Shown here piece after piece: positions 1-64,000 of a DNA stretch of 64,000 nucleotides. The stretch comes from an uncultured Thermoleophilia bacterium. Its GTDB lineage: Bacteria > Actinomycetota > Thermoleophilia > UBA2241. The notes below the pieces were generated by a model, which was not told where the DNA came from, did not search any database, and worked only from the letters and a program-made list of their open reading frames with translations. Numbering within the stretch: position 1 is the stretch's first letter; each line of letters starts with the position of its first letter. The position numbers and the translations under genes are program-made. The stretch is taken from contig CAWCSR010000003.1 in assembly GCA_963798285.1 (NCBI GenBank), forward strand, positions 400,905 to 464,904, read 5' to 3'.

Positions 1-1
1 C

Positions 2-910
2 GTCGCCGCGCTTGTCGTCATCGTCCTCGCGGCGCTCAGCGTCCGCATCGTACGACCGACGCACCGGGGCATCGTCGAGCGCGTCGGCAAGTACCACCAT
101 TACTGCGAACCCGGTTTCCACAGCGTGATCCCGTTTGTCGATCGCCTGTACAAGATCGACGTGCGCGAGGTCCTGGTGGAGGCGCAGCCGCAAGAGATCA
201 TCACGAACGATAACCTGAACGCAAAAGTCGACGCCCAGGTCTACCTCAAGGTCAAGGCCGACGAGGAGAACATCAAGGCGTCGCAGTACAACGTCACCAA
301 CTACCAGAACCAGGTCGTGAACCTGGCGCGCACCACGCTGCGCAACATCATCGGCACGCTGAGCCTCAAGTCGGCCAACAGCGAACGCGGCAAGATCAAC
401 ACCGAACTGCGCTCGACGCTCAAGGTCGAGACGGCCAACTGGGGCATCGAGATCCTGCGCACCGAACTCAAGGAGATCGATCCGCCGCGGGACGTCCAGG
501 AGACGATGAACAAGGTCGTCAAGGCCGAGAACGAGAAGATCGCGGCCATCGACTTCGCCACGGCGACGGAGACCCAGGCCGACGGCGCCCGGCGCGCCGA
601 GATCAAGAAGGCCGAGGGCGTGCGGCAGGCCAAGATCCTCGCCGCCGAAGGCGAAGCGCAGGCCATCAAGCTGGTCAACGAGGCCGCGGAGCAGTACTTC
701 GTCGGCAACGCCCAGGTGCTGCGCAAGCTCGAGACCGTCGAAAAGGCTTTCTGGCAGAACGCCAAGATCGTCGTGCCGTCGGACGGCAGCCTCGTGAACG
801 TGATCGGCGACCTGGCCGGCGTGGCGCCGGTCCCGAACCGCACCCGCGGCGAGGCCGCCGGGCACAACGGTCACAAGAGCGACAGCGACTCGCTGGCGTC
901 GGCCGCGTGA
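2..910 (+). CDS. SPFH/band-7 (stomatin/prohibitin-like) protein, 5' end cut by window edge
   Basis: The frame is open from the window start (…VRIVRPTHRGIVERVGKYHHYCEPGFHSVIPFVDR…). Band-7-like blocks follow: EIITNDNLNAKVDAQVYLKV and WGIEILRTELKEIDPP. The C-terminus is Ala/Glu-rich. Confidence 0.8.
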   Translation, partial: VAALVVIVLAALSVRIVRPTHRGIVERVGKYHHYCEPGFHSVIPFVDRLYKIDVREVLVEAQPQEIITNDNLNAKVDAQVYLKVKADEENIKASQYNVTNYQNQVVNLARTTLRNIIGTLSLKSANSERGKINTELRSTLKVETANWGIEILRTELKEIDPPRDVQETMNKVVKAENEKIAAIDFATATETQADGARRAEIKKAEGVRQAKILAAEGEAQAIKLVNEAAEQYFVGNAQVLRKLETVEKAFWQNAKIVVPSDGSLVNVIGDLAGVAPVPNRTRGEAAGHNGHKSDSDSLASAA

Positions 911-1057
911 CCTGAGCACCGGGGCCGCCGGACGCTATCGCGGGCGGAGGCTCGGAGGCCGAGGAGCGGACGGAGCCCGGAGGTCGAGGAGCGGGCTGGG
1001 GCGAGACCGGGCAAGGCCGCCTTGGCCCGCCCCTCGGCATCCGAGGAGCGGCGGCGC

Positions 1058-1750
1058 TCAGAGTTGCTGCAGCACCGCCTGGAGGAGCGCCGCGCCGGTG
1101 GGCTCCTCGGTCCGGACCGGGGCGGGACGCCCCCACTCCCGAGAAGATCCCTCGCCGGCTGCGCGATCCGCTGACGCGCGCAGGGGGGCGGCGCCGAAGT
1201 CGAAGAAGTCGTTGGCGCCGCCCTCGGGCGCGCGCACCGCGTCGAGCGTCGCGCGCGGCGTCGACTCGTCTGCATCAGTCCGGCCTTCGTCATCCCGGCG
1301 CGCGCTGTCTGAGCCGGCGCCGAAGGCGTCCGCATCCTCCCCGCGCCCGCCGAGCAGATCCGCGTACTCGTCGGCGCGCATCGCGTGCAGGCCTCTGTCC
1401 ACGCACGCGCAGAGGTCGGCGGGCGGGGCCGGCGTGGCCACGCAGTCGTCCGCGCCGGCCCTCCAGGCCTCACCCGTATCCCGGTGGGCCGAGCCCGCCA
1501 GGACCACGAGCCACGTGTCGTGGCCGTGATGGAAGTCGCGGACCAGCCGGCACATCTCGGGGCCGTCTATCCCCGGCAGGTCCCAGTCAACGAAGGCCAC
1601 TTCCGGCGGTTCGTCCTGGAGCAGCAACTCGAGCACGTCGGGCCCGTTGCCCGACGCGGTGACCTCCACCGGTTCATCCGCACCCCGCCGCACGGCGTCG
1701 GCCAGTGCGGCTTGGGCTTCGCTGCTCCTATGTGCGATGAGAAGGCGCAC
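1058..1750 (-). CDS. Stand-alone response-regulator receiver domain protein with acidic low-complexity tail
   Basis: GTG at 1750 is preceded by AAGGAG. The CheY-like receiver reads VRLLIAH…VAFVDWDLPGIDGPEMCRLVR…WLVVLAG. The C-terminal ~100 aa are D/E/G/A-rich with no recognisable output domain. Confidence 0.7.
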   Translation of the reverse strand: MRLLIAHRSSEAQAALADAVRRGADEPVEVTASGNGPDVLELLLQDEPPEVAFVDWDLPGIDGPEMCRLVRDFHHGHDTWLVVLAGSAHRDTGEAWRAGADDCVATPAPPADLCACVDRGLHAMRADEYADLLGGRGEDADAFGAGSDSARRDDEGRTDADESTPRATLDAVRAPEGGANDFFDFGAAPLRASADRAAGEGSSREWGRPAPVRTEEPTGAALLQAVLQQL

Positions 1751-1998
1751 GGTGCTCCTTGGTCGCGCCCTTTGAAAGGGGCGAAGTGGCTTGGTCACAC
1801 TCGCCGTCGTCCCCCCCGGGGTCCGCTCGCATAGGACGTTTGTTTAGGTGTGCCTGACAACCCGTGGCCTCGGCGGGCAACGGCGCGAGAGGGCCCTTCG
1901 ACCGGCGTCGAGCCGCCACGAAAGGTCGGTCATGAGCGGCATGGGCGTCCGCACCCGCGACCGACCACCCTCGCACCGCGGCGGACTATCATCAACGC

Positions 1999-2985
1999 AT
2001 GACCGGCGCTGCCAGATCCAGAGGCTCGGCTCTCGTCGCCCTGCTCGAGCTCGCCGTGCTGGGCGCCGTTCTGAGTGCCGCGCTGGCCGCCTGCGGCGGC
2101 TCCGGCGGCGCCCCGGGCGCCGCGAACACGCCGGTCTCCGCCGGCACGCCGTCGGCCGGCGCCGTCTACCGCGACCTCGCCTACGGCGCCGACTCGCCGG
2201 CCCAGAGGCTCGACCTGTACCTGCCGCCGCGCGGCGAGGCGCCGTACCCGGTCGTCATCGGCATCCACGGCGGCGGGTTCATGAGCGGCAGCAAGACGGA
2301 CGGGCAGATCGCGCCGGTGCTGGAGGCGCTCAAGCGCGGCTACGCCGTGGTCGGCCTCGACTACCGGCTGAGCCCGGCGGCGCGCTTCCCGGCGGCCATC
2401 AACGACGTCAAGGCCGCCGTCCGCTGGCTGCGCGCGCACGCAGACGAGTACCGGCTCGACGGCACGCGCATCGCCGTCTGGGGCGACTCCGCCGGCGGCA
2501 ATCTGGCGGCGCTCGCCGGCACGTCCGGCGGCGTCACCGCGCTCGCCGGCCCTCATCCGGCCGACGCCGGCCGGTCCGACAGGGTCCAGGCCGTGGTCGA
2601 CTGGTTCGGGCCGGTCTCGTTCCTCCGTACCGACCAGGACTTCCGCGCCGCCGGCTTCAGCCGGGCGAGCGTCGACGCGCCGAGCTCATTCATCTCGCAG
2701 TACCTCGGCGCGCCGCCGACCCAGGCGCCGGCCAAGGTCAGGGCGGCCGACCCCATCACCTACATCTCGCCCGGCGACCCGCCGATCCTCATCGAGCACG
2801 GCACCGCCGACTGCACCGTCCCGGTGGGACAGTCGGTGCGGCTCGCCGGGGCGTACGCGGCGGGGGTGGGCGCCGGCGCCGTGACCCTGCACCTCCTCAA
2901 GGGCGCCGGCCACGTAGACGCTGCGTTCTACACCAAGGCCCACGTGAACCACGTGCTCGACTGGCTGGACGCGCAGCTCAAGTAG
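1999..2985 (+). CDS. Alpha/beta-hydrolase (esterase/lipase, fold-3 type) lipoprotein
   Basis: Signal peptide with lipobox (LSAALAAC-GG). HGGGF oxyanion motif and GDSAGG nucleophile elbow are present. Confidence 0.8.
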   Translation: MTGAARSRGSALVALLELAVLGAVLSAALAACGGSGGAPGAANTPVSAGTPSAGAVYRDLAYGADSPAQRLDLYLPPRGEAPYPVVIGIHGGGFMSGSKTDGQIAPVLEALKRGYAVVGLDYRLSPAARFPAAINDVKAAVRWLRAHADEYRLDGTRIAVWGDSAGGNLAALAGTSGGVTALAGPHPADAGRSDRVQAVVDWFGPVSFLRTDQDFRAAGFSRASVDAPSSFISQYLGAPPTQAPAKVRAADPITYISPGDPPILIEHGTADCTVPVGQSVRLAGAYAAGVGAGAVTLHLLKGAGHVDAAFYTKAHVNHVLDWLDAQLK

Positions 2986-3016
2986 GCGCCGGGGGAGGGC
3001 GGAGAGGCGGCCAGAC

Positions 3017-3077
3017 GGCGGCGGACCGGCGGCCGGATGGCGGCGGACCGGCGGCCGAATGGCGGCGGACCGGCCGG
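3017..3077. repeat. 22-bp tandem repeat, about 2.8 copies (GGCGGCGGACCGGCGGCCG+3 nt)
   Basis: Copies start at 3017, 3039 and 3061. The first two are identical over 19 nt and the third degenerates. The repeat lies just upstream of the LuxR-family gene start. Confidence 0.85.
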
Positions 3078-3118
3078 CTCCGAACTGCATCGCCGGGGCG
3101 CCCCGCGCCGGTGATACG

Positions 3119-5443
3119 ATGACCGGGCATCCACGGCCGAGGGGGACGTCGATGTCGAGCTCATCTGGCCCGGCGATCCAGCAGGATTCTCAGGCGGCGA
3201 CCAGGCGGTCCCGTGTGCCCCGGGCGCCGTGGACGGAGCTCGAGCAGACCATCCCCGGCTTCCGCCCTCTCGGTTCCCGCCTCCGGCCGCCCAGATCCGC
3301 CCTGCCGGTGGTGGCGCGCGATGTGCTGGTCGGCTCACTGCTCGCGGAGCGGCGGCCGCTGGTCCTCATCACGGCCGCGGCGGGATACGGCAAGACGATC
3401 ACGCTCGCCCAGTGGGCCGCGGCCGACCCGCGGCCCTCAGCGTGGCTGCAGCTCGACGCGGCCGACAACGACCCGGTCGTCTTTCTCACCTACCTTTCGC
3501 TCGCGCTCGGCAACGTCGCGCCCCTCGACACGGGTGTCCTCGAGCTGCTGTGGCGGCGCGCCCCGCGCGTCGACGAGCTGATCCTGCCCGCCATCGCCGC
3601 GGCCGTCAGTGACGCGAGCCCGTTCTTCCTCGTGCTCGACGACGGCCACCTGGTGGAGAACGAGGCCAGCTGGCGACTGCTGGCCACCTTGCTCGACCAG
3701 CTTCCGGACGGCGCCCAGCTGTGCATCGGTGCGCGGACCGACCCGCCGTTGCCGCTGGGCCGGCTGCGCGCGGCCGGCCGGATCGCCGAGTACGGCCCTG
3801 CCGACCTGGCCTTCGACCGGCGCGAGATCCGCGCGCTCCTGGGCCTGCACGGACAGGACCCCGGCGCCTCTGAGGTCGAGGATCTGCACGCCGTGACCGA
3901 GGGCTGGCCGGCGGGGTTGTGCCTCGGTCTGCTGGCGGGCAGGGGTCGCCCCGAGGACTCGCTTGCAGGCGTGCGCGGCGACCAGCGCGCCATCGCGGGC
4001 TATCTCACGGAGGAGGTGCTCGACCGCCAGTCCGAGGATCTGCAGCGCTTCCTCCTGCGCACGTCGATCCTCGACCGGCTCTCGCCGGATCTGTGCCGGG
4101 CCGTGACCGGTGACGACCGGGCGGGCGAACACCTGGCCACGCTGGCGCGCGACAACCTGTTCGTCACCGCGCTGGACGACCACTCCGAGTGGTACCGCTA
4201 CCACCACCTGTTCGCCGACCTGCTGCTGACGCTCGAGGGGCGGCGCGCCCCGGGCGAGGTGGCGGAGCTGCACCGCAGAGCCGCGGAGTGGCATCTGGCT
4301 CAGGGGAGCCTTGATCGCGCGGTACGCCACTGGCTCGCATCGGGCGACATCGACCGGGCGGCATGGCCGGCGTTCGCGGCGTGCTTCGACCTGGTCGAAC
4401 ACGGCGAGACGGAGAGCGCCCGGCGGATGCTGGACTCGTTCAGCGACAGACAACTCTCGGAGCACATCGAGCTCACCATGGCGGCCGGCTGGCTCTACGG
4501 GACCGTGATCGGCGACCCGGTGAAGGGAGAGCACTGGCGACGAGCCGCCTGCTCCGCGCGCGTCGACGACCAGCCGATGCCCGAGGGCTCGGGCACCTGG
4601 CGCGGGTACCAGGCCGGCCTGCGAGCCTTTCTCGCGCCCGACGGGGTGTCGCACATGCTCGTCGACGCCGAGGTCGGCCTCGAGTGCGAGCGGCAGGCCG
4701 GGATGCCGACCTGCGAGGCTCAGCGCGTACTCGGCGTGGCGACCTACCTCAACGGACATCCCCGGCGTGCCGAGCGCTGCTTCCGGGAGGTGCTGCGAGA
4801 AAGCGACGACGCCCTGTACAAAGCCTATGCGCTGGCCTTCCTCTCACTGGTCGCGGCCGACGAGAACCGCGGCGAGGACGCAAGGGAGCTCGACGCCCGG
4901 GCGCAGGCGCTGGCGCCGGAGATGGGACTCGACCTCTCGCCGGGGATGTTCGCCGCGCTCCCGCTGCTGCTCTCCCACGTGCGCGCGCTCGCCCGTGAGA
5001 AAGACCCGCTCACGGCCACCTTCGTCGCCAGGACCGAGAGGTACCACCGCGACATGGTGCCGCAGGTGGACTGGCGTCTGCTGCTCATCGAGGTCGTACT
5101 GGGCGAGGTGCAGCTCGCCCTCAGCGCGGCCGCCGAAGCCGAGCGCTGGACGCGACGCGCCGAGGCGCTCCTCACGAAGAACGCGGACGCGGGGGTGCTC
5201 CGCAGCCGCGTCCATCGGCTCCGCGAGGCGCTCGAAGAGCGCCGCATGGCGGACCCGCTCACCGCGGCCGAGCGGCGCGTGCTCGACCTGCTGCCGACGC
5301 AGCTCACGGCCGGGCAGATGGCGACCCGGCTCTTCCTGACCGAGAACACGGTCAAGTCGCACCTCAACCACATCTACCGCAAGCTCGGCGTGACGACCCG
5401 GACCGCCGCCGTCGAAGCTGCGCGGCGGCTCGGCCTGCTCTAG
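3119..5443 (+). CDS. Large ATP-binding LuxR-family (MalT/LAL-like) transcriptional regulator
   Basis: N-terminal P-loop (ITAAAGYGKT), a long helical/TPR-like middle, and a C-terminal LuxR HTH (LTAAERRVLDLLPTQLTAGQMATRLFLTENTVKSHLNHIYRKLGV). The start is uncertain (3059, 3119 or 3152). Confidence 0.8.
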   Translation: MTGHPRPRGTSMSSSSGPAIQQDSQAATRRSRVPRAPWTELEQTIPGFRPLGSRLRPPRSALPVVARDVLVGSLLAERRPLVLITAAAGYGKTITLAQWAAADPRPSAWLQLDAADNDPVVFLTYLSLALGNVAPLDTGVLELLWRRAPRVDELILPAIAAAVSDASPFFLVLDDGHLVENEASWRLLATLLDQLPDGAQLCIGARTDPPLPLGRLRAAGRIAEYGPADLAFDRREIRALLGLHGQDPGASEVEDLHAVTEGWPAGLCLGLLAGRGRPEDSLAGVRGDQRAIAGYLTEEVLDRQSEDLQRFLLRTSILDRLSPDLCRAVTGDDRAGEHLATLARDNLFVTALDDHSEWYRYHHLFADLLLTLEGRRAPGEVAELHRRAAEWHLAQGSLDRAVRHWLASGDIDRAAWPAFAACFDLVEHGETESARRMLDSFSDRQLSEHIELTMAAGWLYGTVIGDPVKGEHWRRAACSARVDDQPMPEGSGTWRGYQAGLRAFLAPDGVSHMLVDAEVGLECERQAGMPTCEAQRVLGVATYLNGHPRRAERCFREVLRESDDALYKAYALAFLSLVAADENRGEDARELDARAQALAPEMGLDLSPGMFAALPLLLSHVRALAREKDPLTATFVARTERYHRDMVPQVDWRLLLIEVVLGEVQLALSAAAEAERWTRRAEALLTKNADAGVLRSRVHRLREALEERRMADPLTAAERRVLDLLPTQLTAGQMATRLFLTENTVKSHLNHIYRKLGVTTRTAAVEAARRLGLL

Positions 5444-5545
5444 ACGCCCGCCCCAAACCGCCGAAGCTTCACACCTTTCGTGTGACGACCGCCCCCGCCC
5501 CAGCAGTCATGCTGCCGGAGACATCACCGAAAGAAGGGGGACTCC

Positions 5546-6616
5546 ATGAAACGCTTCATCGCTGTTCTGCTACTGGCGGCGCTTGCGCTCGCGCTGCTCG
5601 CCACAGGTGCCGCAGCCAGTCCCGGCCGCGCCTGTACACCGACGCCGGGCACCGTCGCCACGTTCTCGCCGGGCCTGTACGGTTCGTTCGCGGAGAGCAT
5701 GGCTGCCGACAGCCACGGCAACCTCTACGTCTCGCTGACGACGTACGGATACTACGACCCAGACGACGAGACGACCGCCGAGCCCAACGTCGGCGAGCTG
5801 TGGAAGATCACGCCCGGCCACGACCCCGTCCTCGTCGCCCAGCCCGAGCTCACGCCCTACGGCATGCTCGCCGGCGTCGCCGTGGATCGCGGCGACCGCG
5901 TCTATGTGGCCGCCTACGACACGACGTCGGGACCCACCCCCAACGGCGTCTATCGCCTGGAGCGGGACGGGAGCCTGGCGCAGGTCGTAGCGCTGCCGGA
6001 GGGCGCGTGGCCCAACCGCTTGGCGTTCCACGACAACCGGCTCTACATCACCGACACGGCCGTCGGCGCCATCTGGCGGGTGCGCCTCGGCTGCGGCGTG
6101 GCGTCGCCGGACAGGGCGTGGCTGGAGGACGAACTGCTGGCCCCCGGCAACCCCGAGGAGGACGAAGCCGCATTCGGCCTGGGCGTGGACGGCCTCGCGT
6201 TCCGCGGCGACGAGCTGTTCGTGGATGTCTACGACTTCGGTCGCATCGTGCGCGTCCACGTCCGAGACGACGGCTCGCACGGTAGGCCGGCCGTTGTCTG
6301 CGAGCGTGCGGAGCTCAAGACGGCCGACGGCATGGCCTTCGACCTCGCCGGCGGCCTTTGGATCACGACCGCCATGGGCACGAGGGGTGTCAGCCCGAGC
6401 GGCGCCCTGTACAGACTCGCGCCGGGTGGCAAGCTCATGAAGGTCGCCGACAACCCCGGGTGGCTCAACTACCCGACTCAGCCGGTGTTCGGGAGGACGC
6501 TGCGCACCGCGTTCACGCTCTACGTCGTGAACGGCGCTTACTTCAGCTACGAGGACGGCAGCGCGCCCGACGTCCGGGCGCTCCGCGTCGGGATCCCCGG
6601 CCTGCCGCTGTGGTGA
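5546..6616 (+). CDS. Secreted beta-propeller protein (SMP-30/gluconolactonase/strictosidine-synthase-like)
   Basis: Signal peptide MKRFIAVLLLAALALALLATGAAA. Repeated blade-like segments (NRLAFHDNRLYITD, VDGLAFRGDELFV, ADGMAFDLAGGLWITT). SD GAAGGGGG lies upstream. Confidence 0.6.
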   Translation: MKRFIAVLLLAALALALLATGAAASPGRACTPTPGTVATFSPGLYGSFAESMAADSHGNLYVSLTTYGYYDPDDETTAEPNVGELWKITPGHDPVLVAQPELTPYGMLAGVAVDRGDRVYVAAYDTTSGPTPNGVYRLERDGSLAQVVALPEGAWPNRLAFHDNRLYITDTAVGAIWRVRLGCGVASPDRAWLEDELLAPGNPEEDEAAFGLGVDGLAFRGDELFVDVYDFGRIVRVHVRDDGSHGRPAVVCERAELKTADGMAFDLAGGLWITTAMGTRGVSPSGALYRLAPGGKLMKVADNPGWLNYPTQPVFGRTLRTAFTLYVVNGAYFSYEDGSAPDVRALRVGIPGLPLW

Positions 6617-6641
6617 GCGACCGGCGGATGAGGGAGGGACC

Positions 6642-7076
6642 ATGGACCTCACGGACTGCACGGCGTTCGCGGCCGAGCACCCGATCTGCTTTCTCGCCAC
6701 GGAGGACGGCGGCCGGCCGAGGGTCCGTCCGCTGCTCCTGTGGTTCGCCGACGAACGCGGCTTCTACTTCATGACGATGAGCCCCAAGGCGCTGTCGGAC
6801 CAGCTGCACAACGACCCGCAGGTCGAGGTCTGCTTCTACAACAGCGCCGGCGAACTGCCGGCCGCGCGATCGATGCGCGTGACCGGCGCTGTCGAGTTCC
6901 TCGACGACGCGGAGCTGGTGCACCGGGTGAGCGAGGAGCGGGCGGCGCTCGAAGGGCTCATCGAGCGCCCGCTCGAGCCGATCGCCGAGGTGTTCCGCAT
7001 CGCCTCCGGCGAGGCACGCTTCTGGACGCTGAACGACATCCTGAAGGAGCGCACGCTGGAGACGATCGCGTTCTGA
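6642..7076 (+). CDS. Pyridoxamine 5'-phosphate oxidase-family (FMN-binding split barrel) protein
   Basis: ICFLATEDGGRPRVRPLLLWFADERGFYFMT…QVEVCFYN pattern. Length 144 aa. SD GAGGGAGG. Confidence 0.65.
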   Translation: MDLTDCTAFAAEHPICFLATEDGGRPRVRPLLLWFADERGFYFMTMSPKALSDQLHNDPQVEVCFYNSAGELPAARSMRVTGAVEFLDDAELVHRVSEERAALEGLIERPLEPIAEVFRIASGEARFWTLNDILKERTLETIAF

Positions 7077-7161
7077 CGAGGGGACGACGGCGGGCGGCGG
7101 AGGCGGGCCGGGGGACAACGGAACCCGCCTCTGCTCCCGCCGGCGGGGGAACACAGGAAGC

Positions 7162-7644
7162 ATGGCGCTCTCCCGTGAAGAAGCCTCCGCGCAAACGACC
7201 TGCAGACCGGCGAAGCCGGAACGGCGCCAAGGCGGGCGGTCGTTCCTGGTCGAGCGGCGCTCCGGCTTCGACCGGCGCCGCAACGTGTGCCGCTCGCCCG
7301 TGGCGTCGGCCCTGGAGGCGCCGCTCATCCGGCTCCGCGACGACCCCACCCTGCTTGCCGAGCTCCTGGTGCTGATCAACCTGCTGAGCGTCGTGGACCT
7401 GCTCGTCACTCTCTCGCTGCTGCGCATGGGCGCCGTCGAGGTCAATCCGATCATGGCCCGCCTGCTGGACTACGGTCCGGGGTTCGCGGCCGTCGCCAAG
7501 ATCGGGATCGTTGTGGCGGCGACGCTCGGCCTGTGGTTCCTCCGCCGGCATCGCGCCGCGCTCACCACGGCCCTCGTCCTCCTCGCCGTCTACGGGTCGC
7601 TGGTGACGTTCGAGCTCGTGGGGCTCGTCTGGCTCGTGCTCTAG
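7162..7644 (+). CDS. DUF5658-like small membrane protein
   Basis: N-terminal ERRSGFDRRR motif followed by 3-4 TM helices (LLVLINLLSVVDLLVTL…). Confidence 0.5.
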   Translation: MALSREEASAQTTCRPAKPERRQGGRSFLVERRSGFDRRRNVCRSPVASALEAPLIRLRDDPTLLAELLVLINLLSVVDLLVTLSLLRMGAVEVNPIMARLLDYGPGFAAVAKIGIVVAATLGLWFLRRHRAALTTALVLLAVYGSLVTFELVGLVWLVL

Positions 7645-7887
7645 GCAGCCGGTGGCGGGCGCCGGGTCTGATCCGCGACAACGACCGCCGACCCGGCGTT
7701 TTGGGCCGCGGCCGACCGGCGACAACTCAAAGCGAGTGGATCTCAACAGCGCCCCGCCTTCCGCCGTCGTCAGAGCCCGCCGGCCGGACCTCCCTCCTGA
7801 GGCGCGCCGGCTCTCGGGCGTGTCTGCGCGCGATCCGCTCCTCACTCAGGCCTCCTGACACCCTCGCGAACGGCCAGAGGCAGCCAG

Positions 7888-9697
7888 ATGCGACACGTGC
7901 AGTACAAGTGGATCGCCCTCTCCAACACGACACTGGGCACCGTCATGGCGCTGGTCAACGCCTCCAGCCTCCTGATCGCGCTCCCGGCGATCTTCCGCGG
8001 CATCCACCTGAACCCCCTCGACCCCAACAACTTCGTCTACCTGCTCTGGGTCCTGATGGGCTACGGGCTGGCGACGGCCGTGCTCGTCGTCCTCTTCGGC
8101 CGCCTCGGCGACATGTACGGGCGCGTGCGCATGTACAACGCCGGCTTCGTCGTCTTCACGCTCGCCGCCGTCGCGCTCTCGCTCACGTGGGGCTCCGGAG
8201 CTTCGGCGGCGCTGCACATCATCATCTTCCGCATGGTGCAGGCCGTCGGCGGCGCGATGCTCATGTCGAACTCGGCGGCCATCCTCACCGACGCGTTCCC
8301 CGCCGATGAGCGCGGCATGGCGCTCGGCATCAACATCGTGGCCGGCCTCTCGGGGTCGTTCATCGGCCTGATCCTCGGCGGCGTGCTCGCCGCCATCGAC
8401 TGGCGCCTCGTGTTCCTGATCAACGTCCCCTTCGGCGTGATCGGCACCGTGTGGGCGTTCCTCATGCTGCGTGAGACCGGCATACGCCAGAAGGCGCGCA
8501 TCGACTGGCTCGGCAACGTCACGTTCGCGGCCGGGCTGCTCATGCTGCTCGTCGGCGTCACCTACGGCATCAAACCCTACGGCTCGTCGAACATGGGCTG
8601 GGGCAGCCCGTTCGTCATGGGGATGATCGCCGGCGGCGTTGCGGCGCTGATCGCTCTTCGTGCTCATCGAGCTGCGCGTCAAGGACCCGATGTTCGAGCT
8701 GCGCCTCTTCAAGATCCGCGCCTTCGCCGCCGGGAACCTCGCCGTGCTGCTCTCGTCCATCGCCAACGGCGGCCTCCAGTTCATGCTCATCATGTGGCTG
8801 CAGGGCATCTGGCTGCCCCTGCACGGCTACCGCTACGTCGACACGCCGCTCTGGGCCGGCATCTACATGCTGCCGCTGACGGTGGGCTTCATCATCGCGG
8901 GGCCGGTCTTCGGACGCCTCTCGGACCGCTACGGCGCGCGGCCGTTCGCCACCGCCGGCATGGTGCTGGCGGCGCTCAGCTTCCTCCTGCTCATGGTGCT
9001 GCCAGCGGACTTCTGGTACCCATGGTTCGCGCTCGTCCTGCTGCTGAACGGCCTCGCCTTCGGCATGTTCGCCGCACCCAACACCGCGGCGATCATGAAC
9101 AGCGTGCCGGCGCGCAACCGCGGCGTCGCCTCGGGCATGCGCGCGACCATGCAGGCAGTGGGGCTGCCGCTCTCCATCGGCATCTTCTTCTCGCTCATGG
9201 TGGTCGGGCTGACGGCCGCGGTGCCGGGCACGATGTACCGCGGCCTCACTCTCCACGCCGTGCCGGCGCAGATCGCGGCCGGGCTGTCGCACCTGCCGCC
9301 GACCGGCTACCTGTTCGCCGCCTTCCTCGGCTACAACCCGCTGCAGCAGCTGCTCGGCGCGAAGGTGCTCGCCGCCCTGCCGCACCTCGACGTCCTGGCC
9401 CTGCTCGGCAGGAAGTTCTTCCCGGCGCTCATCTCCGCGCCCTTCAGGCACGGACTCGTCGACGTGCTCCTCTTCGCCGCCGCGATGTGCCTGGTGGCCG
9501 CGCTGGCGTCGTGGCTGCGCGGCGGCAGGTTCGTGCACGATGAGGCGCACCAGCACGCCGGGCACGGCGAGGCCGCGGATCCGGCGCCGGCGAAGGCAGA
9601 CGCCGGCGGGGGCGGCCCGCACGCGGCGCTCCCCGAGCCCGACGCAGCCCGCGCCCGGACCTCGCGGCCCGGAGGAGGGGGTTCCGCAGGCTCCTGA
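7888..9697 (+). pseudogene. MFS transporter (DHA2/EmrB-like, 14-TMS type) interrupted by a +1 frameshift near 8650-8660
   Basis: The N-terminal half in frame 1 reads cleanly up to …GGVAALIA. Frame 2 continues with [28 protein letters not shown]… up to a stop at 9697. The frame-1 continuation is Arg/Pro-rich nonsense. Confidence 0.8.
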
Positions 9698-9822
9698 GCC
9701 GACCGGCGGACACGGGTGCGGGCCGATGAGGCGTCGCCCGCACCAGGTGGGTCCCGAACGTGCGTTCGCATCCGTCCGGCGCCGGTGCTAGCCTCGGTGC
9801 AGTCATCGAGGAGGACTCCCCC

Positions 9823-11865
9823 ATGCTCGTGGAGCTCAACGCCGAGCAACTCGCCGCCGCCCAGCACGGTGACGGACCGCTGCTCATCGTCGCCGGCGCC
9901 GGCACCGGCAAGACGGCGACGCTCGTGCACCGCGTCGCCCACCTCATCGAGCGCGGCGCCGATCCGCGGCGCATCCTGCTGCTCACGTTCACGCGCCGCG
10001 CCGCCGGCGAGATGCTGCGCCGGGTCGAGGCGGTCCTCGCGGCACGCGGCCACAGCACCGGCGGCGCCTCCGAGCGCGTCTGGGGCGGCACGTACCACGC
10101 CACTGCCGCCCGTCTGCTCCGCATCCACGCGCGCGACATCGGCATGCAGCCCGACTTCACGATCATGGACCGCGGCGACTCCGAAGACCTCATGCACGTC
10201 TCCCGTACGCGCCTCGGCCTCGGCCGGGGCGGCGGGCGATTCCCCCAGAAGTCCACCTGCCTCGACGTCTACTCACGCTGCGTCAACGCCCAGCTGCCGC
10301 TGAGCGAGGTGCTGCACACGGCCTTCCCCTGGTGCCTGCCGGCGGAGGAGGGGCTGGCGCAGCTCTTCGCCGCCTACACCGACGCCAAGGAGGAGCAGCA
10401 GGTCCTGGACTACGACGACCTGCTGCTCTTCTGGCGCGGCCTGCTGGCGGACCCGGCCGGCGGCGCCCGTGTGCGCCAGCGCTTCGACCATGTGCTGGTG
10501 GACGAGTACCAGGACACCAACGCGCTGCAGGCCGACATCGTCAGCCTCCTTCGGCCGGACGGCACCGGCGTCACGTGCGTCGGCGACGACGCGCAGGCCA
10601 TCTACGGTTTTCGCGCCGCCACGGTGCGCAACATCCTCGACTTCGAGCAGCGGTTCCCCGGCGCCCACGTCGCGACGCTCACGCAGAACTACCGCTCCAC
10701 GGCGCCGATCCTCGCGGCCACCAACGCGCTCATCGCCGAGGCCGCCGAGCGGCGGGACAAAGAGCTCTGGACGGACCGGGCCGACGGCGGCCGCCCGGTC
10801 CTCGCCACCTCCCGCGACGAGGAAGAGCAGACGCAGTGGCTCTGCGAGCGCATCCTCGGCCACCGCGAGCAGGGCACGCAGCTCAAGGAGCAGGCGGTGC
10901 TCTTCCGCGCCCAGCATCACTCCATGGCGCTCGAGATGGAGCTCTCCCGGCGCAACATCCCCTTCCACAAGTACGGGGGCCTGCGCTTCGTCGAGATGGC
11001 GCACGTCAAAGACCTGGTGTCGTTCCTGCGCCTGGCCGAGAACCCCAAGGACGCCATGGCCGGCCTGCGCGTGCTCGGGTTGGTGCCCGGCATCGGGCCC
11101 AAGACGGCGGCGACGCTGCTCGAGCGCCTGGGCGCCGCCGCGGGCGCCTTCCCGGCGGCGTGGGCCGGCGCCCGCGTCCCCGAGCCTGCGCGCGCCATCT
11201 GGCCGGCCGTCGTCGAGCTCTTCACCACGCTGAGCGCCGCCGGCCCCTCAGACGTGTCCGCGCAGGTCCACGCCGTGCGCAGCGTCTACGGGCCACTGCT
11301 CGAGCGCCGCTACGACAACGTGCAGGCGCGCCTGCGCGACCTCGAGCAGATCGAGGGGCTCGCGGCGCGCTCGCAGACGCGCTCCCAGTTCCTCGCCGAA
11401 CTGGTGCTCGACCCGCCGGCGTACACGCAGGAGCTCGCCGGCTCGCCGCTGCTCGACGAGGACTACCTCATCCTCAGCACCATGCACTCGGCAAAGGGCC
11501 TCGAGTTCGACGTCGTCTACGTCATCCACGCCGCCGACGGCAACATCCCGTCGGACATGGCCACCGGCAGCGCCGCCGAGATCGAGGAGGAACGGCGGCT
11601 GCTCTACGTCGCCTGCACGCGCGCCCGCGAGCAGCTCTACGTCAGCCACCCGCTGCGGTACTACACGCAGCCGTGGGCCAAGGCAGACACGCACGGGTAC
11701 GCACAACGCTCGCGCTTCCTGACCACTGCGGTCGTCGCTCATTTCGAGGAGATCCAGACGGGGCCGGAGGTCACGGAGACCGACGAGAGCCCGCTCGATC
11801 GCGTCACCACTGCATCCATCCGCGCCGGCGTGCGCTCGCTGTGGCAGGCGCCGCCGGTCACCTGA
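9823..11865 (+). CDS. UvrD/PcrA/Rep-family ATP-dependent DNA helicase
   Basis: ATG preceded by AGGAGG. Walker A motif VAGAGTGKT, DEYQDT motif, YGFRAA, and C-terminal VMTMHSAKGLEF-like block (LSTMHSAKGLEFDVVYV). Confidence 0.9.
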   Translation: MLVELNAEQLAAAQHGDGPLLIVAGAGTGKTATLVHRVAHLIERGADPRRILLLTFTRRAAGEMLRRVEAVLAARGHSTGGASERVWGGTYHATAARLLRIHARDIGMQPDFTIMDRGDSEDLMHVSRTRLGLGRGGGRFPQKSTCLDVYSRCVNAQLPLSEVLHTAFPWCLPAEEGLAQLFAAYTDAKEEQQVLDYDDLLLFWRGLLADPAGGARVRQRFDHVLVDEYQDTNALQADIVSLLRPDGTGVTCVGDDAQAIYGFRAATVRNILDFEQRFPGAHVATLTQNYRSTAPILAATNALIAEAAERRDKELWTDRADGGRPVLATSRDEEEQTQWLCERILGHREQGTQLKEQAVLFRAQHHSMALEMELSRRNIPFHKYGGLRFVEMAHVKDLVSFLRLAENPKDAMAGLRVLGLVPGIGPKTAATLLERLGAAAGAFPAAWAGARVPEPARAIWPAVVELFTTLSAAGPSDVSAQVHAVRSVYGPLLERRYDNVQARLRDLEQIEGLAARSQTRSQFLAELVLDPPAYTQELAGSPLLDEDYLILSTMHSAKGLEFDVVYVIHAADGNIPSDMATGSAAEIEEERRLLYVACTRAREQLYVSHPLRYYTQPWAKADTHGYAQRSRFLTTAVVAHFEEIQTGPEVTETDESPLDRVTTASIRAGVRSLWQAPPVT

Positions 11866-11977
11866 CGCCGCCTCCCGACCTCCCGCTGCTCCCCGTCACC
11901 GCCCTCTGGACGGTGTAACAGGTGAACGTCTCGCCGCGTCTTAAGAGCAGCGAACCGTTCCCGGCAAGGAGGTACCG

Positions 11978-12568
11978 ATGAGACTCCTGAAGGTCCTTCT
12001 ACTCTTCGTGATCGCCGGGCTGGTCGTGACCGCCGTCGCGGTAGCCGGCACTCGCACCCGGCAGCAGACGCGCGACAACGACCGGACCAACCTCCAGCAC
12101 CACGTCGGTGCGAACGCCATCGACTGCGCCGGAGTCCAGTCGCGGGACCGCGGACGTCTGCAGAGCAAGACCGGAAAGGCCGCGAACGACAGCCGGCGCA
12201 CCCGCGACGGCGACCGTGACACCGACCGAAACCGTGATCGTGATCGTGACCGCGTCCGCGACTGCGACGTCGCCGGCGCCCAGGCCCAGGCCAAGGAGCC
12301 GGCGCAGGCCCAAGCCCAGGCACAGGCACAGGCCCAGGCCCTAAGCCAGATCCAGACCCAGGCTCAGGAGCAGACGTGCGCGGAGGGCGGCGCCCAGGCC
12401 CAGGCGCAAGAGCAGACCCAGACAGAGGTCGGGCAGCCTGATGGCGCGGGTGGCCAGGGCGGCGATGGTGGCCACGACGGCGGCAGCCAAGGCGACGATG
12501 CTGATCAGGGCGGCAACGCTGGTCAGAGCGGAAACGCTGGTCAGGGCGGCAGTGGAGGTGGACACTGA
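11978..12568 (+). CDS. Membrane-anchored intrinsically disordered protein with (RD)n, (AQ)n and Gly/Asp/Gln-rich tracts
   Basis: Strong SD (AAGGAGG) 6 nt before the ATG. One N-terminal TM (LLKVLLLFVIAGLVVTAVAVAG). The remainder is low complexity. Confidence 0.6.
   Translation: MRLLKVLLLFVIAGLVVTAVAVAGTRTRQQTRDNDRTNLQHHVGANAIDCAGVQSRDRGRLQSKTGKAANDSRRTRDGDRDTDRNRDRDRDRVRDCDVAGAQAQAKEPAQAQAQAQAQAQALSQIQTQAQEQTCAEGGAQAQAQEQTQTEVGQPDGAGGQGGDGGHDGGSQGDDADQGGNAGQSGNAGQGGSGGGH
12200..12340 (+). repeat. Coding micro-repeats: CG(T/C)GA(C/T) dipeptide-codon repeats, then (GCCCAG/GCACAG)n hexamers
   Basis: The DNA reads …gaccgtgacaccgaccgaaaccgtgatcgtgatcgtgaccgc… and then …gcccaggcccaggcc…caggcccaagcccaggcacaggcacaggcccaggcc…. 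Confidence 0.8.
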
Positions 12569-12667
12569 GCTAACCGTCTCATGCGGCGCACCGTCGGTGA
12601 GCCGGCCGCCGGCCCGCCGACGGCAAGGCTCTCGAACAACCACTCACGACGAGGGTGAAAATCCAGC

Positions 12668-14146
12668 GTGCAGGTCCGCCCCGCCCCCCATGTTCCGTCC
12701 TGTGAGACCCCGGCCGACCGTAAGGCGACTGCCGAGTTCGAGCGCCTGTACCACGACTACCACGCCCGCATCTACAACCTGTGTGCCCGGATCATCGGCG
12801 ACCGCGACTACGCCGCAGACGTGACGCAGGAGGTCTTCCTCCGTGCCTACATGCGCCTTCCCACTACGGCTGATGCCTCCGGCGCCAAGGCGTGGCTCTA
12901 CAGGGTCGCGGTGAACGCCTCCTACGACCATCTCCGTCGCTGCGCCGCCCGCCCGGCCTCTTCCCTGGACTGTCTTCCCGACGCACCGTCCGGCAGGGAC
13001 CCTCTCCAGGACGCCGAGCTCAGCCGAGTCGTAGAGGGCTGTCTCGCGGCCCTCACGCCCCGCTATCGCGCCGCGCTCGTGCTCAAGGACCTGCACGGGC
13101 TGAGCACGCAGGAAGTCGGCCAGGCGTTGGGGTCGACCCCCGGTGCAACACGCGTCGTCCTTCACAGAGCGCGCGCCGCCTTCCGGCGGGCGTTCAGAGA
13201 GACCGCCCCCGGCGCGGGCAGCGTCTCAGCTCTGGGGCTCGCGGCCCTGCTCCCCGAGCTCGCCGCCCCGCCGAGCCTGCAGACGCCGCCATGGACGCAG
13301 CTTGCTCAGACAGCTGCGGCCCCGGCGGGCCCGCCCGCCCCCACACCTCCTATCTCGGCTGCGTCGCAGGCGCCTCTCTCATCCGGCTCGCCGGCTGCAG
13401 CCGTCCCTGTCTCCTTGACGTCGATCGGGCCGTCCGGTCTCCTCGCCGGCTTGGGCAGCGCGGTCGGCGTCAAGTCGGCCGTCGCCGTGATCGCCGCCGT
13501 GATCGCCACGGGCGGCGGACTCGCCGTCGACCATCACTCTCACTCCAGGACTCCATCTCCCACCGCCGCGTCTGTGATCGTCACCTCGACGGCGGGAGTC
13601 GTCGCTCCCTCCGCCAACGCCCGGCAGGACGCCGCCATCTGGGATCCGACTGAACGACGGCCGGGCGCGATCGCTCCGCGCGGCGGCGAGCCGGGTCCGG
13701 CGCGGTCGGGCCCGGCCAGCGCCGCCAGCACGCACGGTGGATCGGGTCGCCAGGACAGCCCGACCTCCGCTCTGGCGGGCGCGAGCGGAGGCAGCGGGAG
13801 CGGGGGGACGAACGGCCCTTCGACGATCAAGCACGGCGACCGGGAAGGTGGGGGGAGCGGCGGCACGGTCGGGGGGGCCGGGACCGGCGGCACAGACCCG
13901 GGCGGCGGCACGGCCGGCGCCGGCACGATCGGCGGTGTCGGGGCCGGGACCGGCGGCACAGACTCGGGCGGTGCCGGGACCGGGGCCGGCGGCGCACACC
14001 CGGGCGGCGGCACGGCCTCCGCCGGCACTGACCCGGGCGGCGGCACAGTCTCCGGCGGCGACGCTGACGATGGCGGCAGCGCAGGTGGCGCCACGGGAGG
14101 CGACCAGACGGGCGGCGAGTCCCGCGACACCGGTGGCGGGACCTGA
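12668..14146 (+). CDS. ECF-type sigma-70 family factor fused to a Pro-rich linker, one TM helix and a Gly-rich extracytoplasmic tail
   Basis: Region 2 reads DVTQEVFLRAY…AWLYRVAVNASYDHLRR. Region 4 reads YRAALVLKDLHGLSTQEVGQALGSTPGATRVVLHRARAAFRR. Then comes TM VKSAVAVIAAVIATGGGLAV and GGT(D)PGGGTA(G/S)AGT-like repeats. Confidence 0.8.
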   Translation: MQVRPAPHVPSCETPADRKATAEFERLYHDYHARIYNLCARIIGDRDYAADVTQEVFLRAYMRLPTTADASGAKAWLYRVAVNASYDHLRRCAARPASSLDCLPDAPSGRDPLQDAELSRVVEGCLAALTPRYRAALVLKDLHGLSTQEVGQALGSTPGATRVVLHRARAAFRRAFRETAPGAGSVSALGLAALLPELAAPPSLQTPPWTQLAQTAAAPAGPPAPTPPISAASQAPLSSGSPAAAVPVSLTSIGPSGLLAGLGSAVGVKSAVAVIAAVIATGGGLAVDHHSHSRTPSPTAASVIVTSTAGVVAPSANARQDAAIWDPTERRPGAIAPRGGEPGPARSGPASAASTHGGSGRQDSPTSALAGASGGSGSGGTNGPSTIKHGDREGGGSGGTVGGAGTGGTDPGGGTAGAGTIGGVGAGTGGTDSGGAGTGAGGAHPGGGTASAGTDPGGGTVSGGDADDGGSAGGATGGDQTGGESRDTGGGT

Positions 14147-14176
14147 CCCGGCAGCGCCGGTGAGAACCGAAGTGAG

Positions 14177-14209
14177 AGGGGCGGCGCCCGGCGCGGGCGC
14201 CGCCCCTCG
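14177..14209 (+). terminator. Perfect 15-bp GC stem with 3-nt loop downstream of the sigma gene
   Basis: gaggggcggcgcccg-gcg-cgggcgccgcccctc, 31 nt after the stop. There is no U-tract, as is common for terminator-like hairpins in high-GC genomes. Confidence 0.55.
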
Positions 14210-14542
14210 TCATGGTAGCCGCCGGCGTGCGACCGGGTGATCCGTCGGCGTGCCGTCAAGCAAGTCACCAAACGGTGACAAAGCGCCCTCGCGGGAGTAG
14301 AGTGCCACCTCACCCCAGAACCAGTGGGGCGTGGAGGTGGTGCCTGTGAGCATGACGGACTTGTGCTAAGGGACTCGTGGAGCCTCACGCGCGGCGGATC
14401 CGCCGCACGCCCTGGCCGTGGCCGCGCGAGCTCCACTCTGGAGGGGCCGGTGGAGTCGAGGGAACATCGCGCCGCGCAGTGCAGGTTCGGACGCAAGGCA
14501 ATCGTCCGTTCGACCCCTCCGGCAGAAAGAGGGGGTATTACC

Positions 14543-15463
14543 GTGTCACGCAAGCACCTTTCGTGGGCGGTCGCTCTGACCGTCGTCACGTTTCTCCTCA
14601 TCGCTGTCCCGGTGTTCGGCTCGGGCAAACCACCGTCGCCGGAGGCAGCCGTCAACAACCTGTCGTACCCGGCCATCGCAGTAGATGGCTTCGGCATCAC
14701 GCCCGTCACGACGAGATCCTTCACGGTGCCGTATACCGGGGACTACCCGAGACTCACGGCCGAAGAGATCGCATACCTTGAGGCCAACGGCCCGTGGTAT
14801 GCGCAGAAGACCACAGGCAACGTCTGGCAGGCGCAGTACGTGAGCCAGGCCGCGGAAGACGTCACCTACATCGACTGGAGCGACAACATGGAGTCGGTGA
14901 GTCCCAAGATCCGCTCACCGTTCCGCATCGAGATGGTCCTGTTCAAGGCTCTATCCGCACCGATGACCGCCTATACGATGAACGTCCTCGAGTATCCGAG
15001 CAGCACCGACGAACTGCAGGGCACCAACGCCACGACGTACGACAGCGACTACGCCACGGTCGTCTCGTCGAAGCCGGGCCTCAAGGTCCAGTACCTCGGT
15101 ACCGTCGCGCCGGCGCCGGATGCACTCACCTGGGACGCTGGCGACATGCGCTGGGAGTGGGCCGACGGCGCGTACCCGAGCCTGACCGCGGTCTCCTTCG
15201 CGCCAGAGCTCAACGTAGGCGGCAAGTACGTCTTCGGCGCGTCGTCCGGCGGCTGGAAGTCCGCCAGTCTCGGCTACTACCGCATCACCTTCTACGTGCC
15301 GAGCGGCTCCGGATTGAACCTCGCGCCCGGCACCATCGCCAACGAGTCCACCGGCTTCGCCGCGCCCACCGCGGGCGTAGCGCAGGCGGTGCTCGACTCC
15401 ACCGACAACCTCACGTACATCGACGTCAAGGTGAATGCCAAGGGGGGCGGCGGCAAACCATGA
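14543..15463 (+). CDS. Secreted or membrane-anchored protein of unknown function
   Basis: GTG at 14543 is preceded by AGAAAGAGGGGG. N-terminal hydrophobic segment WAVALTVVTFLLIAVPVFG. The rest is well-composed non-repetitive sequence with no motif I recognise. Confidence 0.6.
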   Translation: MSRKHLSWAVALTVVTFLLIAVPVFGSGKPPSPEAAVNNLSYPAIAVDGFGITPVTTRSFTVPYTGDYPRLTAEEIAYLEANGPWYAQKTTGNVWQAQYVSQAAEDVTYIDWSDNMESVSPKIRSPFRIEMVLFKALSAPMTAYTMNVLEYPSSTDELQGTNATTYDSDYATVVSSKPGLKVQYLGTVAPAPDALTWDAGDMRWEWADGAYPSLTAVSFAPELNVGGKYVFGASSGGWKSASLGYYRITFYVPSGSGLNLAPGTIANESTGFAAPTAGVAQAVLDSTDNLTYIDVKVNAKGGGGKP

Positions 15464-15577
15464 CGAGCACGCTGCGGTATCGCCATCGTCACAGGCTGGT
15501 CGCGCGCTGGCAGCGGGGCAGATCGGGCTAACGTCCGCCGCGACCTCCCGCCCGACTTCCGGTCTCGCGGAGGTGAC

Positions 15578-15609
15578 GAGGACGGGGCGCCCCGGGGCGC
15601 CCCGTCCTC
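15578..15609. terminator. Perfect 14-bp GC palindromic hairpin between convergent genes
   Basis: gaggacggggcgcc-ccgg-ggcgccccgtcctc. It is symmetric, so it could act on either strand. Confidence 0.5.
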
Positions 15610-15839
15610 GCACGGCCCCCCAGCGCTGCCGGCCGGGACGGAGCCGAGAACGGCGAAGCGCAAGTGAAACAACGGGGCGCCGTTCTGCGTTAAAGAAGGA
15701 GATGGACCACCGGCGGGACCCGTGGAGAGCCACAGGTTCCGTCCGCCGCGTCGCCGGCTCTTCCCTTCCTCTCCGCTCCCGCGGAAGTCGCCGGCGGCGC
15801 ATATCTTGCGTCCCGGCTCAGACCGGCGCCGGGCTCACG

Positions 15840-16208
15840 TCACTGTGTGGCGTGACACGTCGATGCGGTGCACCCGGTGGCCGGACACGTGTAGGTCTGC
15901 CCGCCGCTCGAGCCGTCGGACCCGCTCGAGCTGCCGGCGCTGCTCGAACTGCCGGCGCTGCTCGAACTGCCGGCGCTGCTCGAACCGCCCGAGCCGCCGT
16001 AGGGATCCGACTGGGTGGCGCCGCCAGAGTTGTGGCCGTAGCCGTTCCCGCCGCTCGATTGACTCTGCGCCGCTTGCGTGATGACCGTCTGGGCGCTGGC
16101 CGTGGACGTGCCGAACAGGCGGCCGCCGAGCTGGATCGCGGTGAACACCGCGAGGGCCGTGAACAGGGTCAGCACGAGGACTGCCGGGGTGTTCCTGAGG
16201 TGCTTCAT
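15840..16208 (-). CDS. Small (122 aa) membrane-anchored Ser/Gly-rich protein ending in a Cys-x4-Cys-x4-Cys-His motif
   Basis: ATG at 16208 with AGGAG upstream. TM is AVLVLTLFTALAVFTAIQL. There are SSSSAG repeats. The C-terminus is TYTCPATGCTASTCHATQ. It lies 20 nt downstream of the DUF4405-like gene. Confidence 0.65.
   Translation of the reverse strand: MKHLRNTPAVLVLTLFTALAVFTAIQLGGRLFGTSTASAQTVITQAAQSQSSGGNGYGHNSGGATQSDPYGGSGGSSSAGSSSSAGSSSSAGSSSGSDGSSGGQTYTCPATGCTASTCHATQ
15931..15984. repeat. Exact 18-bp tandem repeat x3 (CTGCCGGCGCTGCTCGAA) inside the small Ser/Gly-rich gene
   Basis: Three identical copies at 15931, 15949 and 15967. They encode (SSSSAG)3 on the minus strand. Confidence 0.95.
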
Positions 16209-16228
16209 CGTTCTCCTTCGCGGTGAAG

Positions 16229-16792
16229 TCAGGGTCGAGAGCGGGCGTCGGTGATCACGGGTGCGGCGGCGTACTGCTCGCCGCGAGGCGCGCGCTCGAG
16301 GCGGCGCGTCGCCGCGCGGATGGCGAGGATCGGGTCGTCGGCCGTGGTGCGCCGCGCGCGCCCCAGCTTGCCGGCCGTCCTGGCGATCCAGCGCCAGTGC
16401 AGGGCGAAGTGGACGAGCAACAGCAGCATGGTCGCGTCGGCCGACCAGCGGTGCGTGGTGACCCACAGGGCGGTCGGCGTGATCGTCAGGCCTACCGCCC
16501 TCACGACGTACTGCGAGATGAGCAGGCCGCTCAGCATGACCGTCACCGCGGCGACGAAGAGGACCGCGTCCACGACGACGTTGATCTTGGGCGTCGCACG
16601 CACGATCTCGGCGAACCGGCTCAGGATCCTCAGCGTCTGATCCCAGTTGATGATGACGTGGAAGAGCAGCGGCACGATCACGATGACCGAGAGCCACTCG
16701 TGGATCGCGATGCGCGTCCACGCCGGGTTGTAGGCGATGAAGAGCGCGCCGAACAGGGCGAGATCGAGCCAGAGGCGGGCTCGAACGGACAT
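16229..16792 (-). CDS. DUF4405-like (cytochrome-b-like) polytopic membrane protein
   Basis: ATG at 16792 with AGGAG upstream. Four TM segments with conserved-looking His residues (IAIHEWLS, LLFHVIINW, TTHRWSAD, LLVHFALHW). Confidence 0.55.
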   Translation of the reverse strand: MSVRARLWLDLALFGALFIAYNPAWTRIAIHEWLSVIVIVPLLFHVIINWDQTLRILSRFAEIVRATPKINVVVDAVLFVAAVTVMLSGLLISQYVVRAVGLTITPTALWVTTHRWSADATMLLLLVHFALHWRWIARTAGKLGRARRTTADDPILAIRAATRRLERAPRGEQYAAAPVITDARSRP

Positions 16793-17040
16793 CGGCGCTC
16801 CTTTCGTCAGGGAGATTCCATGGCACCCGGCCACCCCGTGAGCGGCCACGACCACTGTAGGAGACTGATGTGAAGCGCAGGTTGAGCGGCGGCTACAGGT
16901 CCGTAACCGGCCGGCCGCCTGATCGCGCCTTGATTACGGACCCGTAGCCCGGGCGAAGACGCGACGCAACCTGCATCGGTCATAGTCCACCTCAGCATGC
17001 CGGCGCGTCGCCGGCGCCTGGCCTGACAGTGAGGTGCGTG

Positions 17041-17664
17041 ATGTCCGATCCGACCAACGAGAACGCCGGCGCGACCCCGCCGGAGAACCCGCCAGCCGGC
17101 GCGGCGCCGGGGGCGCCGCAGCCGCCGGCCGAGGCCGCGCCTGCGGCGCCGCCCGGCGCGGACGTGGCCCAAACCGCCGCGGTCCCGGCAGCACACGCCG
17201 CCGCGCCGCAGGACCAGGTCGCCGCTGCGGCCGCCGCGGACCAGCCGACGGCGGAGCAGCCCGCGGTCGCCCCTTCTTATCAGCCGACCGCGGTCTACGC
17301 ACCGGCGCCGGCGGCGACCGCAGCCGCCGCCGGCCCGCAGCCACCGTGGCACCGCCGCCGCTGGGCGCTCATCACCGGCGCCGTCATCGCCGCGGTGATC
17401 CTCTTCTTCGGCGGTATGGCCGTCGGCACCGCCATCGGAGACCACAGCAGCAGAGGCTTCGCCCGCGACGGTCGCGGCATGTTCCCGGGCGGCGGCCAGA
17501 GCTTCGGCCACCAGGGCTGGGGCGACAACGGCTCGGGTCAGGGCATGATGCCCGGCCAGGGCTTCGGCCAGGGCGGCAACGGCTGGGGCCGGGACGGCTA
17601 CGGCCAGCAGGCTCCGGGCGCGACGCCGGCCCCCTCGACCAGCCCCCAGGCGCTCACGCAGTAA
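17041..17664 (+). CDS. Pro/Ala-rich N-terminus, single TM, Gly/Gln-rich C-terminus membrane protein
   Basis: ATG at 17041 after GAGGTG. TM is WALITGAVIAAVILFFGGMAVGTAI. It lies immediately upstream of the OmpR/HK pair. Confidence 0.5.
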   Translation: MSDPTNENAGATPPENPPAGAAPGAPQPPAEAAPAAPPGADVAQTAAVPAAHAAAPQDQVAAAAAADQPTAEQPAVAPSYQPTAVYAPAPAATAAAAGPQPPWHRRRWALITGAVIAAVILFFGGMAVGTAIGDHSSRGFARDGRGMFPGGGQSFGHQGWGDNGSGQGMMPGQGFGQGGNGWGRDGYGQQAPGATPAPSTSPQALTQ

Positions 17665-17738
17665 CGCGGGGGCGCCGCGGCCGCCCCGCCCCTCCCCTCC
17701 GGGCGGGGGCGGCCGCGCCCCGTGCTACGATTCTGGCC

Positions 17739-18440
17739 ATGGCTGACCGCGCCCAGACGATCCTCGTGATCGAAGACGACCCTGCGGTCGGCGAGGCCCT
17801 CGTGGAGGGCATCGGCACCGAGGGCTACCAGGTCCACTGGGAGACCACCGGCGGCGGAGGCGTCGCCTTCGCTCGCGACCACTCGCCGCAGCTCATCGTC
17901 CTCGACGTGCGCCTTCCGGACGGCAACGGCTTCGACTTCTGCCGTCAACTGCGCCAGCTCGGCCTCCGCCAGCCCATCCTCATGCTCACCGTCCAGTCGG
18001 ACCAGATGGACAAGGTGCTGGGCCTCGAGATGGGCGCCGACGACTACCTCACCAAGCCCTATCACCTGCGTGAGCTCATCGCGCGCATCCGCTCGCTGCT
18101 GCGCCGCGCCTACGGGGAGTTCGCCTCCATGGAAGCGGACGTGTTGTACGCCGGCGACCTCACGATCGATCGCACGCGCGCGACCGTCACCCGCGACGGT
18201 CGCTCGCTCAACCTGACGCCCACCGAGTTCCGCCTCCTCGTGTTCCTCGCCCAGCACCCCGGCCAGGTATTCAGCCGCGGCCAGTTGATCGAGAACGTGT
18301 GGGGCAGCGACGCGGACTTCTACGACGACAAGACGGTCAGCGTCCACGTGCGTCGCCTGCGCGAGAAGATCGAGCACGAGCCGAGCAGCCCCAGCGTGAT
18401 CCTCACCGTGCCCGGCATCGGGTACCGGCTGGCGACCTGA
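17739..18440 (+). CDS. OmpR/PhoB-family response regulator
   Basis: Receiver (ILVIEDD…LIVLDVRLPDGNG…ADDYLTKP) plus winged-helix output (LTPTEFRLLVFLAQHPGQVFSRGQL…VHVRRLREKIE…GIGYRL). Confidence 0.9.
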   Translation: MADRAQTILVIEDDPAVGEALVEGIGTEGYQVHWETTGGGGVAFARDHSPQLIVLDVRLPDGNGFDFCRQLRQLGLRQPILMLTVQSDQMDKVLGLEMGADDYLTKPYHLRELIARIRSLLRRAYGEFASMEADVLYAGDLTIDRTRATVTRDGRSLNLTPTEFRLLVFLAQHPGQVFSRGQLIENVWGSDADFYDDKTVSVHVRRLREKIEHEPSSPSVILTVPGIGYRLAT

Positions 18441-18448
18441 GTGCAACC

Positions 18449-19834
18449 ATGAGGACACGCTCGCTGAGATGGCGACTCGCGCTGACCTACGCGGGCATGG
18501 CGCTGCTCACCGCGGTGATCCTCGGCGGCATCCTCCTCGGCGTGCTCGCCAACCACTACACGCGCGCTGAGGACCAGTACCTGCGCGCCAGCGCCCGACT
18601 CGTCGTGGCGGACCCGCCGCCGCTCACCACGGTCCAGGACCTCACCTCCTGGGCCCAGGCGGCGGCGCTCACCACCCAGACTCGCGTCCAGGTGTACTCG
18701 CAGAGCGGCGCGCTCATCGTCGACTCGGGGTCGCCCAACACACTGGACGCCGAGGCGTTGATCGGGCGCGGCAACGGCTACGGCCGCGACCACGACGGGC
18801 TGCCGAACCCGTTGGGCAACGGCCTGTTCGGCACGGGAGGCAGCGCCCGCTCCAGCCGCACGCTCACCATGAACATGGGCGACGGCGCCTACGTGAAGCT
18901 CTCCGAGGGGCCGGCGTCCGGCCGCGACGCCCTGGTCAGCGCGGCCGTGGCCTGGACTCTGGCGGCCGCGCTCGCCGTCGGCCTCGCGGCCCTCGCCGGC
19001 TACCTGGTCGCCTCGCGCATCGCGCGGCCGGTGGTCGCGCTCACCGAGGCCAGCGACCGCATGGCGGCCGGCGACCTCGGCGCCCGTGCCCCCGTCGCCG
19101 GCGTCGACGAGGTGGGACGCCTCGGCGAGTCCTTCAACGGCATGGCGGCGCGCGTCGAGACGACGGTGACGTCCCTGCGCCGATTCGTCGCCGACGCGGC
19201 GCACGAGATCGGCACGCCGCTCACGGCGCTGCAGGCCGATCTGGAACTCGCCGAGCGAAAGGCCGAGAACCACGACGAGCGCCGCCTCCTCAACCTGGCG
19301 CTCGTCCAGACCGGACGGCTGACGAGCCTCTCGGACAACCTCCTGCAGCTCTCGCGCCTCGAGGCCGACGAGCCGGGCGCCGAGCGGCGGACGGCGGACC
19401 TCACCGCCGTGGCCCGCGAGCTGGCCGACAGCGTAGCCTCCCGGGCCGACCAGGCCGGCGTCGAGCTCGTCGCGGACGTCGACGGCGGCTCCCTGGAGGT
19501 GCCGATAGCGCAGTCGCGCCTCCAGACCATCCTCGGCAACCTGCTGGACAACGCCGTGAAGTTCACACCCGACGGCGGCGTCGTCACGCTGACGGTGCGG
19601 CGGGAGGGCGGCCAGGCCGTCGCCACCGTGGCCGACACCGGCGTCGGCATCCCGGTCGAGGAGCAGCGCGAGATCTTTCAGCGCTTCCACCGCGCGCGCA
19701 ACGTCTCCGCCTACCCGGGCAACGGCCTCGGCCTCGCGATCGTCAAGGCGGCGGTCGAGCGCGGCGGCGGGACGGTCACGTTCGCGAGCTCCGAGGCCGG
19801 CACGACCTTCCGCGTAGCCCTGCCGCTCGCTTAG
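18449..19834 (+). CDS. Sensor histidine kinase (two TM, HAMP, HisKA, HATPase_c)
   Basis: H-box FVADAAHEIGTPLT. N-box LLDNAVKFTP. G-boxes DTGVGI and GNGLGLAI. Confidence 0.9.
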   Translation: MRTRSLRWRLALTYAGMALLTAVILGGILLGVLANHYTRAEDQYLRASARLVVADPPPLTTVQDLTSWAQAAALTTQTRVQVYSQSGALIVDSGSPNTLDAEALIGRGNGYGRDHDGLPNPLGNGLFGTGGSARSSRTLTMNMGDGAYVKLSEGPASGRDALVSAAVAWTLAAALAVGLAALAGYLVASRIARPVVALTEASDRMAAGDLGARAPVAGVDEVGRLGESFNGMAARVETTVTSLRRFVADAAHEIGTPLTALQADLELAERKAENHDERRLLNLALVQTGRLTSLSDNLLQLSRLEADEPGAERRTADLTAVARELADSVASRADQAGVELVADVDGGSLEVPIAQSRLQTILGNLLDNAVKFTPDGGVVTLTVRREGGQAVATVADTGVGIPVEEQREIFQRFHRARNVSAYPGNGLGLAIVKAAVERGGGTVTFASSEAGTTFRVALPLA

Positions 19835-21411
19835 GCGGGACCGCGGGCGTCGCGCAGCCGCCGCGTAAAGCCGGCGCCCGTAGCCCCGCGCACCTCGCCG
19901 GCCGGCGGCAGCAAGCCGAGGCGCATGAGTTCCATGAAGGCGCCGAGCTCCCGCTCGCGGGTGCCGCAGGCGGCCACCAGCCGGCCTTCCGCGGAGTAGA
20001 GCGCCAGGAAGTCCGCCGCCTCCGGATCGCCGGTCATGACGAGCTCGTCCCAGCCTCGCCCGCTCCCGGCGTAGCCGATCCGCAGATCGAAGTGCTCCGT
20101 CCAGAAGAACGGCACGCCGGTGAACGCCGCGCCGGCGCCCACCATGCTCCGCGCCGCCGCGCGCCCGTGCTGCTCGGCCAGCCGCCAGTGCTCGATGCGC
20201 ACGTTGCGCCCTGTGTGGAGATCGGGGTACAGCGCGACGTCGCCGGCGGCCCACACCCCGGCTGCCGCCCGCAGTCCCGGGTCGACGCGCATGCCACCGT
20301 CGGCCTCGAGCGGGACGCCCTCGACGAAGCCGGTCGCCGGAGTCACACCGATGCCGACGAGCACAAGGTCGGCGTCGAGCAGTGTCCCGTCGTCCAACTC
20401 GACGCCGCGCGCCGCGCCGTCGCCGCGCACGGCCGCGACCTGCCTGCCCAGCGCGAACCGCGTGCCATGCTGCTCGTGGACCGACTGCACCACGCGGCCC
20501 GCCTGCTCTCCGAAGGCCGCGGCGAACGGGACGGTCTCCGGCGCGGTGACGGTGACGTCGAGGCCTCGGCGCCGCAGACTCGCCGCCGCTTCCATGCCGA
20601 TGAAGCTGGCGCCGACGACCACGGCGCGAGCGGCGGCGTCCGCGGCGGCCGACAGAGCTTCGGCGTCCGCGCGCGACCGCAGCGTGAACACGCCGGGGAG
20701 GCCGGCGCCGGGCACGTCGAGGCGGCGCGGGACGGCGCCGCTGGCGACGAGGACGGCGTCCGGCGCCAGAACGGCGCCGTCCTCGAGCGTGATCTTCCGG
20801 GCAGGCACGTCCAGCCGCACGACGCGGGCGACCTGCCGCTCGACGTCGTGCCGCTCGTAGAACTCCGGAGGCCGCAGCGGGAGCCACTGGGGATCGAGCT
20901 CGCCGGCCAGGTAGTCCTTGCTCAGGTTGGGCCGGTCGTAGGGCCATTCGTCTTCCGGGCTGAGCAGGAGGAGGCGGCCGGCGTGGCCCAGCCGCCTCAG
21001 CTCCTCCGCGGCCGCCTGCGCGGCCGCTCCGCCGCCGACGATCGCAAGGAACCGCCGATCGGCCGGATCGCGAGCGGCCAAGCCGTCGCCCTCCGCTCGC
21101 GGCAGCTTCTCGTCGCTCACGAACACACCGCCGTCGTCCACGCGCACCGGGAATCTGGCGATGGGGTCCAGCGGCGGCGGATCGATCAAGTCGCCGCTGG
21201 TCACATCGAAGGTCCCCTTGTGCCAGGGGCAGAGAAGGCGCGGACCCGAGAGCGTGCCCTCCGGCAGCGGCCCGCCCCAGTGGGGGCACCGCGGGCTCGT
21301 CGCGAAGTACCGGCCGCCGACCCTGGCCAGCAGAAGCTTGCGATCCCCCACCACGACCGTCGCCATCTCGCCGTCGCGCAGGTCGTCCACCGACGCCACT
21401 CGCTCTTCCAC
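19831..21411 (-). CDS. Rieske [2Fe-2S] domain fused to an FAD/NAD(P)-dependent pyridine-nucleotide-disulfide (ferredoxin-reductase-like) oxidoreductase
   Basis: CPHWGGPL…CPWHKGTF Rieske ligands at the N-terminus. Then AIVGGGAAAQAAAEELRRLG and VVVGASFIGMEAAASL dinucleotide folds. Confidence 0.8.
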   Translation of the reverse strand: MEERVASVDDLRDGEMATVVVGDRKLLLARVGGRYFATSPRCPHWGGPLPEGTLSGPRLLCPWHKGTFDVTSGDLIDPPPLDPIARFPVRVDDGGVFVSDEKLPRAEGDGLAARDPADRRFLAIVGGGAAAQAAAEELRRLGHAGRLLLLSPEDEWPYDRPNLSKDYLAGELDPQWLPLRPPEFYERHDVERQVARVVRLDVPARKITLEDGAVLAPDAVLVASGAVPRRLDVPGAGLPGVFTLRSRADAEALSAAADAAARAVVVGASFIGMEAAASLRRRGLDVTVTAPETVPFAAAFGEQAGRVVQSVHEQHGTRFALGRQVAAVRGDGAARGVELDDGTLLDADLVLVGIGVTPATGFVEGVPLEADGGMRVDPGLRAAAGVWAAGDVALYPDLHTGRNVRIEHWRLAEQHGRAAARSMVGAGAAFTGVPFFWTEHFDLRIGYAGSGRGWDELVMTGDPEAADFLALYSAEGRLVAACGTRERELGAFMELMRLGLLPPAGEVRGATGAGFTRRLRDARGPA

Positions 21412-21609
21412 GTCGCCCTCCCCTCGGTCCGTCCGGCCGCCAACGCCTCGGCCGCCCCCCGGGCGTCATCCACCCTGTATCGTTCCCCTGAAGACCCACG
21501 ACCGGGGCACCCGTCGTTGCAGGCGGCGCGGTCCGGCTTCGCTCACAGGACGGACCCAGGAGGAGGCCATGAGCGGAACGCAGGTGCAACCGGCTGCGGG
21601 AGACCCGGC

Positions 21610-22065
21610 GTGACCGTCGCGGCCGCGTCGGGCTTCCTGACCGCCCGGAGCAGCCTCGGCGCCGACCTCTCGCTGATCGCGTCGGCGACGGTGATTGCGC
21701 TGCTCACCGCCGGGGTCGTGCTGGCACGACGGCAGCGCTACGACGCGCACCGCTGGACGCAGACCACGGCCGTGCTCCTCAACGCCGTCGTGGTCGCCAG
21801 CTGGATGGTCGTATCGCTCGTCCGGTTCATCCTGCCCGGCATCCCGGGCACCCTGAGCGAGCACGGGCACACGCTCGCCGCCGCCCACGCGGCCACCGGC
21901 GTCGTCGGCGTCGTGCTGGGCGTCTTCCTGGTCGTCCGCGCCACCCAGCTCACCAGTCGCGGTCAGAGCGTGCGTCGCTACCGGACGAGCATGCGCGTGT
22001 CGTACTTCGTCTATCTGGCCGCGTTCGCGCTCGGCGTCTCGCTATACGTGGTGACGTATGGGTGA
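21610..22065 (+). CDS. Small 4-TM membrane protein (DUF420-like by eye); first gene of the radical SAM operon
   Basis: GTG at 21610. It reads GFLTARSSLGADLSLIASATVIALLTAGVVLARRQRYDAHRW…. Its stop overlaps the next gene's ATG by 8 nt. The start is uncertain (see the mini-ORF finding). Confidence 0.5.
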   Translation: MTVAAASGFLTARSSLGADLSLIASATVIALLTAGVVLARRQRYDAHRWTQTTAVLLNAVVVASWMVVSLVRFILPGIPGTLSEHGHTLAAAHAATGVVGVVLGVFLVVRATQLTSRGQSVRRYRTSMRVSYFVYLAAFALGVSLYVVTYG

Positions 22066-23527
22066 GGCCCGGGAGGTCCTGCTCGTCTTCCCGGGCCGCC
22101 GGCGCGCTCCCGATCCCCAGGTGCCGCTGCAGCTGCTGCACGTGGCCTCCGCCCTGCGGACGGCGGGCTACCGCCCGCGCATCGCCGACCTGCGCCTCAG
22201 CGACTTCCGCACCGTGCCGCTCGGCGACCCCGTGTTCGTCGGCATCACCGCCATGAGCGGCCCGCAGATCCGCTACGGCCTCGAGTTCGCCCAGCGCGTG
22301 AGGGCGGAGCGGCCCGGCACGCCCATCGTGTGGGGGGGCGTGCACCCCACGCTCCTGCCCGAGCAGACGGCCGCGGACCGCCGCGTGGACGCCGTCGTCC
22401 GCGGCGAGGGCGAGCTCGTGGTCGGCCCGCTGGCCGATGCGCTCGCGGCCGGCGCGCCGCTGGACACGGTCGCCGGCATCACCTTCTCGGCGGGCGACGG
22501 CAACGGCTCCGGCCCGACCATTCGCTCGACCCCGGACGCGGAGCTCATCGACCTCGACACGATCCCGCTGGAGCTGCCCTACGACCTGCTGCCGCTCCCC
22601 CTCTACTCGACCCTGCAGGCCGGGCGCGTCCACCTGCAGACGAGCCGCGGCTGCCCCAGCCACTGCGCCTTCTGCTACAACACGGCGTTCAACAGGCGCC
22701 GCTGGCGGGGCAAGAGCCCGGAGCGAGTCGTCGACGAGATGGAGTGGCTGCTGCGCCGGTTCCCTCAGGCGAAGATCCTCGACCCGGTCGACGACAACTT
22801 CTTCGTCGACCGCCGGCGCGCCCAGGCAATCTGCGAGCTCATCCTCAGCCGCGGCCTCAAGTTCCGCTGGCGCGCCAACTGCCGCTTCGACTACCTGGCG
22901 AAGTACGACGGCGAGTTCCTGCGCCTCTTGGAGCGCGCCGGCTGCATGGAGCTCGACTTCGGCGGAGAGAGCGGCTCGGCACGCATGCAGGACGTGGTCC
23001 GCAAGGAGGTCTCGGCCGACGAGATCCTCACGTCCGTCGCCAACCTGCGCCGCTGGGCCCCATCCATCGATCCCTTCGTCTCCTGGCTCGGCGGCCTGCC
23101 CGGCGAGACCGGCGCGGATATGGAGATGACCATGGACCTCATGGACGCGATGGCCCGCGCCAACCCGCGCACGCAGCACTACGGGATCTTCCTGTACACG
23201 CCCTTCCCGAGCCCTCTGCTCGACGAGCTGCCGCCGGAGTTCACGCCGCCCCAGTCTCTGGAGGAGTGGGGGCGGATCGAGGTGTTCCACTTCCCGGCGC
23301 CCTGGCACACGCCGGAGTACCTGGAGAGGCTGCGCACCATCTCGGCGGTGACGCGCTGGGCGTTCTACCCGCGCTCGCGCATCGACGAGCACGGATTCGC
23401 GTTCAAGGCGGCCTACGGCACGATGTGCGCGGCGGCCAGGCTTCGCTGGCGCCGCCGCGCCTTCGGGTTCCCGGTGGAACTGCGGCTCGCGAACGCGGCG
23501 GCGCAGCGCCTCCGCGGGTTCCTGTGA
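22058..23527 (+). CDS. B12-binding-domain (class B) radical SAM enzyme, paralog 1
   Basis: N-terminal Rossmann-like B12 domain (VLLVFPG…FVGITAMSG…IVWGGVHPT). CxxxCxxC cluster motif SRGCPSHCAFCYN at 22652-22675. Confidence 0.85.
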   Translation: MGEAREVLLVFPGRRRAPDPQVPLQLLHVASALRTAGYRPRIADLRLSDFRTVPLGDPVFVGITAMSGPQIRYGLEFAQRVRAERPGTPIVWGGVHPTLLPEQTAADRRVDAVVRGEGELVVGPLADALAAGAPLDTVAGITFSAGDGNGSGPTIRSTPDAELIDLDTIPLELPYDLLPLPLYSTLQAGRVHLQTSRGCPSHCAFCYNTAFNRRRWRGKSPERVVDEMEWLLRRFPQAKILDPVDDNFFVDRRRAQAICELILSRGLKFRWRANCRFDYLAKYDGEFLRLLERAGCMELDFGGESGSARMQDVVRKEVSADEILTSVANLRRWAPSIDPFVSWLGGLPGETGADMEMTMDLMDAMARANPRTQHYGIFLYTPFPSPLLDELPPEFTPPQSLEEWGRIEVFHFPAPWHTPEYLERLRTISAVTRWAFYPRSRIDEHGFAFKAAYGTMCAAARLRWRRRAFGFPVELRLANAAAQRLRGFL

Positions 23528-23534
23528 GGCCGTC

Positions 23535-24899
23535 GTGGCGGACGGCCTGATCCTGCCGGCCGGGACGCCGTGGTCCGGCGGCGCCTGGACGTGGCTGCGC
23601 ACGCCGGACCGCCGCCTCCTCGTGCTCGGCATCCTGCTGCAGGTCGGCCTGGCGCTACTGGCTTACGACAACTCGCACGACCTGCGGATCTTCCAGGCCA
23701 CCGGCTACCTCGTCGGCACCGGCCACAGCCCCTACGTACCGCTCGACCTGCGCGCCGTGTTCCACGACGGGGTGTTCCAGGGACGCTACGCGATCGGCTA
23801 CCCGCCGCCGTGGCCGCTGCTGCTCGGCGGCATCTACCGCGCGACCTACGCGCTCGTGCCGGACCTCCACCTGTACGCCGTCGCCATCAAGCTCCCGGCG
23901 ATCGCCGCCAACGCCGGGCTGGCGTACCTCGGCGGCGCGGCGCTGCAGAACCTCGGCGCCGCGCCCGCCGTCGTCCGGCGCGCCTGGCTCGCGCTGCTCT
24001 TCAACCCCCTGCTGCTCTACGTCGGCGCCGTCTGGGGCCAGATCGACGCCATCGTCGCGCTCCTCGCGCTGGCGGCGCTCCTGCTGGTGGTCTCCGGACG
24101 GCGCGACCTCTCCGCGGTCACGCTGGCGCTGGCCGTGTGCGTCAAGCCGGCGGCCGCGCCGATGTTGCTCGCCGTCCTCCTCTACGTCGGGGCCGGCGCC
24201 GCGCCTCGCGCGCTCAGGTACGCGGCGGTTTTCGCCGCCGGCGTCTTCGTCTTCTACGTCCTCCCCTTCCTCGCCCTCGGCTGGGGCGCGACCCCGGCGC
24301 GCGCCGCGAACGCGCAGTTCTCGATGGTCGGCGCCATGTCGTTCACGGCCGTCGCCGGCCTCTGGACCGACATCGTGGCGCTGGACGGGCACTGGTGGCT
24401 GCTGGGCCTGCTCTGGGCGCCCGCACTTCTCGTCGCCACGCTGCTCGCGCGCGGCAGGGCCCGCGGGCCCGCGAGCCTCCTGGCCGTCGCCGTGGCGCTG
24501 ACGCTCGTCTTCTTCCTCTTCCGCACCTGGCTGGCCGAGCCGAACGTGCTGGTGGTGCTCGCACCGGTGCTGGTGCTGACCGCGCTCGGTCGGCTCGACC
24601 GCCGGCTCTTCCTCGCTCTGTGGCTCGTCCCGCTGCTGTTCGTCGTCGCCAACGCCTCGCCGGTGCAACTGCTGTGGCAGTTCGCGCCGGGTGTCGTCGT
24701 CCAGGTCTCGGCGTTGGCCGCGCGGCACACTGAGGTGACGGTCGCCGTGCGTGCGACGCTGGTGGTAGCCTGGCAGGTCGTCGGCTGGTGGACCGTGATC
24801 GCCTGCCTGCGCAGGCCGCAGGCCGAGGCGGCGGAGACCGTTGTAGCCGCCGCCGCGACCGGCCGCACGGCCGCCGGCCCCAGGGAGGCGCTGCCGTGA
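23535..24899 (+). CDS. Polytopic GT-C-like membrane protein (ArnT/PMT/DUF2029-type glycosyl- or lipid-transferase fold)
   Basis: About 11-12 TM helices. An acidic first-loop motif follows TM1 (AYDNSHDLRIF). The middle reads GQIDAIVALLALAALLLVV…LAVCVKP, typical of GT-C families. Confidence 0.55.
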   Translation: MADGLILPAGTPWSGGAWTWLRTPDRRLLVLGILLQVGLALLAYDNSHDLRIFQATGYLVGTGHSPYVPLDLRAVFHDGVFQGRYAIGYPPPWPLLLGGIYRATYALVPDLHLYAVAIKLPAIAANAGLAYLGGAALQNLGAAPAVVRRAWLALLFNPLLLYVGAVWGQIDAIVALLALAALLLVVSGRRDLSAVTLALAVCVKPAAAPMLLAVLLYVGAGAAPRALRYAAVFAAGVFVFYVLPFLALGWGATPARAANAQFSMVGAMSFTAVAGLWTDIVALDGHWWLLGLLWAPALLVATLLARGRARGPASLLAVAVALTLVFFLFRTWLAEPNVLVVLAPVLVLTALGRLDRRLFLALWLVPLLFVVANASPVQLLWQFAPGVVVQVSALAARHTEVTVAVRATLVVAWQVVGWWTVIACLRRPQAEAAETVVAAAATGRTAAGPREALP

Positions 24900-25771
24900 G
24901 GACGGTCTTCGAGCTCGGTGGCGACCTCGCGCTGGCCGTGGCGGAGACGCCACCCGCCGCCGAGCGTCCGGACCCCGGCGCCGCCGGGCCGTACCCGACG
25001 AACGGGCTGCAGAAGGGGCTCCTGCTGCTCGACGAGGCGCAGGAGCTCAGCAGCGAGGGTGTCGGCTTTGCCGTGCCCATCCTCAAGCGTGGCCCCCGGG
25101 CGGTCTTCCCCGGCGGCGTCGAGATCACGGTCCACCCCGGGAGCCCGCAGTCGCTCACCATGACGTTCACGATGGACCGCGTGGAACGCCTGGGAGGACG
25201 ACGCCGGCGCCACTTCCTCCACCGGCCGCTCGACGAGGCGCGTGAGGCGTTCGCCCTGCTCTACCGGCGCGCCCCGCCCCTCCGGCGTCCGCTCCTGGCC
25301 GGCTCCAACGGCATCCGCTGGCTGCTGCGCGTCAGGACCCGCTACGAGCAGACGACGCCCGTGGCCATCGTGCCCGTGACGTGCACGGCCGGCGAGCACC
25401 CGGGCGAAGTCCTCGTCAGCGCCGACCTGAGCCAGCTGCCGGACGCCGTGACCGAGATCATCCTCATGAACGAGCTCGGAGCCGACGCGTTCGGCCGCTA
25501 CATCGACAGCGACGGCGCCGACCTGCGCGGCGCCGGGATCGGCGCGTGGAACCGGGTGCGCGCCGCTACCGGCTCGTTCGTCGCGGAGGAGAACGGCGTC
25601 TCGTTCACCCTCGAGAGTGACCCCGATCCGGACGCGCCCGCCCGCCTCTTCCGCGGCCGCGAGGTCGCCCGGGGCCGGCTGGCATGGGCCGGGTTCGGGT
25701 ACTCCCTGCGGCCCGGCCCGGCGAAGTTCACGTACCGGCTGCGGATCGGCCGGAACGAAGTGTCGCCGTGA
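24896..25771 (+). CDS. Soluble protein of unknown function (291 aa), translationally coupled on both sides
   Basis: GTGA start/stop overlap with the upstream gene (24896-24899) and with the downstream gene (25768-25771). No TM and no motif I recognise. Confidence 0.55.
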   Translation: MRTVFELGGDLALAVAETPPAAERPDPGAAGPYPTNGLQKGLLLLDEAQELSSEGVGFAVPILKRGPRAVFPGGVEITVHPGSPQSLTMTFTMDRVERLGGRRRRHFLHRPLDEAREAFALLYRRAPPLRRPLLAGSNGIRWLLRVRTRYEQTTPVAIVPVTCTAGEHPGEVLVSADLSQLPDAVTEIILMNELGADAFGRYIDSDGADLRGAGIGAWNRVRAATGSFVAEENGVSFTLESDPDPDAPARLFRGREVARGRLAWAGFGYSLRPGPAKFTYRLRIGRNEVSP

Positions 25772-27132
25772 GCTCGGTGCTGCTCGTCTACCCGTTCTTC
25801 CGCCGCTCGCTCGACCGCTCCCGCTTCCGCTTCCCGCCGCTCGGACCCGCCTACGTGGCTGCGAGCGTCCGCGCCGCCGGCCACGACGTGCGCCTGCTCG
25901 ACTGCACGTTCCTGAGCCGCCGGCGGGCGCGCACGCTCGCGCTCGCCGCCCGTGCGGACGTGGTCGGCATCTACTGCATGGCGACCATGCGCGACGACGC
26001 CGAGTGGCTCGCGCGACAGTTGCGCGGCCGCTGCGAGCTGCTGGTCGCCGGCGGGCCGCTGCCCACCTGCGAGCCGGAGTCGTTCCTCGCCGCGTTCGAC
26101 GCGGTGGTGCGCGGCGAGGGCGAAGAGACCATGGTCGAGCTCCTCGCCGCACACGCGGCCGGCGACGACCTCGGCGCCGTGCCGGGAGTGGTCGTGGCCG
26201 GCGGCGCGGCCGCCGAGGCCGGCGCGGCCGCCGCAGGCCCGCCGCGCGCCTTCGCCGCCGATCTCGACGCCCTCCCCTTCCCCGCCCGCGACCTGCTGCC
26301 CAACGCCGCCTACATCAGCCACGGACGGCGGCGCTACGGCTACGCCGTGACCACGGTGATGAGCAGCCGCGGCTGCCCCTTCGCCTGCGAGTTCTGCAGC
26401 AACGTGGTCTTCGGCTCCTCGTACCGCGAGCGCTCGCCGCGCAGCGTCATCGACGAGGTCGAGGAGGCGCTCGCGCTGGGCTACGACCGCATCTCCTTCT
26501 CCGACGACGTCTTCACCATGCGGCCCCGGCGGGTGCTCGCCGTCTGTGACGAGATCGAGCGGCGCGGCCTGCGGTTCGACTGGGAGTGCCTCGCGCGCGT
26601 GGACGGCATCGACCGCGAGACCGCGGCGGCCATGCGCCGCGCCGGCTGCCGGACGGTCTTCTTCGGCATCGAATCAGGCAACGACGACGTCCTGCGAGTG
26701 ATGCGCAAGGGGATCACGACGGCCCAGGCCCGCGCGGCCGTCTGGGCCGCCCACGACGCCGGCCTCGAGGCCGGCGCGTTCTTCATCCTCTGCTACCCCG
26801 GAGACACGGACGAGACGGTGCTCGAGACGCTGCGCTTCGCCGGCTCGCTGCCGCTCGACTACCTCGGCCTCTCGATGCCGTATCCGCTGCCGGGGACGCC
26901 CCTCGGCGAGCGCATGGCGGGCCGCGTCACGGGCGAGTCGCGGCCCGACGGCAGCCTCCTCATGAACCAGCAGCTGACCTACGAGAGCGACTTCTCGGCC
27001 GCCAAGATGCGCTTCGCGATCCTCGCCGGCAGAGGGCAGTTCGTGCTGCGGCGGCGGCTCGGGCGCTTCGGCCCCGCCGCCGCCCGGCTCACGAGGGCGC
27101 CGGCGGAAGCCCTCTTCCGGCGCCTCCGCTGA
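25768..27132 (+). CDS. B12-binding-domain (class B) radical SAM enzyme, paralog 2
   Basis: VLLVYPFF…PPLGPAYVAASVRAAGHDVRLLD…VVGIYCM B12-like domain. SRGCPFACEFCSN cluster motif. GIESGNDDVL. Confidence 0.85.
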   Translation: MSSVLLVYPFFRRSLDRSRFRFPPLGPAYVAASVRAAGHDVRLLDCTFLSRRRARTLALAARADVVGIYCMATMRDDAEWLARQLRGRCELLVAGGPLPTCEPESFLAAFDAVVRGEGEETMVELLAAHAAGDDLGAVPGVVVAGGAAAEAGAAAAGPPRAFAADLDALPFPARDLLPNAAYISHGRRRYGYAVTTVMSSRGCPFACEFCSNVVFGSSYRERSPRSVIDEVEEALALGYDRISFSDDVFTMRPRRVLAVCDEIERRGLRFDWECLARVDGIDRETAAAMRRAGCRTVFFGIESGNDDVLRVMRKGITTAQARAAVWAAHDAGLEAGAFFILCYPGDTDETVLETLRFAGSLPLDYLGLSMPYPLPGTPLGERMAGRVTGESRPDGSLLMNQQLTYESDFSAAKMRFAILAGRGQFVLRRRLGRFGPAAARLTRAPAEALFRRLR

Positions 27133-27220
27133 CGGCTTCGTTCGGCGGCGGGTCCGCGTTCGTGGCCCGCCCCTCCGCTGACGGCTTCGTCCGGCGGCGG
27201 GTCCGCGCCCGGGGCGCCCG
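27123..27220. repeat. 49-bp tandem duplication (2 copies) spanning the stop codon of radical SAM paralog 2
   Basis: CCTCCGCTGACGGCTTCGT(T/C)CGGCGGCGGGTCCGCG occurs at 27123-27158 and 27172-27207 with 1 mismatch in 36. The flanks are similar. Confidence 0.85.
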
Positions 27221-27229
27221 CCCGCCGCC

Positions 27230-28558
27230 TCAAGCCACGACCGGCTGCTTCGCCGCGAACGCCGTCATCGTCTCCTCGATGCGCCGCCGCAGCCAGATCT
27301 CGTCGATCTCGGAGCTGAAGACGAACGTGACCTCGTTCTCGTGCGTCCAGTCGCGGCCGGTGACGCTGCCGCCCAGCCGCTCCCACAGCCTCGAGCCCGG
27401 CAGCGGCATCGGCACGTTGAACGAGATCTCCGCCAGCGGCAGCTCGAGGGCGAACGCGAAGGTGTCCTCGATGTCGGCCGCGCTCTCACCCGGATAGCCG
27501 ACGATGAAAAAAGCCGCGACCTCGATACCCGCATCGCTGTACACGTTCACCGCGCGCACGCTCTGCTCGACCGTCATCTGCTTCTGCATGAGGTCGAGGG
27601 TCGCCTGGCTGCCGGATTCCAGGCCGAGGTAGACGCGCCGGCAGCCGGACGCCCGCATCACGGCGGCGGTGACGGGGTCGATCCCGTTGGCGCGCGAGAG
27701 GCAGCTCCACGTGAGCCCGAGCGGCGTCACGCGCCGGCAGAACTCCTCGAGGTAGTCACGGTGGAGCGTGAAGGTGTCGTCGGCGATCCACAGGCCGTCG
27801 TACCCGAGCCGGACGATGTCGTCGATCTCGGCCATGACCGCGTCGAGCGGCCGGCGCCGAACTGCGTTGCCGAAGACCGGCTTGGAGCAGAACTCGCAGT
27901 CATAGGGACAGCCCAGGGTCGCGAGTAGCGTCGTGGGCCGGTAGCCGCCGGGCGCCCACTCGCGCTGGTAGGCGCGGTGGTCGAAGTCGCCGCGGTCGGG
28001 CAGCGGGTAGGCGGCGATCTCCGCCTGGGACTGGTGCACCGGTGGGCTGGCCACCAGCACGCCGTCGACGTGAGCTACGAGGCCGGCGTATCCGGCGAGC
28101 GGCAGGTCGCCGAGCGTCGCCGGCGTGACGCGCCGCTCCAGATAGTCGCGGCAGAACGCGGGGAAGCTCGTGTCGGCCTCCCCGCGGAACACGACGTCGG
28201 CGTGCGGCAGAAAGCGGTCCGGGAACACGGTCGGCAGCGGACCGCCGGCCACCAGCAGCGCGCCGGGCAGCCGTTCGCGGACCACCGCCGCGATGTCCAG
28301 GGCATTGCCGGTGAGGCTGACCATGACGGAGATGCCGACGATCGCCGGCCGCCAGGCCACGAGGTCGTCGATCAGCTCGTCGAACGAGCTGAAGGTGCCG
28401 TCGAACACGCGCGCGCCCACACCCGCCCTCTTGAGGTGGGCGCTCAGCAGTGCGGGACCGAGAGGCGGGAACAGGACCTCGGTCCTCGCCCTGGTGCGAA
28501 AGTACGGGAACACCAGGGCCACACCTCGTTGCCTCCTCAGCCACGGTGTCTCGACCAT
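27230..28558 (-). CDS. B12-binding-domain (class B) radical SAM enzyme, paralog 3 (closest to paralog 2)
   Basis: ALVFPYF…FPPLGPALLSAHLKRAGVGARVFD…IVGISVM. TLGCPYDCEFCSK. GLESGSQATL. The start is taken at ATG 28558; TTG 28564 is also possible. Confidence 0.85.
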   Translation of the reverse strand: MVETPWLRRQRGVALVFPYFRTRARTEVLFPPLGPALLSAHLKRAGVGARVFDGTFSSFDELIDDLVAWRPAIVGISVMVSLTGNALDIAAVVRERLPGALLVAGGPLPTVFPDRFLPHADVVFRGEADTSFPAFCRDYLERRVTPATLGDLPLAGYAGLVAHVDGVLVASPPVHQSQAEIAAYPLPDRGDFDHRAYQREWAPGGYRPTTLLATLGCPYDCEFCSKPVFGNAVRRRPLDAVMAEIDDIVRLGYDGLWIADDTFTLHRDYLEEFCRRVTPLGLTWSCLSRANGIDPVTAAVMRASGCRRVYLGLESGSQATLDLMQKQMTVEQSVRAVNVYSDAGIEVAAFFIVGYPGESAADIEDTFAFALELPLAEISFNVPMPLPGSRLWERLGGSVTGRDWTHENEVTFVFSSEIDEIWLRRRIEETMTAFAAKQPVVA

Positions 28559-28662
28559 GAGCAATGCTTGCCCGCCGAGCCCGGGGCGTCAACGTTGACT
28601 GCTTCTTCGGCGACGCGACCGCAGGCTGCAGACGAGGCGCGAGGTGTGACAGTATCGCCACG

Positions 28663-29514
28663 ATGGACGCCCGCCAGCTCATCGACAGGCGATACTCCTG
28701 CCGCACCTGTCTCGAGCGGCCGATCTCGGACGCGGACGCGAAGTCGCTCGGCGACTTCATGGCCGCCCGGACGACCGGACCGCTCGGCTCGGCCGTGCGT
28801 TTCGGCCTCGTCGCCGCCTCCCCCGACGACGAGGGCGCGCTCAAGCGCCTCGGCACCTACGGGTTCATCAAGGGCGCCAGGGCCTTCATCGTGGGCGCCG
28901 TGCGCAAGGGCCCCGGCGACCTCGAGGACTTCGGCTACCTCCTCGAGGAGGTGGTCCTGCACGCCACCGGCCTGGGGCTCGGCACCTGCTGGCTCGGCGG
29001 CACGTTCACGCGCAGCACCTTCACGGCCCGCTTCGGCGGTGTGGCGAAGGACGAGACCATCCCGGCGGTGGTCTCCGCCGGCTATCCGGGCGACGACGGC
29101 ACGGAGCGCATCCGCGAGCGGGAGGAAGGCACGCGGCGCTTCCCGCCGGACGAGCTCTTCTTCTCCGATGAGTGGGCCGTGCCGCTCGGCCTCGAGCGCG
29201 GGCACGGCTACGCCGCCGCGCTCGAGGCCGTCCGCATGGCTCCGTCGGCGACCAACAAGCAGCCCTGGCGCATCGTGCGCCGCGGCGGCGACTGGCACTT
29301 CTACCTGGCGCGCTCCAAGGGCTACGGCAAGGGCAGTCCGTGGTTCAAGCTGCTGCGCATCGCCGACCTGCAGCGCGTGGACCTCGGCATCGCCATGTGC
29401 CACTTCGCGCTCGTGGCGCGCGAGTGCGGCCTCGGCGGGCGCTGGATCGTGGACGACCCGGGGCTGGCGACGCCGGCCCCGGGCATCGAGTACACGGCCA
29501 CCTGGCGCGCGTAG
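28663..29514 (+). CDS. Nitroreductase-superfamily flavoprotein (TM1586-like)
   Basis: RRYSCRTCLERPIS…GLGTCWLGGTF…APSATNKQPWRIV. Transcribed divergently from radical SAM paralog 3. Confidence 0.65.
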   Translation: MDARQLIDRRYSCRTCLERPISDADAKSLGDFMAARTTGPLGSAVRFGLVAASPDDEGALKRLGTYGFIKGARAFIVGAVRKGPGDLEDFGYLLEEVVLHATGLGLGTCWLGGTFTRSTFTARFGGVAKDETIPAVVSAGYPGDDGTERIREREEGTRRFPPDELFFSDEWAVPLGLERGHGYAAALEAVRMAPSATNKQPWRIVRRGGDWHFYLARSKGYGKGSPWFKLLRIADLQRVDLGIAMCHFALVARECGLGGRWIVDDPGLATPAPGIEYTATWRA

Positions 29515-29719
29515 GCGCGCTCTGAGGCCGGGCGCGCGCTCCGCGGCTACGCCGCCCGGCGCGCGCCTTCTTCCGTCACCAGCCCAAGCTGCTCGAGCAG
29601 GCTCGGCCGGTCGGCTTCCCGCGGCGTTCATCTCCCGTTCATGCACCCGCGGAGACAACGCACGCAGAAGGGTGGAGAACACCGACCGCGCCGTTTCACC
29701 GGCGCAAGAGGAGCAAGGC

Positions 29720-31159
29720 ATGGAAGCAGAATGGGAACGCGCCGGCGAACTGCCGGCGAGTGACGCCGCAGGGTGGGAGGCGCGCGAGGGCCAGAGGGCG
29801 CGGACGCGCTCGCGGTCTTCCGCGCGTCCCGCCGGAGCGACGGCCAGGTCGAACAGGTTCCTGGCCAAGGTGCTCGGCGTCCTCGCCGCGATCGGCATGT
29901 TCATCAGCGTGGCGCTCGTCGTGCCCGTGACGTCACTGTCGTCACTCGCCGGCCCCGGCGGCTTGCTCATCGCCATCGGCCGCGTGACGGCGATGTCGGG
30001 CACGTACCTGCTGCTGATCACGTTACTGCTGATCGCGAGACTACCGGCGGTCGAACGGGCCATCGGCCAGGACCGCCTCATCAAACTGCACCGTCAACTC
30101 GGACCGGCCATCCTCGGCCTCATCAGCGTGCACGTCGTCGCCGTCGTCCTGGGCTACGCCGCCCAGGTGTCCGCCGGCCCGTGGCACGAACTCGCCATCC
30201 TGGCCACGACGTTCCCGGGCATGATGCTCGCCGTCGCCGGCCTCGGCCTGCTGTTGCTGGCCGGATTCACCTCCTACCGGTACGTGCGTCGCAAGATGAA
30301 GTACGAGACCTGGTGGGCGGTCCACCTCTACACCTACCTGGCAGTCGCGCTCTCGATCCCGCATCAGGTCCTGACCGGCGTGCCCTTCATGGGTCACCCG
30401 CTGGCGACGGCCTGGTGGCTGGGCCTGTGGTTCGCGACCGCCGGCGCCGTCATCGTCTACCGCTGGGGCCTGCCGATCGCGCGCAGCCTCCGGCACAGGG
30501 TGACGGTCCATTCGGTGGAAGAAGAAGCGCCCGGTGTGGTCTCAGTGACCATGACCGGCAGGCACCTCGAGAAGCTCGAGGCCTCCGGCGGCCAGTTCCT
30601 GCACTGGCGCTTCCTCAAGCGCGGCATGTGGTGGCAGGCGCACCCGTACTCGCTGTCGGCGGTGCCGACCACGAACCGGATGCGGATCACCGTCAAGGAC
30701 CTCGGCGACCACAGCAGTTCGCTGGCGGCCATCGAGCCCGGGACGCGCGTGGCCATCGAAGGCCCCTATGGAGCCTTCACGCATCACGCGCGGCACACCG
30801 ACCAGGTCGTGCTCATCGCGGCCGGCGTCGGCGTCACGCCCGTCAGGGCGCTGCTCGAGGACCTGCCGCGTCACGTCGACGTCGTCGCGATCCTGCGCGG
30901 CGCCAGCCGGCGCGACCTGGTCCTGCGCGACGAACTGGCCCACCTGGTGGGCGACCGCGGCGGGCAGCTCCACGAGGTGATCGGGCCGCGCTCGCACGCC
31001 CGTCTGGACGAGCAGGGCCTCGCCGAGCTCGTGCCGGACATCGCCGACCGGGACCTGTACGTCTGCGGTCCCAGCGGATTCATGCAGGACGTCATCGCCA
31101 CAGCCGCCAATCTGGGCGTCCGCGGCGAGCGCATCCACCACGAGGACTTCGCCTTCTAG
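29720..31159 (+). CDS. NOX/ferric-reductase-like protein: 6-TM di-heme domain fused to FAD- and NAD(P)-binding domains
   Basis: TM domain with paired His residues (KLHRQLG…SVHVV; AVHLYTY…IPHQV). Then HPYSLS FAD motif, LIAAGVGVTP NAD fold and a C-terminal …HHEDFAF. SD AAGAGGAG. Confidence 0.8.
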   Translation: MEAEWERAGELPASDAAGWEAREGQRARTRSRSSARPAGATARSNRFLAKVLGVLAAIGMFISVALVVPVTSLSSLAGPGGLLIAIGRVTAMSGTYLLLITLLLIARLPAVERAIGQDRLIKLHRQLGPAILGLISVHVVAVVLGYAAQVSAGPWHELAILATTFPGMMLAVAGLGLLLLAGFTSYRYVRRKMKYETWWAVHLYTYLAVALSIPHQVLTGVPFMGHPLATAWWLGLWFATAGAVIVYRWGLPIARSLRHRVTVHSVEEEAPGVVSVTMTGRHLEKLEASGGQFLHWRFLKRGMWWQAHPYSLSAVPTTNRMRITVKDLGDHSSSLAAIEPGTRVAIEGPYGAFTHHARHTDQVVLIAAGVGVTPVRALLEDLPRHVDVVAILRGASRRDLVLRDELAHLVGDRGGQLHEVIGPRSHARLDEQGLAELVPDIADRDLYVCGPSGFMQDVIATAANLGVRGERIHHEDFAF

Positions 31160-31193
31160 GCGTCAGCGACCAGACCCGACCACGGGAGGAGTC

Positions 31194-31694
31194 ATGAAGC
31201 GTTCAGCCATCGTCATCGCCGCCACCGCCGCAGGTCTGGCCGCCTTGATCAGCTTCAAGCCGCACGGCGTCGCCGGCGGCGGCACCACGGCCGCCACCAC
31301 CGCCGCCCTCACCACCGGCAACGCCAACGTGTCCGGCGCTCAGACAGTGACCGGCAGCGTACAGCAGCTGAGCGGCGGTCTCGGCAGCATCCAGGTCAAG
31401 GTCACCGCCGCGAACGGCAAGATCGCCAGCGTCGGTATGGCCCAGATGAACCTGCACGGGCCGCAGAGCCAGCAGATCTCGAACAGCGTCATCCCGCAGC
31501 TGGAGCAGCAGGTCATGGCCTCCAACGGCGGCCCCATCCACGGCGTCTCCGGCGCCACCTACACGAGCCGGGCCTTCGGTTCATCGCTGCAGGCCGCGCT
31601 CAGCCAACTGAAGGGAGGAGCAAATGCGCAACTGGCAGCAGCAGGTAATGGGAACGGTAGTCTCGTTCAGTCTCCGGGAGGCGGAGACGACTGA
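31194..31694 (+). CDS. Exported FMN-binding-domain protein (flavinylation substrate)
   Basis: N-terminal anchor AIVIAATAAGLAALISF. FMN_bind block with the covalent-flavinylation motif GVSGATYTS; the S-G-A-T codons are at 31548-31559. Confidence 0.75.
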   Translation: MKRSAIVIAATAAGLAALISFKPHGVAGGGTTAATTAALTTGNANVSGAQTVTGSVQQLSGGLGSIQVKVTAANGKIASVGMAQMNLHGPQSQQISNSVIPQLEQQVMASNGGPIHGVSGATYTSRAFGSSLQAALSQLKGGANAQLAAAGNGNGSLVQSPGGGDD

Positions 31695-32427
31695 CGCCGA
31701 CGAGGCGCAGGCCCGGCGCGAGCGCATCGATCAAGGCGTGGAGCGCGCCCGGGCCAAGCTGCAGTGGGTGGACGACGTGTTCAGCACCTGGAAGCCGGAC
31801 AGCCCGGTCAGCCGCCTCCGCCGCGGCGAGATCGAGCTGGACGAAGCCCCTCCAGAGGTGGCGGACGTGCTGGAGCTGTGCCGCCGCGCCCGGGAGGCGT
31901 CGGACGGATGGTTCGACCCGTGGGCGATGCCGGGCGGCGTCGACCCCACGGGACTCGTCAAGGGCTGGGCGGTCGAGCGTGCCCTGGACGAGCTCAAGAT
32001 GGCCGGGGCGCCGGCGGCGATGATCAACGCCGGAGGCGACATCGCCGTGTTCGGACAGCCGGCGCCCGGCCAGCCCTGGCGCATCGGGATCGAGAATCCC
32101 CTCGCGATGGACCGGCTCCTGCTGACCGCCGACCTGCCGGGAGCAGGCGCCGTCGCGACCTCAGGCTCGTACCAGCGCGGCGAGCACCTGATCGACCCGC
32201 ACAGCGGCCGGCCGACGACCGACCTGCTCCTGGCCACGGTCATCGGCCACGACCTGGCTTACGCCGACGCGCTCGCCACGGGCCTGTACACGTCGGGCGG
32301 CAAGATGCTCGAGCGGCTGGCCCTGCTCGCCGGCTACCACGGCTTCGTCATGGACGGCCGCGGCAACATCCACGCCTCGCGGGGCTTCCCCATCACGCTC
32401 CGTGGCGCGGAGGCGGTGTCGGCCTGA
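31624..32427 (+). CDS. apbE: FAD:protein FMN transferase (ApbE family)
   Basis: …VMGTVVSFSL… with the MGT motif. DPTGLVKGWAVERA, NAGGDIAV, VATSGSYQRG, HLIDPHSGRP and ADALATGL blocks. The start is uncertain; it overlaps the upstream gene. Confidence 0.8.
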   Translation: MRNWQQQVMGTVVSFSLREAETTDADEAQARRERIDQGVERARAKLQWVDDVFSTWKPDSPVSRLRRGEIELDEAPPEVADVLELCRRAREASDGWFDPWAMPGGVDPTGLVKGWAVERALDELKMAGAPAAMINAGGDIAVFGQPAPGQPWRIGIENPLAMDRLLLTADLPGAGAVATSGSYQRGEHLIDPHSGRPTTDLLLATVIGHDLAYADALATGLYTSGGKMLERLALLAGYHGFVMDGRGNIHASRGFPITLRGAEAVSA

Positions 32428-32502
32428 GGCCCCCGGGGGCAGCAGACGCACCGCCCGCACCGGGCCGGCCGGGCTCCGCCAGGGGGCCCGGCCGGCCCGT
32501 CT

Positions 32503-33518
32503 TCAAGCGGCCGGGAGCGTGAGCGTCACGCGGGTCCCGGCGGCGACCTTGCTCTCGACAGTCAGGTCGCCGCCCATCCCGCGCAGCGCCCAGTGGGCGA
32601 TCGCCAGGCCGAGACCCGATCCCCCCGCCGGTGCGAGCGCGCCGCATCTCCCCGGTAGAACCGGTCGAAGACGTGCTCGAGCACCTCGGGCGACATGCCC
32701 GAGCCGTGGTCTGTCACGACCGCCTGGGCGCCGGCATCGGTGCGCCGCACGGCGACCTCCACCACGGCGCCGGACGGCGAGTACTCCACGGCGTTGCGCA
32801 TCACGTTGCGCAGGGCGCGACGCACGTGCCCCTCGTCGCCGATGGCGCGAGTCTCCCCCTCGGCGTCGGCGCGCAGCCGCACCCCGCCGGTGGCGGCGAG
32901 CGCTCCGAGTTCCTCGGCCGTCCGACGCGCGAGCGCCGCCAGATCCAGCGGCTCGCGCGCCAGCGGCTCCTGGTGCGCGTCGATCCGTGACAACGTCAGC
33001 AGGTCGTCCACCATGCCCGACATCCTGTCGACCTCTTCGAGCCCGCTCACCAGCACCGGCCGAGCCGCCTGGTCGAGGTCCGGCCGCCGCAGCGCCACCT
33101 CGAACTCCGCCTTCATGATGGCCAGCGGCGTGCGCAGGTCGTGTGAGGCGTCGGCGACGAAGCGCTTCTGGGCGGTGACGTTCTCGCGGATCGGGCGCAA
33201 CGTGCTGCGCGCATACAGCAGCCCCCCCACACCGACGACGATCACGATGACCGCGTCCACGGCGACCAGTTGCCAGCGCAGCGACCCGAGCGAGCGGGAG
33301 ACGAACGCCTGCTCCGACTCCGTGTCCGAATAGGAGCCCGACGCGGCCGCGCGGATGTCGGCGCGCACCGTCAGGTACATGAAGACGCTCGAGACGACGA
33401 CCAGAACGACGACGATGGCGGCGAAGAGCAGCGCAAGACGCCGGCGAGCGTGCGCGAAGACGTCCGGGCGGGCCGGTTCAGCCACGTGTCCGGCCCGCCT
33501 CGCCGCCCGCCTCGCCAC
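32503..33518 (-). pseudogene. Sensor histidine kinase with an apparent 1-nt deletion in a G6 run (C6 at 32621-32626 on the + strand)
   Basis: H-box FVADASHDLRTPLA and N-box MRNAVEYSP, then DHGSGM…RFYRGDAARSHRRG. The frame then breaks. Adding one G restores GGSGLGLAIAHWALRGMGGDLTVESKVAAGTRVTLTLPAA* (stop at 32503). Confidence 0.8.
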
Positions 33519-34293
33519 TTGCCACGCCGCCGTCCGCCTCGCCGCCCTCCGGTCGGTCGCCGCCGGCGTCCCCGCCGCCGGTCTCGTCCGCGCGCAGCGC
33601 GTACCCCGCGCCGCGGACGGTCTCCAGCCGCACGCCGCCGCCCGGCCGGTCCAGCTTGCGCCGCAGCCGGCCGGCGTACACGTCGACGATGTTGGAGAAC
33701 GAGTCGAACTCGTCGTCCCACGCGTGGTCCAGGATCCAGTCGCGGCTCAGCGCCTCGCCCTGGTGCAGCAGGAAGAGGCGCAGCAGGCTGAACTCCTTGG
33801 GGCTGAGCACCAGGGGCTCGTCGCAGTACCTGGCCACGCGCGCCGCCGGGTCGAGCCTGAGCGTCCCCATCGTGAGGACGGGCGGCAGGGCGCGCCGCGG
33901 GCGGCGCAGCAGCGTGCGGATGCGCGCCAGCAGTTCCTCGAAGGCGAAGGGCTTGACGAGGTAGTCGTCGGCGCCGGCGTCCAGACCGGTCACCTTGTCG
34001 GCCGTCGCGTCCCTCGCCGTCAGCATCAGCACCGGCAGGGTGAGGCCCTGCTCGCGCAGTTCCCGGCAGAGGGTGAAGCCGTCGACACCCGGAAGCATGA
34101 CGTCGAGGATCAGGAGGTCGTACGGCAACTGCCCCTCGACGCCGCCGGCGCCGGGGGCGCCGCGCCGGGCCGCGAAGCGGCGGCGCGCGGCGCCCCCGTC
34201 GTACAGCACGTCCACGGCGTAGCCCTCGGCCTCAAGCCCCGACTTGAGGGCCCGGGCCAGCTTCTCGGCATCTTCGACGACCAGGATCCGCAC
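33478..34293 (-). CDS. OmpR/PhoB-family response regulator with Gly/Asp/Glu-rich C-terminal extension
   Basis: GTG at 34293 after GGAGGAGG. VRILVVEDAEKLA…LLILDVMLPGVDG…ADDYLVKPF. Winged helix LSPKEFSLLRLFLLHQGEALSRD…VDVYAGRLRRKLD…GAGYAL. Confidence 0.9.
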   Translation of the reverse strand: MRILVVEDAEKLARALKSGLEAEGYAVDVLYDGGAARRRFAARRGAPGAGGVEGQLPYDLLILDVMLPGVDGFTLCRELREQGLTLPVLMLTARDATADKVTGLDAGADDYLVKPFAFEELLARIRTLLRRPRRALPPVLTMGTLRLDPAARVARYCDEPLVLSPKEFSLLRLFLLHQGEALSRDWILDHAWDDEFDSFSNIVDVYAGRLRRKLDRPGGGVRLETVRGAGYALRADETGGGDAGGDRPEGGEADGGVASGEAGGEAGRTRG

Positions 34294-34510
34294 GCGTACG
34301 ACCTCCTCCGCCCGGCGTTGCTCCCGTACAGCCTTCCCCCGGGACGGCCCCACGGTCAAGCGCCGCCGATGCCCCCGCCCCGCACGGCGCGCGATCGCCG
34401 GCCGTCGCCCGGTAGCGTTCGCATATGATTGGCTGTGCTCAGGCAGTCGCGAAGGAGTCGCCACGTCCGCCACGTCCCGCAAGATCGACCGCGCCCAGAA
34501 CATCAGCCGC

Positions 34511-34993
34511 ATGTGCCTCATCTGCGGCCGCGACAACGCGTTCGGCCTGCACGCTCGCTACTACGAGCTGGCGCCGGATGAGGCGGCGGACGCCGGCGCC
34601 GAGCTCGTCGGCATCTTCACGCCGCGCGAAGAGCACCAGAGCTACCCCGGCCGGCTCCACGGCGGCGTGAGCTCGGCCATCCTCGACGAGACGATCGGCC
34701 GCGCCATCCTGCTGCGCCAGCCGGACACCTGGGGCGTCACGGTGGAGTTCAGCGTGCGCTTCCGCCGGCCGCTGCCTCTGGACGAGGACGTCCGCTGCGT
34801 CGCGCGCATCACGCGCGACACGAGCCGCCTGTTCGAGGGCAGCGGCGAGATCCTGCTGCCCGGCGGCGAGGTCGCAGCGGAGGCCACCGGCAAGTACATC
34901 AAGCAGTCGCTCGGCGACATCACCGACAACGACTTCGCCGAGCGCGAGTGGTTCGCCGACCCCCGCGACCTGCCGGAGGACGTCGAACTGTAG
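34511..34993 (+). CDS. PaaI/hotdog-fold acyl-CoA thioesterase
   Basis: MCLICGRDNAFGL…PGRLHGGVSSAILDETIG…VEFSVRFRRP. The start may lie a few codons upstream. Confidence 0.7.
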   Translation: MCLICGRDNAFGLHARYYELAPDEAADAGAELVGIFTPREEHQSYPGRLHGGVSSAILDETIGRAILLRQPDTWGVTVEFSVRFRRPLPLDEDVRCVARITRDTSRLFEGSGEILLPGGEVAAEATGKYIKQSLGDITDNDFAEREWFADPRDLPEDVEL

Positions 34994-35135
34994 CCGGCGC
35001 GGCCGGCAGCCCTCCGCGCGCCGGCCGACGGCCGTCATGCTCCCGCGCCGGCCTCGGCGCCTCGCTCGCTTGCCGGCCGTCGCCGCCCGTCGCCGGCCGT
35101 CAGGTGCGGACGACCGGCGACGCAGCTCCAGAACG

Positions 35136-35176
35136 GCCGAGGGCGGGCGGTCCGTCCCGGACCGCCCGCCCTCGGC
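35136..35176. terminator. Perfect 19-bp stem with 3-nt loop; bidirectional terminator candidate between convergent genes
   Basis: gccgagggcgggcggtccg-tcc-cggaccgcccgccctcggc. It is followed by GTCTTC on the + strand and CCGTTCTGG on the - strand. Confidence 0.7.
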
Positions 35177-35212
35177 GTCTTCACCACCCGGCCATTGCGG
35201 CCGGCAGCGGAT

Positions 35213-35892
35213 TCACTTCACCTTGAAGGTCTTGGTCACGCTCTTCGCCGTGTGGGTGGCCGTCTTGGCGATGGACACCACTGACGTGGTGGGCGCCCTC
35301 CTTGGCCGTCTTGTAGCTCCACGTGAACGTGCCCGTGGCAGTGGCCGTAGCCGTGCCGGTCTTCATCTTGATCCACTTGGTGCCGACCTTGCGCTCCACC
35401 TTGAGGGCGACCTTCGCGCCCTTCAGGGAGGCGGCAGGACCAGCGGTACCGGTCACCTTCACCGTCTTGCCGTGGACGACGGTGGTCGGCGCGACCTTGG
35501 CGCTCAGCGTCGTGGTCGCGATGACCGGCGCCGTGTAGCCGTGGCAACCGACGTCGTGGTGCCGCAGCCGTTGGCCACGTGCTGGGTCGTCGTTGATGAT
35601 GCTCGTGACGCCGCCGTGGCACTTGCCGCACGCTGGCGGGCGTGTGGCGGAGTCAGTCGTGTTGCCGTCCGTGTGGCACTTGACACACGTCGTCGGGTCG
35701 GCGGCGTTGTAGCCGTGAATCGCCGTATGTGTGGCGGTCATGCCGTGGCAGGTGGCGCACGCAGTGAACGTCGGCTGAGCAGCTAGCCGGGCCGGCGATC
35801 ATGCCGAGTCCGGCGACCACGGCAAGCACCACCAGAGCCACCAGGATAAGTGCAGGCGCCAGGCGCCCGCGATTGATGTGCACGTTCCCCAT
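35213..35892 (-). pseudogene. Exported multi-haem c-type cytochrome-like protein with C-terminal beta-sandwich domain, broken by at least 2 frameshifts
   Basis: ATG at 35892 after AGGAGG. Signal peptide MGNVHINRGRLAPALILVALVVLAVVAGLGMIAGPA. A frame change near 35778-35788 leads into …TFTACATCHG…CVKCH…CGKCHGG (three CxxCH motifs). A second change near 35270-35300 restores …VVSIAKTATHTAKSVTKTFKVK* (stop at 35213). Confidence 0.65.
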
Positions 35893-36082
35893 GTTCCTCC
35901 TTTGATCGACCATCAGAATCGATGATTCGGAAACACTACCGACTTGTGTGCAGGAGCACAACCACAAGTGGCTCGTGAGGTCGTCACTGCCTGGCGCGAC
36001 CCCTCAGCCGCCCGCCGCCGGGACTGGAGCCGGACGCGCAGGACGCAGTACAGTGTGCGCGTCCGTTGACCGCGAGACGAGG

Positions 36083-36532
36083 ATGGGAGCCATGCAGAAC
36101 GCCGATCGTTCCCGCCGCCCGGCCAGCGCCTGGATGTTGCTGGTGCTGCTCGTCATCCAGGCGCTGGGCGGGCTCGCCGGCGGGCTCTCGCTGACGATCG
36201 CGCCGGACGGCTCGGTCATGAAGATGTCGACGTCCCTGCTCGACGGCTCGCCGTTCCGTGATTACCTCATCCCGGGGCTCGTCCTGATGCTGGTCCTCGG
36301 CGTGCTGCCCCTGGTCGCGGCGGTGGGCCTGTGGCTGCGTCGCCGCTGGTCCTGGTACGCCGCGTTCGCCGTCGGCTGCGCCCTCATGATCTGGATCCTC
36401 GTCGAGATCACGATCATCCCCTACAGCTGGCTGCAGCCCTTCTTCGGCGGAGTCGGGATCCTGATCTTCATCTTCACGCTGCTGCGCCCCGTGCGTCGCT
36501 TCTACGGGTTGAGCCTGCCGGGCGAGACCTGA
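36083..36532 (+). CDS. Four-TM membrane protein of unknown function
   Basis: ATG at 36083. TMs include WMLLVLLVIQALGGLAGGL, LIPGLVLMLVLGVLPLVAAVGLW and others. No recognisable motif. Confidence 0.5.
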   Translation: MGAMQNADRSRRPASAWMLLVLLVIQALGGLAGGLSLTIAPDGSVMKMSTSLLDGSPFRDYLIPGLVLMLVLGVLPLVAAVGLWLRRRWSWYAAFAVGCALMIWILVEITIIPYSWLQPFFGGVGILIFIFTLLRPVRRFYGLSLPGET

Positions 36533-36619
36533 AGCTCGCCAGTGCGGACAACACAGGTTCCTGCAGGCTCGCGGCGAACAAGCCGATGTAACCGGCAGGA
36601 GAAGCCAGCGGGAGCTTCC

Positions 36620-37105
36620 GTGCGCAACGACGCCACCAGACAACGAGTGTTCCTCACCTTCGCCGCCGGCGACCTGGCCCGGGCGCGCCCCGTCACGGCC
36701 CGACTCGTGACCGGAGGCGGCATCGCCCTCGACCAGGCGCTGAGCAGCGAACCCTTCGCCTCGGACCGCGGTGACATCGTCCGCGCCAGCCTTCTGACCC
36801 GGCTGCGCCACTGCACCAGCGCCCTCTGCCTCTACGGGGCGCGGACCACGGAAGACGACTGGGTGCGCTGGGCGCTCGACGCGGCCGCCGAGCTCAAGCT
36901 CCCACTGCTCGGCGCGGCCCTGCCCGGTGAGAGCGCGCGGGACACCGAGCGCTACCTCACGCGACTCGGCGCGGAGCTCGTGCCGCTCAGCCGTGACGCC
37001 ATTCTCGCGCGAACGAGGTCCTTCCCGCCGCGGCATCGCAGGCCTCCGCTCGACGCCGCCTCCCTCGCCGAGACGCTCTACCTCATGCGTCACCCCCTGC
37101 GTTAG
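36620..37105 (+). CDS. TIR-like domain protein (MTH538/DUF1863, ThsB-like)
   Basis: GTG at 36620. RVFLTFAAGDL…IVRASLLTRLRHCTSALCLYGARTTEDDWVRWALDAAAELKLPLLGAAL matches the layout of DUF1863 TIR-like domains as I remember it. Confidence 0.5.
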   Translation: MRNDATRQRVFLTFAAGDLARARPVTARLVTGGGIALDQALSSEPFASDRGDIVRASLLTRLRHCTSALCLYGARTTEDDWVRWALDAAAELKLPLLGAALPGESARDTERYLTRLGAELVPLSRDAILARTRSFPPRHRRPPLDAASLAETLYLMRHPLR

Positions 37106-37117
37106 CAGAAGGCGCGC

Positions 37118-37945
37118 GTGCAGCCGCGTCCGGTCATCATCACCGCCGCGCTGACGGGCTCCCGGATCACCAAGGACCAGACTCCGTACATCCCCATCAC
37201 CCCGGACGAGATCGTCGCGGAGGGCATCGCGGCGTGGAAGGCCGGCGCCGCCGTCGTGCACATCCACGTGCGCGACGCCGCCACCGGCCGGGGCGCTCAA
37301 GACATGGAGGCCTTCCGCGAAGTGACCACCGTGCTCCGCGCGGAGACCGACGTCGTCCTCTGCCTCACCACCAGCGGCATCCCGGGAAGGAACCTGCCGA
37401 CGGCCGAGCGCATCGCGCCGCTGGCGCTCCGGCCGGAGATGGCGAGCTTCGACGCCGGCACCATCCAGATGGACGCCGGCCTCTTCGTCAACGCGCCCGA
37501 GTTCCTCGACGCGCTCGCCGCCGAGGCGCTGCGGCGCGGCGTCAAGCTCGAGCTGGAGTGCTTCGACCTCGGCATGGTCGAGACGGCGCTCCGGTACCAC
37601 GCCGAGGGCAGGATCCCGGCACCCCTGCACTTCCAGTTCGTGACCGGCACGCGGTACGGCATGCCGGCCAACGCGGCGGCGCTGGTCGAGGCGGCCGGCA
37701 TGCTGCCGGCGGACGCCACCTGGTCGGTGATCGGTGTGGGGCGCGCACAGACGCCCATGGCGATGCTGGCGCTGGCCATGGGAGGGCACGTGCGCGTGGG
37801 CCTCGAGGACGCCATCTACTACCGGCGCGGAGAGCTCGCGACCGGCAACGCCCAGCTCGTCGAGCGAGTGGTCCGGCTGGCCGGCGAGCTGGGCCGTCCG
37901 GTGGCGACGCCGCAGCAGGCTCGGGAGATCCTGGGACTGGCATAG
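37118..37945 (+). CDS. BKACE-family (3-keto-5-aminohexanoate cleavage enzyme-like, DUF849) protein
   Basis: PVIITAALTGSRITKDQTPYIPITPDEIVAEGIAAWKAGAAVVHIHVRD…FDAG…LELECFD…G.HVRVGLED. Confidence 0.8.
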   Translation: MQPRPVIITAALTGSRITKDQTPYIPITPDEIVAEGIAAWKAGAAVVHIHVRDAATGRGAQDMEAFREVTTVLRAETDVVLCLTTSGIPGRNLPTAERIAPLALRPEMASFDAGTIQMDAGLFVNAPEFLDALAAEALRRGVKLELECFDLGMVETALRYHAEGRIPAPLHFQFVTGTRYGMPANAAALVEAAGMLPADATWSVIGVGRAQTPMAMLALAMGGHVRVGLEDAIYYRRGELATGNAQLVERVVRLAGELGRPVATPQQAREILGLA

Positions 37946-38020
37946 CGCCGGTCACGCCGGCGCCCGCGCCCGCTCCGGTCGACCCGCGGACGCGCCGTCA
38001 CGCCAGCCCGGACTGCCGGC

Positions 38021-39400
38021 TCAGGCCCGCGCCAGCTCGTCGGCGACGGCCAGGACGCCGTCCAGCAACTCCAGACCCTCCTGCACCTCGTCGCGCCCGA
38101 TGATCAGCGGCGGCGCGACGATCAGCAGGTTCCCGTGCGGGTAGAGATGGAGGCCGCGGTCCATAGCGGCCCTCCTGAGGGCCGCCATCGGCTGCGCGGC
38201 CTCCCCCGTCGCCGCGTAGGGCACCAGCGGTTCCCGCGTTTCGCGGTCGCGCACGAGCTCGAGACCCCACAGCAGGCCGAGGCCGCGGGCCTCACCGACG
38301 GAGGGATGGTCGTCGGCAAGCTCTCTCAGGCCGACACCAAGCACTTCGCCCATCGCCGCCGCGTTCTCCACCAGCCGCTCGTCGCGTATCGCCTCGATGG
38401 TCGCGACGCCGGCCGCGCACGCGAGCGGGTGGCCGCACGCGGTGAGCCCGCTCGCGAACTCGTGCTCGTCCAGCCAGGTGCGCAGTTTCTCGCTCACGAC
38501 CATGGCGCCGAGGGGCACGGCGCCGCCGCTGATGCCCTTGGCCAGCGTCATGATGTCCGGGGTGACGCCCCAGTGCTCGCAGGCAAACCAGCGGCCGGTG
38601 CGGCCGAACCCGGTCATCACCTCGTCCAGGATGAGCAGGATGCCGTGACGGTCGCAGACCTCGCGGATGGTAGTGAGGTAGCCGGGCGGCGGGACCAGCA
38701 CGCCGTTGGCGCCGGTGACCGTCTCCAGGATCACGGCGGCGACCGACCCGGGGTCCTCGTACCGCAGGATCTCCTCGAGATGCGGGCCGCCGGCGGCGAT
38801 GGAACAGTCGTCGGCATGGCCCCCGGCGTGGTCGAACGCGTGGGCGCTGAACGCGTCGTAGGCGTGCCCCGCGGGACACCGGTACGGGTACGGATCGAGC
38901 ATGTGCACGACGCCGGGCACGGCCGGCTCGGCGGGCCAGCGCCGCCGATCGCCGGTGAGCGCCGCGGCGCCCGCGGTCGCGCCGTGGTAGCTGCGGTAGC
39001 GGGCGATGACCTTCTGGCGCCCGGTGACCCAGCGCGCCAGCTTGACGGCGTTCTCGTTGGCGTCGGCGCCGCCGGTCGTGAACAGGGTCAGGCCGAGGTC
39101 GCCCGGCGTGACCTCGGCCAGCAGCCGGGCCAGCTCGGTCCGCGGCTCGCTGGCGAAGGAGGGCGCCAGGCCGTACAGCGTCTCCGCCTGGCGCCGCACC
39201 GCCTCGACCAGCCGCGGGTGCCCGTGCCCGAGATTCAGGTTGACCACCTGCGAGGCGAAGTCCAGATACTGCCGGCCCTCGGCGTCGCGGAAGCGGCAGC
39301 CTTCGCCGCCCACGATGCGCAGCGGCTCCACCGCGCCCTGCGCGCTCCATGAGTAGATGACGTGCTCGTGCTCCACGCCGTCGACTTTATCCCGTCGCAC
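38021..39400 (-). CDS. Class III (omega) PLP-dependent aminotransferase
   Basis: …LNLGHGHPRLVEAV…FTTGGADANENAVKLAR…YHGAT…LILDEVMTGFGRTGRWFACEHWGVTPDIMTLAKGISGG…. Only the C-terminal 459 codons of the 779-aa ORF are credible. The start is uncertain (GTG 39400 or a GTG 24 nt downstream). Confidence 0.85.
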   Translation of the reverse strand: MRRDKVDGVEHEHVIYSWSAQGAVEPLRIVGGEGCRFRDAEGRQYLDFASQVVNLNLGHGHPRLVEAVRRQAETLYGLAPSFASEPRTELARLLAEVTPGDLGLTLFTTGGADANENAVKLARWVTGRQKVIARYRSYHGATAGAAALTGDRRRWPAEPAVPGVVHMLDPYPYRCPAGHAYDAFSAHAFDHAGGHADDCSIAAGGPHLEEILRYEDPGSVAAVILETVTGANGVLVPPPGYLTTIREVCDRHGILLILDEVMTGFGRTGRWFACEHWGVTPDIMTLAKGISGGAVPLGAMVVSEKLRTWLDEHEFASGLTACGHPLACAAGVATIEAIRDERLVENAAAMGEVLGVGLRELADDHPSVGEARGLGLLWGLELVRDRETREPLVPYAATGEAAQPMAALRRAAMDRGLHLYPHGNLLIVAPPLIIGRDEVQEGLELLDGVLAVADELARA

Positions 39401-39535
39401 TGCCGGCTGCACGGCGCACGGACGAAAACGGCACGCTCGCGTGGAGCCGCCCGACCAGGAGGCCCGGGACTCGCCGTGCTCGTTTCGGCCCCAGCGGGTA
39501 CAGTTGGCGTCGACCCACAGTTCGGAGGAGACCGC

Positions 39536-40591
39536 GTGCCCGACCCCACCCAGACGAGCGCCCCCGCCGAGCAGGAGGACGCCGAGCTCGCCGGATTCAT
39601 CCGCCGCCTGCCCAAGGCGGAGCTCCACCTGCACATCGAGGGCACTCTCGAGCCCGAACTGCTGCTCGAACTCGGCCGCCGCAACGGCGTGGATCTGCCG
39701 TGCTCTTCGGCGGAAGAGTGTCGCGCGCAGTATCGCTTCAGCGACCTGCAGGCGTTTCTCGACACCTACTACGAGGGCGTCACTGTCCTCGTCAGAGAGC
39801 GGGACTTCTACGACCTGACCGCCGCCTACGTGCGCCGCGTGGCGGCGGACGGCGCCCGGCACGTGGAGGTGTTCTTCGACCCGCAGAGCCACGTATCCAG
39901 GGGAGTTCCTTTCGCAGATGCAGCAGGCGGCATCACGCGGGCGCTTCGCGACGGCGAGACGAAGCTCGGCGTGAGCTGGAGGCTCATCATGTGCTTCCTG
40001 CGCGACAGGCCGGCCGCCGAGGCGATGGACATGCTGGAGCTCGCGATGTCCCACCGCGACGAGATCGTCGGGGTGGGGATCGACTCGGCCGAGATCGGGC
40101 ACCCGCCGGCCGAGTTCGCCGGGGTGTACGAACGAGCGCGTGCGGCGGGCTTCATCCCCGTCGCGCACGCCGGCGAGGAGGGCCCGCCCCAGAACATCAG
40201 CGACGCGCTGGATCTGCTCAAGGTGCGGCGCATCGACCACGGGGTCGCCGCGATCCGCGATCCGGCACTGCAGCGGCGCCTCGCCGAGGAGCAGGTGCCG
40301 CTCACGATGTGCCCGCTCAGCAACCTCGAGCTGAAGGTGACGCCCGACCTCGCCCAGCACCCTCTCAAGAAGCTCCTCGACGCGGGTCTGCTGGTGACGG
40401 TGAACTCCGACGACCCGGCCTACTTCGGCGGCTACCTGCTCGCCAACTACCTCGCGGTGCAGAAGGCGCTGGGCCTGAGCCGTGCCGACCTGGCCCAGCT
40501 GGCGCGGAACTCGATCACCGCGTCCTTGCTGCCCGCCGCCCGCAAGGCCGAGCTCATCACCGAGATCGACCAGGTGGCGGCCGGAAGCTGA
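39536..40591 (+). CDS. Adenosine/adenine deaminase-family metallo-hydrolase
   Basis: GTG after GGAGGAG. LPKAELHLHIEGTLEPELLLEL, HAGEEGPP, RIDHGV and TVNSDDPAYFGG motifs. Confidence 0.85.
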   Translation: MPDPTQTSAPAEQEDAELAGFIRRLPKAELHLHIEGTLEPELLLELGRRNGVDLPCSSAEECRAQYRFSDLQAFLDTYYEGVTVLVRERDFYDLTAAYVRRVAADGARHVEVFFDPQSHVSRGVPFADAAGGITRALRDGETKLGVSWRLIMCFLRDRPAAEAMDMLELAMSHRDEIVGVGIDSAEIGHPPAEFAGVYERARAAGFIPVAHAGEEGPPQNISDALDLLKVRRIDHGVAAIRDPALQRRLAEEQVPLTMCPLSNLELKVTPDLAQHPLKKLLDAGLLVTVNSDDPAYFGGYLLANYLAVQKALGLSRADLAQLARNSITASLLPAARKAELITEIDQVAAGS

Positions 40592-40600
40592 GGGCGGCTC

Positions 40601-41380
40601 TCAGGCGGTCGCGCCGCCGTCCACGACCATCGTGCGGCCGGTGACGAAGCTGCCGTCGTCGCTGGCGAGGAAGGCGACGGCCGCGGCGAGCTCCTCCGGC
40701 CGGCCGATCCGCCTGAGCGGGTACTCGTCCTCCATCCCCTCGGCGTAGGCGACGGGGTCGGGCGCCGCGGCGATGGCGTTCGCGAGCATCGGCGTGTCGA
40801 AGACCGCCGGGCTGACGCTGCACACGCGGATGCCGTCCGGCCCGTGGTCGATGGCCAGCGCGCGGGTCATCATCACGACGCCGGCCTTGGCGGCCGAGTA
40901 CACGGCCGCGCCCGGTTCGCCGTGGATACCCGAGTCGCTCGCCAGGTTGACGATGACTCCGGCGTGGCGCGGCGCCATGTGCCGCAGCGCCGCCTTGCAC
41001 ATGAAGTAGGTGCCCTTGAGGCAGGTACCGACGCACCACTCCCAGTCGGCCTCGCTGGTCTCGAGGATCGACTTCTCCAGCCACACGCCGGCCGAGTTGA
41101 CGAGGATGTCCAGGCGCCCATGCCGGGCGACCGTCTCGGCGACCAGACGATCACAGTCGGCCACCGAGCTCACGTCCCCGAGCACCACCGAGTGCTCGCT
41201 CGCGTGGCCGTTGGCGCGCGCTCTCGCGGTCGCCTGCTCGGCGACCACCGCCGCCTTCGCCGAGTCGCGGCCGCCGACCGCCACCGACACTCCCTCTTCC
41301 GCCAGCCGATGGACGATCGCCGCGCCGAGGCCGGATGAACCACCCGTGACCAAGGCGATCTTGTATGCCAATCCGCGCAT
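40601..41380 (-). CDS. Short-chain dehydrogenase/reductase (SDR)
   Basis: ATG at 41380 after GGAGAGGAG. TGGSSGLGAAI, NSAG, YSAAKAG catalytic Y-x3-K, and C-terminal VDGG. Confidence 0.9.
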   Translation of the reverse strand: MRGLAYKIALVTGGSSGLGAAIVHRLAEEGVSVAVGGRDSAKAAVVAEQATARARANGHASEHSVVLGDVSSVADCDRLVAETVARHGRLDILVNSAGVWLEKSILETSEADWEWCVGTCLKGTYFMCKAALRHMAPRHAGVIVNLASDSGIHGEPGAAVYSAAKAGVVMMTRALAIDHGPDGIRVCSVSPAVFDTPMLANAIAAAPDPVAYAEGMEDEYPLRRIGRPEELAAAVAFLASDDGSFVTGRTMVVDGGATA

Positions 41381-41457
41381 CACCGTCTCCTCTCCGCTGC
41401 GCTGTAGCCGCCGCCGACCGGCAGAAGCACGCCGGCGGTGAAGCTCGTCTTCGTCGG

Positions 41458-42169
41458 TCAGCCGCCGGAGAAGCGAGCGCGGAAGCGCTCGGCCGCCCTC
41501 GGCGTGAGCGGCCGCCCGTGCGAGAAGAGCGCCGTCTCGAACTGCAGGTCCGCGAGCCGGCGCAGGCTGCGCTCGCCCTCGTCGACCTCTTCGTAGATGG
41601 GGCCGACGCCGAGGCGCGCCAGGTTGGTGGCGGCGTCGCCGACGAGGAGCACGCCGCCGTCCCGCGGCAGCAACAGCGAGATGTGCCCCGCGGTGTGTCC
41701 CGGCGTGCCGACGACGGTCGCGCCGAACGGCAGCACCTCGCCGTCCGTCACGTCGTGTTCCACGGCGATGGGCTCTCCGGTGGCTCGTCGCTGTCCGACC
41801 AGCTATCACGCGCACGATCAGCGATCGCACGGCGCCCGGACCGGGCTCGAGCGCCCGGCCGCGCACGCCCTCACGCAGCGCCGCGGCGTCCTCGGCCTGC
41901 ATCCAGACCTCGGCGCCGGTGTGCTCCTTGACTGCGGCGAGCCCGCCTACGTGGTCGCCGTGCAGATGCGTGATGACGACCCCGCGGAGCTCCCGCGGCG
42001 TGCGCCCGAGCGCCCTGATGCCGCCGCCGATGCGCTCCGCGCCCGCGTCCGTGCCGGTGTCGACGAGCCAGAGCCCGCCCTCGTCGTCCTCCACGAAGAA
42101 CACGTTCACGAATCCCAATCCGAGCCGGTACACGCCGCTCGCCACCTGCTTCGGCATCGCCGGTCTCAT
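41458..42169 (-). pseudogene. MBL-fold metallo-hydrolase with one frameshift near 41785-41810
   Basis: The N-terminal part reads …VFFVEDDEGGLWLVDTG…VVITHLHGDHVGGL (HxHxDH). A second frame continues VEHDVTDGEVLPFGATVVGTPGHTAGHISLL…FSHG…. Confidence 0.75.
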
Positions 42170-42429
42170 CGTCGCTCCCTTCGCCCGGACCACTGTGAGG
42201 CTCAAGTATGCCACCCGCGCTGCCGATTTGGTCGTACCACCCCCGCCACAGCCGGCATGGAGGACGCACCACCGGGCGGCGAGCATCGCCGAGACGGCGG
42301 CCCAGGACCGGCGGAGCTGCAGAACGCCGCCGCCGGGCTGATCCGTGCTGCGTGCAGGAGGCGTGTCTACGGCGGGGAACAGGCACGGTAGCGCTACCGA
42401 GAACACGTATGGCCATCCGAGGAGGTCCG

Positions 42430-43173
42430 ATGTACAGCTACAACTACGGAGGGGGCGGGGCGGCCGTCTTCTTCACCTTGATCTGGATCGCGTTCGCGGT
42501 CCTCATCATCGTCGGCTTGTGGAAGACCCTCACCAAAGCCGGACTGCCGGGCTGGGCGGCGATCATCCCGTTCTACAACGAGTACAACGTCGTGAAGATG
42601 TCGAACCGTCCCTTGTACTTCTTCTGGATCATCCTGGCGTGCAGCCTGTTCTCGTGGATCCCCCTGCTCGGGTTCATCCTCGTCATCGGTGCCTTCGTAC
42701 TCTGGGTCTTCATCGCCCTGGACATCGCCGCCAACTTCGGACAGGGCACCGGCTTCGCGATCCTTCTGATCATCTTCCCGTGGATCATGTTCCTCATCCT
42801 GGGGTTCGGAAGCGCGACGTTCAATCGCGTCGCCGCCCCCGGCTCCGCCGGCTTCGGCTCGCCGCCCCCGGTCGGCGGCAGCTACGGCGCCGCTCCTCCG
42901 CCGCCGCCCACGAGCAGCTACGCAGTGCCGCCGGCGCCTCCCGCGCCGCCGGCCGCACCGGTCACCCCTCCTCAGACGGCTGCACCCGCGACTCCCGTGA
43001 CGCCGCCGGTCACGCCGTCCGAAGCCGCACCGGCGGATTCCCCCGGCGCCGCAGAACCCGCCCAGGCCGAAGCCGCAGACGCCGCCCAAGCGGCCGCGCC
43101 GGAGCCGCCGGTCACTCCGCCGGAGGCTCCGTCGGCGCCGACCAACCCGCCGGTGCCTCCGCCGCTCGGCTGA
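42430..43173 (+). CDS. DUF5684-like small multi-TM protein with long Pro/Ala-rich C-terminal tail
   Basis: ATG after GAGGAGG. WKTLTKAGLPGWAAIIPFYNEYNVVKM… then about 110 aa of PPxP/AP repeats. Confidence 0.5.
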   Translation: MYSYNYGGGGAAVFFTLIWIAFAVLIIVGLWKTLTKAGLPGWAAIIPFYNEYNVVKMSNRPLYFFWIILACSLFSWIPLLGFILVIGAFVLWVFIALDIAANFGQGTGFAILLIIFPWIMFLILGFGSATFNRVAAPGSAGFGSPPPVGGSYGAAPPPPPTSSYAVPPAPPAPPAAPVTPPQTAAPATPVTPPVTPSEAAPADSPGAAEPAQAEAADAAQAAAPEPPVTPPEAPSAPTNPPVPPPLG

Positions 43174-43196
43174 GCCGGCTCGGCCGCGCACGACCC

Positions 43197-43233
43197 GGAC
43201 GGGCCGGGGCTGCATCGCAGCCCCGGCCCGTCC
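43197..43233 (+). terminator. Perfect 17-bp stem with 3-nt loop followed by TTCGT
   Basis: ggacgggccggggctgc-atc-gcagccccggcccgtcc, 24 nt after the stop at 43173. Confidence 0.7.
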
Positions 43234-43378
43234 TTCGTACGCAGCCCTCGACCGACCTGCGGCGGCGCTCTACGGCCACGCGTTTTTGGCCCTGCCGCCC
43301 CGGGGAGGCAAAGCTGTAGCGGGCTGAATCACTCCGGCCTTCGCCACCGGCGGGCCGCGGCTGAAGGGAAATCACATC

Positions 43379-45654
43379 ATGCGACTCTCGACCACCACGC
43401 TGGCGCGCAGCTCCGCAAGGCGACCGTTGCTGACGGCGGGCATCTGGGCGGCCGTCCTCGTAGCCGCGGCTGCCGTCATCGTCTTCGTGCTCCCCGGCAC
43501 CCTGACGGCGCAGTACACCTTTCTGGGCAATCCGGACTCGCAGCAAGGGCGGAACCTCCTGCAGCAGCGCATGGACATGCCGCTGAAGGCCAACGAGGTC
43601 GTGATCGTGCGCTCCGCGGACGACCGAGCGCGAGCAGCCCGGCCTTCCGGGCCGAGGTGCTCGGGCTGCAGCAGCGGATCGCCGCCCTGGGCCCGGGCGT
43701 CGTGGACAGCGCGCTCAGCGCCTACCGGGGCGGCAACAGCTCGCTCATCTCCGCCGACGGCCACACGGCCATCATCCCGGTCGTGATGGCCGGCGGCCTC
43801 ACCCAGGCAGAGAACAACATCGACAAGGTGCACGCCGTCGTCGACGCGGCCAACGGCAAGGCCGGCTTCAACACCCTCACCACCGGCACCGCCAGCATCA
43901 ACAGCGACTTCAGCCACATGGCGCAGACCGACCTGCGCAAGGGCGAGGCCATCGGCGTGCCGATCGCCCTGATCATCCTGCTGCTGGTGTTCGGCGCCGT
44001 GGTGGCCGCCGGCCTGCCGATCCTGCTCGGCCTGCTCGCCATCACCCTGGCGGTCGGCCTCACCGCCCTGGTCGGCCAGACGTTCAGCGTCTCGGTGTTC
44101 GCCATCAACATGATCAGCATGATGGGCCTGGCGACCGGCATCGACTATTCGCTGTTCATCATCTCGCGCTTCCGGGAGGAGAGAGCGCGCGGTCGCGACA
44201 AGCTCGACGCGATCGCCGTCGCCGGCGGCACGGCCAGCCGCGCGGTGCTGTTCAGCGGCCTGACCGTCGTGCTCGCGCTGCTGGGTCTGCTCATGGTGCC
44301 GATGAACATCTTCGCGAGCCTCGCGATCGGCGCCATCCTCGTGGTCAGTATGTCCGTGCTGGCCGCGCTGACGCTGCTGCCGGCCGTGCTCGGCCTGCTC
44401 GGCGACCGGGTCAACAGCCTGAAGCTGCCGTATCTCGGCCGCCGGATCATCGACAGCCGCGCGGCCGGACACACCTCGTGGATCGCACGCGTGGCTTACC
44501 GGGCCATGAAACGGCCGGCCGTCGCGCTGATCGTCGGCGTCACCGTCCTGCTGGTGCTCGCCTCCCCCGCCCTCGACATGAAGACCGGGGTCTCGGGCGT
44601 CAACTCGCTCCCCGACAGCTTCCAGAGCAAGCAGGGGTTCGCCGTGCTCGAGAAGCAGTTCTCGTCCGGCATCGTGAGCCCCGTGCAGATCGTCGTCGAC
44701 GGCAATGTGACCGCGCCGGCCGTCAAGACGGCGATGACACGGCTCAGCCGGGAGATCGCGAGCGACCCCGCGTTCGGACCCGTCCGGCTGCAGACGGACA
44801 AAGCGGGCAACCTCGCGCTCCTCTCCGTGCCGGTCAACGGTGATCCCGCCGGCAGCTTCGCCCTGAACACGGTGCGCGAGCTGCGCGCCACGCTCATCCC
44901 CACGGCCTTCGCCGGCTCGGGAGCGTCCGTTTACGTCACCGGCCAGACCGCGGCCAATCTCGACTACATCAACATCGTGAACAGCTACTTCCCCTGGGTC
45001 GTGGCCCTCGTCCTCAGCCTCAGCTTCGTGCTGCTTCTGCTCGCCTTCCGTTCGGTCGTCATCCCGCTCAAGGCGATCCTCATGAACCTGCTCAGCGTGG
45101 GCGCGGCCTACGGCCTCATCACGCTGGTCTCGCTCAAGGGATGGGGCGCGAGCCTGTTCGGCTTCCAGAAGGTGCCGGTGGTGGAGCAGTGGGTGCCGCT
45201 GCTGCTGTTCGCCGTGCTCTTCGGCCTGTCCATGGACTACCAGGTCTTTCTGCTGAGTCGCATCAAAGAGGCCTGGGACAGGACCGGAGACAACACTCTC
45301 GCCGTGACCGAGGGCATCGGCGCGACCGCCGGCATCATCACAGGAGCTGCGCTGATCATGGTCGCCGTGTTCGCCGGCGTCGCGTCCGGCCAGCTGGTGA
45401 TGTTCCAGCAGATAGGCTTCGGCCTCGCGGTCGCCGTCTTCCTCGACGCGACGCTGATCCGCACGATCCTGGTGCCGTCGGCGATGAAGCTGCTCGGCCG
45501 CTGGAACTGGTACCTGCCGAGCTGGCTCGAGTGGCTGCCGCACCTGAGCATCGAAGGCGCCCCGGCGCCGCTGCCCGCAGCAGACCGTCCCGGGCCCGAA
45601 GCGCCGGGCGGCACGAACCTCGAGCCCATGCCCGCCGACGAGCGCGCGGCCTGA
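43379..45654 (+). pseudogene. MMPL/RND-superfamily membrane transporter with one frameshift near 43615-43650
   Basis: N-terminus reads MRLSTTTLARSSARRPLLTAGIWAAVLVAAAAVIVF…ANEVVIVRSADD. A second frame continues PAFRAEVLGLQQRIAAL…GIDYSLFIISRFREE… with a second 6-TM bundle (MDYQVFLLSRIKE). Confidence 0.8.
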
Positions 45655-45995
45655 GCCGCGGCCCGCGCGACGCCGTGCAAGGGCGGCGCTCGTCCAGCTG
45701 AGCTAGCGGCCCACGAGGGTGACAAGTATGGCGCGTGAGGTCAGGCAGGCCCGTCAGAGCCATCGAGTCACGGGGTCCGGGTTGCGAAATGGTTGCAGCG
45801 ACCGGTCTTCCTTCTCCTCGCCATCCAGCTCTGCCCCCCGGGCTTGTGGTGAGCATCACCTCGCTCCGTCGGGATGCCGCTCGCGCGTAGCCTTCACGCT
45901 CCCGGGTACCTTTTCGGACGCGTCTCCAGCGTCGTGGCCGGGCAGGCCGTTGCCGCCCACCGTTGAATCTCCCATCGCGAAGCGAGGACAGGATC

Positions 45996-46721
45996 GTGGC
46001 CTCAATCAACCGTTCGACCATTCCGGCCCTGCCAGTGGAGCCGACGCAAGACGCTGAAAGGATTGCGCCGAGTGCCGGGAAGGAAGGGCATGAGGCCCGC
46101 CGGCGGGACCGCTGGGGCGAGATCGCGCTCGTCGCCTATGTGATGGTGGCGGTAGGCATGACCGTGGCCTATCACCTCTTCGGGGTGCCCGGTCTGGACT
46201 TCTTCGCCTCCAGTCCGGACGTCGTGGCGCAGGGTCGCTGGTGGACGCTCATCACGAGCGGGCTTCTCATCACTCCGCCGCTGATGGCTCTGCAAGTGGT
46301 GGCGCTGCTAGTCCTGGGCTTCGTCGACATGCGACTCTGCGGTGCGCGGGTGTTCTGGACCGCCGCAGTCCTGGCGCACTTCCTGGGCACCGTACTCGTC
46401 TACTGCGCCGTGTGGCTCATCGGCGCGGCCGACCTCGCGAACGTGGCGGCCGCGTCGAGCGAGCCGGACTACGGGATATCGCTGGTATGGTTCGCCGGCA
46501 TCGGTGTGCTGGCCGCCGCCTTGGCCAGACGCGCCTGGTCCGCCGGCTCGAGGCCCGTGAACCGTGGCCTCCTTCTCGCTGCCGCTATGGCCATACCGCT
46601 TGGCGTGATCCGATTCGACGCGACGGCTCACTACGAGCATGTGCTTGCCCTGCTCCTCAGCGCGGCGGTCGTCCTGGTGCCGCGGCGAGGAGATCCGGCG
46701 ACGACCGTGTCGTTGCCGTGA
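45996..46721 (+). CDS. Rhomboid-like polytopic membrane protein (divergent, catalytic status unclear)
   Basis: GRWWTLITSGLL resembles the rhomboid QWWRLxTS block. The HxxxN is not evident and the GxSG region reads YGISLVWFAGIG. Confidence 0.35.
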   Translation: MASINRSTIPALPVEPTQDAERIAPSAGKEGHEARRRDRWGEIALVAYVMVAVGMTVAYHLFGVPGLDFFASSPDVVAQGRWWTLITSGLLITPPLMALQVVALLVLGFVDMRLCGARVFWTAAVLAHFLGTVLVYCAVWLIGAADLANVAAASSEPDYGISLVWFAGIGVLAAALARRAWSAGSRPVNRGLLLAAAMAIPLGVIRFDATAHYEHVLALLLSAAVVLVPRRGDPATTVSLP

Positions 46722-46896
46722 GTCCCGGATCGGGCAGGGACTGCGGACGGCGACCCAAGCGACCATGCGACCGAGGTCGACGGCGATCGTGCGGGTTGCA
46801 GGTCGGGTTGCAGATGGACGATCCCCGCGTCGCTTCGTCTCTCGCGTCTTGAGGGGAGGTTCGGGCCACCGGCGAGCCGTGCAAGCGCGCCGCGCG

Positions 46897-48375
46897 TCAG
46901 TGCGCCGGCGCGCCGCCGGCTGCGTCGGCGGTGTGTGCGCCGCGCGTGAGCGAGACGACGGCGCCGATCAGCGCAAGCGCGGCGCCGGTGAGCATGGCGT
47001 AGTGATAGCCGGACGCGTACGCCTCCACCGCGTGGGCGGCCACGGCGCCGCCCCCGCCTCCGCGTGTGAGCAGCAGGCGCCCACCCACCGCGCCCAGTTG
47101 GCTGGCCGCGATGCCGCCGAGCAGCGCGACACTGAGCGCCTGCCCGGAGGTGCGCATGGTGCTGAGGAAGGCGCTGGCCTGGCTCAGCTGGTCCCGCCTG
47201 ACGCTGCCCATGACGGCCGAGGTGTTGGGCGCGCTGAACGCCGCCATGCCCAGACCCACCACGACGAGAGCTCCGGCGACGTGCCACAGCGGCGCGGCGG
47301 CGCCGATGAGGGCAAGCAGCACCATCCCCCCCGCGATGGCCACCATGCCACCGGTGGCGAGCACCCGCGAGCCGATGCGGTCGCTCAAGCGGCCGCTGAA
47401 CGGACTGAGCGCGGCCATCAGCAGCGGCTGGCTCAGCAGGAGCCAGCCGCTCAGCGAAGCGGAACGGCCCTGGACGAGCTCGAGGAAGATAGCGGTCAGC
47501 AGGCCGATGCCGTACAGCGCCATGTAGTTCAGCAGGGCCGCGGTGTTCGCCGCGGCGAACAGCCGGTTCTTGAGGACGAGGTCGAGGTTGAGGATGGGAG
47601 ACTCGACGCGCCGTTCGTGGACCACGAACGCGATGAAGGACGCCACCGAGAGAGCCAGCAGGCCGAGGGTCGCCGGCGAGCCCCATCCCCACTGGACCGA
47701 GAACGTCAGCGGGACCAGCAGACAGATCAGGAAGGCCCCGAGCAGGAGAGAGCCGATCCAGTCCAGGCGGGGACCGCCCTCGCGCTCGCTGCGCGGCAGC
47801 ATGAACCAGCCCCAGAGCAGCACGATGATGCCGATCGGCAGGTTGATGAGGAAGATCCAGCGCCAGCCGACCGCGTCGGTGATGAAGCCGCCGAGCGGCG
47901 GGCCGACCGTCAGGCCGATGTACACGGCCATCACGTTGATGCCCAGGGCGCGACCGCGTTCGCTGGGCGGGAAGACCGCGGTGACGATCGCCGCCGACGT
48001 CGCGCCGATGAAGGCGGCTCCGGCCCCCTGGATGACGCGGGACACGATGAGCCAGGTGTCGTTCATGCTGACCGCGCACAGGAGGGAAGCGACCGTGAAC
48101 ACGGCGATGCCGAGCAGGTAGTAGCGCACGCGGCCGTGCTGGTCGGCGATGCGTCCGGCCGGGATGAGCAGGACGGCCGTCGTCAGCAGGAACGCGGCCG
48201 AGACCCACACCGCGGCCGTGAAGCTCAGATTCAGGTCCTTCCCCATGACGGGGAGGGCGACGCTGACGATGGAGCCGTCCAGCGGCCACATGAAGGCGCC
48301 GACCGAGGTCAGCGCCAGCAGCTGCCAGCGGCGCCGGTGCAGGTCTTCGTCGGTGATGCGCTTGATGAGGGCCAC
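46897..48375 (-). CDS. MFS transporter (DHA2/EmrB-QacA-like, 14 TMS)
   Basis: LPVMGKDLNLS, GRIADQHGRVRYYLLG and FPPSERGRALG motifs. It is a paralog of the frameshifted MFS gene at 7888. Confidence 0.85.
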   Translation of the reverse strand: MALIKRITDEDLHRRRWQLLALTSVGAFMWPLDGSIVSVALPVMGKDLNLSFTAAVWVSAAFLLTTAVLLIPAGRIADQHGRVRYYLLGIAVFTVASLLCAVSMNDTWLIVSRVIQGAGAAFIGATSAAIVTAVFPPSERGRALGINVMAVYIGLTVGPPLGGFITDAVGWRWIFLINLPIGIIVLLWGWFMLPRSEREGGPRLDWIGSLLLGAFLICLLVPLTFSVQWGWGSPATLGLLALSVASFIAFVVHERRVESPILNLDLVLKNRLFAAANTAALLNYMALYGIGLLTAIFLELVQGRSASLSGWLLLSQPLLMAALSPFSGRLSDRIGSRVLATGGMVAIAGGMVLLALIGAAAPLWHVAGALVVVGLGMAAFSAPNTSAVMGSVRRDQLSQASAFLSTMRTSGQALSVALLGGIAASQLGAVGGRLLLTRGGGGGAVAAHAVEAYASGYHYAMLTGAALALIGAVVSLTRGAHTADAAGGAPAH

Positions 48376-48394
48376 GGGTGCCGGGCGCTTCAGG

Positions 48395-49063
48395 TCAGGA
48401 GACCCAGGTCGCCAGCTCGTCGAGAGGGGCGCGCGAGCGCTCGAAGGTGTTGGCGGGAGCGTCGAGTTCCGGGTGGCCGAGGGTGACGGCGACGACCATG
48501 CGCTGCTCCTCGGAGCCGGGCAGCAACTGCCGCAGCAGGCCCGGGTAGCGGACCAGCGTGGTGGATTGGCAGGTGCCCAGGCCCTTGTCGTAGGCGGCGA
48601 GGCACACGTTCTGCACGAGCGACGCCGTGTCGTAGCTCGCGTACGCGGGGGCGAGGCAGTCCTCGAACCCGAACACGAGCAGGACGGGGGCGCCGAAGCA
48701 GTCGGCCGTGCGCGCCAGGGAGGCGGCCGGGCCGGAGGCTTCGCCGGCCGCTTCCATCGTCTCCGCGCGCGTCTTCATCAGCGCGACCGCGCGCGCCGAG
48801 CACGCCTGCGGCCAGTCACCGGTCTGGGTGCCCGACAGGTCGGAGGCGTCGTCCTCCTCGCGGGCGAGCGCGGCCTTGAACGCGGCCTTGAAGCGCTCCA
48901 GCGCCTCCCCGGTGACCACCCAGACACTCCAGGCCTGCGTGTTGCGCGACGAGGGCGCCCACCGCGCCTCATCGAGGATCTCGCGCACCAATTCCTGAGG
49001 GACCGGCTCCGTCGTATAGGCGCGGATACTCCGCCGCCCGCGAATGACGCTTTCCAATTCCAT
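48395..49063 (-). CDS. Nitroreductase-family FMN oxidoreductase
   Basis: IRGRRSIRAYTTEPVPQELVREILDEARWAPSSRNTQAWSVWVV. ATG after AAGGAGAG. Confidence 0.85.
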   Translation of the reverse strand: MELESVIRGRRSIRAYTTEPVPQELVREILDEARWAPSSRNTQAWSVWVVTGEALERFKAAFKAALAREEDDASDLSGTQTGDWPQACSARAVALMKTRAETMEAAGEASGPAASLARTADCFGAPVLLVFGFEDCLAPAYASYDTASLVQNVCLAAYDKGLGTCQSTTLVRYPGLLRQLLPGSEEQRMVVAVTLGHPELDAPANTFERSRAPLDELATWVS

Positions 49064-49143
49064 CGTCAGTCTCTCCTTGGCTCAGTAGCGAATCGAGGGT
49101 GAGCCTACATCGTGTACGAGGACGGGTACGACATGCAGGCGTC

Positions 49144-49788
49144 TCAGCGTAGCAGTGCTCGCACGACAGACAGGCCGCGCGAGGCGTCGTCACACCAGGC
49201 GTCCGCGCCGACCTGCTCGCTCGCCGTCTGGTCCACGGGAGCGCCGCCGATGACGATCGGCAGGCGTCGCTCCCAAGTCGACGTGCGCTCGCGCACGAGG
49301 GCGATGGTCTGCTTCATGCTGTCGTAGCCGGTGGTGAGCAGGGAGGACAGCCCCAGCACATCTGGGCGCTCACGTTCGACGACGTCGGCGATGTGCTCGG
49401 GGGTCACGTTCACTCCGAGGTCGACCATGTCGTAGCCCTCGGCGTCGAAGAGTGTGATGACGATGTTCTTGCCGATGTCGTGGATATCGCCTCGCACCGT
49501 GGCGATGACCATGCTGCGCTCCCGGGCAGCGTGTGCGGAAATCTCCCCGCGCGGCACGAGGATCTCGGCGGCCTCCCGGAAGATCTCGCCGGCCATGATG
49601 AGGGCGGAGATGAAGTACGTGCCCTTCTCATAGAGTTTGCCGACGCGCTCCATGCCCAAACGGCACTCAGCGAGGAGGGTCGCAGGATCCTCGTCCGCAT
49701 CGAGGCGGCGGCGGATGGCGGCGATCGCGCCGCGCTCGTCCATCCGCACGATGAGTTCGTCGAGAGCGTTCTCGGGTTTGGCCGTCAC
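49144..49788 (-). CDS. Corrinoid (B12-binding) protein, class B, co-transcribed with a GntR regulator
   Basis: GTG at 49788 lies 4 nt after the GntR stop, with AGGAG inside the GntR 3' end. Cap helix bundle (YFISALIMAGEIFREA). DxHxxG motif RGDIHDIGKN. …GLSSLLTT…IVIGGAP. Confidence 0.8.
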   Translation of the reverse strand: MTAKPENALDELIVRMDERGAIAAIRRRLDADEDPATLLAECRLGMERVGKLYEKGTYFISALIMAGEIFREAAEILVPRGEISAHAARERSMVIATVRGDIHDIGKNIVITLFDAEGYDMVDLGVNVTPEHIADVVERERPDVLGLSSLLTTGYDSMKQTIALVRERTSTWERRLPIVIGGAPVDQTASEQVGADAWCDDASRGLSVVRALLR

Positions 49789-49792
49789 CGGG

Positions 49793-50561
49793 TCAACTCC
49801 TCTTCTCCCCGGAACCGACGAGGCCGACGGTGGTCGACAATCTCAGGCGATCGGCGCGACCGACGAAGCGGCCCCAGCTCTCCGGGCGCTCCTCGAAATC
49901 GTAGAAGAGGTGCTCGAGGACCCACGCCGCGATGCCCGGCTGCTCGTTCAGATACGCGGCCTCTGCCTCCGTGAAGGCGGACGCATGCAGGGTCAGACGA
50001 CCGTACTTGATGTCCGAGCCCCATCGCTCCGGAGAAGAGATCCTGCAGCGCAGTGACGCCGAGCTCGGCCTCGACGAGGGGCCGAGCGGGATCGAAGACC
50101 AGGTACTCGCTGTGGTAGAAGAGCGGCTCATCCCCGCGCCTGAGCAGCCGCTTGATGGAGATGACGCGGTCGTCCTCCCCGACCTCGAGCTTCTCGCGTA
50201 CCCGGACAGACGGCGAGACGATGCGCGCCTCGATGATGTGCGCCTCGATGTCCGGGTCGGCCAGATACTCCTGCAATTCGCTGAGGTCGAAGAGCGCGGT
50301 GCTGAGCTGCGGCACTTTGACGAACGTCCCGCGACCGTGTTCCGTGACGGCGACGTCCTCACGCACGAGCTCGGCGATCGCCCGCCTCACGGTCATCGGG
50401 CTGACGCCATAGGCGGCGCAGAGTTCGGCCTCGGACGGCAAGCGGTCGCCCGGCCGATACTCCCCGCGGGCGATGCTCTCGCGGATGCTCCGCGCGAGCT
50501 GGGCATAAGGCGGCTCGAACGATTCCCTGTCGATAGCAGCGGTCTGTTTCACGCCGCCCAT
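49793..50561 (-). pseudogene. GntR/HutC-family regulator (wHTH + UTRA), one frameshift near 50035-50045
   Basis: PYAQLARSIRESIARGEYRPGDRLPSEAELCAAYGVSPMTVRRAIAELV. After …GVTALQDLFSG a second frame continues ERWGSDIKYGRLTLHASAFTEAEAAYLNEQPGIAAWVLEHLFYDF…. This aligns with the intact paralog at 56896. Confidence 0.8.
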
Positions 50562-50582
50562 TCTAGCACTTCCCTACTTCCC

Positions 50583-50611
50583 TAGACCAGTGGGGAACTT
50601 GGCGTTATACT
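50583..50611 (+). promoter_or_regulatory. Sigma-70-like promoter candidate TAGACC-17-TATACT for the corrinoid/URO-D operon
   Basis: -35 at 50583-50588, 17-nt spacer, -10 at 50606-50611, about 85 nt upstream of the ATG at 50696. It overlaps an ACTTCCCT x2 direct repeat (50568-50583) and a CTAGACCAGT half-palindrome. Confidence 0.4.
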
Positions 50612-50695
50612 GGCTGTCGCACAGTCAGGGGGCCGCTGCCGGACGACTTGCGGCGCAGCGGCGAATGAGTCTCGTACCATCAGGGAGGCGCAGAG

Positions 50696-51333
50696 ATGTC
50701 ACAGGAGTTGACCGACGCCATCGTCGGCATGCGCGAGGAGGAGGCCCTCGGCCTCGTCCAGAGCATGCTCGAGGCCGGCATAGATCCGAAGACCGTGCTC
50801 GACCAAGCCAAGGACGCGATGACCGAGCTCGGGCGCCGCTTCGAGTGCGAAGAGGCGTTCATCCCCGAGCTCATCATGGGCGGCGAGATCATGAAGAACA
50901 TCGCCGAAGAGCTGAAGCCGCACCTCAAGGGCGAGGCCGAGGAGGCCAAGCGCGGCACCATCGTCATCGGCACCGTGCAGGGCGACATCCACGACATCGG
51001 CAAGGACATCGTCGTGATGATGCTCGGCATCAACGGCTACGAGGTGCACGATCTCGGGCGTCGACGTGCCCGCGGACAAGTTCATCAGCGAGATCCGAGA
51101 GAGCGGCGCGCAGGTCGTCGGCCTGAGCGGCCTGCTCACCCTGGCCTTCGACTCGATGAAGGCCACCGTCGATGCCATCGCCGCCGCCGGCCTGCGCGAC
51201 CAGGTCAAGATCATGGTCGGCGGGGCGCCGGCGGACGAGCAGGTCGCAGGGCTACACCGGCGCCGACGGCTGGGGCAACGACGTGTCGGTGGCCCTCAAG
51301 CTGGCGGCCGAGTGGACGGGAGGTGCGTCATGA
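50696..51333 (+). pseudogene. Corrinoid (B12-binding) protein, class A, with two +1 frameshifts (GGG at 51056-51058 and 51249-51251)
   Basis: AFIPELIMGGEIM. GDIHDIGKD. After …YEVHDLG the next frame gives VDVPADKFISEI…GLSGLLT…IMVGGAPADEQVAG. A third frame gives YTGADGWGNDVSVALKLAAEWTGGAS*. This is colinear with the intact paralog at 56087-56719. Confidence 0.8.
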
Positions 51334-52586
51334 CGCCGACCGGCGAGGAGCTCTACGCGCAGCGCGAAGGGCGGTTCAACGACATCGTCGCGCTCAGGAA
51401 GCCCGACCACATCCCGGTCATCGGGCACACGATCCACTACTTCGCCGACCTCTGGAAGGGTCACTCCCAGAAGGAGGCGGGCTACAACCACCCGCAGCAC
51501 TATGAGGCCATCAGGGCCGCCACCGTCGAGTTCGGGTGGGAGTTCGAGCCCACCAACGCGCTGTTCGCCGCCGACGGCTATGAGGCGCTCGGCATCAAGC
51601 AGTTGCGCTGGCCCGGCGGCGACTTGCCCGACGACGTCGGCTTCCAGTTCGTCGAGGGCGAGTACATGAAGGCCGACGAGTACGAAGAGTTCCTGGCCGA
51701 CCCCAACGGCTTCACGCTCCGCAAGATCTTCCCGCGCATCGCCGACAATCTTGCGGGGTTCGAGCAGGTGCCGATCCCGCCCCTCTATTTCATGGCAAAC
51801 ACCTACTACCTGCTCAACGTCGGCGGCCCACTGCTGGGCGCGCCGCCGTTGCGCAAGGCCATGGAGAGCCTGCTGGCGATGTCCGACGCCGTAGGGGCGT
51901 ATTTTGCGGCGGATGCGGCCAGCGCACAGGAGATGGCCGCGCTCGGCTACCCGCGCACGTGGGGAGCGCCTATCGTCCCGGCGTTCGATGTGGTCTCAGA
52001 CATGCTCCGCTCGCTGCGCGGAAGCACGCTGGACATGTACCGCCATCCTGATCAACTGCTCGCCACCATCGATCGCATTCAAGAGGCTCAGATCGGCCTG
52101 GCGATGATGGTCATGAAGGTCACCGGCAATCCGCGCGTCTTCATCCCCATGCATCGCGGGGCCGGCGGCTTCATGAGCGACGAGCAGTTCGAGAAGTTCT
52201 ACTGGCCCACGTTCAAGGCTCTCGTGATGGCCATCATCGACGCCGGCGGCGTGCCGTGTCCTCTCTTCGAGGGTGACTACACGCCGCGTCTCAAGTACCT
52301 CGCCGAGTTCCCGCCCGGCACGATCGCCGGCCACTTCGACAAGATCGACCGAAAGAAATTCAAGGAGATCCTCGGCGACAAGATGTGCTTCTGGGGCAAC
52401 GTGCCGGTCTCGCTCCTGTGCACCGGCACGCCGCGGCAGGTGAAAGACGACGTCAGGGAGCTCATCGAACTGTTCGGCGACACCGGCGCGCTGATCCTCG
52501 ACTCTGGCCTGGGCGTCCCAGACGAGGCGAAGCCGGAGAACCTGCATGCGATGCGCGAGGCAGCGGACGAGTACGGGGTCTTCTGA
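51330..52586 (+). CDS. URO-D/MtaA-family methyltransferase-like protein (418 aa)
   Basis: ATGA overlap with the corrinoid A stop. C-terminal block FWGNVPVSLLCTGTPRQVKDDVRELIELFGDTGALILDSGLGVPDEAKPENLHAMREAADEYG is typical of the uroporphyrinogen-decarboxylase/MtaA fold. Confidence 0.7.
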   Translation: MTPTGEELYAQREGRFNDIVALRKPDHIPVIGHTIHYFADLWKGHSQKEAGYNHPQHYEAIRAATVEFGWEFEPTNALFAADGYEALGIKQLRWPGGDLPDDVGFQFVEGEYMKADEYEEFLADPNGFTLRKIFPRIADNLAGFEQVPIPPLYFMANTYYLLNVGGPLLGAPPLRKAMESLLAMSDAVGAYFAADAASAQEMAALGYPRTWGAPIVPAFDVVSDMLRSLRGSTLDMYRHPDQLLATIDRIQEAQIGLAMMVMKVTGNPRVFIPMHRGAGGFMSDEQFEKFYWPTFKALVMAIIDAGGVPCPLFEGDYTPRLKYLAEFPPGTIAGHFDKIDRKKFKEILGDKMCFWGNVPVSLLCTGTPRQVKDDVRELIELFGDTGALILDSGLGVPDEAKPENLHAMREAADEYGVF

Positions 52587-52627
52587 CGACGGCGGAGGCC
52601 ATCGCCGGGACTCAGGAGAGCAGCAAA

Positions 52628-52667
52628 CAGGAGGGCGCCGTGCAAAGGAGTGCACGGCGCCCTCCTG
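52628..52667 (+). terminator. Perfect 17-bp stem with AAGGAG loop between the URO-D-like and DUF1638 genes (intra-locus terminator or processing hairpin)
   Basis: caggagggcgccgtgca-aaggag-tgcacggcgccctcctg, 42 nt after the stop and 44 nt before the next ATG. No U-tract. Confidence 0.5.
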
Positions 52668-52710
52668 CTACCATGACGTCCGAGCAGAACACCGCGACCC
52701 TCGGGGACAC

Positions 52711-53469
52711 ATGACAATGGACGACCAGCCCAAGGCACCCAGGCCCGGCCTTGGCGGGCTCAAGCTCATCGCCTGCCCGGCCGTCATCGGCGAACTCGCC
52801 GACGGCGCCACTCAGGGCGTCGACTGCCACGAGCTCGAGGCACAACTGCACGTGAGCCCGGAGCGGCTCAAGGAGGCGCTCCGGGTCGCCGTCGCCGAGG
52901 CCGACGCACCCGGCGCGACGATCGTGCTCGGCTACGGCCTCTGCTCCAATTCCGTCCTCGGCCTCAAGACCGAGCGAGCGACCCTCGTCGTCCCCAGGGT
53001 GGATGACTGCATCGCGATGATGCTTGGGTCGAACGAGGCGTTCTCCGCTGAGTCCGAGAAGGCGCGCGGCAGCTACTACGTCGCCAAGGCGTATCTGGAA
53101 GAATGCGACACGATCATGAGTGAGCACGACAAGCTGGTGGAGAAGCGCGGCCGCGAGCGCGCCGAGCAGATGATGCGCCTGCTGCTCAAGCACTACACAC
53201 GCATCGTGCTCATCGACACCGGCCGCTACGACATGGAGCCGCACCGGGCACGGGTCGCCGGCTTCGCCGAGACCTTCGACCTGGCGGTCGAGGAGATCCC
53301 GGGAACGACGCGGATCCTCGATGCGCTCGTGGCGGAGGAGTGGGGTGACGACTTCGTCGTCGCCCCGCCGGGCCACGAGCTCACGCTCCGGGACTTCCGC
53401 CCCGAGCTCTTCTCGGGCGAGGCCTCCGCCCCGCCGGCCGCCGCGTCGCCGAGCGACGGGCCGGCGTGA
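52711..53469 (+). CDS. DUF1638-like protein
   Basis: LKLIACPAVIGEL…IVLGYGLCSNSVLGL…LVVPRVDDCIAMMLGS…GSYYVAKAY…. This layout is what I recall for DUF1638, a family found beside corrinoid methyltransferase genes. Confidence 0.55.
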   Translation: MTMDDQPKAPRPGLGGLKLIACPAVIGELADGATQGVDCHELEAQLHVSPERLKEALRVAVAEADAPGATIVLGYGLCSNSVLGLKTERATLVVPRVDDCIAMMLGSNEAFSAESEKARGSYYVAKAYLEECDTIMSEHDKLVEKRGRERAEQMMRLLLKHYTRIVLIDTGRYDMEPHRARVAGFAETFDLAVEEIPGTTRILDALVAEEWGDDFVVAPPGHELTLRDFRPELFSGEASAPPAAASPSDGPA

Positions 53470-54053
53470 ACATCCTCTGCATCGCCGGCTTTCTCGGATC
53501 CGGCAAGACCACCGTGTTGCTCGAGGTCGCGCGCGCGATGACCGAAGCGGGCTGGCGGCTCGCCGTCATCGAGAACGAGATCGGCGAGATCGGAGTGGAC
53601 GGCGGCTACGTGCGCGAGCAGGGCCTGCCGGTGCAGGAGCTCTTCGGCGGCTGCATCTGCTGCACCCTGCAATCCGGGCTGGTGGAGACCCTGCGGACCG
53701 TCGAGAGCCGCTACAGCCCGGACTGGGTGCTGATCGAACCCACGGGGCTGGCCGCCCCGGCCGACCTGCTGGGCGTCGTCGTCGACAATTGCCCCGACAT
53801 CGACATGATCCGGGTACTCACACTCGTCGACGCCGCTCGCTGGCCGATGCTCCTGGAGGTCGTCGAGCCACTCGTCACGGCCCAGCTCGAAGCCGCCGAC
53901 ATCGTCGCCGTCAACAAGGTCGACGAGGTCGACGACGAGGCACTGGCGGCCGTCATGAAGAGCGTTCGCGCGCTCGCCGGCAAGGCGACGGTGCTGCGGG
54001 CCTCCGCCGCCACGGGCGCCGGCATGAAGCGCCTCCTCGGAGCCTTCGTCTGA
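53466..54053 (+). CDS. CobW/HypB/UreG-type (G3E family) P-loop GTPase, short form
   Basis: GTGA overlap with the upstream gene. GFLGSGKTT P-loop. GCICCT metal-binding-type motif. LIEPTGLA. VNKVD (NKxD). Confidence 0.8.
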   Translation: MNILCIAGFLGSGKTTVLLEVARAMTEAGWRLAVIENEIGEIGVDGGYVREQGLPVQELFGGCICCTLQSGLVETLRTVESRYSPDWVLIEPTGLAAPADLLGVVVDNCPDIDMIRVLTLVDAARWPMLLEVVEPLVTAQLEAADIVAVNKVDEVDDEALAAVMKSVRALAGKATVLRASAATGAGMKRLLGAFV

Positions 54054-54472
54054 TGAGCACGCACGAGGCCGGCGGTCACGACCACCTCCGGCTCCTCGGC
54101 GACAACGCCCAGCCGGCCGTGTTCGCGGCCCGGGCCGACGTCGTGTTCTCGCCGCCGGCGCGAGCCGACCAGGTCGAGGTGGCCGTCACGCGCTTCTTCA
54201 CCGCCCTCTCCGGCGGCCTGGCCGACGCCGGCTGCACGCTGGTCGGCCACGTCAAGGGAACGCTTGCGGCTCACGGCTACGGAGACCTCGGGTTCCACGC
54301 CACCGCGCTCGCGGTGCCCCCCCTTCTGACGGGCGGCATCGCCGGCGACGCCCGGGAGGCCGTGCTCACCGTGAACGTCATCGTCTTCGGCGTGCCGGAC
54401 GGAGACCTGCCCGCCATCGTCACCGAAGCCTGGTCCCGAGCCACCGGCACGCAGGCGGTCTGGCGTCGCTGA
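54053..54472 (+). CDS. Hypothetical 139-aa protein translationally coupled to the CobW-like GTPase
   Basis: ATG overlaps the TGA of the upstream gene (TGATG). No recognisable motif. N-terminus is His-rich (MSTHEAGGHDH). Confidence 0.45.
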   Translation: MSTHEAGGHDHLRLLGDNAQPAVFAARADVVFSPPARADQVEVAVTRFFTALSGGLADAGCTLVGHVKGTLAAHGYGDLGFHATALAVPPLLTGGIAGDAREAVLTVNVIVFGVPDGDLPAIVTEAWSRATGTQAVWRR

Positions 54473-54741
54473 ACGGATGCTGCCGAGTACCTGGGCTTGG
54501 GCGCACGGCGAGGCACCTCCGGAGTACGGCGTCCTGATCCGCTCGCGCAGGGTCCTCGGCCGGGCAGAGCTGCCCCAACCTGGCCGGCCCGGCCTTCTTC
54601 CTCGCTCGCTCCACAGCGACTTCATGACCTGCCAGACCCGGTGGACGGCGGCGGCATGTGGTGACGCCGACGGCGGAGGCCCTTGTGGACCCCCGCCATC
54701 GGCGCTCACGGACCCGAGTGGTGGGCCCGGCCCTCAGTGCA

Positions 54742-56094
54742 TCAGATCTGCGCCCCGTACTTCTTGCCGGCGTCGATCATCGCCTTCATGCAGTCGGCCT
54801 TGGCTTGGTCGATCACGATGCCCGAGCCGAGGATGAAGCCGCCGGGACCGGCGACGTCCTCGATGAGCTGGCGCACGTAGTCGTCCATTTCCTGCGGCGT
54901 GCCGGTCGTGATGAGCGCGCCGGGCACGTTGCCGCCGAAGCACTGGTAGCCGCCGAGATGCTTGCGCGCCTCACTCATGTCCGTGGCGTCGAACATCCAG
55001 ATCATCTTGCCCGCCGGGATCTCGAGATCATGGATGGCCTCGAGACGCTCGTTGTACCCTCCCTCGGCGAAGATGAGCGGCACGATGCCCTCCTCGATGA
55101 GTCCGAGGAGGACCTTCTTGAACGTCGGCCAGTAGAAGGTGCGGAAATCCTCGTCCGAGAGGAACCCGTCAGCGCCCTTGTGCAGCGGGATGAACACCAT
55201 CGGATGCTTGTTGACATCGCAGGCGCGTACCCCCCAGTCAATCGCCAACGGCACCAGCCGCTCGCAGGCCTCGAGGACCTTCTCGGGACGACGGAACTTG
55301 TCGAGCATGAGCCCACGAGTGCCGCGGAGGGTGTCGCCGAGGATGTCATACGGCGCCTTGGTAGCGCCGCCGGCGAAGCCCGGCATGCCGTAGGTGGCGA
55401 GCGCCTTGCCGTCCATCGCACCGGCGGCCTGGATCCACTCGAGCGCCAACCTGCCCGCCTCGAGGAGCTTCTTGAACATCTCCTGCACTGGGGGCGTGCC
55501 GAACGGAATGAAGAACGGGCCCGTCAGGGGAGCTTCCACGAGGTCGGTGAACGGCGAGAGCATCGTCCACGGTTCCATGGCTCCGAAGATCCGCGGGAGG
55601 TAGAAGCGCTGCCAGAAGTTGGAGGGGTCGGCGATGAGGAGGTCGTACTCATCGGCGTGCATCCACTCCTTCTCAACGTACTGGTAGCCGGCGGTATCCG
55701 GTACCCCGTGGCCGGGCCAGTCGTAGAGTTTGTAGTCGAGAACGTCGAAGATCTCGCAGGGAGCGATGTTGATGGAGAAGGCGAGTACATCCTGCTTGAA
55801 CTCGGCGTGCCACTTCTGCCAGGCGACGTCGAGGCGCGCGAAGTCGTAGTAGGCCTCGCGCGCTGTCATGCCGTCCCACAGCGCCGGGAACAGCCCGATC
55901 CAGGGCGCGATCGGCACCCGCTGGGGCTTCTTGAGCTGGACCGCGTCACGGAACAGCTGCACACGATCCTGGTACTGCTTCTTGACGTCTGCGGACGCGA
56001 ACTCGACGTCGGGGTTCTGCCACACGTCCATGCGGACCTTGAAGCGTTCGTCAGGCGTCAGATCGTTCCAGTTGTCGGCGAACACGTCATTCAC
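54742..56094 (-). CDS. URO-D/MtaA-family methyltransferase-like protein, paralog 2 (450 aa)
   Basis: GTG at 56094 overlaps the corrinoid A' stop by 8 nt. FIPLHKGADGFLSDEDFRTFYWPTFKKVL… and CFGGNVPGALITTGTPQEMDDYVRQLIEDVAGPGGFILGSGIV… are colinear with the gene at 51330. Confidence 0.7.
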   Translation of the reverse strand: MNDVFADNWNDLTPDERFKVRMDVWQNPDVEFASADVKKQYQDRVQLFRDAVQLKKPQRVPIAPWIGLFPALWDGMTAREAYYDFARLDVAWQKWHAEFKQDVLAFSINIAPCEIFDVLDYKLYDWPGHGVPDTAGYQYVEKEWMHADEYDLLIADPSNFWQRFYLPRIFGAMEPWTMLSPFTDLVEAPLTGPFFIPFGTPPVQEMFKKLLEAGRLALEWIQAAGAMDGKALATYGMPGFAGGATKAPYDILGDTLRGTRGLMLDKFRRPEKVLEACERLVPLAIDWGVRACDVNKHPMVFIPLHKGADGFLSDEDFRTFYWPTFKKVLLGLIEEGIVPLIFAEGGYNERLEAIHDLEIPAGKMIWMFDATDMSEARKHLGGYQCFGGNVPGALITTGTPQEMDDYVRQLIEDVAGPGGFILGSGIVIDQAKADCMKAMIDAGKKYGAQI

Positions 56095-56719
56095 CCCCCG
56101 TCCACTGCCTGGCGAGATCGACGGCCGCCACGGCATCTTTGCCAAAGCCGTCCGCGCCGGTGTACGCAACGATCTGCTCGGTGATCGGCGCACCGCCGAT
56201 CATCAGCTTCACGTCGCCACGCATGCCGGCGGCGCCGGCCTCAGTGACCAGGCGTTTCATCGCCTCGATCGCGCTCGTGAGCAGGCAGCTCATGGCGATG
56301 ATCTGCGCCTTCTTCTCGCGCGCTGTCTCGAGGAACGCAGCCACCTTGACGTCGACGCCCAGATTGACGACGTCGAACCCGGCGAGGTCGAGCATCGTCG
56401 CGACGATGTCCTTGCCGATGTCGTGAATGTCACCCTCGATGGTGCCGATGACCACGACGCCGAGCTTCTCCTCGGCCGGCACGCTCGCAAGGTGCGGCTT
56501 GAGCTTGGCGGAAATGCCGGTCATGATCTCGCCGGCCATGATCAGTTCGGGAATGAAGGCCTCGCCGCAGGCGAAGCGCTCCCCGATCGTATCCATCGCG
56601 CGCTTGCAGTCGCTGAGGATGCCGACCGGATCGGCCCCCTCCCCCAGCAGGCGATCGACGATGGCCAGAGCGTCGTCTTCCCGAAGGTCGACCACCGCCT
56701 GGATCAGCTCTTCTGCCAC
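56087..56719 (-). CDS. Corrinoid (B12-binding) protein, class A (intact copy)
   Basis: AFIPELIMAGEIM cap. GDIHDIGKD (DxHxxG). MSCLLTS. LMIGGAP. Ends YTGADGFGKDAVAAVDLARQWTGGE. SD AAAGGAGGAAA. Confidence 0.85.
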   Translation of the reverse strand: MAEELIQAVVDLREDDALAIVDRLLGEGADPVGILSDCKRAMDTIGERFACGEAFIPELIMAGEIMTGISAKLKPHLASVPAEEKLGVVVIGTIEGDIHDIGKDIVATMLDLAGFDVVNLGVDVKVAAFLETAREKKAQIIAMSCLLTSAIEAMKRLVTEAGAAGMRGDVKLMIGGAPITEQIVAYTGADGFGKDAVAAVDLARQWTGGE

Positions 56720-56787
56720 TTTTCCTCCTTTGCGTCGTGCACTTCTGGAATGTGCGCCGCGTCGCCTTTGCGGCCGATTGAGTCAGC

Positions 56788-56816
56788 TTGCCAGCGCCTA
56801 GGACATAATGTATAGG
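56788..56816 (+). promoter_or_regulatory. Sigma-70-like promoter candidate TTGCCA-17-TATAGG in an unusually AT-rich patch
   Basis: -35 at 56788-56793, -10 at 56811-16. The spacer carries the palindrome ACAT-A-ATGT. GTGCAC hexamers flank it at about 56735 and about 56835. Confidence 0.4.
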
Positions 56817-56895
56817 TATTTCCTCGGGAGGCAAGTGCACGCATGGCTGCTGCTAGCATCCGGCCGTGAGGGACACGACGGAAGGCGCCCGGCAA

Positions 56896-57678
56896 ATGGC
56901 GACTATCCCCGCGGGTCGGGGCATCGACAGAGCGTCCTACGAGCCTGCTTACATCCAGCTCGTCAACATCCTGCGGGGCGCCATCGCCAGCGGTCAGTAC
57001 CAGGCCGGCGACCAGCTCCCCACGGAGTCGGAGCTCTGTTCCGCCTACGACGTGAGCCCGATGACGGTGCGCCGCGCCATCGGCATGCTGCTCGATCAGG
57101 GTGCGGTCACCACCACGAGAGGGCGCGGCACGTTCGTGCAGCCGCTGCGCCTCGCCACGGCCACGTTCGACCTCAGCGAGTTCCACGACATCCTGGCCGA
57201 GCCCGGCGTGACCGCCAAGGTAGTCGAGGCGCGCGTGCTGCCCGCCGGTCCGCGCGCCGCCGCCAACCTCGGCGTCCCGGACGGCACCCACGTGGTCTCC
57301 ATCCGCCGCATCCTGCAGCGCGGCGACGAGCCGCTGATCTACCATCGCGAGTCGCTCATCTACGACCCCACGCGCCCGACCATCGAGTCCGAGCTCGACG
57401 TCACCGCCCTGCGCGACATGTTCGAGGGCGGCGTCGGTTCGGGCCCCAAGCGCGGCGAGCTCATCCTCCACGCCTCCGTCCTCACCGAGGAGGAGGCCGG
57501 CCGCCTCACGCTGCCGGCAGGCGGCGCCGCCTGGGTGCTCGAGCACATCTTCTACGGCTACGACGAGCGACCGATCAGCTGGGGCTGCTTCATCTGCCGC
57601 GGCGAGCTGTTCTCGTTCCGCGCCAGTGTGGGCGCCTCGGCGCCCGAGGGCGACAGCGCGAGGAGGAACCGCACATGA
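56896..57678 (+). CDS. GntR/HutC-family regulator (wHTH + UTRA), intact copy
   Basis: MATIPAGRGIDRASYEPAYIQLVNILRGAIASGQYQAGDQLPTESELCSAYDVSPMTVRRAIGMLL. The start is chosen by alignment with the paralog; GTG 56866 is also open. Confidence 0.85.
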   Translation: MATIPAGRGIDRASYEPAYIQLVNILRGAIASGQYQAGDQLPTESELCSAYDVSPMTVRRAIGMLLDQGAVTTTRGRGTFVQPLRLATATFDLSEFHDILAEPGVTAKVVEARVLPAGPRAAANLGVPDGTHVVSIRRILQRGDEPLIYHRESLIYDPTRPTIESELDVTALRDMFEGGVGSGPKRGELILHASVLTEEEAGRLTLPAGGAAWVLEHIFYGYDERPISWGCFICRGELFSFRASVGASAPEGDSARRNRT

Positions 57679-58340
57679 CCGAGTTCGAGGGGCTCGACCC
57701 CGCATCGCTCGCCGCACGCATCGCCGCCCTGGACGAGCAGGGCGCGCTCGACGCGGTCGGCGCACGCATCGCCGCCGGAGACGACCCACTGGTGATCATC
57801 GAGGAGTGCCAGCTCGGCATGCGCTGGGTCGGGGAGCACTATCAGACGGGCAAGTACTTCATCTCCGGCCTCATCATGGCCGGCGAGATCTTCCGCGAGG
57901 CCATGGTCGACCTCGGGCCGCTGCTTCCCGAGGAGACCCCCGAGGCCGGACAGGGCACGGTGCTGCTCTGCACCGTCCGCGGCGACATCCACGACCTGGG
58001 CAAGAACATCGTCACCATGATGCTGCGCTCCTACGGGATCATCGTGCACGACCTGGGAGTGGACGTCTCGCCCGACGAGGTCGTGCGCAAGGCCGTGGAG
58101 CTCAAGCCGGACATCGTCGGCCTCTCCGGCCTCCTGACCGTCGCCACCGACGGCATGAAGGCGACGGTCCAGGCGGTGCGCGACGGAGAGAAGCAGATCG
58201 GCCGCCGCCTGCCGGTCATCATCGGCGGCGGCATCGTCGACGAGCAGACCCGCACCTGGACGGGCGCCGACCTCTGGGCCAACGACGCTTCGCGCGGCGT
58301 GAAGCTCATCCGCGAGCAGATCGCGGCGGCCCGCTTCTGA
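57675..58340 (+). CDS. Corrinoid (B12-binding) protein, class B (intact copy), translationally coupled to GntR
   Basis: ATGA overlap with the GntR stop. AGGAGGAA lies 6 nt upstream. YFISGLIMAGEIFREA. RGDIHDLGKN. GLSGLLTV. VIIGGG. Confidence 0.85.
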   Translation: MTEFEGLDPASLAARIAALDEQGALDAVGARIAAGDDPLVIIEECQLGMRWVGEHYQTGKYFISGLIMAGEIFREAMVDLGPLLPEETPEAGQGTVLLCTVRGDIHDLGKNIVTMMLRSYGIIVHDLGVDVSPDEVVRKAVELKPDIVGLSGLLTVATDGMKATVQAVRDGEKQIGRRLPVIIGGGIVDEQTRTWTGADLWANDASRGVKLIREQIAAARF

Positions 58341-58384
58341 TCCCTGCGGGTCGGCCGTCCGCAGCGGCCTTCCGCCTGCGCTGG

Positions 58385-58414
58385 TTGACAGGCGCCCGCC
58401 CCCTGTCCTACGGT
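58385..58414 (+). promoter_or_regulatory. Promoter candidate TTGACA-18-TACGGT upstream of trpE
   Basis: A consensus -35 hexamer at 58385-58390 and a weak -10 at 58409-58414, about 60 nt before the trpE start. Confidence 0.35.
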
Positions 58415-58472
58415 TCCCAGACCGCCTGTCGGAACGGCAGGCACCCGATGAAGGGCCCGGTGCTCACCGGAG

Positions 58473-60659
<2,187 letters not shown>

Positions 60660-60670
<11 letters not shown>

Positions 60671-61707
60671 TGTCCTGAGCGCGGCGCTGGCGGAGCTGAC
60701 CGCCGGGCGCGACCTCACGCAGGAGGACGCGCGCGCCGTCCTGCTCGAGATCATGGGCGGCCGGGCCGACGGAGGCGCAGACGGCCGCCTTCCTCAGCGC
60801 CCTGCGCGTCAAGGGAGAGACGGCCGAGGAGATCGTCGGCATGGCGCACGCGATGAGCGAGCTGGCCGAGAAGGTCGACGTGGACGCCGACGTGATCCTC
60901 GACACCTGCGGGACCGGCGGCGACCGCGCCGGCACCTTCAACATCTCGACGGCGGCCGCGCTCGTGGCCGCCGGCGCCGGCGTCACCGTCGCCAAGCACG
61001 GCAATCGCTCGGCGACGAGCAAGTGCGGCAGCGCCGACGTGCTCGAGGCGCTCGGCGTGGTCATCGACCTCGCCCCCGAGCACGTGAGCCGCTGCATCGC
61101 CACGTGCGGCATCGGCTTCATGTATGCGCCTCGCCACCACCTGGCCATGAAGTACGTCGCGCCGGTGCGCCGCGAGCTCGGCATGGCGACCACGTTCAAC
61201 CTCATCGGACCGCTGACCAACCCCGCGGGAGCGCGGCACCAGCTCATCGGCGTCGCCGACGCCCGCTACGTCGACCGCATCGCCCAGGCGGTGCGGCTGA
61301 TGGGCAACGCACGCAACCTCATCGTGCACAGCGCCGACGGCCTGGATGAGATCTCGACCACCTGCCCCACCAGCGTGGTCGAGGTGTTCGCCGGTCAGGG
61401 GTACGACGAGCGGTACGAGGTCACGCCGGAGCAGTTCGGGATGGCGCCGGCGCGGCTGGAAGACCTCGCCGGCGGCGACGCGGCAGAGAACGCGGACCTT
61501 CTCCGCGCCGTGGTCGACGGCGAGCCGGGTCCCAAGCTGGACATCGTCCTGCTCAACGCCGGCGCGGCGCTCTACATCGCCGAGGCCGCCGTCAGCATCG
61601 CCGACGGCGTGGAGAAGGCGCGGGCGGCCGTCGCCTCCGGCGCTGCCCGCACCAAGCTTGACCTTCTCGTCGCCATCACCCGCCGGCTGGCGCAGGAGAC
61701 GGCGTGA
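60660..61707 (+). pseudogene. trpD: Anthranilate phosphoribosyltransferase with one +1 frameshift near 60765-60775
   Basis: N-terminus reads …LTQEDARAVLLEIMGGRA. The next frame continues (T/D)EAQTAAFLSALRVKGETAEEIVGMAHAM…DTCGTGGD…KHGNRS…. Confidence 0.85.
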
Positions 61708-62549
61708 GCCGCGCCGGCGCACCCCACGGACCGGCGCCGGCCGGGTTCCTCGCCGAGATGGTCGCCGGCTCACGCCGGCGCGCCGCCTCGGCGCGCTCCG
61801 CCGGCCGCCTCGTCAGGCCGAAGCAGGTCGGCGAACCCGGGCGGCTGCGCGACGCGCTGGCGCGCCCCTCCCGTATCCCCGGCGCGCCCAGCCCGCAGCT
61901 CGCCGTCATCGCCGAGGTCAAGCGCCGCTCGCCCAGCAAGGGCGACATCGCGCCGGACCTCGACGCCGTCGCGCAGGCCCGCGCCTACGAGGCGGCGGGC
62001 GCGGACGCGATCTCGGTGCTCACGGAGCCCACGTACTTCGGCGGCTCGCTCGACGACCTGCGCCACGTGGCCGCGGCGGTGGACCTCCCGGTGCTGCGCA
62101 AGGACTTCATCGTCGACCGCGGGCAGATCTGGGAGGCCGCGGAGGCCGGCGCCGCCGCCATCCTCCTCATCGTCGGCATCCTCGACGACGATCGCCTCCA
62201 CGACCTCTTGATCGAGTCCCTGGACTGCGGCCTCGACCCCCTCGTGGAGGTGCACGACCTGAACGAGACGCGCCGCGCCTGCAAGGCAGGTTGTACGCTT
62301 GTCGGCATCAACAACCGTGACCTGGTGACCATGGAGGTCGACATCGAGACCACAGAGTACCTCGCCCCCGCACTCGGACCGTGCATGTTCCCGGTCAGCG
62401 AGAGCGGCATCTCCTCCCCGGCCGACGCCTGCCGCGCCGCCCTCGCCGGCGCGCGCGCCCTCTTGGTGGGCGAGACGCTGGTCCGCACGCCTCCCAAGGA
62501 CCTGGCCGCCGTCATCGGCCGCCTGAAGGATCCGGGGTGGCCGACATGA
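61704..62549 (+). CDS. trpC: Indole-3-glycerol-phosphate synthase
   Basis: VIAEVKRRSPSKG, ISVLTEPTYFGGS, LRKDFIVD, GINNRDL and ESGI blocks. GTGA overlap with trpD. Confidence 0.9.
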   Translation: MSRAGAPHGPAPAGFLAEMVAGSRRRAASARSAGRLVRPKQVGEPGRLRDALARPSRIPGAPSPQLAVIAEVKRRSPSKGDIAPDLDAVAQARAYEAAGADAISVLTEPTYFGGSLDDLRHVAAAVDLPVLRKDFIVDRGQIWEAAEAGAAAILLIVGILDDDRLHDLLIESLDCGLDPLVEVHDLNETRRACKAGCTLVGINNRDLVTMEVDIETTEYLAPALGPCMFPVSESGISSPADACRAALAGARALLVGETLVRTPPKDLAAVIGRLKDPGWPT

Positions 62550-63208
62550 CCCGCGTCAAGGTCTGCGGCCTGACGCGCGTCGAGGACGTCCGCCTCGCGG
62601 CGGAGCTCGGCGCGTGGGCCGTCGGATTCGTGCTCGCGGAGAGCCCGCGGCACGTCGTCCCTGCCCAGGCCCGCAAGCTCGCAGCAGCGGCCGGCGACGC
62701 CATCACGGTCGCCGTCGTGACCACCCAGACCGCGGCGTGGATCGCCGGCGCCGTGGCCACCGCCGGACTCGCAGCCGTGCAACTCTCGGCCGGGGCCGAC
62801 GGCCCGTCCGTCGCCGACGTGCGCGCCGCCGCGGCCGAAGCCGGCGTCGAGCCGCTCGTGATCGCCGCCGCGGACACCCCCGACGTCGAGCTCGCCGACT
62901 TCGTGCTGCTCGACGCCCGGGCGCCGGGCAACTACGGCGGCACCGGCCGGCGGCTCGACTGGGAGCGCCTCGCCGCCGACCCCGAGACGCCGAGTCACGA
63001 CCTCGTCCTCGCCGGCGGGCTCACGCCGGCCACCGTCAAGGCGGCGATCGCCACCCTCCGCCCGGCCGTCGTCGACGTCTCCGGCGGCGTGGAGTGGGTG
63101 CCGGGCATCAAGGACGCCAAGCGACTGCGTGACTTCTTCGCCGCCGTGGAAAAGGCGGACAAGCAAGCCGCGGCGGACGACGAAGCAGCGAGAAAGGACG
63201 CCGAGTGA
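62546..63208 (+). CDS. trpF: Phosphoribosylanthranilate isomerase
   Basis: [12 protein letters not shown]…GFVLAESPR…LLDA…GGTG…LAGGL…[12 protein letters not shown] overlap with trpC. Confidence 0.85.
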
Positions 63209-64000
63209 CCCTCGAGACGCGTTTCGGCCCGTACGGCGGCCGCTTCGTGCCGGAGACGCTCATCCCGGCGCTCGATGAACTGACGGCCGCCTACGAGGAG
63301 GCGGCGGGCGACACGGCCTTCCAGGCCCGGCTCGCCTACCTCCTGACCGACTACGCCGGCCGCCCCACGCCGCTGTTCCACGCGGAGCGGCTGAGCGAGC
63401 GCTGCCAGGCGACCATCCTGCTCAAGCGCGAGGACCTGTGCCACACCGGGGCGCACAAGATCAACAACGTCCTCGGCCAGGCGCTGCTCGCCAGGCGGAT
63501 GGGCAAGCACCGCGTCATCGCCGAGACCGGGGCCGGCCAGCACGGCGTCGCCACCGCGACCGCCTGCGCTCTTCTCGACCTCGAGTGCGTCGTGTACATG
63601 GGCGCCGAGGACGTGCGCCGCCAGGAGCTCAACGTCGTGCGCATGCGCCTGCTCGGCGCCACGGTCGTCCCGGTGGAGAGCGGCTCGCGCACGCTCAAGG
63701 ACGCCATGAACGAGGCGCTGCGCGACTGGGTGACCAACGTGCGCGAGACGTTCTACGTGATCGGCTCCGTGGCCGGACCAGCGCCGTATCCGGCCATGGT
63801 GCGCGACTTCCAGGCGGTGATCGGCGCGGAGACGATCGCCCAGGTGCGCGAGCGCTTCGGCCACCTGCCCGACGAGATCGTGGCGTGTGTCGGCGGGGGT
63901 TCCAACGCGATGGGGATCTTCCACGCGTTCCGGGACCTCGCGTCGGTGCGGCTGACCGGCGTGGAGGCGGCCGGCGAAGGATTGGACGGCCGCCACGGCG
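63205..64000 (+). CDS. trpB: Tryptophan synthase beta chain, 3' end cut by window edge
   Basis: GTGA overlap with trp[34 protein letters not shown] (PLP Lys), [12 protein letters not shown] and GGGSNAMG blocks. Confidence 0.9.

Follow-up and report, generated by a model that had tools for sequence, protein, structure and literature searches.

What chemistry is performed by a locus that encodes four corrinoid (B12-binding) proteins, two URO-D-like enzymes, and two regulators, and why does each half of it keep two different corrinoid proteins? We addressed this question in a 64-kb stretch of DNA, referred to as the window. On balance, we lean toward reading the locus as two anciently diverged copies of a multi-phylum corrinoid (B12)-dependent demethylation cassette for small organic substrates. 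The enzymes are of a known type; in addition, each copy carries a repressor and, expressed along with it, another B12-binding protein. No role has been described for the latter or for the neighboring DUF1638 protein.

Layout of the mirror-oriented modules and the genes between them

The two modules face each other in mirror orientation and span positions 49144–58340. In each, the gene for a HutC-type GntR regulator is followed by that for corrinoid protein B, and divergently, the gene for corrinoid protein A is followed by that for a URO-D-like enzyme. The eight genes lay where the first-pass annotation had placed them, as confirmed from the ORFs, tblastn, and translations, and the start–stop coupling that it had claimed within the pairs was present in all four, the genes overlapping or nearly touching. 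In module 1, GntR1 (49793–50561, minus strand; wHTH and UTRA) is separated by a 4-nt gap from the 214-amino-acid class B protein B1 (49144–49788, minus strand), and the class A protein A1 (50696–51335, plus strand; approximately 211 amino acids when corrected) overlaps the 418-amino-acid UROD1 (51330–52586, plus strand) by 4 nt (ATGA). In module 2, GntR2 (56866–57678, plus strand) overlaps the 221-amino-acid B2 (57675–58340, plus strand) by 4 nt (ATGA), and the 210-amino-acid A2 (56087–56719, minus strand) overlaps the 450-amino-acid UROD2 (54742–56094, minus strand) by 8 nt. The paralogs of the two modules were 50% (GntR), 45% (B), 52% (A), and 35% (URO-D) identical, and at the DNA level, just patches of 70–76% likeness were left. 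The same mirror layout occurred at the same chromosomal site in the related locus L004 (74% identity). The mirror arrangement is old, and not a recent inverted duplication.

Although the mirror layout itself stood, three frameshifts in module 1 and three genes between the modules had been missed in the first-pass annotation. As given, the sequence of module 1 contains +1 frameshifts in GntR1 at about 50024 (an extra G in ATGGGGCTC; tblastn switched frame at 50014–50021) and in A1 at 51053 (an extra G in CTCGGGCGTC) and 51246 (an extra G in GCAGGGCTAC). With tblastn, A1 was recovered as three segments in three frames, and its previously described tail motif was legible only after switching frame. 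Once corrected, GntR1 matched PF00392 and PF07702, and A1 matched PF02607 and PF02310. With these three frameshifts, module 1 may be nonfunctional. At least three further frameshifts occur elsewhere in the window, at about 8650, 35250, and 41770.

The three central genes encode a DUF1638 protein, a CobW/G3E GTPase, and a 139-amino-acid ORF. The DUF1638 protein (52711–53469, plus strand; PF07796, 2.9e-40) has five residues that were invariant in the alignment, C23, C79, C101, H48, and H162; the numbering follows the 253-residue translation that begins at 52708 (the first row of alignment A5) and is lower by one when counted from the ATG at 52711. Its AF2 model (pLDDT 89.7) had no structural relative in the PDB. 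The split B12 methionine synthase of Phaeobacter requires DUF1638; the latter is also found alongside RamA-like proteins, and in Ruegeria, DUF1638 and RamA are induced together (PMC5764234, PMC12478193). The DUF1638 stop is overlapped by the start of the 195-amino-acid GTPase (53466–54053, plus strand; COG0523-like; PF02492, 1.7e-40), which matched YjiA in the PDB (6e-15) and the NCBIfam CobW_rel_Se at 118.7 bits, under the cut-off. Like the G3E metallochaperone GTPases CobW, YjiA/ZigA, and MeaB, it has the cobW nucleotide-binding domain and a GCICC motif, but it lacks their usual C-terminal domain. The DUF1638 protein, with its three invariant cysteines, is a candidate client of this GTPase. 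The 139-amino-acid ORF (54053–54472, plus strand) overlaps the GTPase stop by 1 nt and had no match in Pfam or NCBIfam; it was weakly similar to the ORFs found at the corresponding place downstream of CobW in L052 (8e-4) and L048 (0.07). We suggest that this separate ORF may substitute for the C-terminal domain absent from the short GTPase.

The URO-D-like enzymes and the methyl acceptor

The first-pass annotation had concluded that canonical partner enzymes, including the substrate methyltransferase, were missing. This is contradicted by the URO-D-like proteins, which are themselves predicted to be substrate-side methyltransferases I (MT I) of the CdmB/MtvB/OdmB/MtoB type. Both matched PF01208 (2.2e-16 for UROD1) in their C-terminal half only, and their only strong PDB sequence match was CdmB (9rui; 1.9e-23 for UROD1, 3.6e-31 for UROD2 as a single sequence, and 1.7e-49 for the UROD2 profile). 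CdmB has been grouped with MtvB, OdmB, VdmB, and MtoB, with no zinc reported (PMC13222342), and this closest solved relative, a Zn-free MT I of the O-demethylase clade, points to a substrate-side function. In the same comparison, HemE matched at just 5e-6 and MtaA did not match; the proteins are neither HemE nor MtaA. The motifs MHRGAGG/LHKGADG and GLGVP/GSGIV, on which the earlier proposal of enzymes without a Zn/thiolate site was based, are present in the translations, and this proposal agrees with the Zn-free CdmB and with the finding that no cysteine was invariant across a 20-sequence alignment of the family. The AF2 model of UROD2 (pLDDT 90.9) adopts the UroD/MtaA fold, with a UroD TIM barrel (TM 0.65–0.73). 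UROD2 has more than 5000 homologs of approximately 447 amino acids, with approximately 55% identity across phyla, among which no characterized member was found. UROD1 orthologs in L005, L006, and L008 were 59–60% identical.

Over the full 64 kb, no pterin-binding MT II, MttB, or RACo/RamA activase turned up, either in tblastn searches with the relatives' proteins or on inspection of the other ORFs by Pfam or by eye, so the absence noted earlier holds across the window; MT II, MttB, and RACo were also missing from the surrounding 10 kb in L004–L008, which are close relatives. A Pterin_bind MT II (PF00809) lay inside the same cassette in nine of 23 related loci, and a RACo activase (PF14574, PF17651, and Fer2) in two (L010 and L028). 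These cassettes lead us to predict canonical chemistry, with tetrahydrofolate probably the methyl acceptor and with MT II and the activase presumably encoded elsewhere in the source genome. That neither is visible in this genome counts against the reading. The transporters nearby suggest that the substrate is a carboxylate or amino-acid-like compound. In such a pathway, the Zn-free UROD1 or UROD2 would take the methyl group from the substrate and load it onto the Co(I) of the class A protein, translated from the gene upstream of, and overlapping, the MT I gene; the methyl group would then pass to tetrahydrofolate via a pterin-binding MT II, with Co(II) rescued by a RACo/RamA-type activase.

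Two classes of corrinoid protein and their regulators

All four B12 proteins matched PF02607 and PF02310 in Pfam HMM searches (A2 also matched PDB 4jgi at 2.5e-40), and every one of the motifs previously listed for them (GDIHD[IL]GK, AFIPELIM[GA]GEIM, and YFIS[AG]LIMAGEIFREA) was found in the translations. Their proposed division into two sequence classes, with strict pairing of A with URO-D and B with GntR, is kept far beyond the source genome, in at least five phyla. In a neighbor-joining tree of 111 B12 proteins, 21 sequences, including B1, formed a class B clade (bootstrap 42/60) consisting of GntR-adjacent proteins only, the GntR gene preceding the genes of all 21 members (Fisher p = 5e-19, uncorrected for relatedness and ascertainment). 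The clade ranged over Actinomycetota, Chloroflexota, Bacillota, Desulfobacterota, and Syntrophorhabdales. Among the loci checked, the start–stop overlap of GntR and class B was 1–8 nt in four, and the two genes were 1 nt apart in L052. At strict thresholds, only two positions separated class B from all other B12 proteins. Many Thermoleophilia MAGs encode a B2 ortholog with 85% identity, and the GntR2 orthologs of L005–L009 were 81–93% identical.

Class A genes lie between the Pterin_bind MT II and MT I genes in relatives (L010, L015, L021, and L052), and from this placement and the overlap with the MT I start here, we take class A to be the protein that carries the methyl group. The main carrier is probably not class B, which we infer to be a regulator-linked or cofactor-maintenance corrinoid protein. 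In L088/L089, GntR and a corrinoid protein are followed by a DUF1638–corrinoid fusion. There, tblastn detected no URO-D within 8 kb, and none of the called genes belonged to a methyltransferase family. L012 and L016 resemble this layout. L001/L002 encode A, URO-D, and DUF1638, with neither GntR nor class B.

GntR2 gave HutC/PhnF-type NCBIfam matches. The divergent control region of module 1 (50568–50611) contains an AT-rich operator-like element, ACTTCCCTACTTCCCTAGACCAGT (50568–50591), which in a promoter scan overlapped a promoter-like site, TAGACC-17-TATACT, facing A1; in L004, the GntR1-type gene is preceded by a related element, ACTTCTCTAGGGAAGT. In the divergent intergenic region of module 2, the operator-like element ACATAATGTATAGGTAT (56803–56819) was the sole conserved island across six aligned orthologous intergenic regions, with a conserved GCAAG approximately 14 nt beyond it, and its L003 version is a perfect HutC-type palindrome, TGTCTAGACA. 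A repressor is commonly the first gene of a catabolic operon, and it therefore takes more than adjoining or overlapping genes to prove a physical or regulatory link between GntR and class B. We found no description of a pairing of GntR with corrinoid protein B in the literature. The only apparent UTRA–B12 fusion was an indel artifact. In the proposed mechanism, the HutC-type repressor of the divergent operon would act on the conserved AT-rich operator overlapping the promoters. The same operon encodes class B, which belongs to a separable unit, also found without a methyltransferase, of GntR, corrinoid protein B, and DUF1638, sometimes with the CobW-like GTPase and the small protein. Class B would serve as the corrinoid-based signal or cofactor-status partner of the repressor, or, failing that, in a cofactor loading/repair set with DUF1638 and CobW.

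Alternative roles for class B and comparison with known systems

Class B might instead be a second (basal or alternative) catalytic carrier for the same URO-D enzyme or for a methyltransferase encoded elsewhere, co-transcribed with the repressor merely because the latter is the first gene of the operon. Two observations that count against our main reading bear on this somewhat unlikely alternative. L009 has no class A gene; GntR and class B there diverge directly from URO-D, and class B may be the carrier in that locus. Moreover, the class B sequence is that of an ordinary corrinoid protein of the methyltransferase type; it retains every corrinoid-binding signature (DxHxxG, S-x-L, and GG) and is closest to the Desulfitobacterium hafniense O-demethylase corrinoid protein 4jgi (profile, 1.5e-54), with only a remote likeness to the B12-binding regulator AerR (1e-5). 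In L020, L028, and L041, the corrinoid proteins next to GntR fall outside the class B clade and are encoded directly beside MT II genes. However, a position between MT II and MT I is taken by class A genes but never by genes of the class B clade; GntR, a corrinoid protein, and DUF1638 occur as an operon without a nearby methyltransferase (L088 and L012); and L001/L002 manage without class B. The GntR2 and B2 orthologs in L005, L006, and L008 are highly conserved (92% and 85%, respectively) even though their divergent partner switches from the UROD2 to the UROD1 type.

By analogy with MeaB/ATR for the B12 mutases, class B could join DUF1638, the CobW-like GTPase, and the small ORF in a set that loads, processes, or repairs the corrinoid for the catalytic protein, GntR being only a transcriptional regulator. 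A natural DUF1638–corrinoid fusion (P0334) has a class-B-like cap motif (EYFLSEL), start–stop overlaps run from B to DUF1638 (and on to CobW and the small ORF) in L016 and L052, DUF1638 is linked to split B12 methionine synthase and RamA (PMC5764234, PMC12478193), and its three invariant cysteines are encoded beside a metallochaperone-type GTPase. Nevertheless, such a set is improbable, given the many class B loci with no DUF1638 within 10 kb (L005–L009, L013, L017, and L021), the presence of DUF1638 in L001/L002, where it accompanies just class A and URO-D, and a DUF1638 protein with no known biochemical function and a model with no structural relative. Taken further, the first-pass annotation would imply a noncanonical transfer that dispenses with MT II, the substrate methyltransferase, and the activase and uses a new acceptor and a two-corrinoid relay. 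The absence of MT II, MttB, and RACo from the 64 kb and from within 10 kb in L004–L008 fits this scheme, but it is hardly tenable when the URO-D-like enzymes are substrate methyltransferases, homologous cassettes in other phyla include MT II and RACo, and corrinoid systems are known whose genes are scattered, such as those of Ruegeria and Phaeobacter.

For the demethylation cassette that we favor, the closest systems are the chloromethane system CdmBCA of Acetobacterium dehalogenans (CdmB, 9rui; PMC13222342) and the O-demethylases MtvABC, OdmABD, Vdm, and MtoABCD. As in these, the gene for a Zn-free UroD-superfamily MT I adjoins that for a cap-plus-Rossmann corrinoid protein, and the relatives' cassettes include a pterin-binding MT II and a RACo-type activase. 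In contrast, the similarity to CdmB is distant and strong only in the C-terminal half, MT II and the activase are not in this window, and the locus adds the conserved HutC repressor, class B, DUF1638, and the CobW-like GTPase. The host here is a Thermoleophilia-like high-GC actinobacterium, neither an acetogen nor a methanogen. The split B12 methionine synthase/MtgBCD glycine-betaine system of Phaeobacter and Ruegeria (PMC5764234, PMC12478193) also has a stand-alone corrinoid protein linked to DUF1638, with its partner methyltransferases and activase dispersed in the genomes of non-acetogenic, probably aerobic bacteria; however, its MT I is of the MttB type rather than the UroD type, and neither a pair of GntR with a second corrinoid protein nor a CobW-like gene has been reported for it. 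The coupling of a B12-binding protein to a DNA-binding regulator, suggested here by the gene arrangement, recalls CarH/LitR and AerR–CrtJ. AerR, a separate B12-binding protein, partners a repressor, and the CarH bundle carries the motif W-x9-E-H. This motif was absent from class B, and the WVGEH string of B2 was not conserved in the class B clade. Class B is far closer to the catalytic corrinoid proteins than to AerR or CarH (2.7e-4 for the latter), and its partner is a HutC/UTRA regulator, not one of the MerR or CrtJ type.

Organization and integrity of the mirrored locus

The locus was mapped by ORF listing, GC3 screening, and tblastn searches between paralogues in a window with a GC content of approximately 70%, and the domains of its genes were confirmed with Pfam and NCBIfam. 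Module 1 contains the genes for a GntR-paired (class B) corrinoid protein, B12-B1 (49144–49788, − strand), the regulator GntR1 (49793–50561, −), a URO-D-paired (class A) corrinoid protein, B12-A1 (50696–51335, +), and the URO-D-like enzyme UROD1 (51330–52586, +). Module 2 mirrors it with UROD2 (54742–56094, −), B12-A2 (56087–56719, −), GntR2 (56866–57678, +), and B12-B2 (57675–58340, +). The domains, motifs, and gene map bear out the mirrored corrinoid methyltransferase locus described in the first-pass annotation, with corrections, and each motif quoted there was found; the interpretation given there is supported in part. The three genes between the modules, encoding a DUF1638 protein (52711–53469, +), a CobW-like GTPase (53466–54053, +), and a 139-aa ORF (54053–54472, +), had been overlooked and belong to the system. 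Co-translation of the gene pairs is plausible because the paired genes overlap or nearly touch. The paralogues of the two modules are 35–52% identical, and the mirror layout is old; a recent inverted duplication is ruled out, because only patches of 70–76% likeness are left at the DNA level.

The cassette is flanked by a trpE-G-D-C-F operon (58473–63208) and a nitroreductase–MFS–MMPL block (46897–49063). The trp-operon and nitroreductase–MFS flanks are common to the window and its relatives, and the content between them varies among the related loci L001, L004, L005, and L007, which marks the site as a gain-and-loss hotspot. L001 and L002 (UROD2 identity, 92%) contain only A, URO-D, and DUF1638 genes at the same site. 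L004 (UROD2, 74%) has the full mirror layout, in the order GntR–B, A–UROD–UROD, DUF1638–hydrolase–UROD–A, and GntR–B. L005–L008 have a divergent four-gene unit beside trpE (UROD1, 59–60% in L005, L006, and L008; UROD2, 74% in L007; B2, 71–85%).

Three +1 frameshifts in module 1 (one in GntR1 and two in B12-A1), each consisting of an extra G within a G-run preceding a C, went unnoticed in the first-pass annotation. At least three apparent frameshifts occur elsewhere, in genes for an MFS transporter (~8650, +), a secreted-protein-like ORF (~35250, −), and a metallo-beta-lactamase-fold protein upstream of an SDR gene (~41770, −), making at least six in 64 kb. Such a number suggests assembly indel errors or many pseudogenes, and programmed frameshifting is ruled out because further genes of the window are broken too. 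Assembly indels are the likely cause, given these other broken genes and the broken genes likewise found in the closest relatives, which are represented by long-read-style assemblies. The other realistic option is genuine decay of module 1. Its three frameshifts fall within 1.3 kb, a local excess, and in L004 (14081–17414) disruption affects three of the four genes resembling those of module 1 (a GntR of 201 aa, a frameshifted B gene, and a URO-D of 371 aa) and module 2 is intact, so that the damaged module is the same as in the window.

URO-D-like enzymes and their partners

UROD1 and UROD2 both match PF01208. UROD2 has more than 5000 homologues of approximately 447 aa, which make up a family of uncharacterised proteins; identity is still 55% for members from Natroniella, Frackibacter, Thermoflexales, and Planctomycetota. 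The sole strong sequence match in the PDB for either enzyme is CdmB from Acetobacterium dehalogenans, a chloromethane:corrinoid methyltransferase I. The family profile matched CdmB with an E-value of 1.7e-49 versus 5e-6 for HemE, and MtaA was not matched in this PDB search; a clustering with HemE, which would have argued against the first-pass interpretation, was therefore not observed. The AlphaFold2 model (pLDDT, 90.9) has a UroD/MtaA barrel with approximately 100 additional residues, and Foldseek related it to UroD/MtaA structures (TM-score, 0.65–0.73) in a library that apparently lacked CdmB. The Zn-thiolate site of MtaA and MtbA (H-x-C…C) appears to be absent from the URO-D-like enzymes: the motifs read LHKGADG and MHRGAGG, and an alignment of 20 family sequences contained no invariant Cys. 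On the basis of the affinity to CdmB, the lack of an invariant Cys, and the predicted UroD/MtaA barrel, UROD1 and UROD2 are assigned as putative substrate-side methyltransferases (MT I) of the CdmB/MtvB/OdmB/MtoB type. The earlier statement that the window encodes no substrate methyltransferase was wrong, insofar as the URO-D-like enzymes themselves would fill this role. CdmB is a member of the UroD superfamily that is grouped with the O-demethylases MtvB, OdmB, VdmB, and MtoB, and its structure contains no zinc (PMC13222342); this Zn-free MT I resembles UROD1 and UROD2.

The A1/UROD1 and A2/UROD2 genes overlap, so that each MT I adjoins its corrinoid protein, and of the 121 B12 genes in the loci analysed, 40 lie immediately upstream of a URO-D gene. 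Neither MT II (the acceptor-side methyltransferase), the reductive activase RACo, nor MttB was detected in the 64-kb window by tblastn or by Pfam and by-eye inspection of the ORFs, and the window does not contain a complete set of MT I, corrinoid protein, MT II, and activase. The first-pass remark on missing partners holds for MT II and the activase within the window; relatives account for their absence, as homologous cassettes elsewhere include a Pterin_bind MT II in nine of 23 loci and a RACo activase in two. Wherever MT II occurs, class A is placed between MT II and MT I, the position expected of the methyl carrier. There is nothing unusual in the catalytic core, of which MT I and corrinoid protein A are encoded here; we infer MT II, an activase, and tetrahydrofolate as the remaining components.

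Corrinoid methyltransferase systems are textbook knowledge for acetogens and methanogens and have only recently been recognised in aerobic or soil heterotrophs. With this locus, UroD-type demethylases of two specificities would be represented in a Thermoleophilia-like actinobacterium; bacteria of this group are abundant in soils.

The protein encoded at 19834–21465 (−), in which a Rieske [2Fe-2S] domain is fused to a ferredoxin-reductase-type flavoprotein (PF00355 + PF07992), is unrelated to the cassette and is not an activase of the RACo type. Genes for a beta-keto acid cleavage enzyme (BKACE; 37106–37945, +), a class-III aminotransferase (38024–39400, −), and an SDR (40604–41380, −) are also present. 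As a BKACE gene in the related locus L003 adjoins a B12/URO-D pair, a metabolic link between BKACE and the demethylase substrate is possible.

Two corrinoid protein classes and the regulator pair

All four corrinoid proteins consist of a B12-binding_2 cap and a Rossmann B12-binding domain with the DxHxxG motif. TIGR02370, the family of methyltransferase-cognate corrinoid proteins (MtaC/MtbC/MtgC type), matched class A at e-47 and class B at e-35 to e-38, with scores under the curated cut-off of 215 bits in every case. The top PDB matches for both classes were 4jgi and 1y80, with 4jgi, the corrinoid protein of a Desulfitobacterium hafniense O-demethylase, the closest. At strict thresholds, only the Arg of EIFR and the Trp of GAD-x-W were class-specific, and no clear functional signature was found among such residues.

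The class B alignment was scanned against one genome per species, and the 80 resulting loci were annotated by tblastn. Adjacent GntR-then-B pairs were found in Actinomycetota, Chloroflexota, Syntrophomonadaceae, Syntrophorhabdales, and Desulfobacterota (including Desulfosarcina variabilis), mostly divergent from A-then-URO-D; the clostridial locus L052 also has a GntR–B12 pair, although its B12 protein is outside the class B clade. All-against-all ORF clustering of 23 pair-bearing loci identified URO-D genes in 19 and DUF1638 genes in 11, with transporters of the Liv-type ABC, TRAP, MFS, or APC families. When the 111 B12 proteins of all loci were placed in a neighbor-joining tree, 21 of them, all GntR-adjacent and none URO-D-adjacent, formed the class B clade (bootstrap, 42/60), and four other GntR-adjacent proteins fell outside it. 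The Fisher p-value of 5e-19 for this association is inflated by ascertainment and relatedness, but the pattern is clear. The distinction between the classes and the gene pairing proposed in the first-pass annotation are therefore kept in related genomes. Our literature search found no description of a GntR–corrinoid protein pairing; one paper remarks only that, in Eubacterium, GntR regulators often occur close to mttB and to genes for B12 proteins.

GntR1 matches PF00392 and PF07702, and GntR2 matches HutC/PhnF-type NCBIfam models. Judged from these domains, a GntR winged helix–turn–helix followed by UTRA, both are HutC-subfamily regulators with a putative GT-N-TA-N-AC-type operator. The GntR2-type orthologous intergenic regions share a single conserved island, ACATAATGTATAGrTAT, followed after approximately 14 nt by GCAAG. 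The putative operator core is ATAATGTATAGrTA, and its version in L003 is a HutC-type palindrome, TGTCTAGACA. The putative operator of module 1 differs, is common to L004, and overlaps a promoter-like site facing B12-A1. No cobalamin riboswitch or other RNA reached the Rfam gathering score anywhere in the window. Several UTRA residues, such as R148, H160, D167, E174, E226, and H227, are invariant among 17 GntR sequences that span several phyla and include GntR1 and GntR2; as a lead, this would be more in keeping with one shared effector than with the differing MT I substrates.

DUF1638 and the possible roles of class B

The DUF1638 protein scored 138.2 bits against PF07796 (gathering cut-off, 27). 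Its invariant residues C23, C79, C101, H48, and H162 (numbered in the 253-residue translation from 52708) suggest a possible metal site. The AlphaFold2 model, which is confident (pLDDT, 89.7; pTM, 0.82), had no structural relative in the PDB (best Foldseek E-value, 0.012; TM-score, ~0.2), a sequence search of the PDB was empty, and no match was found in annotated plasmids. Published data that tie DUF1638 genetically to RamA, and likewise to a split form of B12 methionine synthase, give it no function (PMC5764234, PMC12478193).

Among the best 150 representatives matching the class B profile, P0334 joins DUF1638 and a corrinoid protein in a clean natural fusion. The only candidate for a UTRA–B12 fusion among them, P0242, was rejected as an indel read-through with out-of-frame stretches. 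The P0334-type fusion follows a GntR gene and a corrinoid protein gene in the operons of L088 (6600–9416) and L089 (2995–5811), and is a "Rosetta stone" linking DUF1638 with corrinoid proteins. No URO-D was detected by tblastn within 8 kb of the P0334 operon, nor any methyltransferase family among the called genes. L012 and L016 resemble this operon. In L016 and L052, B and DUF1638 overlap start to stop, and in L052 the chain continues with CobW and a small ORF, whose conservation is weak but positional. The best NCBIfam model for the CobW-like GTPase was NF041053, "CobW-related selenoprotein" (118.7 bits, under the cut-off of 180), and its motif reads GCICC, with Cys. Fused cobW–DUF1638 calls in the database (P0408, P0443, and P0480) are possibly products of indel read-through.

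The role that we tentatively favor for class B, although we give it somewhat less than an even chance, is that of a regulator-linked sensor or co-factor. Class B does not resemble the known B12 regulators: its match to the catalytic corrinoid protein (e-54) far exceeds those to AerR, which is only remotely similar (1e-5), and CarH (2.7e-4 to 1e-7). A CarH-like motif (W-x9-E-H in CarH) was tried and rejected, because WVGEH, which occurs in B2, is not kept in B1 or in distant class B members. Class B might instead be a second methyl carrier, in favor of which stands the absence of class A from the related locus L009, but its gene position, the operons lacking any methyltransferase, and the absence of class B from L001 and L002 speak against this role, which seems somewhat less likely. 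A part in cofactor supply or repair, together with DUF1638 and CobW, seems less probable still. A specific form of the sensor reading, which we regard as speculative, is that the HutC-type repressor senses through its dedicated class B corrinoid protein, with DUF1638 perhaps acting on the latter, so that transcription of the demethylase would answer to the occupancy, redox, or methylation state of protein-bound B12. If true, this would be a B12-based control distinct from riboswitches, CarH, and AerR, occurring in at least five phyla and, in some genomes, without adjacent methyltransferases.

The enzymes of the locus are of known type, and it is the regulator-coupled corrinoid protein with DUF1638 that is conserved and undescribed. 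We found no paper that explains this recurrent accessory set, in which a HutC repressor is joined by a second corrinoid protein, by DUF1638, and by a CobW-like GTPase and its small partner. Working it out would assign a function to DUF1638, a question standing since fitness data of 2018, and could uncover a new B12-status sensing or cofactor-chaperone system for methyltransferase corrinoid proteins.

Further B12-related proteins were observed apart from the cassette. In L007 (731–2878, −), a corrinoid-binding module (B12-binding_2 + B12-binding) is fused to an APC-type amino-acid permease, flanked by MttB-family genes at 1–701 and 2919–4382, with the GntR–B/A–UROD cassette a few kilobases away. 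In the window, three B12-binding radical SAM proteins (PF02310 + PF04055; 22055–23527, +; 25621–27132, +; and 27230–28588, −) share a cluster with a large membrane protein lacking any Pfam match (23352–24899), forming a separate B12-dependent set unrelated to the cassette.

Follow-up and report, generated by a model that had tools for sequence, protein, structure and literature searches.

A COG0523-type GTPase encoded in two pieces beside corrinoid methyltransferase genes in an uncultured Thermoleophilia bacterium

Gene layout of the locus

The window (i.e., the whole 64-kb stretch of DNA from an uncultured Thermoleophilia bacterium that was analysed) carries three coupled genes on its forward strand. 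The first gene (52711-53469, +) encodes a DUF1638 protein of 252 aa when counted from its first ATG; gene calls on a near-identical contig place the start 6 nt further on, at the ATG at 52717, which gives 250 aa. The second gene (53466-54053, +) has a GTG start and encodes the 195-aa G domain of a COG0523-type G3E GTPase. The third gene (54053-54472, +) starts with ATG and encodes a 139-aa protein that begins with MSTHEAGGHDH and is described below as the detached C-terminal domain of this GTPase. As an earlier, sequence-only reading of this DNA had claimed, the genes are joined by overlaps that can be read directly: the GTG start of the GTPase lies on the DUF1638 stop within GTGA (53466-53469), and the ATG of the 139-aa ORF lies on the GTPase stop within TGATG (54051-54055). 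Both the 4-nt and the 1-nt overlap are kept in relatives. Given that the family of the 139-aa protein (at least 360 representatives) falls into 120 clusters at 90% identity and that the gene order of the locus is conserved across dozens of contigs, a chance ORF pattern is excluded.

Directly upstream of the trio are a gene for a corrinoid (i.e., B12-binding) protein (50696-51330, +) and a gene for a 418-aa uroporphyrinogen decarboxylase (URO-D)-like methyltransferase (51330-52586, +; PF01208, E = 2.2e-16). The former is frameshifted in the window and is intact, with 211 aa, in the near-identical contig L001; the frameshifts are therefore attributed to assembly error rather than to a pseudogene. 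A second URO-D-like methyltransferase gene (54742-56193, -), which is convergent with the trio and also lacks the zinc motif discussed below, is paired with its own corrinoid protein gene (56087-56719, -; PF02310 and PF02607). Farther upstream, a nitroreductase-family flavoprotein that is weakly BluB-like (48395-49063, -; 48.5 bits against the BluB model, under the cutoff of 150) is encoded divergently from the module and is conserved next to it in Thermoleophilia.

Between the URO-D-like and DUF1638 genes lies a hairpin (52628-52667, +) with 17-nt arms (52628-52644 and 52651-52667) and a 6-nt loop, whose arms are 100% complementary, as had been noticed before. The 124-nt intergenic RNA has a folding energy of -63.9 kcal/mol (z = -5.7 versus shuffles), and no U-tract is found at the hairpin. 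It is likely a terminator, an attenuator or an mRNA-stability element. Related hairpins in which the inner stem is changed are found in loci L004, L005, L034, and L045, and the hairpin is missing in L006, L030, L037, and L050, where the gap is only 3-39 nt.

The claim that no RACE/RamA-type activase is present also held: neither a domain search of the main ORFs of the window nor the RACo HMM found an activase of the RACo/RamA type. Likewise, no Fe-S (Fer2 or 4Fe-4S), RACo middle or ASKHA domain was detected in the trio proteins or in the main ORFs of the window, the window contains no cobN/S/T chelatase genes, and no ribosomal-protein paralogues or zinc-uptake genes are found near the trio within it.

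The GTPase, its detached domain and DUF1638

The 195-aa GTPase matched PF02492 over residues 4-177 with E = 1.7e-40 and 138.9 bits (cutoff 20.7). Its translation contains a Walker A motif, or P-loop, GFLGSGKTT (residues 8-16; 53487-53513, +), a CxCC metal-binding motif C63-I-C-C66 (53652-53663, +) that aligns to the GCICC of YjiA, a Walker B motif LIEPTG and an NKxD motif NKVD; Walker A, LIEPTG and NKVD are all intact and align with YjiA. The YjiA structure 1nij was matched with E = 6e-15, and in this alignment the ENE and CxCC residues of the two proteins coincide. The protein is thus the short G3E GTPase with GCICC that had been recognised earlier. Its best NCBIfam model, NF041053 (CobW-related selenoprotein), likewise describes short G-domain-only proteins of about 195 aa and aligned with residues 1-191 of the 195; the score of 118.7 bits was, however, under the cutoff of 180, no in-frame TGA or selenocysteine is found in the GTPase and the motif residues are Cys.

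Models of characterised relatives scored lower still. The GTPase obtained 81.6 bits against CobW TIGR02475 (cutoff 332.1; N-terminal part only), a partial match of 75.5 bits against ZigA NF038288 (cutoff 600) and 18.5 bits against MeaB/ArgK TIGR00750 (cutoff 240.75), and its score of 23.2 against PF03308 exceeded the threshold of 23.1, yet no single stretch passed. With the split and fused forms described below, the G domain shares 36-55% identity (126-210 bits), as against 29-40% (68-96 bits) with canonical COG0523 proteins. By these similarities, the window G domain and its split and fused relatives form a subfamily apart from canonical COG0523, which speaks against a grouping of the GTPase with zinc-homeostasis COG0523 paralogues.

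The GTPase ends at residue 195, and the C-terminal domain is not on the same polypeptide. The sequence-only reading had taken this domain to be lacking and the 139-aa protein to be an unknown with a His-rich N-terminus. The His-rich HEAGGHDH stretch was confirmed; the protein is, however, no unknown, as it takes the place of the COG0523 C-terminal domain with its His-rich linker and is encoded as a separate gene; fused homologues show this relation, and the predicted fold order and weak structural matches point the same way. A profile of the 139-aa family found approximately 20 proteins of 324-361 aa in which a GTPase domain and this domain are fused; PF02492 matched them at residues 4-178 and the 139-aa family at residues approximately 215-335, and some have His-rich linkers. 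The AlphaFold2 (AF2) model of the 139-aa protein (pLDDT 90.2) has the predicted element order beta-alpha-beta4-alpha(-beta), which is the same as the order beta1-alpha1-beta2-beta3-beta4-beta5-alpha2 of COG0523 C-terminal domains (PMC11672702, section 5.1.4). The top three Foldseek matches of the model in the PDB were YjiA, although they were weak (E 0.013-0.03, TM 0.35-0.37).

Homology to CobW_C as such is statistically weak. When hhalign was run with the detached-domain family against the C-terminal domains of six canonical COG0523 proteins found in plasmid records, it aligned them collinearly, with a probability of only 2.2%. Searches of the 139-aa protein and 47 relatives against Pfam and NCBIfam to E<=10 returned no CobW_C (PF07683) and nothing meaningful, and PDB sequence searches with the single 139-aa sequence and with the profile of the broad alignment (A2) returned no match. 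The family has a signature of its own, G60-C61-T-L-V-G65-H66-V-K68-G69 (54230-54259, +), in which G60, C61, L63, G65, H66, K68, and G69 are invariant in a 48-sequence alignment (A1) and G-H-x-K is invariant in A2; in general form the conserved motif reads GC-x-L-[IV]-GH-[IV]-KG.

The assignment of the first gene was verified by a profile search, in which PF07796 matched with E = 2.9e-40 and 138.2 bits (cutoff 27) over model positions 2-160 of 161. Residues conserved across phyla are C22, H47, GYGLC78SN, and D98-D99-C100, which include the two cysteines (C78 and C100) in GYGLCSN and DDCIAM that had been pointed out earlier as conserved-looking. The AF2 model of DUF1638 (pLDDT 88.9) gave only noise in a Foldseek search of the PDB (best E 0.027, TM <0.25), with no solved structural relative, and the fold therefore gives no functional inference; a PDB sequence search with DUF1638 returned no match. 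Apparent DUF1638-GTPase fusions (P0406 and P0441) and a GTPase-domain fusion (P0112) in long-read assemblies are probable frameshift artefacts and were left out.

Gene neighbourhoods and known systems

Neighbourhoods were counted within a 5-kb radius in 47 loci from representative genomes; the locus scan used a narrow alignment, so that this sample is biased to the motif GCxL[IV]GH[IV]K[GA]. The GTPase gene is directly upstream of the detached domain in 45 of the 47 loci, a corrinoid protein is encoded within 5 kb in 39 and a URO-D-type methyltransferase in 40. The association with corrinoid and URO-D genes spans at least eight phylum- or class-level lineages, and the split GTPase thus travels with B12 methyltransferase genes in many uncultured bacteria. 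Like the domain architecture, the motifs and the relation between fused and split forms, these neighbourhoods were observed directly. They uphold the earlier claim that the trio belongs to a corrinoid methyltransferase system, and the GTPase pair is not found mostly away from corrinoid genes. The pair in locus L048 stands by itself, with no corrinoid genes within 10 kb. The nitroreductase-family flavoprotein is near the pair in 12/47 loci. DUF1638 is encoded within 5 kb in only 20/47 loci, mostly of Actinomycetota, and is absent from the other 27, so that the claim that the trio forms one unit was not sustained.

Further analyses revealed that the methyltransferases adjoining the GTPase fall into a single clade, in which the residues of H, HxC, and C are conserved (100%, 94%, 86%, and 100%). 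According to tree and column analysis, this H...HxC...C pattern is the MtaA-type zinc motif and is absent from other URO-D clades; the zinc-motif clade also obtains higher scores with the MtaA/CmuA model. Both URO-D-like methyltransferases of the window belong outside this clade and are without H...HxC...C. A zinc-motif URO-D precedes the trio in most Thermoleophilia loci and is missing in the window and in L001 and L002, while L030, L040, and L071 carry both URO-D types. Thus, the upstream module to which the trio had been thought to be attached is not its usual partner. No RACo gene is found within 10 kb on either side in any Thermoleophilia locus.

The fused forms adjoin genes for RACo, DUF3786, and the corrinoid iron-sulfur protein CFeSP. 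RACo adjoins the fused form in approximately 10 loci and the split form in L011, L016, and L023. Given that no zinc methyltransferase is near the fused relatives, the common feature of the whole family is a corrinoid protein or its activator and not a zinc enzyme. That the split form correlates with the zinc motif may be due to the joint inheritance of a single operon type and would then amount to one evolutionary observation. DUF3786, in which H78, C82, and C196 are conserved, is directly upstream of the GTPase, as is DUF1638; the idea that the two are related adaptors was rejected (hhalign probability 0.3%).

COG0523 subfamily 13 was linked to corrinoid methyltransferases already in 2009 (Haas 2009, PMC2770081). 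Its Methanosarcina members MA4382 and MM1072 are also G3E GTPases of the CobW/YjiA family and lie beside mtaA, mtaB, mtaC, and ramM, that is, next to the zinc enzymes MtaA and MtaB, and members were also reported in Clostridium and Desulfitobacterium (PMC2770081). The window resembles subfamily 13 in its gene context, with corrinoid and URO-D genes directly upstream. Unlike in subfamily 13, its C-terminal domain has a gene to itself and has diverged too far to be matched by Pfam CobW_C, DUF1638 is coupled upstream and the hosts are uncultured Thermoleophilia and other bacteria. With YjiA, ZigA, and ZNG1 the window GTPase shares the Walker A, ENE Glu, CxCC, and NKxD motifs and, going by the predicted fold, the succession of a G domain, an often His-rich linker and a beta-alpha-beta4-alpha C-terminal domain, and among solved structures YjiA matches both pieces best. 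In contrast to these proteins, it consists of two polypeptides, its G domain is shorter (approximately 195 versus 240 aa; 29-30% identity), no Zur or zinc-uptake context is found and a motif of its own, Cys-x4-His-x-Lys-Gly, is conserved in the C-terminal domain.

CobW, the Co(II) chaperone for the CobNST chelatase, is also a COG0523 protein with CxCC and a link to B12; unlike CobW, the window GTPase scores under the TIGR02475 cutoff and lies near genes whose products use B12 and do not make it, with no cobN/S/T nearby. MeaB/CblA, which gates AdoCbl loading into methylmalonyl-CoA mutase, is likewise a G3E GTPase serving a B12 enzyme, but it is without CxCC, and the clients of the window GTPase would be corrinoid proteins of methyltransferases and not a mutase. 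The ATP-dependent reductive activators RACo and RamA share the functional neighbourhood of the GTPase family; in contrast to them, the trio has no ferredoxin or ASKHA domain, and none of its three proteins is homologous to them.

A link of DUF1638 to B12 reactivation has also been published (Price 2018, PMC5764234). A mutant in DUF1638 was auxotrophic for methionine and showed cofitness to split MetH and to a RamA-like protein, and DUF1638 was genetically tied to B12-dependent methionine synthase and a RamA-like activator and co-occurred with RamA-like genes (PMC5764234). PGA1_c13340 of Phaeobacter inhibens and SPO2162 of Ruegeria pomeroyi, which belong to the same Pfam family as the window DUF1638 and lie beside a B12-binding protein, were needed for corrinoid-dependent methyl transfer or were induced along with it (PMC5764234, PMC12478193). 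They occur with split MetH or MtgC systems and a RamA-like activator, and no adjacent G3E GTPase was reported; the window DUF1638, in contrast, is coupled to a GTPase, and RamA/RACo was not found nearby. A search of the literature on CobW/G3E proteins with corrinoid, O-demethylase or Thermoleophilia found nothing beyond Haas 2009 and Price 2018. While the COG0523-corrinoid and DUF1638-B12 links are thus already published, the split architecture is new.

A possible role in corrinoid methyltransferase maturation

Tentatively, and as a possibility somewhat short of probable, we propose as the best explanation that the locus is an accessory maturation module for corrinoid methyltransferases, made up of a two-piece GTPase of the metal-chaperone type and the coupled DUF1638. 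In this proposal we infer that a metal is bound, which metal it is, what the client is and what DUF1638 does. The His-rich tail would gather a divalent metal, for which zinc is the best guess, and, in its GTP-bound state, the G domain would hold this metal at the CxCC + Glu site. The client protein would dock on the detached domain, and hydrolysis of GTP would then release the metal to a protein that takes part in methyl transfer. The split form usually has an MtaA-type URO-D methyltransferase as its neighbour, and the HxC...C site of this enzyme is the strongest candidate for its client; DUF1638 might be an adaptor or another factor with a part in corrinoid reactivation. Metal delivery is what the characterised CxCC COG0523 proteins carry out, i.e., zinc by ZigA and ZNG1, cobalt by CobW, and iron by Nha3 (PMC2770081, PMC7895991, PMC11672702). 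CxCC, the His-rich stretch and the placing in COG0523 point to a metal-ion chaperone more readily than to the loading or re-reduction of cobalamin that had been suggested earlier.

It should be noted that the window trio is intact although the window has no zinc-motif methyltransferase, that the L048 pair is without corrinoid genes within 10 kb, and that 27/47 loci are without DUF1638; these observations stand against the explanation, as do the neighbourhoods of the fused forms and the statistically weak homology of the detached domain to CobW_C.

As to the client, two candidates stand foremost, namely zinc insertion and cobamide handling. In the latter case, which we hold to be unlikely though worth serious attention, the GTPase pair with DUF1638 would gate cobamide loading into apo-corrinoid proteins or help Co(II) repair or re-reduction, by analogy to MeaB/CblA for methylmalonyl-CoA mutase, and Cys or His might ligate cobalt. 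A corrinoid protein is common to both contexts (MtaC-like beside split forms and CFeSP beside fused ones), and this reading also accords with the RACo genes adjoining the fused form, the Methanosarcina COG0523 gene beside ramM (Haas 2009, PMC2770081) and the mutant phenotype and RamA-like co-occurrence of DUF1638 (PMC5764234). However, no characterised CxCC COG0523 protein handles a tetrapyrrole, the GTPase fails the MeaB models and a His-rich tail is a typical feature of proteins that handle metal ions. Having no redox cofactor motif, the GTPase cannot itself supply electrons. RACo was found neither in the window nor within 10 kb in the Thermoleophilia loci, which accords with cobamide handling. 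One may think of a GTP-driven, RACo-independent cobamide loading or Co(II) reactivation by the split GTPase and DUF1638, perhaps with the BluB-like flavoprotein, in Thermoleophilia, which we regard as doubtful; a RACo/RamA gene may also sit elsewhere on the contig of approximately 2 Mb. That the direct client is instead the small Cys/His protein just upstream of the GTPase (DUF1638 here and DUF3786 in the fused context), which would receive a metal or metal centre and then serve corrinoid activation, seems rather improbable to us. Both contexts do have a protein of approximately 200-250 aa with invariant Cys and His (C22, H47, C78, and C100 in DUF1638; H78, C82, and C196 in DUF3786) directly before the GTPase, and the GTGA overlap couples DUF1638 and GTPase translation, but most loci with the GTPase pair have no DUF1638, DUF1638 is found widely without such a GTPase, e.g., in Phaeobacter (PMC5764234), and no homology between DUF1638 and DUF3786 was detectable.

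Two further readings appear remote. A ZigA/YciC-type COG0523 paralogue of general zinc homeostasis, placed here by chance or regulatory convenience and not serving its neighbours, would fit the partial ZigA match and the solitary pair of L048; the score far under the ZigA cutoff, the separate subfamily of the G domain, a neighbourhood conserved in many phyla and the lack of ribosomal-protein paralogues and zinc-uptake genes nearby make it very unlikely. We give equally little credence to the trio being a remnant, whose zinc-motif methyltransferase pair was lost in this genome and whose genes are drifting or were recruited elsewhere. The missing zinc-motif URO-D in the window, L001 and L002, the presence of both types in L030, L040, and L071 and the strong hairpin that, in this sub-lineage alone, stands between the trio and the genes before it would agree with such a loss; all three ORFs are, however, intact, still coupled and 84-94% identical to their relatives, with invariant motifs kept, and another part of the genome could encode the partner.

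Corrinoid methyltransferases drive methylotrophic methanogenesis, acetogenic O-demethylation and the turnover of osmolytes and methoxy-aromatics, and, to our knowledge, the maturation of their metal and cofactor sites is largely obscure beyond RACo and RamA. COG0523 GTPases are ubiquitous, and few have known clients. The 139-aa family, hitherto hypothetical, can now be given the annotation of a C-terminal domain detached from a COG0523-like GTPase, and its two context classes, zinc-motif MtaA-type methyltransferases on the one hand and RACo/DUF3786/CFeSP on the other, make the question of the client testable. A naturally split COG0523 protein could reveal the job of the C-terminal domain, since each half can be expressed and titrated on its own. 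We know of no MeaB-like G-protein chaperone described for B12 methyltransferases; if the client were the cobamide itself, this GTPase would be the first.

The trio and its cluster

Three genes follow one another on the forward strand of the window: ORF1 (52711-53469, +), ORF2 (53466-54053, +; 195 aa) and ORF3 (54053-54472, +; 139 aa). Their linkage, which had been proposed in a sequence-only reading, was borne out in the raw sequence, where the GTG start of ORF2 lies within ...GCGTGA to give a GTGA overlap with the ORF1 stop, and the ATG of ORF3 and the stop of ORF2 form a TGATG overlap. Profile searches confirmed that ORF1 encodes a DUF1638 protein over its full length (PF07796, E = 2.9e-40) and that ORF2 encodes a G3E-type GTPase with a CobW/HypB/UreG nucleotide-binding domain (PF02492, E = 1.7e-40) and the motifs GFLGSGKT, IENE, GCICC, LIEPTG and NKVD. 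ORF3 had no match in Pfam; its product starts with MSTHEAGGHDH and thus has the His-rich N-terminus (HEAGGHDH) noted in that reading.

The surrounding cluster (49144-58340; G+C of the window, 71%) contains four corrinoid-protein genes, two genes for URO-D-like methyltransferases and two GntR regulators, and is bordered by genes for an MFS transporter and a nitroreductase at one end and by the trp operon at the other end. Neither the main ORFs of the 64-kb window nor a search with a RACo HMM revealed a RACo/RamA-type reductive activase, in agreement with the sequence-only reading. Copies of the locus that are identical to it, or nearly so, occur on long-read metagenome contigs, and relatives carry the names of Thermoleophilia or Actinomycetota MAGs. 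In the window, a corrinoid gene (50696-51330, +) is broken over three frames and a GntR gene (49785-50561, -) over two; the near-identical contig L001 has each of them in one piece, and the breaks are long-read assembly indels, not pseudogenes. The trio ORFs are intact in every copy of the locus. A second B12-dependent gene set of the window, unrelated to the trio cluster, groups three B12-binding radical-SAM genes and a TM1586-type nitroreductase (22055-23527, +; 25621-27132, +; 27230-28588, -; 28561-29514, +).

The perfect 17-bp hairpin described upstream of the trio was also recovered (arms 52628-52644 and 52651-52667, 17/17 complementary, 6-nt loop), and it dominates the predicted fold of the intergenic RNA (-63.9 kcal/mol, z = -5.7). 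It is limited to the sub-lineage of the window and a few relatives, and other Thermoleophilia have only 3-39 nt between the methyltransferase gene and DUF1638. At this position, loci L004, L005, L034 and L045 have hairpins of 11-15 bp that have the outer stem GGAGGGCGCC in common with the window and differ in their inner stems; the common outer stem suggests that a structured element between the two genes is conserved within part of this lineage.

A detached domain and a distinct GTPase subfamily

The 139-aa protein, previously listed as unknown, is predicted to be the C-terminal domain of the GTPase, encoded as a separate polypeptide that includes the His-rich linker, because fused homologues have the G domain, a linker and the same core in one protein. 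Its family consists of 120 clusters at 90% identity, all "hypothetical" and all metagenomic. In an alignment of 48 members, the His-rich N-terminal tail was variable, and the invariant core included G60, C61, L63, G65, H66, K68 and G69. The profile made from this alignment had 362 matches at E ≤ 1e-3 among 1.84 billion representative proteins, and about 20 of the best 150 were proteins of 324-361 aa that matched at residues ~215-335. These fused proteins have PF02492 at residues 4-178 and no Pfam call on their C-terminal part; the same G-domain motifs are followed by a linker (His-rich in several, e.g., HEEAHHHSH) and then a GC-x-LIGH-x-KA core. The window GTPase, therefore, retains GCICC as stated earlier, but the CobW C-terminal domain that it was said to lack would be present as the product of the next gene.

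The AlphaFold2 model of the 139-aa protein (pLDDT 90.2) has the element order beta-alpha-beta-beta-beta-beta-alpha(-beta), which matches that described for COG0523 C-terminal domains (PMC11672702, section 5.1.4). Foldseek ranked three YjiA entries first among PDB structures, all with weak statistics (E 0.013-0.03, probability 0.90-0.96, TM 0.35-0.37). None of the 48 family members had a Pfam match at E ≤ 10, the family profile had no match among PDB sequences, and hhalign against six canonical COG0523 C-terminal domains (YjiA, ZigA, CobW and three others, from plasmid records) gave a collinear alignment of 85 columns with K-G and V-F-I-G in register at a probability of just 2.2%. Sequence-level homology to canonical CobW_C was thus not demonstrable by the Pfam and PDB profile searches. 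We consider the positional and architectural equivalence of the detached domain to the COG0523 C-terminal domain as shown and their common ancestry as plausible at most.

The top curated model for the window GTPase was NF041053, "CobW-related selenoprotein", which similarly represents a 195-residue, G-domain-only family and was matched below its cutoff (118.7 vs. 180 bits); the CobW, ZigA, YjiA-like, HypB and MeaB models were all matched far below theirs. In BLASTP comparisons, the window G domain had 41-55% identity (136-210 bits) with split-type G domains of other phyla and 36-46% identity (126-161 bits) with the fused forms (P-numbered metagenome proteins and that of locus L039), compared to 29-40% identity (68-96 bits) with canonical COG0523 proteins (YjiA, ZigA, CobW and others). 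As its scores against split and fused forms exceed those against canonical members, the split and fused forms make up a distinct COG0523-like subfamily. Apparent fusions of DUF1638 to the GTPase (P0406 and P0441, 400-420 aa) and of the GTPase to the detached domain (P0112, 239 aa), all from long-read assemblies, probably arose by read-through where indels fall in the overlaps of 4 nt and 1 nt.

Gene neighborhoods and partner methyltransferases

A scan of one genome per species with the seed motif GCxL[IV]GH[IV]K[GA], annotated with HMMs made from the window's own genes, yielded 47 confirmed loci, all in MAGs. The hosts were Thermoleophilia and other Actinomycetota, Thermodesulfobacteriota, Desulfobacterales, Syntrophobacteria, Chloroflexota, Bacteriovoracaceae, Leptospirales, Spirochaetota, Halobacteroidaceae, Victivallales and Geothermincola. 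The G domain lies immediately upstream of the detached domain at 45 loci, and the remaining two are at contig edges. Within 5 kb, a corrinoid protein is encoded at 39/47 loci and a URO-D-like methyltransferase at 40/47, so the proximity of the GTPase pair to corrinoid proteins holds, but DUF1638 is not a constant partner (20/47: 18 Actinomycetota, one Desulfobacterales and one Geothermincola). Its coupling to the pair is lineage-specific. The typical order is corrinoid - URO-D - DUF1638 - G domain - detached domain in Thermoleophilia, and corrinoid - G domain - detached domain - URO-D or corrinoid - URO-D - G domain - detached domain outside Actinomycetota. Loci without corrinoid genes mostly have truncated flanks, with L048 as the clear exception. 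In this Thermoleophilia MAG (7559-12093), an MFS transporter, the G domain, the detached domain and trpE follow one another and corrinoid, URO-D and DUF1638 genes are absent within 10 kb; the flanks are those of the window, and the GTPase pair is the sole part kept.

Other recurrent neighbors are a pterin-binding MeTr-like methyltransferase (six loci), RACo (four loci) and, immediately after the detached-domain gene, a hydantoinase/MutL-type ASKHA protein (seven loci). At the non-actinobacterial loci L011, L016, L017, L021, L022 (2866-5073), L025, L026 and L057, a ~700-aa protein with Hydantoinase_A, Hydant_A_N and MutL(GlmL)-like ASKHA domains is encoded directly 3' of the detached domain and may activate corrinoid proteins in an alternative, ATP-dependent way. 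The Thermoleophilia locus L034 (8616-10327 and 10439-15537) has two GTPase/detached-domain pairs, two DUF1638 genes and several corrinoid/URO-D modules. The nitroreductase-family flavoprotein of the window (48395-49063, -), whose top curated match, BluB, was far below cutoff (48.5 vs. 150 bits), is a conserved divergent neighbor of the module, found within 5 kb at 12/47 loci (all Actinomycetota, mostly Thermoleophilia), and could be an electron supplier or cofactor processor.

A tree built with 67 URO-D-like proteins of these loci groups nearly all GTPase-adjacent members in one clade. Conserved in this clade are a His (100%), a His-x-Cys pair (94% and 86%) and a Cys (100%), a pattern that we take to be the MtaA/MtbA-type HxCx(n)C zinc motif; Leu/Phe, Lys/Tyr and Leu/Ile occupy these positions in the remaining clades. 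With the MtaA/CmuA model, a member of the GTPase-adjacent clade scored better. Neither URO-D gene of the window falls in this clade; both lie in other clades, and a copy with the zinc motif is absent from the window. L030, L040 and L071 hold a window-type pair together with a zinc-type pair upstream of the trio. Thus, the usual partner appears to have been lost in the window, L001 and L002.

With C-terminal domains of the fused type as seeds, a scan of metagenomes identified 21 loci. At ten loci (L039, from the genome scan, L055, L056, L058, L066, L067, L069, L070, L072 and L074), the fused gene directly follows a DUF3786 gene (4795-5397 in L039). Where the contig is long enough, RACo is present (L039, L055, L056, L058, L066, L067, L069 and L074), and L039, L058, L066, L069 and L074 have genes for the corrinoid iron-sulfur protein CFeSP (CdhD family). 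None of the DUF3786/fused-GTPase loci has a URO-D methyltransferase. Because of this context, what the whole subfamily has in common is not a zinc enzyme but a corrinoid protein, its reductive activator, or both.

Proposed role in corrinoid-dependent methyl transfer

CxCC COG0523 proteins are GTP-dependent metal-ion chaperones, e.g., ZigA and ZNG1 for zinc, CobW for Co(II) and Nha3 for iron (PMC2770081, PMC7895991, PMC11672702); their C-terminal domain is thought to be a client-interaction module and their His-rich stretches to hold metal. On account of these relatives, we tentatively prefer a two-piece metallochaperone, in which the split GTPase would supply some protein of the methyl-transfer system with a metal ion, at best guess zinc. 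As client of the split form, the best candidate would be the zinc-motif methyltransferase, and DUF1638 would be an extra factor tied to corrinoid reactivation. The main rival, a cobamide-level chaperone or repair role, retains the original suggestion that the trio serves cobalamin loading, repair or re-reduction; that suggestion is partly supported, and the role itself is a possibility that we regard with some doubt. Points in its favor are the occurrence of the fused form with RACo and CFeSP genes, the adjacency to ramM published for Methanosarcina (PMC2770081), the lack of RACo near any Thermoleophilia locus and the genetics of DUF1638. A Phaeobacter inhibens DUF1638 mutant was a methionine auxotroph co-fit with a split B12-dependent methionine synthase and a RamA-like protein; a specific function was not proposed by the authors (PMC5764234). 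In a 2025 paper, the homologue of Ruegeria is entered as "predicted to enable reductive recharging of cobalamin" (PMC12478193). The cobamide-level role is disfavored, however, by the fact that tetrapyrrole handling is not known for any CxCC COG0523 protein and by the lack of a redox centre in the GTPase.

It is unlikely, in our estimate, that the client is instead the small Cys/His protein encoded directly upstream, i.e., DUF1638 or DUF3786. DUF3786 has the invariant residues H78, C82 and C196; C22, H47, GYGLC78SN and D98-D99-C100 are among the residues of DUF1638 that are kept from Thermoleophilia through to Desulfobacterales and Geothermincola, as had been surmised for the Cys of GYGLCSN and DDCIAM, and C132 is not conserved. 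The two families, both of which lie directly upstream of the GTPase, have no detectable homology, and neither sequence nor fold searches found a solved structure related to DUF1638. A generic zinc-homeostasis paralogue is very improbable, the window GTPase scoring far below the ZigA cutoff and grouping with split and fused forms, and we give equally little credence to the trio being a remnant in this genome.

The co-localization of COG0523 "subfamily 13" with corrinoid methyltransferases (PMC2770081, in 2009) and the genetic link between DUF1638 and B12-dependent methyl transfer (PMC5764234, in 2018) were already published. New in this study are the assignment of the "hypothetical" 139-aa protein as a predicted detached, divergent C-terminal domain; the two context classes, with zinc-motif URO-D methyltransferases on the one hand and RACo/DUF3786/CFeSP genes on the other; the lineage-specific coupling to DUF1638; and the apparent loss of the usual partner in the window. 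With its C-terminal domain so assigned, the GTPase would be a COG0523-like protein that is naturally split and occurs widely among uncultured bacteria.

Follow-up and report, generated by a model that had tools for sequence, protein, structure and literature searches.

Corrinoid-dependent methyltransferases, which include O-demethylases as well as haloalkane and quaternary-amine demethylases, are of interest for their bearing on lignin-derived aromatics, chloromethane, and the gut precursors of trimethylamine. How the bacterial systems are regulated is largely unexplored (PMC13222342). The window analysed here, a stretch of 64,000 nucleotides from an uncultured Thermoleophilia bacterium, raises a question of this kind. 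Twice within it, a gene for a GntR/HutC-family regulator is paired with one for a stand-alone B12-binding protein (class B), and each pair stands opposite a divergent operon with genes for a further corrinoid protein (class A) and for a methyltransferase I (MT I) of the UroD superfamily. What, then, is the additional corrinoid protein for? A preliminary description of the locus proposed that it senses on behalf of the repressor or acts as an anti-repressor. The firm attachment of class B to the regulator, apart from the carrier of the operon, suggests a previously undescribed gene switch that depends on a B12 protein.

Two copies of the module

In the first copy, the regulator gene GntR1 (56896..57678, plus strand; 260 aa) carries the Pfam GntR and UTRA domains. 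An alternative start codon, GTG, is found at 56866; the ATG at 56896 is the likely start, and is the one annotated in contig L168, which is 99.9% identical. The gene for the class-B protein B12B1 (57675..58340, plus strand; 221 aa; Pfam B12-binding_2 and B12-binding) begins inside the regulator gene, with the ATGA at 57675-57678 providing both the GntR1 stop codon (TGA, 57676-57678) and the B12B1 start codon (ATG, 57675-57677). A Shine-Dalgarno-like element, GAGGAGGAA, can be read at 57660..57668 (plus strand) within the 3' end of GntR1, so both the stop/start overlap and the embedded ribosome-binding site of the preliminary description are present. The same 4-nt overlap of the two genes is seen in six other loci (L001, L003, L004, L005, L008, and L009). 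Translational coupling by itself is ordinary operon behavior.

The divergent catalytic operon opens with B12A1 (56087..56719, minus strand), a corrinoid carrier assigned to class A by its Pfam domains and its clade. The next gene, UROD1 (54742..56094, minus strand, coordinates from L168), encodes a 450-aa UroD-superfamily protein of the O-demethylase or CdmB-like kind (PF01208, URO-D, 2.1e-14), and this homology, the class-A gene directly upstream, and a match to CdmB (9rui, 3.5e-31), the only PDB entry found by sequence, mark it as an MT I. CdmB falls with the O-demethylases MtvB, OdmB, and VdmB (PMC13222342). The "mlp" clusters of Kountz and Balskus (PMC10418091) were considered and set aside: they belong to a separate UroD clade, and GntR, CobW, and DUF1638 are unmentioned there.

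The second copy consists of paralogues. GntR2 (49793..50561, minus strand) has one single-base insertion, at 50018, and is intact (255 aa) in L168. Its stop codon (TGA, 49795-49793) is separated by 4 nt (cccg) from the GTG start codon at 49788 of B12B2 (49144..49788, minus strand; 214 aa), immediately upstream of which stands AGAGGAG, in agreement with the gap and the embedded AGGAG reported earlier. Downstream lies a gene for a nitroreductase-family flavoprotein (48395..49063, minus strand; Pfam Nitroreductase, 2.8e-29) with a weak match to BluB, below the cut-off; the same order after B12B2-type genes is retained in L005, L111, L153, and L168. The GntR operon of this module runs on into the nitroreductase gene and an MFS transporter gene, and is thus not purely regulatory. 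Divergent from GntR2 are B12A2 (50696..51333, plus strand), the class-A carrier of the module, which has single-base insertions at 51059 and 51246 and reads through intact (211 aa) in both L168 and L005, and UROD2 (51330..52586, plus strand, coordinates from L168), a second UroD-superfamily MT I of 418 aa (Pfam URO-D). Pfam assignments and comparison of the paralogues bear out, for both modules, the earlier statement that the adjacent operon has a carrier of its own. The two copies are old paralogues, sharing 50% identity between the regulators, 44% between the class-B proteins, 48% between the class-A proteins, and 35% between UROD1 and UROD2.

The three insertions disrupting the second copy (50018, 51059, and 51246) had led to its being described as non-intact. 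A fourth single-base insertion, at 60768, disrupts trpD, and all four were judged against L168, which is 99.89% identical and in which every gene is intact. The frameshifts are therefore probably assembly or consensus errors, the idea that the second copy is a pseudogene was dropped, and both copies are to be taken as functional.

A DUF1638 gene (52717..53469, plus strand; Pfam, 4.9e-40) is common to the two catalytic operons, which converge. DUF1638 proteins have a reported role in corrinoid-dependent methyl transfer (PMC5764234, PMC12478193), and the literature ties them to B12 reactivation. Next come a gene for a CobW-like G3E GTPase of 195 aa (53466..54053, plus strand), which matches the NCBIfam families "CobW-related selenoprotein" (2e-33, below the cut-off) and CobW (5e-23) and whose L168 counterpart matches Pfam cobW, and a small ORF of 139 aa (54053..54472, plus strand), which overlaps the stop codon of the CobW-like gene (TGATG) and for which a Pfam search within 53321-54472 gave no match. 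An Rfam search of the window found no cobalamin riboswitch or other element, and there is no methyltransferase II (MT II) near the Thermoleophilia modules. In Chloroflexota-type loci, the operon holds the full set of MT I, corrinoid protein, MT II (Pterin_bind), and DUF1638 without class B; in L102, for example, MT I, class A, Pterin_bind, and DUF1638 occur together and class B is not part of the catalytic operon. In most of these loci, a DUF1638 gene lies divergently beside the GntR-class B pair.

Conservation of the pair across phyla

The preliminary description had made its proposal depend on the adjacency being preserved outside this genome, and had suggested counting how often the two genes occur together. 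They do so almost invariably. Among 73 informative loci with a homologue of this GntR, the class-B gene lies directly downstream in 71, and the two exceptions are loci with a truncated remnant. Conversely, wherever the contig permits a view, the gene directly upstream of a class-B clade member is GntR, with gaps between the two genes of -13 to about +58 nt. This adjacency far exceeds chance. The clade extends over Thermoleophilia, Chloroflexota, Bacillota (Syntrophomonadaceae and Clostridia), and Desulfobacterota, so that the pair is found in at least four bacterial phyla, and sequenced isolates that have it include Desulfosarcina variabilis and Desulfosporosinus sp. HMP52. Being widespread and present in sequenced isolates, the pair makes the idea directly testable.

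The pair is independent of the catalytic genes beside it. In L008 and L088, the GntR1-B12B1 orthologues (94-97% and 81-96% identical, respectively) have another type of methyltransferase as their neighbor, and a single class-B gene accompanies each GntR gene even where there are two MT I/class-A cassettes (L153, L113, and L106). Class B is missing from methyltransferase loci that lack GntR, and 12 loci with class A and MT I, each visible for 3 kb or more to either side, lack the pair. In L009, an MT I gene adjoins the pair and there is no class-A gene; class B could be the carrier of the methyltransferase there. HutC regulators are paired with B12 proteins of other carrier clades as well (L019, L027, and L040), and in reverse gene order in L045, L046, and L078. 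Apparent GntR-B12 fusions (UTRA plus B12; P0241, P0493, and P0494) proved to be out-of-frame stretches from error-prone assemblies, that is, frameshift artefacts, and were discarded.

Class B as a methyl-carrier-type protein

The AlphaFold2 model of B12B1 (pLDDT 91) shows a four-helix B12-binding_2 cap followed by a Rossmann B12-binding domain with the motifs DxHxxG, SxL, and GG, and residues D104, H106, G109, S151, and G184-G185 are each kept in 99% or more of the class-B proteins. Its top PDB match by sequence is 4jgi (1.3e-36), and the top Foldseek matches are the MetH Cob domain, 4jgi, MttC, and MtmC. The cap and Rossmann fold is also that of the B12 domains of CarH, AerR, and photocobilins, which the preliminary description had partly taken as its precedents. 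In sequence, these lie much further away than the methyl carriers and MetH Cob: AerR (7te2) reaches an E-value of 1.1e-4 with phmmer (3.6e-9 with Foldseek), and the NCBIfam CarH profile one of 3e-4, its 20.3 bits falling far short of the cut-off of 400. Both its sequence and its fold mark class B as an ordinary corrinoid protein of the His-on, methyl-carrier type and not as CarH- or AerR-like. A W-x2-E-H motif, which we take to resemble that of CarH, is confined to the B12B1 orthogroup and absent across the rest of class B.

In motifs, fold, pI, and charge, class B is indistinguishable from working methyl carriers, and a comparison with class A revealed no difference in pI or charge. Only two positions are class-specific, with class B having Y56 and P180 where class A has F and K, respectively; they were considered as functional markers, but they imply nothing about function. 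None of these proteins reaches the cut-off of TIGR02370 (215.3 bits), with class A (B12A1) scoring 159.7, B12B1 120.5, and B12B2 131 bits.

Class B nevertheless forms a clade of its own, apart from the carriers that adjoin MT I, and profiles trained on Actinomycetota correctly class 90 of 94 carriers of other lineages as judged by genomic context. Across 27 modules, the evolutionary distances of class B follow those of GntR (r 0.87, partial r 0.81) and those of class A follow MT I (r 0.74, partial r 0.69), while the partial correlations of class B with class A (-0.07) and with MT I (0.05) are close to nil; the bootstrap interval of the differences between correlations excludes 0. Class B hence co-diversifies with GntR, next to which it is encoded, and not with the enzyme or with class A, as one would expect of the regulator-dedicated protein that the preliminary description had envisaged. 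A mirror-tree correlation of this sort can come from tight linkage alone.

The regulator and its candidate operators

The regulators belong to the HutC type, with a GntR winged helix-turn-helix domain (PF00392; 1e-18 in GntR1 and 3.3e-23 in GntR2) and a UTRA domain (PF07702, 1.6e-16) covering profile positions 6-140 of 141. The best matches of the AlphaFold2 model of GntR1 (pLDDT 83) are YvoA/NagR, YydK, DasR, and PhnF. An insertion in the UTRA domain was considered as a binding site for a partner, but comparison with 2ra5 and YydK revealed none, and the low-pLDDT residues (approximately 160-185) align with ordinary HutC proteins. The domain has the appearance of a common HutC domain for binding small molecules, and GntR may consequently need no protein partner.

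Of 93 upstream regions, at least 70 contain an inverted repeat that constitutes a candidate operator, as do those of both copies in the window, and the conserved element overlaps a divergent TTGACA-17-TATAAT promoter. For GntR1, the candidate is AGGACATAATGTATAGGTATTTCCT (56800..56824) in the divergent intergenic region, with the core CATAATGTATAG at 56804-56815. This core recurs in L001, L004, L005, L008, L088, and L089, where its position relative to the GntR start is about -65 to -97, and its conservation in orthologous loci is independent of which methyltransferase adjoins. For GntR2, the candidate is the inverted repeat AAGTTCCCCACTGGTCTAGGGAAGT (50576..50600), which scores 33 bits against the family-wide motif ACTTnnnTAGGGAAGT, compared to a maximum of 12.7 for shuffled sequences, and overlaps the promoter-like site of the B12A2 operon (TAGACC-17-TATACT, 50583-50611). 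WIN2 contains TGGTCTAG, which is presumably similar to the dre half-site.

Discussion

The reading that we prefer, with a probability of roughly 0.55, is that class B serves as a cobalamin-bearing co-sensor of the repressor, and that it reports the availability of B12 or the state of methylation rather than light. Each module is made up of two units. The first, catalytic unit comprises the class-A carrier and the UroD-type MT I, to which other phyla add a pterin-binding MT II and DUF1638, and the second is the divergent pair of a GntR/HutC repressor and its dedicated class-B cobalamin-binding protein. A GntR dimer would occupy the palindromic operator, which overlaps the promoter from which the catalytic genes are read and in many cases the regulator's own promoter too, and thereby cause repression. 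Class B would bind cobalamin in the base-off/His-on mode, and the state of the cofactor (apo versus holo, or methyl-Co(III) versus Co(I)/Co(II)) would alter the binding of GntR and hence the occupancy of the operator. Synthesis of the B12-dependent pathway would thus be restricted to times at which the cell has usable cobalamin or the pathway is turning over. The domains, the arrangement and conservation of the pair, its independence of the catalytic genes, and the operator motif are observed; the contact between GntR and class B is inferred from genomic context, the effect may be that of an anti-repressor or of a co-repressor, and the signal sensed would be one of those named above.

The alternative that survives best, although we think it somewhat unlikely, is that class B is a second working methyl carrier, for another MT I, a distant MT II, or a split methionine synthase, that has no regulatory role and is merely co-transcribed with an autoregulated repressor. 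It accounts for the close kinship of class B with the MetH Cob domain and with carriers that work in catalysis and for its intact cofactor motifs, and it fits the Thermoleophilia modules without a nearby MT II, the lone MT I beside the pair in L009, and the existence of operons with several carriers, such as L106 and L113. Carriers can, moreover, serve several pathways (PMC12478193). It does not sit well with class B staying with GntR whatever the surroundings, with its absence from methyltransferase loci that lack GntR, with the completeness of the Chloroflexota-type catalytic operon without it, with its lack of co-diversification with MT I or class A, or with a TIGR02370 score that is far under the cut-off and below that of class A.

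A further possibility, which we regard as unlikely, is a form of enzyme-coupled substrate sensing. The neighboring UroD-type MT I would methylate class B as a decoy carrier when its substrate is present, and the change between methyl-Co(III) and Co(I)/Co(II) would toggle the binding of the HutC repressor. A regulator pair of this kind would need no substrate specificity of its own and could be re-used beside interchangeable catalytic cassettes.

Class B might instead handle cobalamin by storing, tailoring, or delivering it, and load class A together with the CobW-like GTPase, DUF1638, and the nitroreductase-fold flavoprotein of module 2. We consider this improbable. The DUF1638 and CobW-like genes do cluster with the modules, DUF1638 often beside the pair itself and with its link to B12 reactivation, and the nitroreductase gene does follow B12B2-type genes, but neither CobW nor nitroreductase is kept with the pair across phyla. 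Only one natural fusion of DUF1638 to a carrier was found (P0324); it is genuine, but its carrier portion resembles class A and not class B, so that it was rejected as a link between class B and DUF1638. Cobalamin handling also leaves the near-invariant adjacency to the regulator and the co-diversification with it unexplained.

That class B senses light in the manner of CarH or AerR and renders GntR light-responsive, for which the shared fold and the precedent of AerR-CrtJ for stand-alone B12 co-regulators (PMC9144470) would speak, is very improbable given the sequence distances, the restriction of W-x2-E-H to one orthogroup, hosts that include Anaerolineae, Syntrophomonadaceae, and Desulfobacterota as well as strictly anaerobic sediment and digester lineages, and regulated genes for methyl-transfer catabolism rather than photoprotection; the light analogy drawn earlier accordingly loses its appeal.

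If the co-sensor reading is true, the pair would represent a third mode of B12-dependent gene control besides riboswitches and photoreceptors, and a portable switch responsive to B12 or to methylation. It would also provide, to our knowledge, the first protein co-effector for the HutC family. The literature searched contains no description of a GntR/B12-protein pair, as the preliminary description had surmised; on GntR/HutC regulators with B12 proteins, it offers only a passing mention of GntR genes near mttB and B12-protein genes in Eubacterium.

Comparison with known systems

Among corrinoid proteins, the best sequence and structure matches of class B are the cognate carriers MtaC, MtbC, MttC, and MtgC and the Desulfitobacterium hafniense O-demethylase carrier (4jgi), with which it shares the architecture, the DxHxxG, SxL, and GG motifs, the size, and the acidic pI. 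Unlike them, it is encoded with a regulator, belongs to a separate clade, and is absent where GntR is absent. AerR-CrtJ and PpaA-PpsR are similar in that a separate B12 protein of about 210-220 aa, with cap and Rossmann domains and encoded beside a transcription factor, is proposed to modulate the adjacently encoded repressor. They differ in that the partner here is a GntR/HutC protein with a UTRA domain and not CrtJ or PpsR, that the similarity of class B to AerR is marginal in sequence (1e-4) and does not place it in that family, that the presumed targets belong to a corrinoid methyltransferase pathway, that light dependence is unlikely, and that the contact is a proposed one. With CarH/LitR, the pair would share the principle that cobalamin on a cap and Rossmann module governs a repressor. 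In CarH, this module is fused to a MerR domain and photolysis of AdoCbl drives the switch, whereas here there are two polypeptides and no MerR domain.

On the side of the regulator, the switch of the known HutC members NagR/YvoA, DasR, and PhnF is operated by small sugars carrying phosphate or by ligands related to phosphonates. The GntR proteins resemble them in combining a winged helix-turn-helix with a UTRA domain and in having a candidate palindromic operator of about 16 bp, with a TA center, over a promoter; we know of no HutC member that has a dedicated protein partner or is paired with a cobalamin protein. The proposed logic, in which a B12-dependent pathway is expressed only if cobalamin is available, recalls that of EutR and PocR, under which induction of a B12-dependent catabolic operon requires the substrate as well as B12. 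EutR and PocR belong to the AraC family of activators and are reported to be cobalamin sensors in their own right, whereas the HutC repressor would leave this task to a separate corrinoid protein.

Organization of the two modules

The window, which has a G+C content of 71% and whose proteins have close homologues named as Thermoleophilia or Actinomycetota MAG proteins, encodes two pairs of a GntR/HutC regulator and a stand-alone B12-binding protein (class B). In the first pair (+ strand), GntR1 (GntR and UTRA domains; likely start ATG 56896, alternative GTG 56866; stop TGA 57676–57678) is joined by an ATGA overlap to the 221-residue B12B1 (B12-binding_2 and B12-binding domains; ATG 57675–57677), with GAGGAGGAA at 57660–57668 near the 3' end of GntR1, before the B12B1 start. 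In the second (− strand), a 4-nt gap separates the stop of the regulator GntR2 (49795–49793) from the GTG start of B12B2 (49788), which is immediately preceded by AGAGGAG. The pair is confirmed to occur twice, with the overlap and the gap of the preliminary description. Each pair is divergent from its own operon of a corrinoid carrier (class A) and a UroD-type protein: B12A1 (56087–56719) followed by UROD1 (54742–56094) on the − strand, and B12A2 (50696–51333) followed by UROD2 (51330–52586) on the + strand. A DUF1638 gene (52717–53469), a CobW-like GTPase gene (53466–54053) and a small ORF (54053–54472) lie between these convergent operons, and a nitroreductase-family gene and an MFS transporter gene lie downstream of B12B2. 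Module-to-module identity is 50% for GntR, 44% for class B, 48% for class A and 35% for the methyltransferase; the two four-gene modules are old paralogues.

The trp operon follows GntR1–B12B1 immediately (window 58340–58473 onward, trpE start at 58473), as in other Thermoleophilia (L001, L005, L009, L168). Other lineages have different downstream genes, such as amt/P-II (L002) or a glycosyltransferase (L012), so the linkage looks like lineage-specific synteny. A cluster of three B12-binding radical-SAM genes and one TM1586-type nitroreductase gene lies at 22055–23527 (+), 25621–27132 (+), 27230–28588 (−) and 28561–29514 (+); with the four corrinoid proteins, it makes this segment unusually rich in cobalamin-dependent functions. 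An 859-residue open frame (38021–40600, −) matches a family (Aminotran_3) in its C-terminal half only; its N-terminal 425 residues have no Pfam match, and the frame may owe its length simply to high-GC read-through ahead of the true start.

Intactness of the second module

GntR2 carries one frameshift in the window and B12A2 two, and the second copy had been described as not intact. This is most likely an artefact. Contig L168, from another sample, encodes an identical B12B1 protein and shares 99.89% identity with the window over 16.3 kb. Exactly four single-base indels separate the two, all of them insertions in the window (50018, 51059, 51246 and 60768), the last of which frameshifts trpD. 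Pseudogenes are rejected in view of the lack of these indels in L168 and the hit in trpD, and the insertions look like consensus errors of long-read assembly. All genes are intact in L168 and in the more distant relative L005, and both modules are therefore treated as functional.

Conservation of the gene pair

We scanned a class-B alignment against one genome per GTDB species and queried the resulting 80 loci by tblastn with the window proteins. In a neighbour-joining tree of 108 carrier proteins, B12B1 and B12B2 fall in a class-B clade with proteins from Thermoleophilia, Anaerolineae/Chloroflexia, Syntrophomonadaceae, a Clostridia MAG and Deltaproteobacteria including Desulfosarcina variabilis. 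Wherever the contig permits viewing, a GntR gene lies directly upstream of the clade member on the same strand (gaps of −13 to about +58 nt); carriers with a UroD-type enzyme downstream fall in other clades. HMMs built from Actinomycetota-type sequences alone placed 90 of 94 carriers of other lineages in the class expected from genomic context, three of the four exceptions being GntR-adjacent carriers of other clades (L019, L027, L040). The order is reversed, with the B12 protein preceding GntR, in Peptococcaceae, Thermincola and Roseburia; the regulators of these pairs are all GntR + UTRA. Pairs in other clades and in reverse order thus show that the association of HutC regulators with stand-alone B12 proteins arose, or was kept, more than once.

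A metagenome scan with the regulator alignment gave 80 loci (44–97% identity). Of these, 73 extend far enough downstream; in 71 a class-B gene directly follows GntR, and the other two hold a truncated remnant next to an MFS gene. Restriction of the adjacency to this genome, named earlier as evidence against a co-regulator pair, is contradicted by these counts and by its presence in at least four phyla.

Regulator and candidate operators

The AF2 model of GntR1 (pLDDT 83) matches YvoA/NagR, YydK, DasR and PhnF, and the regulator looks functional. The consensus aTTATAcACTTATATAGGGAAGTTGTCAAg, common to the upstream regions of 93 GntR genes, outscores the best shuffled match in at least 70 of them and is a perfect palindrome in some loci (ACTTCCCTAGGGAAGT in L135, TACCTGTCTAGACAGGTA in L151). 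It overlaps a TTGACA-17-TATAAT promoter toward the divergent operon, and a second copy lies near the GntR start in several loci. In the window, the candidate operator AAGTTCCCCACTGGTCTAGGGAAGT (50576–50600) overlaps a promoter-like site for the B12A2 operon, and a conserved variant of the GntR1 orthogroup, CATAATGTATAG(A/G)TATTT, lies at 56804–56822; no riboswitch was found in the window. The pattern fits a GntR that would bind these operators, repress the catalytic operon and regulate itself.

Catalytic operons and the affiliation of class B

The sole relative of the UroD-like proteins with a solved structure is CdmB (E 3.5e-31), the chloromethane methyltransferase I (MT I) of Acetobacterium, which clusters with the aromatic O-demethylases MtvB, OdmB and VdmB (PMC13222342). 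Given this relationship, the operons facing the pairs encode corrinoid-dependent MT I systems. Branched-chain-amino-acid-type ABC transporter genes (Peripla_BP_6, BPD_transp_2, ABC_tran) adjoin further UroD/carrier cassettes in relatives (L001 217–5035, L007 13056–19021), which hints at an imported organic substrate. Chloroflexota-type divergent operons are ordered MT I, class A, Pterin_bind (methyltransferase II), DUF1638; the Pterin_bind gene was assigned by Pfam in L102 only (2330–3151), and an equivalent gap of ~0.9 kb occupies that place in L095, L098, L106, L116, L135 and L158. Such an operon has all three components of the system and a single carrier, in agreement with the earlier claim that the catalytic operon has its own.

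Sequence and fold make class B a cobalamin-binding protein of methyl-carrier type. DxHxxG, SxL and GG are each kept in at least 99% of its sequences, the top sequence matches are the D. hafniense O-demethylase carrier 4jgi (1.3e-36), 1y80, MetH Cob domains and MttC, and the AF2 model (pLDDT 91) is a canonical cap + Rossmann module. Its sequence neither proves nor excludes a regulatory role.

The genomic distribution argues that class B belongs with the regulator, not with the enzyme. GntR and class B are both absent from twelve class-A + MT I loci that are flanked by at least 3 kb on either side, and L153, L113 and L106 have two MT I/class-A cassettes and still one GntR and one class B. GntR1–B12B1 orthologous pairs (94–97% and 81–96% identical) adjoin another methyltransferase type in L008 and L088, and B12B2-type pairs adjoin UROD1-like enzymes in L093 and L096. 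Pairwise-distance matrices over 27 complete modules correlate most strongly for GntR and class B (r 0.87, partial r 0.81), followed by class A and MT I (0.74, 0.69), class B and class A (0.55, −0.07) and class B and MT I (0.34, 0.05); bootstrap intervals of the differences exclude zero, and tight linkage without physical contact gives such correlations too. Against this background it is somewhat unlikely that class B is an ordinary second carrier, a reading favoured by the lack of class A in L009 and by the Thermoleophilia modules, window included, near which no methyltransferase II was found.

We consider it improbable that class B is a cofactor-handling protein, a reading that draws on the adjoining CobW-like, DUF1638 and nitroreductase genes. 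Genetic evidence ties DUF1638 to corrinoid-dependent methyl transfer, probably to B12 reactivation (PMC5764234, PMC12478193). A 471-residue metagenome protein (P0324) is a natural fusion of DUF1638 and a complete corrinoid protein (cap + B12 domain) with a class-A-like carrier portion, direct evidence for an action of DUF1638 on, or together with, corrinoid proteins of the methyl-carrier type. The top NCBIfam match of the CobW-like GTPase is 'CobW-related selenoprotein' (115.7 bits, under the cut-off of 180); its stop is overlapped (TGATG) by the 139-residue ORF, which has no family match, and both genes recur together in L007 and L168. The nitroreductase-family flavoprotein gene (window 48395–49063; L005, L111, L153, L168) always follows B12B2-type genes in Thermoleophilia, with an MFS transporter next; its product has weak BluB similarity, under cut-off, and may have a role in cofactor chemistry. 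A photoreceptor is highly improbable, light being an unlikely signal given the lineages involved.

Discussion

The strongest facts are the near-invariant adjacency over at least four phyla, the single class B per GntR and the independence from the catalytic cassette. Gene pairs conserved over distant phyla commonly encode interacting proteins, and we therefore favour, with a probability of roughly 0.55, a role of class B as a co-sensor of the GntR/HutC repressor. The sensing or anti-repressor role in the preliminary description is partly supported, with independent comparative evidence in its favour; regulation through protein–protein interaction is still inferred. One and the same regulator pair serves interchangeable methyltransferases, which makes a generic signal more likely than one particular substrate; candidates are the supply of cobalamin and the redox or methylation state of the cofactor. 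In a more novel but rather improbable variant, class B would be methylated by the MT I next door and so report substrate turnover, which fits the cassette swapping.

Our literature search combining GntR/HutC/UTRA with corrinoid or B12-binding terms found no such pair described, in line with the earlier statement; the sole relevant text remarks that mttB in Eubacterium often has genes for B12 proteins, transporters and GntR regulators in its vicinity. How these methyltransferase systems are regulated is, according to a 2026 paper (PMC13222342), a largely unexplored question. If true, the co-sensor role would extend B12-protein-dependent control of transcription, in a new form, to a family of transcription factors that is not known to use it. 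The known regulators AerR and CarH resemble class B less than methyl carriers and MetH do, both in sequence (AerR 1e-4, CarH family model 3e-4) and in fold, where Foldseek ranks MetH, 4jgi, MttC and MtmC first, then photocobilin and MerR-B12 domains, and then AerR (3.6e-9) and CarH (about 1e-8).
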